The notes: a model not told the origin generated them from the letters alone. A stretch of DNA of 32,000 nt from Candidatus Saccharimonadota bacterium (GCF_023585745.1 NZ_CP097762.1:570001-602000); one strand, 5' to 3'; counted from the stretch's first letter, positions 1 to 32,000 are shown. Numbers and translations: made by a program.

Positions 1-15
1 TCTGAACTTAAATAA
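1..15 (+). CDS. ptsH: Possible 3' end of ptsH (HPr), cut by the window edge
   Basis: Frame 1 reads S-E-L-K-stop (tct gaa ctt aaa taa), which resembles the ...AELE-stop C-terminus of enterobacterial HPr. It lies 56 bp upstream of ptsI, as in the conserved ptsH-ptsI arrangement. Only 4 codons are visible. Confidence 0.3.
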
Positions 16-71
16 TAAAAAATAATAAAATAAACATAATTAATTATCTACCACTTCAAAAGGGTACAATC

Positions 72-1784
72 ATGACTGCCGGCATTCCAGTATCACCTGG
101 CATCGCCTTCGGAAAAGCGCTGCTACTACAAGAACATAAAGTTATTATTAATTCAAAAAAAATCAGTCACGACATTATTGAACAAGAAATTCAAAAATTC
201 CTGCATGGATTATATGATACTTCTAAGCAACTAAAAAAAATCAAGAAAAAAGCACAAAAACAGCTAAATGAAAAAAAAGAAGCAATATTAGAAGGACATA
301 TAATGTTATTAGAAGATGAAGAACTAAAACAAGATATTATTGCTCTAATCAAAGAAGAATTATTCAGCGCTGATGCCGCAGTATATTTTGTTATTGAAAC
401 TCAAGCTAAAGCTCTAGAAAAACTAGAAGATGAATATTTAAAAGAACGATCCACTGATGTAAGAGATATAGGAAAACGACTATTAAAAAATATATTAAAT
501 ATACCAATCATAGATTTAAATTCTATTGACGAAGAAGTTATCATTATCGCAGAAGACCTTAGTCCATCAGAAACTGCTCAATTAAATCTAAAAAAAGTAT
601 TAGGATTTATTACTGATAACGGCAGCAAAACCTCACATACTTCTATAATGGCGTGTTCCTTAGAGTTACCAGCGATTGTCAATACTGGTAATATCACTAA
701 ACAAGTAACACACGGCGATTTTATAATACTCGACGCAATAAACAATAAAATTTATATCAATCCAAGTCTAGATATTATCCGACATAATACCATTTTAAAA
801 AAAAAATATTCTGCTGAAAAACATGCGCTCAATAAACTGAAACATCTTCCTACTATTACTCTGGATCAACATCAAGTACGTATATGTGCTAACGTTGGAA
901 CAATACAAGATATAAAAAAAGCCAAAGAAAATGGCGCAGAAGGAATCGGTCTATATAGAACTGAATTCTTATTTATGAATCGCAACACATTGCCTACAGA
1001 AGAAGAACAATTTCAAGCCTATAAAAATGCCGCAGAACTCACAAAAGATACAGCGATAGTTATACGTATCATAGATATTGGTGGAGATAAAAATTTACCT
1101 TATATGAATCTTCCAAAAGAAGATAATCCATTTCTTGGATGGCGAGCAATACGAATTATATTAAATAGAAAAGATATCTTACATACTCAGCTACGAGCTA
1201 TCTTAAGAGCTTCATTTTTTGGAAAATTACGTATAATGTATCCTATGATTATTTCAGTAGAAGAAATAAAAACTTTAAATACAGAATTAAATTCTTTAAA
1301 AACACAACTCAGAAATGAAGGAAAAAAATTTGATGAAAATATTAAAGTTGGTATAATGATAGAGACTCCAGCAGCAGCGATCATTTCGCACCTTTTAATT
1401 AAAGAAGTAGATTTTTTTAGCATAGGCACAAACGATTTAACTCAATATACTCTTGCAGTAGATCGTGGAAATAAATTTGTATCACACCTATATAATCCTA
1501 TTGCCCCATCAATATTAATTTTAATTAAACGTGTTATTGATGCCGCACATATTGCAGGAAAATGGACTGCTATGTGCGGAGAAATGGCTTGTGATGAACA
1601 CTCTACAATTTTATTGCTAGGTATGGGATTAGACGAATTTAGTATGAGCTCTACATCTATTCCGCGCATAAAAAAAATCATTCGCAACACATATTATAAT
1701 GATGCAAAAATGTTAGCAAAAAAAGTATTAAATTGTTCTACAACAGAATCAATAATGCAATTAATTATAAAAAAAACAACATAA
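72..1784 (+). CDS. ptsI: Phosphoenolpyruvate-protein phosphotransferase (PTS enzyme I)
   Basis: 570-aa ORF with an ATG start. It aligns end to end with E. coli PtsI as recalled: [23 protein letters not shown], the active-site His motif [41 protein letters not shown] and [10 protein letters not shown]. An AAGGG Shine-Dalgarno-like motif precedes the ATG. Confidence 0.97.
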
Positions 1785-2179
1785 TTATCATTATCGATAT
1801 AATAATGCAAAATATAAACACACTTTCATCAAAAAAAATTTTAACAACATGTAAAAAATACTAATTTTCATTAATTAATACTAATTTATTATTATACTAT
1901 TTTATGTGCTAGTATTGTTATGTTTATACACATAAATCTTAGTCTCTATTTATGGCCACTACACTAGAATAACATATATCACAACACCTAATATTATTAT
2001 GTTATTAACAATAATACACATAAATACATACATATTTTTAATATTTTATACTACTGACAAAACAATCATCATATTTAATGATGAAAATCTATAATATATA
2101 ACACACATATTTTATATTCTAATTTAGATACAATTAATACTAACGTTTTAATATAAAAATATTTAAATAAACACTGATA

Positions 2180-3247
2180 TTACAGCGCTACTTCACGAGA
2201 ATATAATCTCAAATTATGTCCACTTAAATAACAAATTTGACCACATTCTGGCGCGCCAAAAACATCTTTAATCCATAAAACTATACTTAACAAATCCTTA
2301 TGCCATCCTAATGGCTCTACACTTAACTGCCAATAATAACCATGAAAACTAACATGTACTATTTTTGCTGGTAATGAATGCAATACGCTTGGTTCTTTAC
2401 TTATCTCCATTTCCCAGGGACGAAAAAATGCCTCTACTTTCCCCTGAAAAGATGGTTTATAAGATAATACCCAACAATAAGAACCAATAAATAATTTTGA
2501 GCCACATACTATTCCTTGCAAACAATTTACTTCACTTAAAAATTCTAATACAAAACGAGTTGCTGGAAAATTCCAAATATCTTTGGGAGTACCTATTTGC
2601 TCAATGGATCCTTTATTCATAACTGCCACTCTATTAGCAACCTCTATAGCTTCCTCCTGATCATGTGTAACGAAAACACTAGTAAATTTAAATTCACTAT
2701 GTAATTTTCTTATCCAACGACGTAAATCTTTCCTAACCTGTGTGTCTAATGCACCAAACGGTTCATCTAATAATAAAATTTCTGGTTTAATTGCTAAAGC
2801 ACGAGCCAAGGCTACGCGTTGTTTTTGTCCACCAGAAAGTTGAGCAGGATATCTATTAGCCAAGCTTTCTAGCTGAACCATATCTAACAAACTCATCACC
2901 ATACTATTAATTACATGCATGCTAGGACGTTTATAACTTGGTAACATTTTTATTCCAAAAGAAATATTTTCTAAAACTGTCATATGTCTAAATAATGCAT
3001 AGTTTTGAAAAACAAAACCAACACGTCGATCACGTGCATTAATCCTAGTAACATCTTTACCGCTAAATCGTACAAATCCACTATTATGTTCTTCTAATCC
3101 AGCAATTATACGTAATAAAGTTGTTTTCCCAGAACCCGAAGGACCTAATAAAGCTACTATTTCTCCAGTCTCTACATACAAAGATATATTAGATAAAACC
3201 TTATCTCTATTAAAAAATTTAGTAACTCTATCAATATCAATACTCAT
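2180..3247 (-). CDS. cysA: Sulfate/thiosulfate ABC transporter, ATP-binding subunit
   Basis: 355-aa ORF with Walker A GPSGSGKTT, ABC signature LSGGQKQR and Walker B LLLDEPFGALD. It is the last gene of a tightly spaced cysP-U-W-A array on the minus strand. Confidence 0.95.
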   Translation of the reverse strand: MSIDIDRVTKFFNRDKVLSNISLYVETGEIVALLGPSGSGKTTLLRIIAGLEEHNSGFVRFSGKDVTRINARDRRVGFVFQNYALFRHMTVLENISFGIKMLPSYKRPSMHVINSMVMSLLDMVQLESLANRYPAQLSGGQKQRVALARALAIKPEILLLDEPFGALDTQVRKDLRRWIRKLHSEFKFTSVFVTHDQEEAIEVANRVAVMNKGSIEQIGTPKDIWNFPATRFVLEFLSEVNCLQGIVCGSKLFIGSYCWVLSYKPSFQGKVEAFFRPWEMEISKEPSVLHSLPAKIVHVSFHGYYWQLSVEPLGWHKDLLSIVLWIKDVFGAPECGQICYLSGHNLRLYSREVAL

Positions 3248-3274
3248 GTATAATTACCTCAATCATAATATTAA

Positions 3275-4102
3275 TTAATACACTAAACGATTTTTTAAAT
3301 AATGTTTTATTAACAATATAATAATTGAAATACACGCTAACAACGATGCAGCAATAAAAGCACCAACAGTATTATAATCTTGATATAATAATTCCACATA
3401 CAAGGATAGTGTGTAAGTTTCACCTCTTATCAAGCCTGAAACTATAGAAATCGCTCCAAATTCTCCAATAGCACGCGCATTAGTAAGAATTGCTCCATAT
3501 AACAAAGCCCAACGAATATTTGGAAAAGTAACATAACGAAACATCTGCCAACCGGATGCACCAAGCAACACTGCTGCTTCATCTTCTTGTTTCCCCTGAT
3601 GTATCATTATCGGAACAAGCTCATGTACTACAAAAGGACATGTAACAAAAATAGTTACCAATACCATTCCTAACCAAGAAAACATTATCTGTATATTATG
3701 TATATCTAACCAATGCACTACCACATTATTATCGGTATAACATAATAAATATAACAACCCAGCAATAACCGGAGACACTGCAATCGGAACATTTATTAAT
3801 GTGTATAATAATCGTGTTCCATAAAAATTAAAACGTGTGACTAACCAAGATATTAACACTCCAAAAAACACATTTATTGGGACTACAAATAATGCTAAAA
3901 ATACCGTTAAAAAAATAGCATGCATCATATCTTTATGTATTAGATTAATTTTTATTACAGAAAAACCTGCTGAAACAGCAGAAAAAAAAATAAACAACAA
4001 TGGAACTAGTAATAATACTATTACAAATAGTATACTTATACTAATTAGTATCCATTGAGTCCAGGTAATAACACCGCTATAACGACCCTGATTATTTTTC
4101 AT
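3275..4102 (-). CDS. cysW: Sulfate ABC transporter permease
   Basis: 275-aa multi-pass hydrophobic ORF between cysU and cysA, 27 bp upstream of cysA. The order matches the E. coli cysPUWA operon. Confidence 0.92.
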   Translation of the reverse strand: MKNNQGRYSGVITWTQWILISISILFVIVLLLVPLLFIFFSAVSAGFSVIKINLIHKDMMHAIFLTVFLALFVVPINVFFGVLISWLVTRFNFYGTRLLYTLINVPIAVSPVIAGLLYLLCYTDNNVVVHWLDIHNIQIMFSWLGMVLVTIFVTCPFVVHELVPIMIHQGKQEDEAAVLLGASGWQMFRYVTFPNIRWALLYGAILTNARAIGEFGAISIVSGLIRGETYTLSLYVELLYQDYNTVGAFIAASLLACISIIILLIKHYLKNRLVY

Positions 4103-4126
4103 ACTATTAAATAATTTACCTATAAT

Positions 4127-4963
4127 TCAAGAACCTATATACTTATGATGTATACATAACTGAAAGATATTTACAAAAAACAACAATAATAAGGAAATCA
4201 TTAAAATTACAGAAGCAATGGCGCTAGCAGCTGGATAATCAAACTCTTGCAACCGCACAAAAATAATTAAAGATACCACTTCATTTTTCCAAGAAAAATT
4301 ACCAGATATAAAAATAACTGCTCCAAATTCACCTAAACTACGTACAAAAGATAAAGATGTACCAGATAACCAAGCTGGTAATAATTCTGGAAAAATTATC
4401 TTGTAAAAGATTTGCCAGGTACTCGCCCCTAAAGTTTTTGCTGCTTCTTCAATTTCGATAGCACATTCTTCTAATACTGGTTGCACAGCTCTAACTACAA
4501 ACGGAAAACTAGTAAAAATCATTGCAATAGATATGCCCATCCATGTATAAGATACAGTAACACCTGTATTATTAAATAACCATTCACCATACCACCCATA
4601 TTTTGAAAACAACGTTGCTAAAGTTAATCCCGCTACTGCAGTTGGCAAAGCAAAAGGTAAATCTATTAACACATCTAATACTGTTCTTCCAATAAATCTA
4701 TATCTAGCTATAACCCAAGATATTAATACCCCAAATATCGAATTAAATACTGCTGCTACCCCAGCAGTAAAAAAAGTTATTTTATAAGATTCTAATAATT
4801 CTGGATCTGTAATTATATCCCAATACTGAGCAACACTCATATGTGATAATTGCATAAATAATGCGCTCAAAGGCAATAATATAATTAAACACATAAACAA
4901 TATACTACTACCAAACGCAATTCCAAATCCAGGTAATGAATTTTTAGATAAAAAAAATAACAT
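4127..4963 (-). CDS. cysU: Sulfate ABC transporter permease
   Basis: 278-aa hydrophobic ORF of the CysT/CysU permease type. It starts 3 bp after the cysP stop and ends 24 bp before cysW. Confidence 0.92.
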   Translation of the reverse strand: MLFFLSKNSLPGFGIAFGSSILFMCLIILLPLSALFMQLSHMSVAQYWDIITDPELLESYKITFFTAGVAAVFNSIFGVLISWVIARYRFIGRTVLDVLIDLPFALPTAVAGLTLATLFSKYGWYGEWLFNNTGVTVSYTWMGISIAMIFTSFPFVVRAVQPVLEECAIEIEEAAKTLGASTWQIFYKIIFPELLPAWLSGTSLSFVRSLGEFGAVIFISGNFSWKNEVVSLIIFVRLQEFDYPAASAIASVILMISLLLLFFVNIFQLCIHHKYIGS

Positions 4964-4966
4964 AAA

Positions 4967-5995
4967 TTATGTTCGTCCTGCTAATAATAATCTATCCAAT
5001 TCACCGCCATGTTTAAAATGCGTATCCATAATGACATTCCAATTACCAAATTTTTCTTCAATTCGAAATAATTGATTTATAAAAGACGTATTATAATATA
5101 TTCCGGAATTTGTACTACTAGTACATATACGATATCCAAATTTTTCAATACTCTTTTGAGCCTCAGGAGTATAAAGATAAGCTAAATATGCTTGCGCTAC
5201 ATCTTTAGTTCCATTACGCGCAACATTTTTATCTATCCAAGTAACTGGAAATTCTACTAAAACATTTGGATATGGTATAACAATTTCATAAACATCTGAC
5301 GCATGTAAATTCTGTACAAATTTCACTTCAGATTCAAAATTAATTAATACATCTCCTTGATAACGATCAACAAAAGTAGCAGTCGCAACTCGACCTCCTA
5401 TATCAAATGCAATGACATTTTTTAAAAACTGCTGCATCAAAGCTCTGGTTTTTTCTAAATTTCCATTATTTTTGAGAAAGAAAGCATACCACGCAGCCAA
5501 ATATGTATAACGACCATTACCAGAAACTTTAGGGTTAGGAAATACTATTTCTACCCCTGGTTTTACCAAATCGCACCAATCATAAATTTTTTTTGGATTA
5601 CCTTTTCTTACTAAAAAAGCCATAGTTGAATAAAACGGGGAACTATTATTTGGAAAACGTTTTTGCCAGTCTGAAGGAATTAATTTTCCACGATCATGCA
5701 AAATCTGCACATCTATTACCTGATTATAAGTAACTACATCTGCACGTAATCCTTGTAATACAGTCATAGCCTGTCTAGTAGATCCCGCATGAGATTGACG
5801 AATAATTAATGTATCTCGATTATCAGTATTAGAATTCTGGCTATTCCAATATTTAATAAAATTAGTATTTATTTCTAGAAATAACTCTCTAGATACATCG
5901 TAAGAACTATTTAATAAAATAGTTGCATCAACCATGTTGCAAAATAAATAACAAAAAAATACTATTATTTTAATAATTTCTAAAATAATACTCAT
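4967..5995 (-). CDS. cysP: Periplasmic sulfate/thiosulfate-binding protein
   Basis: Strong similarity to recalled E. coli CysP/Sbp: LLNSSYDVSRELF, IRQSHAGS, ADVVTYNQV.DVQILHD.GKLIP.DWQ, NNSSPFYSTMAFLVRKGNPK, THF..GGELD.LL.AGR. The ORF track starts at a TTG at 6007. The first ATG at 5995 gives a signal-peptide-like N-terminus, MSIILEIIKIIVFFCYLFCNMVDA/T. Whether this is cysP or sbp is decided only by operon context. Confidence 0.9.
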   Translation of the reverse strand: MSIILEIIKIIVFFCYLFCNMVDATILLNSSYDVSRELFLEINTNFIKYWNSQNSNTDNRDTLIIRQSHAGSTRQAMTVLQGLRADVVTYNQVIDVQILHDRGKLIPSDWQKRFPNNSSPFYSTMAFLVRKGNPKKIYDWCDLVKPGVEIVFPNPKVSGNGRYTYLAAWYAFFLKNNGNLEKTRALMQQFLKNVIAFDIGGRVATATFVDRYQGDVLINFESEVKFVQNLHASDVYEIVIPYPNVLVEFPVTWIDKNVARNGTKDVAQAYLAYLYTPEAQKSIEKFGYRICTSSTNSGIYYNTSFINQLFRIEEKFGNWNVIMDTHFKHGGELDRLLLAGRT

Positions 5996-7193
5996 ATAAG
6001 CATCCAAAAAAATAATTTATTGAAATATTAAAGTTAGTAATATCAAAAATTAATATATTATAAAAATAACCTATAATATAAATAATAAATAGCTTATAAG
6101 CGTTAAGTATATAAAATATTTAACAAAACTAAAATTCTAGAAGAATGCTTACTAATATATAAATTATTTAAAAACTCATTAATATTCAGTAATATATCGT
6201 AATATTTTTGTAAACACCACTACAGATAAAATTTATACAAAAAATAAAAAATTATTTTCAATAATGCAATATGCAAATATTTTTAATATTATTGAAATTA
6301 CATTATTAATGATATTTTTAATATTAAAATTTCTTATAAAAATTATACTTAACTTTATATATATAAAGTCTATAATTTATTATTTAATAAATTCATATTA
6401 GAAACTACATAATTTTTAATGAAACACATTATGTATACCATCTAATTAATATATTTAATAAAACTAACATCAAAACAATAAACACTATATTATATGTATT
6501 TATGAATCAAACAAAAAACATACTAACAGCAGTTTATAAAATATAATTATTTTATACAAAAAATTTTGTTCCATATATAAACTAATCTTTATATAGAAAA
6601 TTTAAGACAATTTTATATTAAAACAATAAAGAATAGATTATTACAAGAATCTGTATAAGTAGAATTTTTTCATTTTTTTATGATTTATGTCTGAATAAAT
6701 CATAATATATTTAAATCCAAATATAATTTTTATTAATGTATGATGAATAATAAAACTCAATAATTTTCTATAAAAATATCTTTTTAATTTATATAAATAC
6801 TATTATCAATAATACAAAACGTATCAATCCCTATTATTATACCATAACATGGTATTTAAGATATTACATATAACATAATAAGTAATTTAATAATATTAAT
6901 GATTATTTAATAATTTGAAGTGATTATGAAATATTTATTAAAGCATCATTATCGTAGTAATTAAAAAAATAATATTTTTAATATATAAAATTAATATAAT
7001 AAAAATTATTACAATCACTAAAATTAATATAAGCTACAAATATTAAGAAATTAAATATATATTTATTATGAATAAATATAATCTTATCTTTAATATAACT
7101 TATTAAAATACTGAGAATCCTGTATATAGTTAAAACCATATAATATTAAACTTAACGCAACATAATATTATCATGTTAGCAAATCATACGCAC

Positions 7194-7222
7194 TTGACTA
7201 TCTATACTGCTAATCTTATAAT
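7194..7222 (+). promoter_or_regulatory. Candidate sigma70 promoter upstream of tkt (TTGACT-N17-TATAAT)
   Basis: TTGACT lies at 7194-7199, followed by an exact 17-nt spacer and TATAAT at 7217-7222. This is about 220 bp upstream of the tkt ATG. TATAAT alone is common in this AT-rich DNA; the good -35 box at optimal spacing is what stands out. Confidence 0.35.
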
Positions 7223-7442
7223 ATAATTATTAAAATGAGTTTTATATTCAAATCAACAAAATATAAATATACAAGAATAATTATATTATAATAATTTGTT
7301 AAAAATGAAAATTTATTTTTTCAACAACATAATGAATATATTTTATCAAATAAAAATAAACTATAATAAATTTTAAACATTACATTTCAAATATTAAAAA
7401 ACAAATTGATTTATACTAATTCAAGTTTTGGAATCATTGAGT

Positions 7443-9470
7443 ATGATAATCGACGAAAATACTTTAGCTAATTCCATACGTATATTAAGCATAGACGCCG
7501 TACAAAAAGCTAATTCTGGTCACCCAGGATGCCCGATGGGGATGGCGAATATAGCGGAGGTATTGTGGAGAGATTATATAAATCACAATCCAAATAATCC
7601 GTATTGGATCAATAGAGATCGGTTCGTTCTATCTAATGGACATGGATCAATATTATTGTATTGTATACTACATTTAACTGGATATGACCTATCAATAGAG
7701 GATTTAAAAAATTTTAGACAATTAAACTCCAAAACACCTGGACATCCAGAATATCCAAATACTGATGGAGTCGAGATAACAACTGGTCCATTAGGACAGG
7801 GCATTGCTAACGCAATAGGATTTGCAATTGCAGAGCGCACCTTATCAGCTCAATTTAATCGTCCTAAATACAACATTATAGACCACTATACATATGTATT
7901 TGTAGGCGATGGATGTATAATGGAAGGAATTTCTCATGAAGCTTGTTCAATAGCTGGTACTATGAAATTGCATAAATTAATTGTATTTTACGATAATAAT
8001 GGAATATCAATAGATGGGCATGTAAAAGAATGGTTCACAGACGATACTGCTATGCGTTTTGAATCTTATGGATGGAATGTAATACGTAATATTGATGGAC
8101 ATAACCGAAATTCTATAAAACTTGCTATAGAAAAAGCTAAATCAACATTAATAAATAAGCCATCACTATTAATATGCAACACTATTATTGGATTTGGATC
8201 GCCCAATAAAAGCGGAACGCACAAAATACATGGATCGCCCCTAGGACCAGAAGAAACACATGCTACTAAAAAAGCACTAAATTGGGATAAACCAGCATTT
8301 GTTATTCCGACTGAAATATATAAATTATGGGATTCTAAAGAATCCGGACAAAAAAAAGAAAATTCTTGGAAAAAATTATTTCAGGAATATACATTGTCTT
8401 ATCCTGAATTATCAAAAGAACTACTAAGACGAATTCAAAAAAAATTGCCACATGAATGGAATAAAAAAACACACAATTTTATAAAAAGCTTACAAAAAAC
8501 ACCAAAAAATATCGCCACACGACAAGCATCACAAATATGTATTGAAAATTTTTCTGCTACACTTCCAGAACTATTCGGTGGATCAGCAGATCTTACTCCC
8601 AGCAATCTCACTACTTGTTCTAACTCTGTATCTATTACACATAAAAAATGGGGAAATTACATCCATTATGGAGTTCGTGAATTTGGGATGACTGCTATTG
8701 CAAATGGTATAGCCAATTACGGAGCATTTTTGCCTTATACTGCCACATTTTTAACCTTTTCAGAATATGCTCGTAATGCTGTACGCATGGCAGCTTTAAT
8801 GCACAGTCACCATATTATAATTTATACCCATGATTCCATTGGATTAGGAGAAGATGGACCAACACATCAGCCTATAGAACAACTCGCTAATTTACGTATG
8901 ACGCCAAACTTAATAGTTTGGCGCCCTTGCGATCAAGTAGAAACTGCTGTAGCCTGGAAATCAGCGATTGAATATCGAGGACCTTCAGCTTTAATATTAT
9001 CTAGACAAAACCTCATGCAACAAGAACGTACTCATACGCAAATTGATAATATTTCTCGTGGTGGGTACATACTAAAGAACTGCTATGATGATGTAAATAC
9101 TCCAGAACTAATTATTATTTCGACAGGATCAGAGATATCCTTAGCCATAAATGCATATAATCAACTAACTCAAGAAGGATATAAAATACGTGTAGTGTCT
9201 TTACCGTCTACTAATATATTCGATAAACAAGATAAATTATATCGTGAATATGTATTACCAAAAACCGTAATTAATAGATTAGTTATTGAAGCAAGCAGTA
9301 TTGATTATTGGTATAAATATGTCGGATTGCATGGTAAAATAATTGGTATGAACACATTTGGAAAATCAGCTCCATCCGACCAATTATTTAAATATTTTGG
9401 TTTTACTATACACAACGTGCTCAATACAGCATATAAATTATTAAATAGAGATCCAATAAAATATAAATAA
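7443..9470 (+). CDS. tkt: Transketolase
   Basis: Aligns along its full length with recalled E. coli TktA: [18 protein letters not shown], the ThDP-binding region [32 protein letters not shown] and [13 protein letters not shown]. The ORF track starts at a TTG at 7428; the ATG at 7443 ([13 protein letters not shown]) matches the E. coli N-terminal length. By synteny it occupies the tktB position of E. coli. Confidence 0.95.
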
Positions 9471-9611
9471 AAAAGATAAAAAAATCTAATAAATTCAGAA
9501 ATTTTTTAAATTACCAAAAAAATAATTTTTCAATTAATTAATAAAAATTGTTATATATATATTGTCATCTCTAATAACTTTTATTATTAGACTGCGCTGA
9601 GGAATTATCTG

Positions 9612-10802
9612 ATGAATATAAATGTTCGGACCGAATCAGTAATAACATTGGCTCAGAAATTAATACAACAACCCTCAATAACATCAACATCTTGTAACTG
9701 TCATAAAATAATTAATAATTATCTACAACAACTCAATTTCAAAATAGAATTCATGAAATTTAAAGATACTATTAATATCTGGGCGTATCATAATGGAAAT
9801 AGAAAAAATAAATATATAAAAACACACACATTGTTATTTTTAGGACATACTGATGTTGTAACACCTGGAACGCTAAAAAATTGGAAGTACCCTCCTTTTT
9901 CTGGAGTAATACACGATAATATTCTATATGGCAGAGGCGCTGCGGATATGAAAGGTGCCCTGGCTGCTATGCTAATAGCTGCTAAAAACTTCGTGCATAA
10001 TAATTCTGATTATCCAGGTAAAATAGCATTCCTTATTACCTCTGACGAAGAAGGAAAAGGTACTAATGGCACCATAAAAGTTGTACAATCTTTATTAAAA
10101 CGAAATGAAAAAATAAATTATTGTATAGTTGGAGAACCAACTAGTCAAAATAAAATAGGTGATGTGATAAAAAATGGCAGAAGAGGATCATTAACGGCAA
10201 CACTAACAATACTTGGAATACAAGGACATGTAGCGTATCCGCAATTTTCTAAAAATCCAATTCATTCTATTATTCCAGCTATATCGGATCTTTTAAATAC
10301 CAAGTGGGATCAAATAAACAATACACTGTTTCCTGAAACTACTATGCAAATCACTAATATTATATCTAATAATAACAATAATAATAATATTATTCCAAAC
10401 GAAGTTACATTACAAATTAATCTTCGTTTTAACACTTTAACTTCTGTAAATAATATAAAAAAACAAATACATAAAATATTACAATCCAATAATTTAAATT
10501 ATAATATTAATTGGCAATTACACGCAGAACCTTATTTTAGTAAACCTGGCAAATTTACCAATATTGTTATAAACATAATTAAAGATAGTCAAAAATTTAC
10601 TCCTGTCTTAGAAACTACAGGAGGTACTTCTGATGGACGTTTTGTTGCTAAAATGGGATCAGAAATTATAGAGTTAGGTGCGCTTAATTGTAGTATTCAT
10701 AAATTTAATGAACATATTCATATAAAAGACCTAAAAATCCTTCAATTTCTGTATCAAGAAATACTAGAAAAGTTATTCATCAATGCAAGTAATTTACTAT
10801 AA
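9612..10802 (+). CDS. dapE: Succinyl-diaminopimelate desuccinylase
   Basis: 396 aa with GHTDVV.PG, GRGAADMKG.LAAM, FLITSDEE, VGEPT, KNGRRGSL and GGTSDGRF, all matching recalled E. coli DapE. GAGGA lies 8 nt upstream of the ATG. It contains an extra poly-Asn insertion. Confidence 0.95.
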   Translation: MNINVRTESVITLAQKLIQQPSITSTSCNCHKIINNYLQQLNFKIEFMKFKDTINIWAYHNGNRKNKYIKTHTLLFLGHTDVVTPGTLKNWKYPPFSGVIHDNILYGRGAADMKGALAAMLIAAKNFVHNNSDYPGKIAFLITSDEEGKGTNGTIKVVQSLLKRNEKINYCIVGEPTSQNKIGDVIKNGRRGSLTATLTILGIQGHVAYPQFSKNPIHSIIPAISDLLNTKWDQINNTLFPETTMQITNIISNNNNNNNIIPNEVTLQINLRFNTLTSVNNIKKQIHKILQSNNLNYNINWQLHAEPYFSKPGKFTNIVINIIKDSQKFTPVLETTGGTSDGRFVAKMGSEIIELGALNCSIHKFNEHIHIKDLKILQFLYQEILEKLFINASNLL

Positions 10803-10948
10803 AGCAACGGCTTTTTATTATTATATTTACCGAATAATATATATTATTAATTATTATGAATATAATGCAAAACATATATCGCGTATTATCATAGTAATAT
10901 AAATACGTACATAAACAAATAAAAATAACTTATATCTACAACTAATTA

Positions 10949-11278
10949 TTAATCAGTATTAATTAAGCACGATGAAATATCACATGTATTATCTATAGAT
11001 AATATTGAAGGAGGGTATATATTCAAGCGTTTTCCTAATGTTTTATCAGATAACTCAGATGCAGTATTATTGATTAACGGAATGGTATAATCACTATTTA
11101 TATTCATAGTATCCGGCAAAAAATTTATATCTTTTGGTATCCTGAGATATGATAAAGGTTCAGTGTTCAAATACCAAAAATCTGGATCAAATTGATAATC
11201 CTTACCCTTATTATATATCCCAAAAGAACACGCTGACATTAAAATTAAAATAAATAACATTTCTAAAAATATTAACAT
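10949..11278 (-). CDS. bamC: Truncated outer-membrane assembly lipoprotein BamC (N-terminal segment only)
   Basis: It lies immediately downstream of dapA (24-bp gap), as bamC/nlpB does in E. coli. AAGGA lies 10 nt upstream of the ATG. It has a lipobox LMSAC after a hydrophobic leader. YL..PL..L..P.(n).DY.IP..N.(n).GK.L.I.PP aligns with E. coli BamC [48 protein letters not shown]. It is 109 aa versus about 344 aa in E. coli. Confidence 0.6.
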   Translation of the reverse strand: [109 protein letters not shown]

Positions 11279-11302
11279 GATTAATCAATCCTTTATTTTA
11301 TA

Positions 11303-12214
11303 TTAGTAATTATTATTACTACTACACTTGTTTTTATAAAACAACCCGGACTTTATTAAAGCTTTCTGCAATACATGACAGTATTTTTCTGATAAATTAG
11401 TCATAGGTAAACGCAAAGTATCATAAGATATTAAACCTAATTTCTTACAAGCCCATTTAACCGGAATAGGATTTGAATCTAAAAATAATGCATTATGAAC
11501 AGGCATTAAATTTTGATTGATCTTTTGAGCATTTACAAAATCGTTATTTTTTGCGAGTCTACATAACTCAGACATTGCTTTAGCAGCAATATTCGCAGTT
11601 ACAGAAATAACTCCAACCCCTCCAAGTTTTATAAAATCTAATGCACTTAAATCATCTCCACTTAATAAAATAAAATCTTTATGCACTAGTTGTTTTAATT
11701 GATTAACTCGATTTAACTGACCTGTAGCGTCTTTTATGCCTATAATATTTTTGATTTTTGCTAAACGAGAAACAGTAATGGGTAAAAGATCGCATCCAGT
11801 ACGTAATGGAACATTATATAATATTTGTGGCAATTTTGTATTTTCTGCAATTGCTTTAAAATGCTGATATAATCCTTCTTGATTAGGTCTATTATAATAT
11901 GGAGTCACACTTAAACAAGCTGCTACGTTACTATCATTAAATTTACTAGTTAAAAAAATAGCTTCCGCAGTTGAATTAGCTCCAGTACCTGCGATTACAG
12001 GTAATCTACCATTACTAAATTCTACAGTCCACATCACTACATCAATATGTTCAGTGTGTGTTAAACCAGACATTTCCCCAGTAGTACCAACAGATACAAC
12101 AGCCGACGTACCATTTATCACATGATAATCAATAAGTCTTTTCAAACTCACTTTATCAACTGATCCTTTTAAATCCATCGGGGTAATTAAAGCCACTATA
12201 CTACCCGAAAACAT
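11303..12214 (-). CDS. dapA: 4-hydroxy-tetrahydrodipicolinate synthase
   Basis: 303-aa ORF with [18 protein letters not shown], the YNRP motif region and the active-site Lys context IGIKDATG. This is typical DapA, and it shows dapA-bamC synteny. Confidence 0.96.
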
Positions 12215-12963
12215 GCACGATCATCTCCATTAATTAATAAATAAATAATAAAAAAAATTATTGCTCTATTTGTTAAATAATCAAGTAATATTGATTTTTA
12301 ATAAATAAAATTTAATATAACATCAATATTAAATAGAAATAATATTACACTTATATTGATATTATTTTATCAGAATACATACACTTAGGTAAATAAGTGT
12401 ATATAAACAAAATTGTATAATTAACTATATTACATTAATTAAAAATTATTTTCATTACATTTTTATTTATTAAGTAAATTATTTTATGTCAATAACATTA
12501 AATATATTCATTTATTTTTATGTAATAAATTTTTATAATTTAATAGTGCATATAATCTCTGTATTGTATAGTTACATAAACATAAAAATTATGTATTTGT
12601 TAATAAATAATAATAAAATATGAAATTTTACCATATAAAATATTAATAACATTTTTTCAAAATTATTTTTGTAAGTATAAAATTGATAATTTTTAATATT
12701 AAAATATTTGATTTTTAATATCTTTATTATGCATGTAAATTAGCAGTACAAAACAATTTATTAAAATAAAAATTTAATATTTCAACATATACATATGATC
12801 GAATTTACATCACAATAAAATTTTCTATCAAATGCAACAGAATAAAATAAATAATAACAAGTTATATGCATAAAATAATTATACATCAAAAACTTAAATA
12901 CATTATTGTTACTAAACATTCAATTTTTACGATACATTTATTAATAAAATCAATACGTTATTA

Positions 12964-13590
12964 TTATTTGGTACCAAATATTTTATCTCCAGCATCTCCA
13001 AATCCTGGAATAATATATCCATGCTTATTTATTTTGTGATCTACAGATGCTAAATACAACTCAATATCCGGATGTTTTTTCTCCAAAGCATCAATACCTT
13101 CTGGAGCTGCTACTATAGATAACACTTTTATATTGAAACACCCAGATTTTTTTAACAAATCAACAGCAGCAATTATTGAACCACCAGTTGCTAACATAGG
13201 GTCCAAAACCATAGCCATACGTTGACTAATATCTGACACTAATTTATAAAAATATGGGATTGGTGCAAGAGTTATTTCATCTCGATAAATGCCTATTATA
13301 CTAATGCGCGCGCTAGGTAAATGCTCTAAAACACCGTTCAGCATACCTAATCCAGCCCGTAAAATTGGTACGATTGTTATTTTTTTGCCTTTAATCCGTG
13401 TAATATTTACTAAACCACACCACCCTTTAATAGATACTAATTCTGTATCTAAATTATCAGTAGCTACATAGGTTAACAAACTACCTAATTCAGATGAAAG
13501 TTCTCGAAAACGTTTGGTACTAATACCACAGATACGCATCAGTCCTAACTTATGTTGCACTAAAGGATGTTTAACTTCAACTACTTTCAT
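12964..13590 (-). CDS. upp: Uracil phosphoribosyltransferase
   Basis: 208 aa: [17 protein letters not shown], the PRPP-binding region [11 protein letters not shown] and C-terminal [15 protein letters not shown]. It is near-colinear with E. coli Upp. Confidence 0.97.
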
Positions 13591-14009
13591 GTAAATTTGA
13601 TTACCTATAACTATGAATAGAAATACACAATCAATATTTTTATTTAAAATTTAAAGTATTCAGCATATACACAACCCTTATATATTTATAATTAATATAA
13701 TATAAACATTAAGTAATAAGAAAAGCATAACTTTTATTCAAAATAAAATATAAACAATATATTATAATTTATAAAAAATTTTTCTATTTGTTTTAATAGA
13801 AATTAACTTTTAAAGAATTATATTTTTAAAAAAGATGATAAATAAAATTTAAATAAGTTAAATTTTTTTCTAAAAAACATACAAAAATATTTTTAAAATA
13901 TATTTCCATAAAACTCTTTTATTTAAATTAAAATATTGATTATCTGCATTCATTATATGCATAAAATACAAATATTTTATATATAATCTTTATAATTTAA
14001 CAACTTAGT

Positions 14010-14040
14010 AATGTATATTATTATTATAATAATATACATT
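14010..14040. repeat. 31-bp perfect palindrome (15-bp arms plus 1 central nt)
   Basis: aatgtatattattat-t-ataataatatacatt; all 15 pairs were checked by hand and pairing fails at 14009/14041. It sits about 290 nt downstream of the ureG stop on the minus-strand transcript. Confidence 0.9.
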
Positions 14041-14327
14041 GTATTTATATGATAAATATTGTAAGACTAATTCATTTCAACTATATAAACACTACACATA
14101 CAAATATATAGTCTTAATACGATAATAATTTTATAGAAATAAAATCTCATTTATAAAAAAATTAAATTCAACACATATTGACGTCACTAACTTTAACAAT
14201 ATTAAATGTAATTAATTTACAAAATAAATCTGTACATTTCTTATGTATATTAATTTTCTAAAATACACTAAATTTTTAAAAATAAAACTTGTATAAAATA
14301 AAATATAAAATTTTTATATATTAATAC

Positions 14328-14936
14328 TTAATTAATAACTATAGAGAAAATATAATTTATAATAAATTTCACACCATACCCAGTTTTCAAATTAGTAAAG
14401 CACCAAGGTAAATTGTTTCTTAAGAAATTTATATCTGTGGTCATTAATTCTAATGATGCTCCTACATACATAGCTAAATCTACTTTATTAACTATCAATA
14501 AATCAGAGCTAGTAATACTAGGCCCGCCTTTTCTAGGAATTTTATCTCCTGCTGCTACATCTATAACATAAAAACTTATATCTGATAATTCTGGGCTAAA
14601 AGTAGCACTTAAATTATCTCCACCACTTTCAATAAAAATAATATCCAAATAATTAAATTTATGTATCAATTCTTCTATAGCTAATAAATTCATAGAAGCA
14701 TCCTCCCGAATAGCAGCATGAGGACAACTCCCAGTTTCTATACCAATAATACGATCTGATTCTAATGCCTTAGAATCTATTAAAATACGTTGATCTTCTT
14801 TAGTATAAATATCATTAGTAACTACAGCTAATTGATAATTATTTCCCATATTTTTACATAATACTTCCAATAATGTAGTTTTACCGGATCCAACTGGCCC
14901 ACCTACACCAATACGTAATGGTTTTTTATATGACAT
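14328..14936 (-). CDS. ureG: Urease accessory GTPase UreG
   Basis: 202 aa with P-loop [10 protein letters not shown], the nickel-binding CPH motif ([15 protein letters not shown]), ESGGDNL and NK.DL. It closely resembles recalled Klebsiella UreG. Confidence 0.96.
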
Positions 14937-15008
14937 ATCTTCTAAATACTCTCTTGTATTATAAGAAATATGAATATTTAATTACACTAAGCATTTTACA
15001 GAACATAT

Positions 15009-15710
15009 TTAAGAACGAAACAAACGACAATACTGTGTTTCATGACAAGCAGATGCAATAGATTGCAATAAAAAACTACTACCTAATTCACTATCTGATA
15101 TAGTTTTAGATTTTTCCCAAGCTTTAGGGAGTATTGTGATAAAATATCTTAATAAAGATTGAGCACTACTCTGACCAAACAACACTAATTTTAGTCCTAC
15201 CATTACAGACGCTTCCAACATATTATAAGCATATCCTAATGCTAAATTATGCAAAGGAATACCGCACATACACCCTAACCATGCTATTGATGCTAATCCA
15301 CTTCGTTCCAACGCTAATAACCAAATAGTATTATTTCTTTGATTAGTAAATAATGTTGGGTACCATTGCAATACTAATTTTTTCATAGCTTTTCCACGTT
15401 GTTGTTCTTCTAATCTAAGTTCATAAGTGTCACGATATGACAAAATATGTGATGTACATTGAAAAAAATTTTTTTCGTCAGAAATTTTTGTATAATAATA
15501 GCAACGTTTAAGCATAGGCCAATCCAAGTATACCAAAGTACCATTAATCCATTGCTCTTGCCAGGAACAAAAAGTTTTTTCAGAATTAACTAATTTGTAT
15601 TCTATAGCCCATTCTAATCCTCTAGAATACATAAAACCACCTACAGGTAAGTTAGAACTAATTAACTGCATTAAAAATAATAATGATACACTATTTTGTT
15701 TGATACACAT
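15009..15710 (-). CDS. ureF: Urease accessory protein UreF
   Basis: 233 aa. The N-terminal LMQL.SSNLPVGGF.YS.GLEWA is the UreF signature. It is located directly upstream of ureG. Confidence 0.9.
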   Translation of the reverse strand: MCIKQNSVSLLFLMQLISSNLPVGGFMYSRGLEWAIEYKLVNSEKTFCSWQEQWINGTLVYLDWPMLKRCYYYTKISDEKNFFQCTSHILSYRDTYELRLEEQQRGKAMKKLVLQWYPTLFTNQRNNTIWLLALERSGLASIAWLGCMCGIPLHNLALGYAYNMLEASVMVGLKLVLFGQSSAQSLLRYFITILPKAWEKSKTISDSELGSSFLLQSIASACHETQYCRLFRS

Positions 15711-15825
15711 AATAATTTATTTCATAAAACTACTTATAATACTTTTATTATACAAAAATAAACAATTAATAATATTAATTACGCGTTAAACATACATAAA
15801 TATTTCGTCTATATATTTCTAAAAC

Positions 15826-15859
15826 GTTTTTATCAAATATTATAATATTTGATAAAAAC
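15826..15859. repeat. 34-bp perfect palindrome (17-bp arms) in the ureC-ureF gap
   Basis: gtttttatcaaatatta/taatatttgataaaaac; all 17 pairs were checked by hand and pairing fails at 15825/15860. On the minus-strand RNA the hairpin is followed by GUUUUAG. The centre carries TATAAT on both strands. Confidence 0.9.
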
Positions 15860-16050
15860 AGACATATTTATAATGTATTATCTGCGTAACACATACAATC
15901 AATACATTTTATATGTATAATGTTTCTATACAAAAAAAAATAAAATGTTTCATTTATATTGATTTTGAATAAGTACTGTATAACTAATAACATAACGCTA
16001 TTTTGTATATAACACATAACTGGTTGTCTTAATAAAATATTTATATAAAC

Positions 16051-17760
16051 TTAAAATAAAAAATAACGCTGAGACATAGGCAAATCATCGGCTGGAGCAC
16101 AAGTTAATAATTCTCCATTAGCCCTTACCTGATAAGTCTGAGAATCTACTTCAATTATTGGCTGCCAAGAATTATTAACCATGTGTTTTTTTTGAATAGT
16201 TCTGCATTTACTAACTTTCCCAATTAAACTTCGCAAATTTAAATCACTAACTATATTAGAATCATATGCAATCTGAGATAAAAATGTCATGCGTGTAGAA
16301 TTGTTCGCTTTTCCATAGGCTCCAAACATTGATCGATAATGTACAGGTTGTGGCGTTGGAATAGATGCGTTAGGATCTCCCATCATAGAAGCAACAATCA
16401 TGCCCCCTTTAATAATCAATTCTGGTTTAATTCCAAAAAAAATAGGCGACCATAATACCAAATCTGCTAATTTTCCAATTTCAATAGAACCAACTTCATG
16501 AGCAATCCCATGAGTTATAGCAGGATTAATAGTATATTTTGCAATGTACCGTTTAATACGAGTATTATCATTATATTTATCATTATCTAACAACAATGGG
16601 CCTCTTTGTAATTTCATTTTGTGTGCAGTTTGCCAAATACGTAAAATGACTTCACCAACGCGCCCCATAGCCTGAGAATCAGAAGAAATCATAGATACAG
16701 CGCCAAGATCATGTAATATATCTTCAGCAGCAATTGTTTCTTTACGAATTCTAGATTCTGAAAATGCTATATCTTCGGGAAGATGGGGATTTAAATTATG
16801 ACATACCATCAACATATCTAAATGTTCATCTATTGTATTATTAGTATACGGCATAGTAGGATTAGTAGAAGAAGGCAACACATTATTATAACCACACATA
16901 CGGATAATATCTGGAGAATGTCCGCCTCCAGCCCCTTCTGTATGATAAGCGTGTATTGTTCTACCGTTAATTGCAGATATAGTGTCTTCAAAAAATCCAG
17001 ATTCATTTAAAGTATCAGTATGAATAGATACTTGAATATCGAAAGCATCTGCTACATTCAAACAACAATCAATGGAAGCAGGTGTTGCTCCCCAATCTTC
17101 ATGGACTTTTAAACCAATAGCACCAGCAATTATTTGTTCTTCTAACGCTTTAGGTAAAGAAGCGCTACCTTTTCCTGTCAATCCAACATTTACAGGCAGA
17201 GTGTCCACTGCTTGTAACATACGAGATAAAAACCAAGGTCCTGGAGTACATGTTGTTGCATTACTTCCAGTCGCAGGTCCAGTTCCACCACCAATCAATG
17301 TAGTAATACCCGAACATAATGCTTCTTCTATTTGTTGAGGGCAAATAAAATGAGTATGAGCATCTATTCCTCCGGCTGTAATAATTTTTCCTTCTGCTGA
17401 TATTATTTCCGTACCAGGACCAATATTGATTGATATATCAGGTTGTATATCAGGATTACCTGCTTTGCCAATGCCAGATATACGCCCATTATTTATACTA
17501 ATATCTGCTTTTATTATGCCCCAATAATCAATAATAATAGCATTAGTAATAACTAAATCAGCACAATTTACACTACTCATTTGCCCTTGACCCATACCAT
17601 CACGTATAACTTTACCTCCACCAAATTTTAATTCTTCTCCATATACAGTGAAATCTTGCTCTATCTGTATCCATAATTCAGTATCTGCTAGACGCACAGA
17701 ATCTTTTGCAGTAGGACCAAATAACTTAGCATAATCATATCGAGATAATATATTTGTCAT
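16051..17760 (-). CDS. ureC: Urease alpha subunit
   Basis: Conserved along its length: [14 protein letters not shown], the metal-ligand region GGIDAHTHF, the carbamylated-Lys context [16 protein letters not shown] and [12 protein letters not shown]. The track's GTG start at 17784 would overlap ureB by 20 nt. The ATG at 17760 ([16 protein letters not shown]) matches canonical UreC and lies 4 nt after the ureB stop. Confidence 0.97.
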
Positions 17761-17764
17761 AAAA

Positions 17765-18079
17765 CTAATTTGAAGTAATAGCACCCATTATTAATTTACA
17801 AAACCCATAAATTTTACATGCATCTACATATGCAACCAATTCTACGTTTCTAGATTGCCCTGGTTCAAAACGTATTGCAGTACCAGAAGGTATATTTAAA
17901 CGAAATCCAAGCGTAACAACCCTATTAAATTTTAATGCAGTATTAACTTCATAAAAATGAAAATGAGAACCAACTTGTATAGGTCTATCTCCACAATTTA
18001 TAACTGTTACTAAAATTTTTTTTCTACCAAAATTTAATTCTATTTCTCCGTGAGAAATATGCCATTCACCTGGAACCAT
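17765..18079 (-). CDS. ureB: Urease beta subunit
   Basis: 104 aa, MVPGE......IELN.GR........[18 protein letters not shown], which is the canonical UreB pattern. Confidence 0.95.
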
Positions 18080-18112
18080 GTAATTTTATGTTAATTATTA
18101 ATAATATAATTT

Positions 18113-18415
18113 CTAAATAATAGGATCATGTATTGTTACTAATTTAGTACCATCCACAAAAGTGGCTTCTACTTGTATATTAGAAATCATCTCTGGTACT
18201 CCTAACATTACATCGTTCCTAGTTAATATATTTTTACCGAGCGACATTAATTCCGATACATTTTTCCCATCACGCGCTCCTTCTAATATTGTATAACTAA
18301 TTAATGCCACTGCTTCTGGATAATTCAATTTTAACCCTCTATGACGACGTCTTTCAGCTAATAATGCAGCTGTAAAAAGTAATAACTTATCCTTTTCACG
18401 TGGTAATAATTTCAT
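18113..18415 (-). CDS. ureA: Urease gamma subunit
   Basis: From the ATG at 18415, [38 protein letters not shown] ... VEATF.DGTKLVT.H.PI is canonical 100-aa UreA. The track's longer ORF (to 18466) would overlap ureD by 41 nt and adds non-homologous residues. Confidence 0.95.
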
Positions 18416-18425
18416 AGAAAACCCT

Positions 18426-19250
18426 TTACGTAAACCAAATGCGAGGTATAGTGACATCTTTTCCAATTACAGCAGGACGTACAATATACCAAATACGATG
18501 AATTAATTGTTTTATAAATTGATGATCCTTCCCTAATAACCGTACTATCAGTATAGTATCTAACAAAGATGCCCCACCGATATAAGAAGATCGTACAGGT
18601 TTAATTAATGTTCGTACTTTTTTTAATATTTCATAATCTGAAGGAATTGCAAATAACATAGCACTGATAAAAAATCCTCCTAATTTTTCAAAATATTCTA
18701 ATTCAGTCACTTTAAATCGATCTTGTAATCCAACAGAATTAGATATAATAACATTTAAATAAATATCTGTTTCTTCTGGATAAAGTAATACATGGGATGA
18801 TAGATACCCAAAACATAATGTTTCAAAAGCAATAACTCGAGCTCCTTCTTCTAAAATAAAAGTATTATGAATTTTTGCTTTTGTTTTAGGGAAAAAAATA
18901 CTACTTTGCGGAACCCACTCTAAGGTAGTATTTTTTCTTAATTTAAACATATTCGTTTGTTCAGCATAAAGACCATTGCTGCGATAAAATCTAGAAGCGC
19001 CAGGAGTTGTAAGTAGCGCGCTACTATTAGGTTCTAATTGAACATTTAGTATTAACTTATCTCCTCCCACTAAACCGCCTGGTGGATGTAATAAATAAAC
19101 ATGCGGAATATCATCATTTCTGGGATAAAAACATTTTTTCACATAGAAAGGACCAACATGCTGACATTTCGTCAAAACACTTATTCCTTGTTTTAATGAA
19201 AAATTTAACTGTAACTTCCCCAACCATACTTGACTCGAGTGTTTATCCAT
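18426..19250 (-). CDS. ureD: Urease accessory protein UreD
   Basis: 274-aa ORF directly upstream of ureA, at the position UreD holds in the Klebsiella-type ureDABCEFG order. The [12 protein letters not shown] motif is typical of UreD/UreH. Confidence 0.88.
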
Positions 19251-19274
19251 TAATTTTTATCCATAACACATAGT

Positions 19275-19303
19275 ATTATATGTAATAATTTTTACAATTA
19301 CAA
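19275..19303 (-). promoter_or_regulatory. Candidate sigma70 promoter for the ure operon (TTGTAA-N17-TATAAT on the minus strand)
   Basis: The reverse complement of 19298-19303 is TTGTAA, followed by a 17-nt spacer, and the reverse complement of 19275-19280 is TATAAT, 24 nt upstream of the ureD ATG. Such matches are frequent in AT-rich DNA, and read-through from guaA is equally possible. Confidence 0.25.
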
Positions 19304-19356
19304 TAATCACAGAAATTTTATATGTATAAATAATTGAATTACTGCTAAATATAAAT

Positions 19357-20979
19357 TTATTCCCACTCAATAGTTGCTGGAGGTTTAGAGGAAATGTCAT
19401 ATACTACTCTAGAAACACCTTCCACTTCATTAACTATACGATTAGATACTATACATAAAAAATCATAAGAAAATTGCACCCAATTTGCTGTCATAAAATC
19501 TGTAGTTTCTACCGCTCTTAGAACAATAACCCACTTATATTTTCTTTGATCTCCTTGTATTCCAACTGAATATACAGGTAAAAATACTGCAAAAGCTTGA
19601 CTCACTTTTTTATACCAATCATGCCGATGCAATTCTTCAAAAAAAATAGAATCAGCTTTTCTTAAAATTTCACAGTATTCTTTTTTTACTTCACCTAATA
19701 TTCTAACAGCTAAACCAGGACCTGGGAATGGATAACTATATACAATATCATACGGTAAACCTAAATTTAGTCCAATATTACGTACTTCATCCTTAAATAA
19801 ATATTTAATTGGTTCTAATAAATGAATATTTTTAATTCCAGTAAATCCGCCAACATTATGATGTGATTTAATTACATTTTTAAAAACAGAGAACGACATA
19901 CCGGATTCAATAACATCTGAATATATAGTACCTTGAGCTAACCATTTTATAGAAACTAAATTACTGATTTGCTCAGAAAAAATTTCTGTAAATACTCTGC
20001 CAATTATTTTTCTTTTTTCTTCTGGATTCGTAATACCAATTAAAGCATCTAAAAATCTTTTTTCTGCCGAAATACGAATAATATTAAAATTATAATGTTT
20101 AATACAAAAATCATAGACTCTATTAGATATAGAGTTATCCAGTAATAAACCATTATCTATAAAAATACAAATAAACCGGCGACCAATCGCATGATGTAAT
20201 AATATAGCAGTAACTAATGAATCAACCCCACCTGAGAATGCAAGTAATACCTGATCAGTTTTACCTACTGTAATACTAATTTTATTAATAATATCCTTAG
20301 TAATATTATTTATCTGCCAAGAAGATACACAACAACAAATTTCTTTAATAAAACGTTCTAAAATATTTTTACCTTTTTTAGTATGTGTTACTTCTGGATG
20401 AAATTGTATACCATATAAATTTTTGTCCTCATTAATCATAATAGCAACTTGTTGATTTTTATTGACACCCACAATGTTAAAGCCATCGGGAACAACAGTC
20501 ACTACATCTCCATGACTCATCCATACATCTATTATAGGATAACCCGTATCATCGTCAATATAATCATAAATATCTTTTATAAGAACATTGTCGGACAATA
20601 ACATAATTTCAGAACAACCAAATTCACGTTGCAACACTATATTCTTTACCGTCCCACCCAATTTGTACGCCATAATTTGCATACCTAAACAAATACCTAG
20701 TATTGGAATTCCTAAAGTAAACAAAGCATTAGGAATATTTGGATAAGAATTATTAACAATACTATGAGGACCGCCTGATAAAATAATACCATTAGGATTA
20801 AAATTTGATATTTTAGATATATCAGCATTCCAAAAAGAATAAGTTTCAGAGTATACACCCAACTCACGAATTCTTCTGAGTAATAATTGTGTGTATTGCG
20901 ATCCAAAATCAATTACCAATATACGATAAGTATCGCAACAATTATTATTAATAATAATTTTATTATTGCTGGTAATCAT
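19357..20979 (-). CDS. guaA: GMP synthase (glutamine-hydrolysing)
   Basis: 540 aa: ILV.DFGSQYTQL..RR.RELGVY, the GATase Cys in GICLGMQ, the ATP-PPase P-loop SGGVDS, KSHHNVGG and C-terminal KPPATIEWE. It is colinear with recalled E. coli GuaA. Confidence 0.97.
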   Translation of the reverse strand: MITSNNKIIINNNCCDTYRILVIDFGSQYTQLLLRRIRELGVYSETYSFWNADISKISNFNPNGIILSGGPHSIVNNSYPNIPNALFTLGIPILGICLGMQIMAYKLGGTVKNIVLQREFGCSEIMLLSDNVLIKDIYDYIDDDTGYPIIDVWMSHGDVVTVVPDGFNIVGVNKNQQVAIMINEDKNLYGIQFHPEVTHTKKGKNILERFIKEICCCVSSWQINNITKDIINKISITVGKTDQVLLAFSGGVDSLVTAILLHHAIGRRFICIFIDNGLLLDNSISNRVYDFCIKHYNFNIIRISAEKRFLDALIGITNPEEKRKIIGRVFTEIFSEQISNLVSIKWLAQGTIYSDVIESGMSFSVFKNVIKSHHNVGGFTGIKNIHLLEPIKYLFKDEVRNIGLNLGLPYDIVYSYPFPGPGLAVRILGEVKKEYCEILRKADSIFFEELHRHDWYKKVSQAFAVFLPVYSVGIQGDQRKYKWVIVLRAVETTDFMTANWVQFSYDFLCIVSNRIVNEVEGVSRVVYDISSKPPATIEWE

Positions 20980-21074
20980 CTATTAACAATCCATAAAGTC
21001 AATTATGATAAATTGTACCAATATTATTTCTGATAATAAGAAAACATTTAATTTTCACAAATAAATAATATAAT

Positions 21075-22553
21075 TTAATAAAATATCGGATAATTAGGTG
21101 ATTCTTTTGTAATTATTACATCATGTACATGACTTTCTTTCATACCAGATGAACTAATACGAACAAACTTGGCATGTGTTCTTAAATCATTAATAGTTCG
21201 ACAACCAGTTAAACCCATACAAGAGCGTAATCCACCTATTAATTGATGAATAATTATTTCTAATTTTCCTTTGTAAGGCACTCTACCTTCAATACCTTCT
21301 GGAACTAACTTACATACAGAATCTCTTTGTTGAAAATATCTATCTGCAGATCCTTGAGACATAGCTGCTAATGAACCCATGCCCCGATAAGTCTTAAATG
21401 ATCTACCTTGATAAAATTCTATATCTCCAGGAGATTCTTCAGTTCCAGCCAGTAATGAGCCAATCATTACGCAATGTGCACCAGCTACAATAGCTTTAGC
21501 GATATCTCCTGAAAATCTAATTCCACCGTCTGCAATAATCGGAATATTAACATTCTTCAACGCGCTTGAAATATCAGAAATAGCTGTAATTTGAGGAATT
21601 CCTACACCCGTTACAATACGTGTCGTACAAATAGAACCCGGTCCTATTCCTACTTTTACTGCATTAACACCAGAATCTACTAATGCCATAGCTCCTAATT
21701 TAGTAACCACATTACCTCCAATAATAGGCAAATTAGGGTATATAGCGCGAATGTTTCTAATACATTTTAATACTCTATCCGAATGACCATGGGAAGAATC
21801 AATTAATAAAACATCTAAACCAGCCTCTACTAATTTAGTAACACGTTCTTCATAATCACAATCTATTCCAATAGCAGCTCCCACTCGTAATCTTCCATAA
21901 TTATCTTTACACGCATATGGTTTACGTTTTGCTTTTTCAAAATCTTTAGCTGTAATCATACCTTTTAAACAAAATTCAGAATCAACTAATAACACTTTTT
22001 CTACTCTTTTATTATGCATTTTACTTAAAACTATTTCTCGACTTTCCTTTTCTAAAACTGTCACTAAACGCTCTTTAGGTGTCATAACAGAAAACACATA
22101 ATCTGATAAATTACTAGCAAATCTAACATCTCGGCTTGTAATAATCCCCACTAAATTCTTTCCATTAATTACTACTGGATATCCTCCAAAACCGTTGCGA
22201 ACAGTAAGTTCTTTAACTTGTAACAAAGTCATATTTGGAGTAACACATTGCGGATTAGCAACCACTCCACTTTCATAACGTTTAACACGGTAAACTTCAT
22301 TAACTTGCTGCTCCAATGACATGTTTTTATGAATAAAACCTAATCCCCCTTCTTGAGCTAAAGCGATAGCTAAAGCCGACTCCGTAACTGTATCCATAGC
22401 TGAAGAAACAATAGGAATATTTAAAAACACAGAACTAGTTATAGAACTTTTCAAAATAGTCTCAGTAGGTAACACTCTTGAATAAGCAGGCACAATTAAA
22501 ACATCATCAAAAGTCAAAGCTTCCTTCAAAACATTAAACATTCTATTATCCAT
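21075..22553 (-). CDS. guaB: IMP dehydrogenase
   Basis: [13 protein letters not shown], a CBS-pair region, the catalytic loop [28 protein letters not shown] and C-terminal [11 protein letters not shown]. Possible starts are GTG 22556, ATG 22553 and ATG 22541; 22541 matches the E. coli N-terminal length best. Confidence 0.97.
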
Positions 22554-22939
22554 CACGTAAATCTAATATTTAATTGTATATATAACATGTTATATATGGT
22601 TGACCCCCGCGCACCTAACGGTTCCATTTCTAGCATAATTTTTATAATTAATCAAGTTTAAAGTATGAGATTTATGAGGATTTGTATTACTAATTAAAAT
22701 TAGTATATTTATTAGAGACTAATAGTTTTAATAGGTTTCGAAAGTTATAAATAGATTTTATTTTAATTAGTATTAGTTTATTATGTTTATTTTGATGTAT
22801 ATAATTAATATTAAATTATTACTTGTATGTTATACATAACAGTATTGATATTAGATTTTTGTGAGTTAAATATTTTGATTGATATTTAAAATTATTTTAG
22901 ATGATATGTGAAATTATTTGTTATATTTGAGTGGCGTAA
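22554..22939. other. Strand-composition switch point, a candidate replication origin region
   Basis: The + strand changes from C>G, A>T (left) to G>C, T>A (right) within this spacer. Hand counts are given in the findings. This is an inference from skew polarity only; I recognised no DnaA box within one mismatch of TTATNCACA. Confidence 0.45.
22578..22597. repeat. 20-bp perfect palindrome next to the guaB start
   Basis: atatataaca/tgttatatat; 10 pairs were checked by hand. It directly abuts the GC island at 22598-22625. Confidence 0.8.
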
Positions 22940-24505
22940 ATGAAAAAAATTACTATTTTACCTGAATCGTGTGGTTTTCTAGAACGTAAATCATCTGTGG
23001 ATGTGGTATTAGTTGGAGCGGGTATTATGAGTATAACTTTTGGAATGTTTTTGACTTACCTTGAGCCAACTTGGAGTATTCATATATATGAACGTCTTGA
23101 TGGTTCAGCTCAGGAAAGTACTAACATTTGGAATAATGCTGGAACTGGTCATGCAGCTTTTTGTGAGTTGAATTATACGCCGTATGGTAAGGATGGAGTT
23201 GTTAATATTGAAAAAGCGATTGCTATTAATGAAGCGTTTGAGATGTCACTTCAATTTTGGGCTTTTTTGGTAGAAAATGAAGTTATTCATTATCCAGGTT
23301 CGTTTATTAATAATGTGCCACATATGAGTTTTGTTTGGAATAAAGAAAATGTTGATTTTTTAAAACGACGTTTTCAAGCATTGCAAAATAATATTTTATT
23401 TAGTGGAATGATGTATTCTGAAGATTTAGAACAAATTTATAAATGGGCTCCTCTTATTATGAATGGACGTAGCATGTCTCAGAAAGTAGCTGCTACTTTT
23501 ATGCAGATAGGGACAGATATTAATTTTGGTGAACTTACTAAACAGATGTTTAGTGCGTTAAAAAACAATATAAATTGTAGTGTATATTTACAACATGATG
23601 TAATTTCGTTGCATTGTAATAGTGATGCTACTTGGAGGGTGCATATACTAGATAAGCGGTGTAGACAAAAAAAAGATATTTGTGCGAGTTATGTTTTTAT
23701 AGGCGCTGGGGGTAGGGCATTAAATTTATTACAAACTTCTAGAATTCCGGAGATTTTTAAATATGCTGGATTTCCGGTAGGTGGAAAATTTTTAGTTACT
23801 AAAAATCCTGCAATTGTTTCACAGCATTTTGCTAAAGTATATGGTCAAGCATCCATGCATGCACCGCCAATGTCAGTGCCACATATGGATACTAGAATTT
23901 TGAATGGTAAAAAATTTTTATTATTTGGTCCATTTGCTACTTTTAGCAGTAAGTTTTTAAAAAGTGGTTCATGGTTAGATTTGTTTAATTCATTAAATAG
24001 GCATAATTTATTTTCGATTCTACAAGTAGGTATAGATAATTTTGAGCTAATTAAGTACTTAATTAATCAATTAGTAATGTCAGATAAAAAGCGTATTGCT
24101 AAACTAAAAGAATATTATCCTAAAGCTAATTCATCAGATTGGATCTTAGTTACAGCAGGACAGCGCGTTCAGATTATAAAGACAAATGATGACAGTGATG
24201 AAAAAAGAGGGGTATTACAGTTTGGGACAGAAGTAGTTAGTTCTCATAACGGTACTTTATCAGGATTACTAGGTGCTTCTCCTGGAGCGTCTACTGTAGT
24301 TGCTATAGTATTAGAAATATTACAGAAAATGTTTAGAGGTAAAATGGATAGTATAGCGTGGAAAGAAAAGCTCATGGATATGATACCTACTTACAAGTGT
24401 AAGTTAAGTCATGATATTGTATTGGTAAATAAAATTAGACGGTACACTTGTGATAGGTTGGGGTTAAAGTATTTAGAAGCTGTTTCTCATAAAAAATGCA
24501 GTTAG
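22940..24505 (+). CDS. mqo: Malate:quinone oxidoreductase
   Basis: 521 aa with the FAD fold DVVLVGAGIMS, then QES.N.WNNAGTGH.A..ELNYTP, VPHMSFVW, FVFIGAGG.AL.LLQ, GFPVGG.FLV, APPMSVPH.DTR, GQRVQIIK and LLGASPGAST. It is colinear with recalled E. coli Mqo. Confidence 0.93.
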   Translation: MKKITILPESCGFLERKSSVDVVLVGAGIMSITFGMFLTYLEPTWSIHIYERLDGSAQESTNIWNNAGTGHAAFCELNYTPYGKDGVVNIEKAIAINEAFEMSLQFWAFLVENEVIHYPGSFINNVPHMSFVWNKENVDFLKRRFQALQNNILFSGMMYSEDLEQIYKWAPLIMNGRSMSQKVAATFMQIGTDINFGELTKQMFSALKNNINCSVYLQHDVISLHCNSDATWRVHILDKRCRQKKDICASYVFIGAGGRALNLLQTSRIPEIFKYAGFPVGGKFLVTKNPAIVSQHFAKVYGQASMHAPPMSVPHMDTRILNGKKFLLFGPFATFSSKFLKSGSWLDLFNSLNRHNLFSILQVGIDNFELIKYLINQLVMSDKKRIAKLKEYYPKANSSDWILVTAGQRVQIIKTNDDSDEKRGVLQFGTEVVSSHNGTLSGLLGASPGASTVVAIVLEILQKMFRGKMDSIAWKEKLMDMIPTYKCKLSHDIVLVNKIRRYTCDRLGLKYLEAVSHKKCS

Positions 24506-24554
24506 ATTTTATGTATTTTATTTATTATTTAAATATATTAATAGATTGAAGGTG

Positions 24555-26027
24555 TTATTTTTTATTTAGCAGTGATTTAGCGGTATTTTTGAAATATATA
24601 TGCAATAGAATTCCAGTTATTTTAAGTGTACGGTAAAAAAAATTTTTTAAATATTGTTGATAGTGTTTAGGAAGTTTGTTGGCATGAGGACCGTGAATAA
24701 TGAAAGTTAATGGATTATTTTTTCCAATATGAATGTGTTTTAATTTTATTTGTTTACTCTTATTAAAAGGTGGGGGAGGAACTTTAGTAGTAGCAGCGTA
24801 TAAAATTGATATGAGTTTTGTTGTAGTGATATTTTTTATAGAATTTAGATGTGTGTTATGTATTGATTGGAAGAGCTTTTTTATTCCTGTTCCATATAAG
24901 GCTGAAATAAAATATATTTTTGTGTAGTGAATAAAATGTATTTTATTATATAGTGATTGTTTGATTGTATGTTGTGAAGTTTTAGAAATTTTATCCCATT
25001 TGTTTATTGCGATTATTAGTGCTGCACTATTTTTTAGTATAAAATGTAACAACTGTAAATCTTTATTGGAAATTCCCATACTTATATCATTTAAAAATAA
25101 TACAATTTGTGCAGTTTTTATAATTTGGTATGTTTTAAGTGTATAAATTTTTTCTGTAGTATTGCGATTTTTTTGTATTCCGGCAGTGTCAATTAATATA
25201 TATTTTTGCTTATTATAAATAATAGGTATGCTGGTACTATTTCTAGTAGTACCGGGTGCGCTATCAGCAATTACACGATTAGTTTTTAAAATATAATTAA
25301 TTAAGGTAGATTTACCAGAATTGGGACATCCTACAATAGCTAGGGTTACAGCGTTTTTTTCTGTTTTTTTTATTATGGGTAATTCCGTATGTAATTTGGT
25401 ACAAATAATTTTATTATTTGTTGATTTAATTTTTTTAGTATTATTTTTACTATGCAAAATTTTTTTATGTATATGATTTAGCAGATTATTTTTATTATGA
25501 CCGATTTTATTTTTAGCAATACATAAGAATAATTGTTTTATTAGGTTTTTTATTCCATAACCATGCATTGCAGATATAAACATTATATGTTTTGTGTAGT
25601 AAAAAGGATATTCCCACAGGGAATTATTTATTAAGTTTTTGACGTTATCAATTTTATTGATAATAAAAAATATATGTTTTTTTTCTGTTTTTACTAAATT
25701 TTTTATTATTTCATTGTCTGAAGTAGATTGATGAGCGCGTTTGTCTGTAATATACAATAGAATATCAGATTCTTTTATAGCTAAATTCGTCTGATAAAAA
25801 ATGCTACTTTGAATGGTTTCGTTTTTATTATTGTGTAATTCATCAATTCCTCCAGTATCAATTAGAATAGATTTAAAGTTTTTACATTGAAAGAAACCAT
25901 ACTGTCTGTCCCGTGTCGACCCCGGGTAGGGAGAAATTAAAGAATCGTTTTTTTGCGTTAGTTTATTAAATAGAGTAGATTTTCCTACATTTTTCCTCCC
26001 AATTAAGGCAATAATGGGCATTGTCAT
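24555..26027 (-). CDS. der: Ribosome-associated GTPase Der (EngA), with two tandem GTPase domains
   Basis: Two G-domains are present. The first has GRKNVGKST / DTGG / NKID and the second has GCPNSGKST / DTAG / NKWD. A Lys/Asn-rich linker lies between them. An alternative ATG lies at 26021. Confidence 0.95.
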   Translation of the reverse strand: MTMPIIALIGRKNVGKSTLFNKLTQKNDSLISPYPGSTRDRQYGFFQCKNFKSILIDTGGIDELHNNKNETIQSSIFYQTNLAIKESDILLYITDKRAHQSTSDNEIIKNLVKTEKKHIFFIINKIDNVKNLINNSLWEYPFYYTKHIMFISAMHGYGIKNLIKQLFLCIAKNKIGHNKNNLLNHIHKKILHSKNNTKKIKSTNNKIICTKLHTELPIIKKTEKNAVTLAIVGCPNSGKSTLINYILKTNRVIADSAPGTTRNSTSIPIIYNKQKYILIDTAGIQKNRNTTEKIYTLKTYQIIKTAQIVLFLNDISMGISNKDLQLLHFILKNSAALIIAINKWDKISKTSQHTIKQSLYNKIHFIHYTKIYFISALYGTGIKKLFQSIHNTHLNSIKNITTTKLISILYAATTKVPPPPFNKSKQIKLKHIHIGKNNPLTFIIHGPHANKLPKHYQQYLKNFFYRTLKITGILLHIYFKNTAKSLLNKK

Positions 26028-26241
26028 TTTAGTTTTTAATATTTTATGTTGTTAATTTATAAGTGTTCTTATTAAGACATAGTACTATAGTAGTTATTAT
26101 AGCTCAATATTATAATATACATAATAGTTGGTAATATTTGTTTCGTATATTTTATAATGTATGGTGTGTTTTATTTTATATATATTGTATATGTATAATA
26201 TTTTTGTATAAATTTTATCGGTAATATATTATTTTTATGTG

Positions 26242-27534
26242 TTATATATTTAAGATGTATTTTAATTTCGTATTAATTTCATGCAATTTCAGTATTTCTT
26301 CTGCATTTGTTTGTAAGTTTTTTAATATAATAGTTTTTTTTAAAAAATTTTCTTCATTTAATATTAGTAAAATTTTTGTTTTATTTTTATAAGCGAGATG
26401 TATTTGTTTTTTTATACTGTCTTTTCTGTGGTGTACTATTAATCGAATAGATGGGAATTCTGATCGAATATTTTCAGATATTAAAATTGCATGTTTTTGT
26501 ATATCGAAATCTGAAGAATTAATTAAATATACATCGTTATGGATATTTTTATTAAAAATTTCATGATTAATTGCTTGCATTAATAATATTATGCGTTCTA
26601 TTCCCATAGAAAAACCTATGGCGGGTACCGATGGTCCCCCGAGTTCTTGTATTAGTGTATCGTAACGGCCACCTGCACAAATGGTTTTTTTTTTGTTATT
26701 ATGATCAGTAGTAGTAATCCATTCGAAGACTGTCTTATTGTAATAATCTAAACCACGTACTAAATATGGATTAATTGTATATGGTATTTTTGTCGCATCT
26801 AATAACTGACATAATTTAGAAAAATGAGTGTGTGAATCGTTATCTAAATAATCATTTATCATTGGTGCTGCATGTAATAGTTCTTTAGTTGCGTGATTTT
26901 TTGTATCTAAGATACGTAGTGGGTTGGAATGTAGTCGGCGTAAAGCGTAATGATCTAATTTTTTTAAATGTTTTTCTAAAAAAGATATTAATTTTTTACG
27001 ATAATTCGTCCTAGATTGTATGGAACCTATTGAATTTATTTCTAAAGAGATATTTTTGTTGATGCCTAATTTTTCCCAACAACGCGCAGTAATCAGAATT
27101 AACTCAGCATCTATATTTGGTCCAGTACATCCAAAAGCTTCTGCGCTGAATTGGTGAAATTGTCTATGACGACCTTTTTGTGGTCTTTCATAACGAAACA
27201 TTGGTCCATAGTACCATAGACGTTGTTCTTGATTATTATAAAATAATCCGTGTTCAATTCCAGCCCTAACACATCCCGACGTGCCTTCTGGACGTAGTGT
27301 TATGCTGTTTTCATTACGATCTTTAAAATTATACATTTCTTTTTCTACTACATCGGTAATTTCTCCAATAGATCGTTGAAATAAATTTGTATTTTCTACG
27401 ATAGGAAATCGTATTTCTTTATATCCGTAATCGTGTACAATAGATTTTAGAGTATGTTCTATATATTGCCAAATTATAGTGTCTTTTGGTAAGATATCGT
27501 GCATACCTCGGATAGATTGGATACTTTTATTCAT
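26242..27534 (-). CDS. hisS: Histidine--tRNA ligase
   Basis: 430 aa: IRGMHDILP, the motif 2 region LWY.GPMFRYERPQKGR.RQFHQ, and class II motif 3 with the His-binding GGRYD. It follows der-hisS-ispG synteny. Confidence 0.96.
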   Translation of the reverse strand: MNKSIQSIRGMHDILPKDTIIWQYIEHTLKSIVHDYGYKEIRFPIVENTNLFQRSIGEITDVVEKEMYNFKDRNENSITLRPEGTSGCVRAGIEHGLFYNNQEQRLWYYGPMFRYERPQKGRHRQFHQFSAEAFGCTGPNIDAELILITARCWEKLGINKNISLEINSIGSIQSRTNYRKKLISFLEKHLKKLDHYALRRLHSNPLRILDTKNHATKELLHAAPMINDYLDNDSHTHFSKLCQLLDATKIPYTINPYLVRGLDYYNKTVFEWITTTDHNNKKKTICAGGRYDTLIQELGGPSVPAIGFSMGIERIILLMQAINHEIFNKNIHNDVYLINSSDFDIQKHAILISENIRSEFPSIRLIVHHRKDSIKKQIHLAYKNKTKILLILNEENFLKKTIILKNLQTNAEEILKLHEINTKLKYILNI

Positions 27535-27590
27535 ACTTGTATTATTAAATAAGATTGGTTATTTGTTTGTTATAGTAAAAATTTTTTATT

Positions 27591-28676
27591 CTAAAATTTA
27601 GATTTTTTTCTAATTCGACGTTCTAATTCTTCCACAATCCTGTCGTTATCACAGCGTGTTTTTTGTCGAATCCCATCTTCATATATACCGCTCTTTTTTT
27701 TTGCTCCGGCAACTCCGATAGTTGATTTTATCGCTTCACCTGGACCGTTAACTACGCAACCAATCACAGAGACATTCATGGGAGTAGTAATATCACTAAT
27801 TTTTTCTTCTAGAGAATTTGCTACTTTAATTACATCAAATTCTTGTCGAGCGCATCCTGGGCAAGCTATAATGTTTACACCTTGCTGGCGTAAATTTAAT
27901 GTCCTTAAAATGTCAAATGCTACTTTTACCTCTTCTACGGGATCTGCGGCCAAAGAAATGCGCATTGTATCTCCAATTCCTTCATTTAACAAAAATCCTA
28001 ATGTTATAGCAGATTTTACTGTTCCGTTACGGAATGTTCCAGATTCAGTTAGCCCTATATGTAGCGGTTGATCTATTTTTTTTGCTAGTTCACGATATGC
28101 TTGTATTGTAATTAGAGCATCAGAGGATTTAATACTAACTTTAAATTGATGAAAATTTAGTTTTTCTAAAATGTTTACATGTTTCATTGCAGATTCTAAT
28201 AAAATATTTGCTGTTATTTTACCATTGTATTTTTTTTGCAAATCATGTTCAAGAGATCCAGAATTTACACCGATACGGATAGATATATTTTTGTCTTGTG
28301 CACAGTGTACTACAGATTTAATTCTTTCAATATTTCCAATATTTCCAGGATTGATTCGTAAGCAATCTGCTCCATATTCTGCAGCTTTTAATGCAATACG
28401 ATAATCAAAATGAATATCTGCTACTAATGGAACATCAGTAATTTTTTGTTTAATTATTTTAAACGTTTCTGCAGCGTCAATGGTGGGTATGGATATTCGT
28501 ATAATGTCTACTCCTGCTTTTTTTAAAGATTGGATTTGTTGAATAGTTGCTGCTATATCTGTAGTACGAGTATTCACCATAGATTGTATTGAGATTGGTG
28601 CGTTATCTCCAATTGGGACGTTGCCTACATAGATTCGTGTAGATTTTCTACGTATAATGTTTGATAAATTTTTCAT
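27591..28676 (-). CDS. ispG: 4-hydroxy-3-methylbut-2-enyl diphosphate synthase (flavodoxin)
   Basis: 361 aa: [31 protein letters not shown], and the Fe-S cysteines in ACPGCAR and [10 protein letters not shown]. Confidence 0.96.
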
Positions 28677-28911
28677 ATTTCTTCCTTTAGATTGTTGAGA
28701 AAAATTTAATATACATGAGTTATATATTGTATAATTTTTTATTTACTATGTTCTAAATTATAGAATATTATAAGTAATATGCTGTTAAATATAGAACATA
28801 CTATATTTATAATATGTTTGTAATGATATGTTATAATTTTTTATAGTTTGTGTTTATTTAATTTATATAATAAAGTTTTATTAGCGTAGTATTTACTATT
28901 AATAAAATTAA

Positions 28912-30042
28912 TTAAGTAATATTGTTTACTGCAATATTGTTAGTGTAATTTGTACAGTTAGAAATATTAAAATTTATACGATTTGTTATTGTTCCTGTTA
29001 ATTGTCCACAAGCAGCATTGATATCTGCTCCTCTAGTTTTTCTGATGATAGTGTTAATTTTGTACTGTAATAAAATTTGTAAGAATTTATGTATACGAAT
29101 ACGTGAGCTACAGGTATATGGAGTATTTGGAATTGGATTCCATGGTATTAAATTAATTTTACATGGAATTCCTTTAAGTTTTTTTGCTAATTGATGAGCA
29201 TGTGATATATCATCATTAACATGATTTAATAGAATATATTCTATTGTTATTCGTCTGTGATTAGATTTAAAGTGTTTTGAGTATTTATTTACTGAATTTA
29301 ATATATTACTAATATTATATTTATTATTAATTGGCATAATTTTGCTTCTAATATGATCATTTGGAGCATGTAGTGATATAGCTATTGGTATATCTACTAT
29401 ATCTGTTAGTTTTTCTATGCCAGGGACTATCCCAGCAGTTGATAAAGTAATACGTCTTTTTGAAATTCCAAAGCCTAATTTATCTAATATAATCTTTATA
29501 GCTGATGTGACATTTTTAATATTTAGGAGTGGTTCTCCCATTCCCATAAATACAATATTAGTAATTGGAGAATATTTATTATGTGTAATATTTTTATTTA
29601 GTTGAATAGTTTTAGATATTTGCCATACTTGACCCACAATTTCTGATACTTTCAAATTTCTATTAAATCCTTGTTGTGCAGTTGCACAGAAACTACATCC
29701 TACAGCGCATCCAATTTGTGATGATATACATAATGTAGTTCTATAGATTTCAGGAATATAAATTGTTTCTATTTCTTGTGTATCAACTTGCATAGTCCAT
29801 TTTATTGTGCCATCTAAAGATATTTGTTTTTTTTTTATTATTGGAGCGCGTATTTCAGAGATTTTTGCTAATTTTTTTTTTAAATTTATACTGAGATTTG
29901 TCATTTGATTGAAATCATTGCAGTAATAATGATAAATCCATTTCATTATTTGATATCCTCGAAAAGGTTTTTCACCGATTTTTTGGAAAAAGTTTAATAA
30001 TTCTTCTCGGTTCATATTCAGAAGATTTATTTTTGTGTTCAT
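28912..30042 (-). CDS. rlmN: 23S rRNA m2A2503 / tRNA m2A37 radical-SAM methyltransferase
   Basis: KINLL.....EL..FF...GEKPFR..Q.MKW.YH, the radical-SAM CxxxCxxC motif (GCAVGCSFCAT), MGMGEPL and the C-terminal catalytic Cys context AACGQL. The ATG at 30042 (MNTKINLL) fits the E. coli alignment. The track's GTG at 30087 adds 15 non-homologous residues. Confidence 0.94.
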   Translation of the reverse strand: MNTKINLLNMNREELLNFFQKIGEKPFRGYQIMKWIYHYYCNDFNQMTNLSINLKKKLAKISEIRAPIIKKKQISLDGTIKWTMQVDTQEIETIYIPEIYRTTLCISSQIGCAVGCSFCATAQQGFNRNLKVSEIVGQVWQISKTIQLNKNITHNKYSPITNIVFMGMGEPLLNIKNVTSAIKIILDKLGFGISKRRITLSTAGIVPGIEKLTDIVDIPIAISLHAPNDHIRSKIMPINNKYNISNILNSVNKYSKHFKSNHRRITIEYILLNHVNDDISHAHQLAKKLKGIPCKINLIPWNPIPNTPYTCSSRIRIHKFLQILLQYKINTIIRKTRGADINAACGQLTGTITNRINFNISNCTNYTNNIAVNNIT

Positions 30043-30290
30043 TAATGAGTCCCTAATTATTAATTTATTGTATATAAACATTAGCACACATACTTTATGT
30101 ACTAAAGTAGCATGGTTTTATATTTTTAAAAAATATAAATTTACTTGTTATAAAAGGTTAATTCATATTAATATATGATGTGTGCTATTGATTAATTTTA
30201 ATTTTTATGAACAGTTTATTTATTAATACGTAATATATATGTTTTTACAATTTGAGATATTTTAATTTAGTATAATTAAGTTGTTATTTT

Positions 30291-30698
30291 TTAAAAAAAA
30301 TAAGAAATTTCACGTATGGCGGATTTTTTAGAATCAGAACCATGAATAGCATTTTTAGTGCAATTATAGCCATAATCAGATCGGATAGTACCCGATAAAG
30401 CAACAGTTGGGTCAGTAGCTCCCATGATTTCTCGATTTTTTTTTATAGCTTGATAACCCTTTAATATTTGTATAAATATAGGACCAGAAATCATAAAATT
30501 TATTAATTCGTTAAAAAAGAATTTATTTTGATGTGCTGCATAAAATTCGGATGCTTGTATTGAGGTAAGTTGTAGTATTTTGGCATTTACTATCATTAAA
30601 CCTGAAGTTTCCAATCTATTAATTATAGCTCCGATAACATTTTTAGCTACTGCGTCAGGTTTGATAATAGACAATGTATGTTCTGTTTTAATAGACAT
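30291..30698 (-). CDS. ndk: Nucleoside diphosphate kinase
   Basis: 135 aa: T.SIIKPDAVAKNVIG.I..R.E, the active-site His in NAIHGSDS, and a C-terminal REI.YFF. Confidence 0.96.
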   Translation of the reverse strand: MSIKTEHTLSIIKPDAVAKNVIGAIINRLETSGLMIVNAKILQLTSIQASEFYAAHQNKFFFNELINFMISGPIFIQILKGYQAIKKNREIMGATDPTVALSGTIRSDYGYNCTKNAIHGSDSKKSAIREISYFF

Positions 30699-30922
30699 AA
30701 ATATTCCTATTGTTGATTAACATAGCGTGCAGTTTACTTGTTTAAGTTTTGTTAAATTTTAAATAAACAAAGTATTTTTATTTTTTTGATTTTTAAGATA
30801 TCTGTGCTTATTAATAGTATATATCTTATGTGTTTATTTTAATTTTGTTAAAGACAAAGACTATATGTTCATTGTGTTTTGGTTATATATTCAACACTAT
30901 ATATTAGTGTTGGTATTTATTA

Positions 30923-32000
30923 TTAATATAATATATTAGTCATTGTATTTAATTTCAATATAGTATTGATGATATGCTGAATAGCGTATTTTATCTCTGC
31001 TTCAGTAGTAAATCTACCAAAAGAAAATCGGATGGAATTATATGCAGTTTCATCTTTTTTGCCTAAAGCTTTTAATACGTGGGATGGATTTAATTCTCCA
31101 GATGCACAAGAAGCACCAGAAGATAAGGCAAAATCTTTTAATACTGTCATGAGTGTTTCTCCATCTATATTGTTAAAACTGATATTTAGTATCGTGTCAA
31201 CACTGTATTTTAGATCTCCATTAATTGATATACCTTCGATATGTTTTAGTCCTTTCCACAAATTATTTTTTAGTTTTTTTAATTGTATCATTTCGGTTGT
31301 CATTGTTTCTTGGGCTAAACGGTACGCTTCACCCATTCCAACGATTTGATGCACGGGGAGAGTTCCGGAACGTATATTATTTTCTTGACCACCTCCATGT
31401 ATTTGTGTAGTAAGATAAATTTTTGGGTCTCTATGTTTTCTAATATATAATCCACCGATTCCTTTTGGTCCATATATTTTATGGCTATTAAAAGACATTA
31501 AATCTACCGGCAGAATAGATAAATCAATGTGTAATTTCCCAACACTTTGTGTTGCATCTACGTGAAAAATTATATCATGTAGTCGACATAATTTACCAAT
31601 GCTTGCAATATCCTGTATAATGCCAATTTCGTTATTTACATGCATAATAGATACTAAAATAGTATCATCTTGTAGTAGTTTACTGATTTGATTTAAATTT
31701 ATTAATCCATTAGATTGTGGTATGATATAAGTAACTTTAAATCCGTTGCTTTCAAGGTATTTACAAGTATTTAAAACTGCTTTATGTTCTGTTGCGCTTG
31801 TAATAATATGTTTGCCTTTTTTTTGATAATTTTGACTTATTCCTTTTATAGCAAGATTTATTGACTCAGTAGCGCCAGATGTAAAAATAATTTCGCATGA
31901 CTCAGCCCCTATTAAGTTAGCGATTTGTTTGCGTGCTATATTTATTGCTGCTTCTGCTTTCCAGCCATAGTAATGGGAACGAGCCGATGGATTTCCAAAT
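30923..32000 (-). CDS. iscS: Cysteine desulfurase IscS (5' end lies beyond the window)
   Basis: The track starts at an internal Met (31645), but the frame stays open to position 32000. My reverse-complement translation there reads [31 protein letters not shown]...[14 protein letters not shown]...ITS.TEHKAVL. The rest carries the PLP-Lys context [12 protein letters not shown] and the catalytic Cys in SSGASCASG. About 45 N-terminal codons are missing from the window. Confidence 0.93.

Follow-up and report, generated by a model that had tools for sequence, protein, structure and literature searches.

The present analysis points to the intergenic spacer between guaB and mqo as a relocated origin of replication in Candidatus Blochmannia ocreatus, defined by its skew and free of DnaA boxes, from which forks have diverged over the long term. 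We give this reading a probability of about 0.7. Divergence of forks from this spacer had been proposed by the first-pass annotation of the same DNA and is supported here by change-points of strand composition, by an unchanged gene order, by a step found throughout one clade and by the position of the B. pennsylvanicus terminus, opposite the spacer. The locus displays the features of a relocated origin in the sense of Williams and Wernegreen, i.e. a skew shift in a spacer located away from mnmG with unchanged synteny, along with a presumed loss of dnaA. This gene is missing from four Camponotus-associated Blochmannia and is intact only in B. turneri (PMC4389277); we infer from these four other genomes that B. 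ocreatus lacks it as well.

Gene map of the window and reversal of strand composition

The window, i.e. the whole stretch of 32,000 nucleotides that was analyzed, belongs to B. ocreatus, its Mqo being 100% identical to protein P0001 of this species. Its main features are:

1..22556, left flank: ptsI (+); cysA, cysW, cysT and cysP (-); tktA and dapE (+); then, all on the - strand, a short BamC-like remnant, dapA, upp, ureGFCBAD, guaA and guaB (NCBIfam)
21075..22556, - strand: guaB (IMP dehydrogenase; NCBIfam TIGR01302, E 3.8e-181), first gene of the left flank
22557..22939, no strand: guaB-mqo intergenic spacer, 383 bp, ~80% A+T, candidate region of fork divergence
22940..24505, + strand: mqo (malate:quinone oxidoreductase; NCBIfam NF003605, E 1.6e-231), first gene of the right flank, divergent from guaB
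22940..32000, right flank: mqo (+); der, hisS, ispG, rlmN, ndk and iscS (-) (NCBIfam)

The gene names given by the first-pass annotation agree with the NCBIfam matches. For ureF and ureD, no NCBIfam match was found at E 1e-10; these two genes, as well as ureB and ureA, were named by synteny with relatives whose products match Pfam urease families. The gene order from ptsI to iscS is colinear with the E. coli map.

Read on the + strand, the left flank has a lagging-type composition (C>G, A>T) and the right flank a leading-type composition (G>C, T>A). The four hand counts made earlier on this strand were all exact on recount:

21121-21240 (guaB): G15, C27
24601-24720 (der): G26, C7
6001-6060 (non-coding): A32, T21, G3, C4
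26041-26100 (non-coding): A19, T30, G8, C3

In sliding windows, GC skew is about -0.25/-0.30 over 19-22.5 kb and reaches +0.26/+0.42 over 22.5-25.5 kb, the sign of AT skew being reversed there as well. When the whole window was scanned by likelihood for a single change-point, that of GC fell at 22656 (LLR 108.9), inside the spacer, and a separate scan located that of AT at 22541 (LLR 126.4), 16 bp outside it, in the first guaB codons; the largest LLR obtained in 500 permutations was 10.2. The cumulative G-C minimum within the window lies at 22653. The reversal of both skews is sharp, of full amplitude and accomplished within ~100 bp. Its polarity, from C>G to G>C and from A>T to T>A when read 5′ to 3′, is that of an origin, and the sign change announced by the first-pass annotation is confirmed. 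In B. floridanus, the skew-fitted origin lies 86 kb to the right of the guaB-mqo locus, whose + strand is C>G; therefore, the rule that leading strands are G>C is valid in Blochmannia.

The flip affects all genes whatever their orientation. Every one of the 18 ORFs of the left flank, including the + strand genes ptsI, tktA and dapE, has a negative third-position GC skew when read on the + strand, and each of the seven ORFs of the right flank, six of which are on the minus strand, has a positive one; the values are -0.53 in guaB and +0.71 in mqo. Intergenic DNA is C>G in eight out of eight stretches on the left, and G>C in the spacer and in four out of four stretches on the right. A cause other than replication, whether transcription-coupled mutation or selection acting on the choice of codons or amino acids, is scarcely plausible. 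An effect of the gene strand on third-position skew is indeed visible (about ±0.15-0.2; in the left flank, about -0.1 to -0.3 for + strand genes versus about -0.47 for those of the minus strand), and in B. pennsylvanicus and B. vicinus the value of der is consistently above those of the adjacent genes. However, the skew of genes sharing one strand differs in sign between the left and the right flank, which excludes coding-strand bias, as previously argued; furthermore, intergenic DNA flips too, and the B. floridanus and B. turneri orthologues have the same orientation without any flip.

Since the right flank is at full mirrored amplitude, long-term rightward replication of at least the 9.5 kb of B. 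ocreatus DNA seen to the right of the flip is the straightforward reading. An exclusive use of the spacer site is at most suggested, and for this species alone. With forks leaving the spacer, guaB would be co-directional with the leftward fork and mqo with the rightward one. The skew is a record of history and not of present activity, and it may be out of equilibrium.

Sequence features of the guaB-mqo spacer

Three features were found in the part of the spacer proximal to guaB:

22578..22597, no strand: perfect 20-bp palindrome ATATATAACA/TGTTATATAT, arms 100% complementary with 0 nt between them, beside the guaB start
22598..22625, no strand: G+C-rich island GGTTGACCCCCGCGCACCTAACGG, C-rich on the + strand, with 40-bp windows down to 45% A+T
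22627..22655, - strand: probable guaB promoter TTGATT-N17-TAGAAA, from a reading of hexamers in the MAFFT-aligned spacers

The alignment of orthologous spacers proposed by the first-pass annotation revealed a single conserved block (~22627-22660, ...TAATTAATCAAG...), common to B. ocreatus, B. pennsylvanicus, B. vicinus and the nipponensis symbiont. Judging from its hexamers, this block is probably the guaB promoter, on the minus strand; its counterpart in B. pennsylvanicus reads TTGATT-N17-TAAAAT. The GC change-point at 22656 adjoins the -35 hexamer of this probable promoter. A scan of the spacer for promoter and terminator consensus sequences gave a count not above that of shuffled sequences, and TTGATT-N17-TAGAAA was not among the matches. 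Alignment with the spacers of B. floridanus and B. turneri showed no credible homology outside the clade.

The G+C-rich island and the palindrome are flanked by the promoter block and the guaB start. The island, of which CACCTAACG is common to B. pennsylvanicus only in the spacer alignment, is probably part of the guaB leader or discriminator. In both B. vicinus assemblies, palindromes not homologous to that of B. ocreatus are located at the corresponding position. From 22657 to 22896, the spacer is 78-93% A+T; other intergenic DNA is equally rich or richer, for example with ~14% G+C over 6001-7000. The search of Rfam identified no family matching in the spacer.

The first-pass annotation had recognized no DnaA box at this place, and this holds. 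TTWTNCACA with at most one mismatch occurs 115 times in the window versus 133 expected, i.e. at or below chance, and the spacer harbors two one-mismatch sites, no exact one and no cluster. No origin-specific sequence element was found in the spacer, the only conserved block being accounted for by the probable guaB promoter. The neighbourhood is not that of a DnaA-dependent oriC either: the adjacent genes are guaB and mqo, and mnmG is located ~130 entries away in the ortholog table.

A 750-nt inverted triplication found at the spacer of the B. vicinus assembly CP097763.1 was considered as an origin-linked structure and rejected, as it is missing from CP125213.1. The spacers of these two B. vicinus-labelled assemblies are only 73% identical, and the triplication may be an assembly artefact or a strain-specific event.

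Distribution of the step among Blochmannia

The pooled third-position skews of minus-strand genes on the two sides of the spacer are:

B. turneri: left -0.67, right -0.56
B. floridanus: left -0.76, right -0.73
nipponensis symbiont: left -0.62, right -0.37
B. pennsylvanicus: left -0.49, right +0.09
B. vicinus: left -0.48, right +0.28
B. ocreatus: left -0.41, right +0.31 (95% CI +0.22 to +0.40)

The step is graded in the order nipponensis < pennsylvanicus < vicinus ≤ ocreatus, with sizes of +0.25, +0.57, +0.76 and +0.72, respectively. A blind change-point search gave a position within the orthologous spacer for each of the five genomes of this clade (B. pennsylvanicus, the B. vicinus-labelled CP097763.1 and CP125213.1, the nipponensis symbiont and B. 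ocreatus; LLR 33-140). B. turneri and B. floridanus have no step at the spacer, and their change-point scans land elsewhere (LLR 6-8). A neighbour-joining tree of the left-flank proteins, which are untouched by the flip, is (turneri,(floridanus,(ocreatus,(vicinus,(pennsylvanicus,nipponensis))))) with bootstrap values of 99-100%, and the four step-bearing lineages group together as a clade with 100% bootstrap. The step being confined to one clade of this tree, a single gain in the ancestor of the clade is the simplest history.

Gene order and orientation at the junction are identical in eight genomes (B. pennsylvanicus, B. turneri, B. floridanus, two B. vicinus assemblies, the Camponotus nipponensis symbiont and two pennsylvanicus-like genomes). 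In the published ortholog table (PMC4389277), the order is again the same in all three columns, which cover B. obliquus, B. turneri and the Camponotus-associated strains. Since the ancestral order and orientation are unchanged across the junction, on both flanks and in all Blochmannia compared, a simple inversion of one flank is excluded, in line with the argument of the first-pass annotation. A more elaborate rearrangement, in which the right block would have gained its composition while inverted or located elsewhere and would later have been restored to the ancestral order, is very improbable. Inversions have been described in Blochmannia, some of them recurring at hotspots (PMC4389277), and the inverted triplication of one B. 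vicinus assembly lies precisely at the spacer. However, the identical junction order in B. obliquus, B. turneri, B. floridanus and the clade would require two exactly reciprocal events, and the junction is located outside every block whose order differs among the three ortholog-table columns. Furthermore, the reversed state continues over at least 31 kb in which synteny is unchanged, and neither the graded amplitude nor the shift of ~133 kb of the B. pennsylvanicus terminus (both discussed below) is expected from a local inversion.

Identity at four-fold sites is 0.63-0.69 within the clade and ~0.50 to B. ocreatus, versus ~0.36 for random sequences; these values rule out a saturation of synonymous sites, so that the skews need not be at equilibrium. 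Although 69% of four-fold sites are identical between the sister lineages B. pennsylvanicus and nipponensis, their right-flank skews are ~0.45 apart. This strong gap indicates that the regime has differed between the two since their split.

The flip in protein composition that the first-pass annotation had described was recovered with an ortholog-controlled index, GuaA, GuaB and UreC showing no matching trend. Among six Blochmannia, Der, HisS, RlmN and Ndk of B. ocreatus are the most A/C-codon-rich and its Mqo is the most G/T-rich. The amino-acid composition of the former four proteins is graded in the same lineage order as the skew, and that of Mqo in the opposite sense. The Mqo sequences retrieved from public assemblies fall into two composition classes. 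The G/T-rich class (P0001-P0008) includes those of B. ocreatus, B. pennsylvanicus, both B. vicinus assemblies, two Camponotus symbionts, one read-archive assembly and nipponensis, the latter having an intermediate value within the class.

Extent of the reversed state beyond the window

A return to C>G just beyond the window, named by the first-pass annotation as a finding that would count against an origin, does not occur in the relatives, which keep the reversed state for at least 31 kb. Up to 31 kb past mqo, third positions are still positive in B. vicinus and near zero to positive in the pennsylvanicus-like genomes. In these relatives, all intergenic stretches from mqo to the rRNA operon are G>C, almost all genes are G≥C and the value of -0.5 found on the left side is never regained. 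The 31-kb stretch ends in this rRNA operon, which is on the minus strand. In B. ocreatus itself, GlyA exceeds all other tabulated GlyA proteins in its richness in A/C codons, and PpnK is G/T-rich, resembling those of the flipped lineages. By synteny, glyA and ppnK are located ~10 kb and ~20 kb beyond the end of mqo, and the composition of their products extends the reversed state past the window.

With a rightward fork, six of the seven genes of the right flank (der, hisS, ispG, rlmN, ndk and iscS) would be transcribed head-on to replication, as would the rRNA operon according to its synteny in relatives. The order of the ortholog table suggests that rpoBC, rplKAJL, tuf, fusA, rpsG and rpsL are probably head-on as well. 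Such an arrangement is unusual for genes of this kind, an observation that counts against an origin.

The terminus of B. pennsylvanicus

In B. pennsylvanicus, a fit on four-fold sites gave skew breakpoints at 791,425 and 262,280 (CI 256,595-280,481) (Morton and Morton 2007, PMC2099444). The former, an origin-type step near mnmG, agrees with the location proposed by Williams and Wernegreen. The species was classed among those with unequal arms, one arm representing only 33% of the chromosome; the fit used two breakpoints only, the imbalance was tentatively put down to gene loss and the guaB-mqo step was not identified (PMC2099444).

In the coordinates of this genome, the spacer change-point is located at 654,274 (position 9619 of L001 plus an offset of 644,655), ~137 kb from mnmG. 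Its antipode, 258,447, lies inside the confidence interval of the terminus, 3.8 kb from the fitted 262,280; the antipode of the mnmG breakpoint, 395,598, is 133 kb away from the fitted terminus. The arms measured from the spacer are 399.7 and 392.0 kb long. Since Blochmannia have no dif/Xer system and tus is not in the ortholog gene table, forks would meet opposite the active origin, which would explain the position of the terminus. This position would not follow from an anomaly confined to guaB-mqo.

B. pennsylvanicus therefore has two origin-type steps, separated by a nearly skew-free interval of 137 kb whose weak skew probably explains why the guaB-mqo step went unreported. Given the step at mnmG and a right-flank skew near zero, the skew of this species is not, or at least not so far, determined by the spacer alone. 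An alternative is that there are two initiation sites, the spacer and one near mnmG, alternating in the population or successive in evolution. The amplitude of the step would then reflect in what proportion of cycles, or for what part of the time, rightward forks copy the 137-kb interval. B. ocreatus would simply have the highest such proportion, and the spacer would not necessarily be its only origin. We consider this alternative unlikely. It is favored by the grading of the step and of amino-acid composition across sister lineages, by the presence of both steps in B. pennsylvanicus and by the skew gap between B. pennsylvanicus and nipponensis. However, the fully reversed right flank of B. 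ocreatus, both in its minus-strand genes and in mqo, leaves little room for leftward replication. In addition, four-fold sites being unsaturated, mixed use of two origins and an unfinished approach to equilibrium are inseparable by skew alone.

A possible course of events

Under the preferred reading of the spacer as a relocated origin, initiation at this locus would have arisen, after the loss of dnaA, in the ancestor shared by the ocreatus, vicinus, pennsylvanicus and nipponensis lineages, and the descendant lineages would have used the site to different extents or for different durations, leading to the graded step. The strands might open in the A+T-rich spacer, which would be negatively supercoiled between the divergent guaB and mqo promoters; this step is proposed with low confidence. 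With equally low confidence, priming by a transcript (R-loop) is thought possible because rnhA and polA are retained according to the ortholog table, and DnaB would have to be loaded without DnaA, DnaC or PriA.

More tentatively, these lineages may possess two competing sites devoid of DnaA boxes, the guaB-mqo spacer and the old oriC near mnmG, whose use would have drifted from mostly mnmG in nipponensis to almost only guaB-mqo in B. ocreatus. We hold this to be doubtful. If true, it would provide a natural bacterial case of competition between origins and of their turnover, and one that would have left head-on the RNA-polymerase and ribosomal-protein operons as well as the rRNA operon, the only such operon found in the examined stretch.

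Comparison with known origins and significance

A relocation of the origin has already been inferred from GC skew in Blochmannia. In B. vafer and B. floridanus, the putative origin has been relocated to the yibN-hldD spacer (Williams and Wernegreen 2010, PMC3017870; 2012, PMC3268670), and the guaB-mqo spacer of B. ocreatus is a further case, at another locus and in another clade. The two cases share: (i) a GC-skew shift in an intergenic spacer located upstream of mnmG in the same replichore, (ii) the absence of any DnaA-box cluster and of dnaA, the latter presumed for B. ocreatus, (iii) a switch of replication strand for the genes located between the old and new positions, and (iv) divergent flanking genes, the orientation of yibN and hldD being deduced from operon order. 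However, guaB-mqo is four times further from mnmG (~137 kb versus ~32 kb), B. floridanus lacks its step and the step is graded among lineages. Furthermore, unlike that of yibN-hldD, the interval that switched strand holds the rRNA operon and, by gene order, rpoBC and ribosomal-protein operons, so that gene orientation is affected more drastically. In the literature examined, the origin of B. pennsylvanicus is put at mnmG and the guaB-mqo site is not mentioned.

Like the canonical oriC of gammaproteobacteria (mnmG/gidA-mioC), the spacer combines a change of skew sign, an A+T-rich intergenic sequence and outward transcription on both sides; in E. coli, transcription of gidA away from oriC aids its opening. 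Unlike it, the spacer harbors no DnaA-box cluster and is not beside mnmG, dnaA or dnaN. The initiator gene of the canonical system is itself absent from the four Camponotus-associated genomes (PMC4389277).

Initiation without DnaA and oriC is found in the DnaA-independent replication of cyanobacteria and in the constitutive stable DNA replication (cSDR, primed by R-loops at oriK) of E. coli rnhA mutants, where it may depend on transcription or R-loops and takes place at sites that can vary. The latter requires RecA and PriA, neither of which is in the Blochmannia ortholog table. The cyanobacteria discussed by Ohbayashi et al. (2020, PMC7198777) are free-living, and these authors relate the form of the GC-skew profile to the dependence on DnaA. 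The step at the Blochmannia spacer is sharp. Finally, the chromosomes reported to have unequal arms (PMC2099444) include that of B. pennsylvanicus, whose terminus at 262 kb is explained by an origin at the spacer. The inequality of its replication arms is thereby accounted for, and the statement that its origin lies at mnmG may need revising.

For the question of how replication is initiated after the loss of DnaA, Blochmannia is among the few groups in which relatives with and without dnaA can be compared. A second relocation, independent, larger and varying in strength among lineages, suggests that the position of the origin becomes labile once DnaA is gone. The essential and highly expressed genes that would have been switched to the head-on orientation constitute a set for studies of conflicts between replication and transcription and of protein evolution after a strand switch. 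For the initiation site itself, a target of ~400 bp flanked by divergent promoters can now be named.

Chromosome context of the guaB-mqo spacer

In B. pennsylvanicus NC_007292, the guaB-mqo spacer, our candidate for a relocated replication origin, stands opposite the fitted terminus (262 kb). This chromosome was previously listed among those with unequal replication arms (33%), an imbalance tentatively attributed to gene loss (Morton & Morton 2007, PMC2099444). In the pennsylvanicus-like genome CP097759.1, the following RNA genes were located:

L088 12421-12808, + strand, tmRNA
L088 15223-20287, - strand, rRNA operon (rrs, a tRNA, rrl)

The rRNA operon is separated by ~25 kb from the spacer on its left, and forks coming from guaB-mqo would meet its transcription head-on in this genome.

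The skew of der was examined at four loci from pennsylvanicus and vicinus genomes:

L001 (B. pennsylvanicus) 11641-13056, der
L084 (B. vicinus CP097763.1) 11653-13077, der
L085 19507-20922, der
L086 19299-20720, der

The third-position skew of der ranges from +0.28 to +0.61 in these genomes, whereas that of the genes located to its right is clearly lower (about 0 to +0.35). One idea is that this excess of positive skew results from read-through out of the convergent mqo.

Palindromes and a possible amplification at the spacer

Three lineages carry a perfect palindrome beside guaB:

B. ocreatus, window 22578-22597, perfect palindrome
B. vicinus CP097763.1, L084 8044-8095, perfect palindrome
CP125213.1, L090 about 9535-9556, perfect palindrome

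Their sequences are unrelated and they occupy the same relative site, with the conserved promoter-like block on one side and the guaB start on the other. They could correspond to a guaB leader hairpin or to a cruciform-forming site. In CP097763.1, the region 8044-10300 of L084 contains three copies of the spacer and of the mqo 5′ end, in forward-inverted-forward arrangement, with arms of 750-760 nt that are 100% identical. A natural palindrome, each arm 26 nt long, forms the hinge of this triplication and coincides with the skew change-point. CP125213.1, also labelled B. vicinus, harbors only one spacer (572 bp, 73% identical). Therefore, the triplication arose either in assembly, as an artefact, or by a palindromic amplification that is recent and confined to this strain.

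Probable gene erosion and an RNA family match left of the spacer

Several features of the B. ocreatus sequence left of the spacer were considered:

6008-7427, cysP-tktA interval, non-coding
10949-11278, - strand, 109-aa ORF with a weak BamC match
12215-12963, intergenic stretch on one side of upp (~740 bp)
13591-14327, intergenic stretch on the other side of upp (~740 bp)
17322-17604, + strand, 5_ureB_sRNA (Rfam)

The 1.4-kb cysP-tktA interval has a very low G+C content (~14% across 6001-7000) and contains 41-58 stops in each of the six frames. Since talA lies between cysP and tktA in other Blochmannia (ortholog table, PMC4389277), B. ocreatus seems either to have lost this gene or to keep it in a form eroded past recognition. 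The two stretches flanking upp are probably additional gene losses; in the ortholog table, bcp and BPEN_539 stand there in B. pennsylvanicus (PMC4389277). The BamC match of the 109-aa ORF (E 2.8e-6) is far under the family cut-off; this ORF, found at the position of BPEN_535 or "hyp_pseudo" in relatives, is probably a truncated bamC remnant. The 5_ureB_sRNA match (74 bits, exceeding the gathering score) lies opposite the 5′ portion of ureC, in antisense orientation. This family is a Helicobacter antisense RNA, and the match may be a mere echo of the conserved urease coding sequence.
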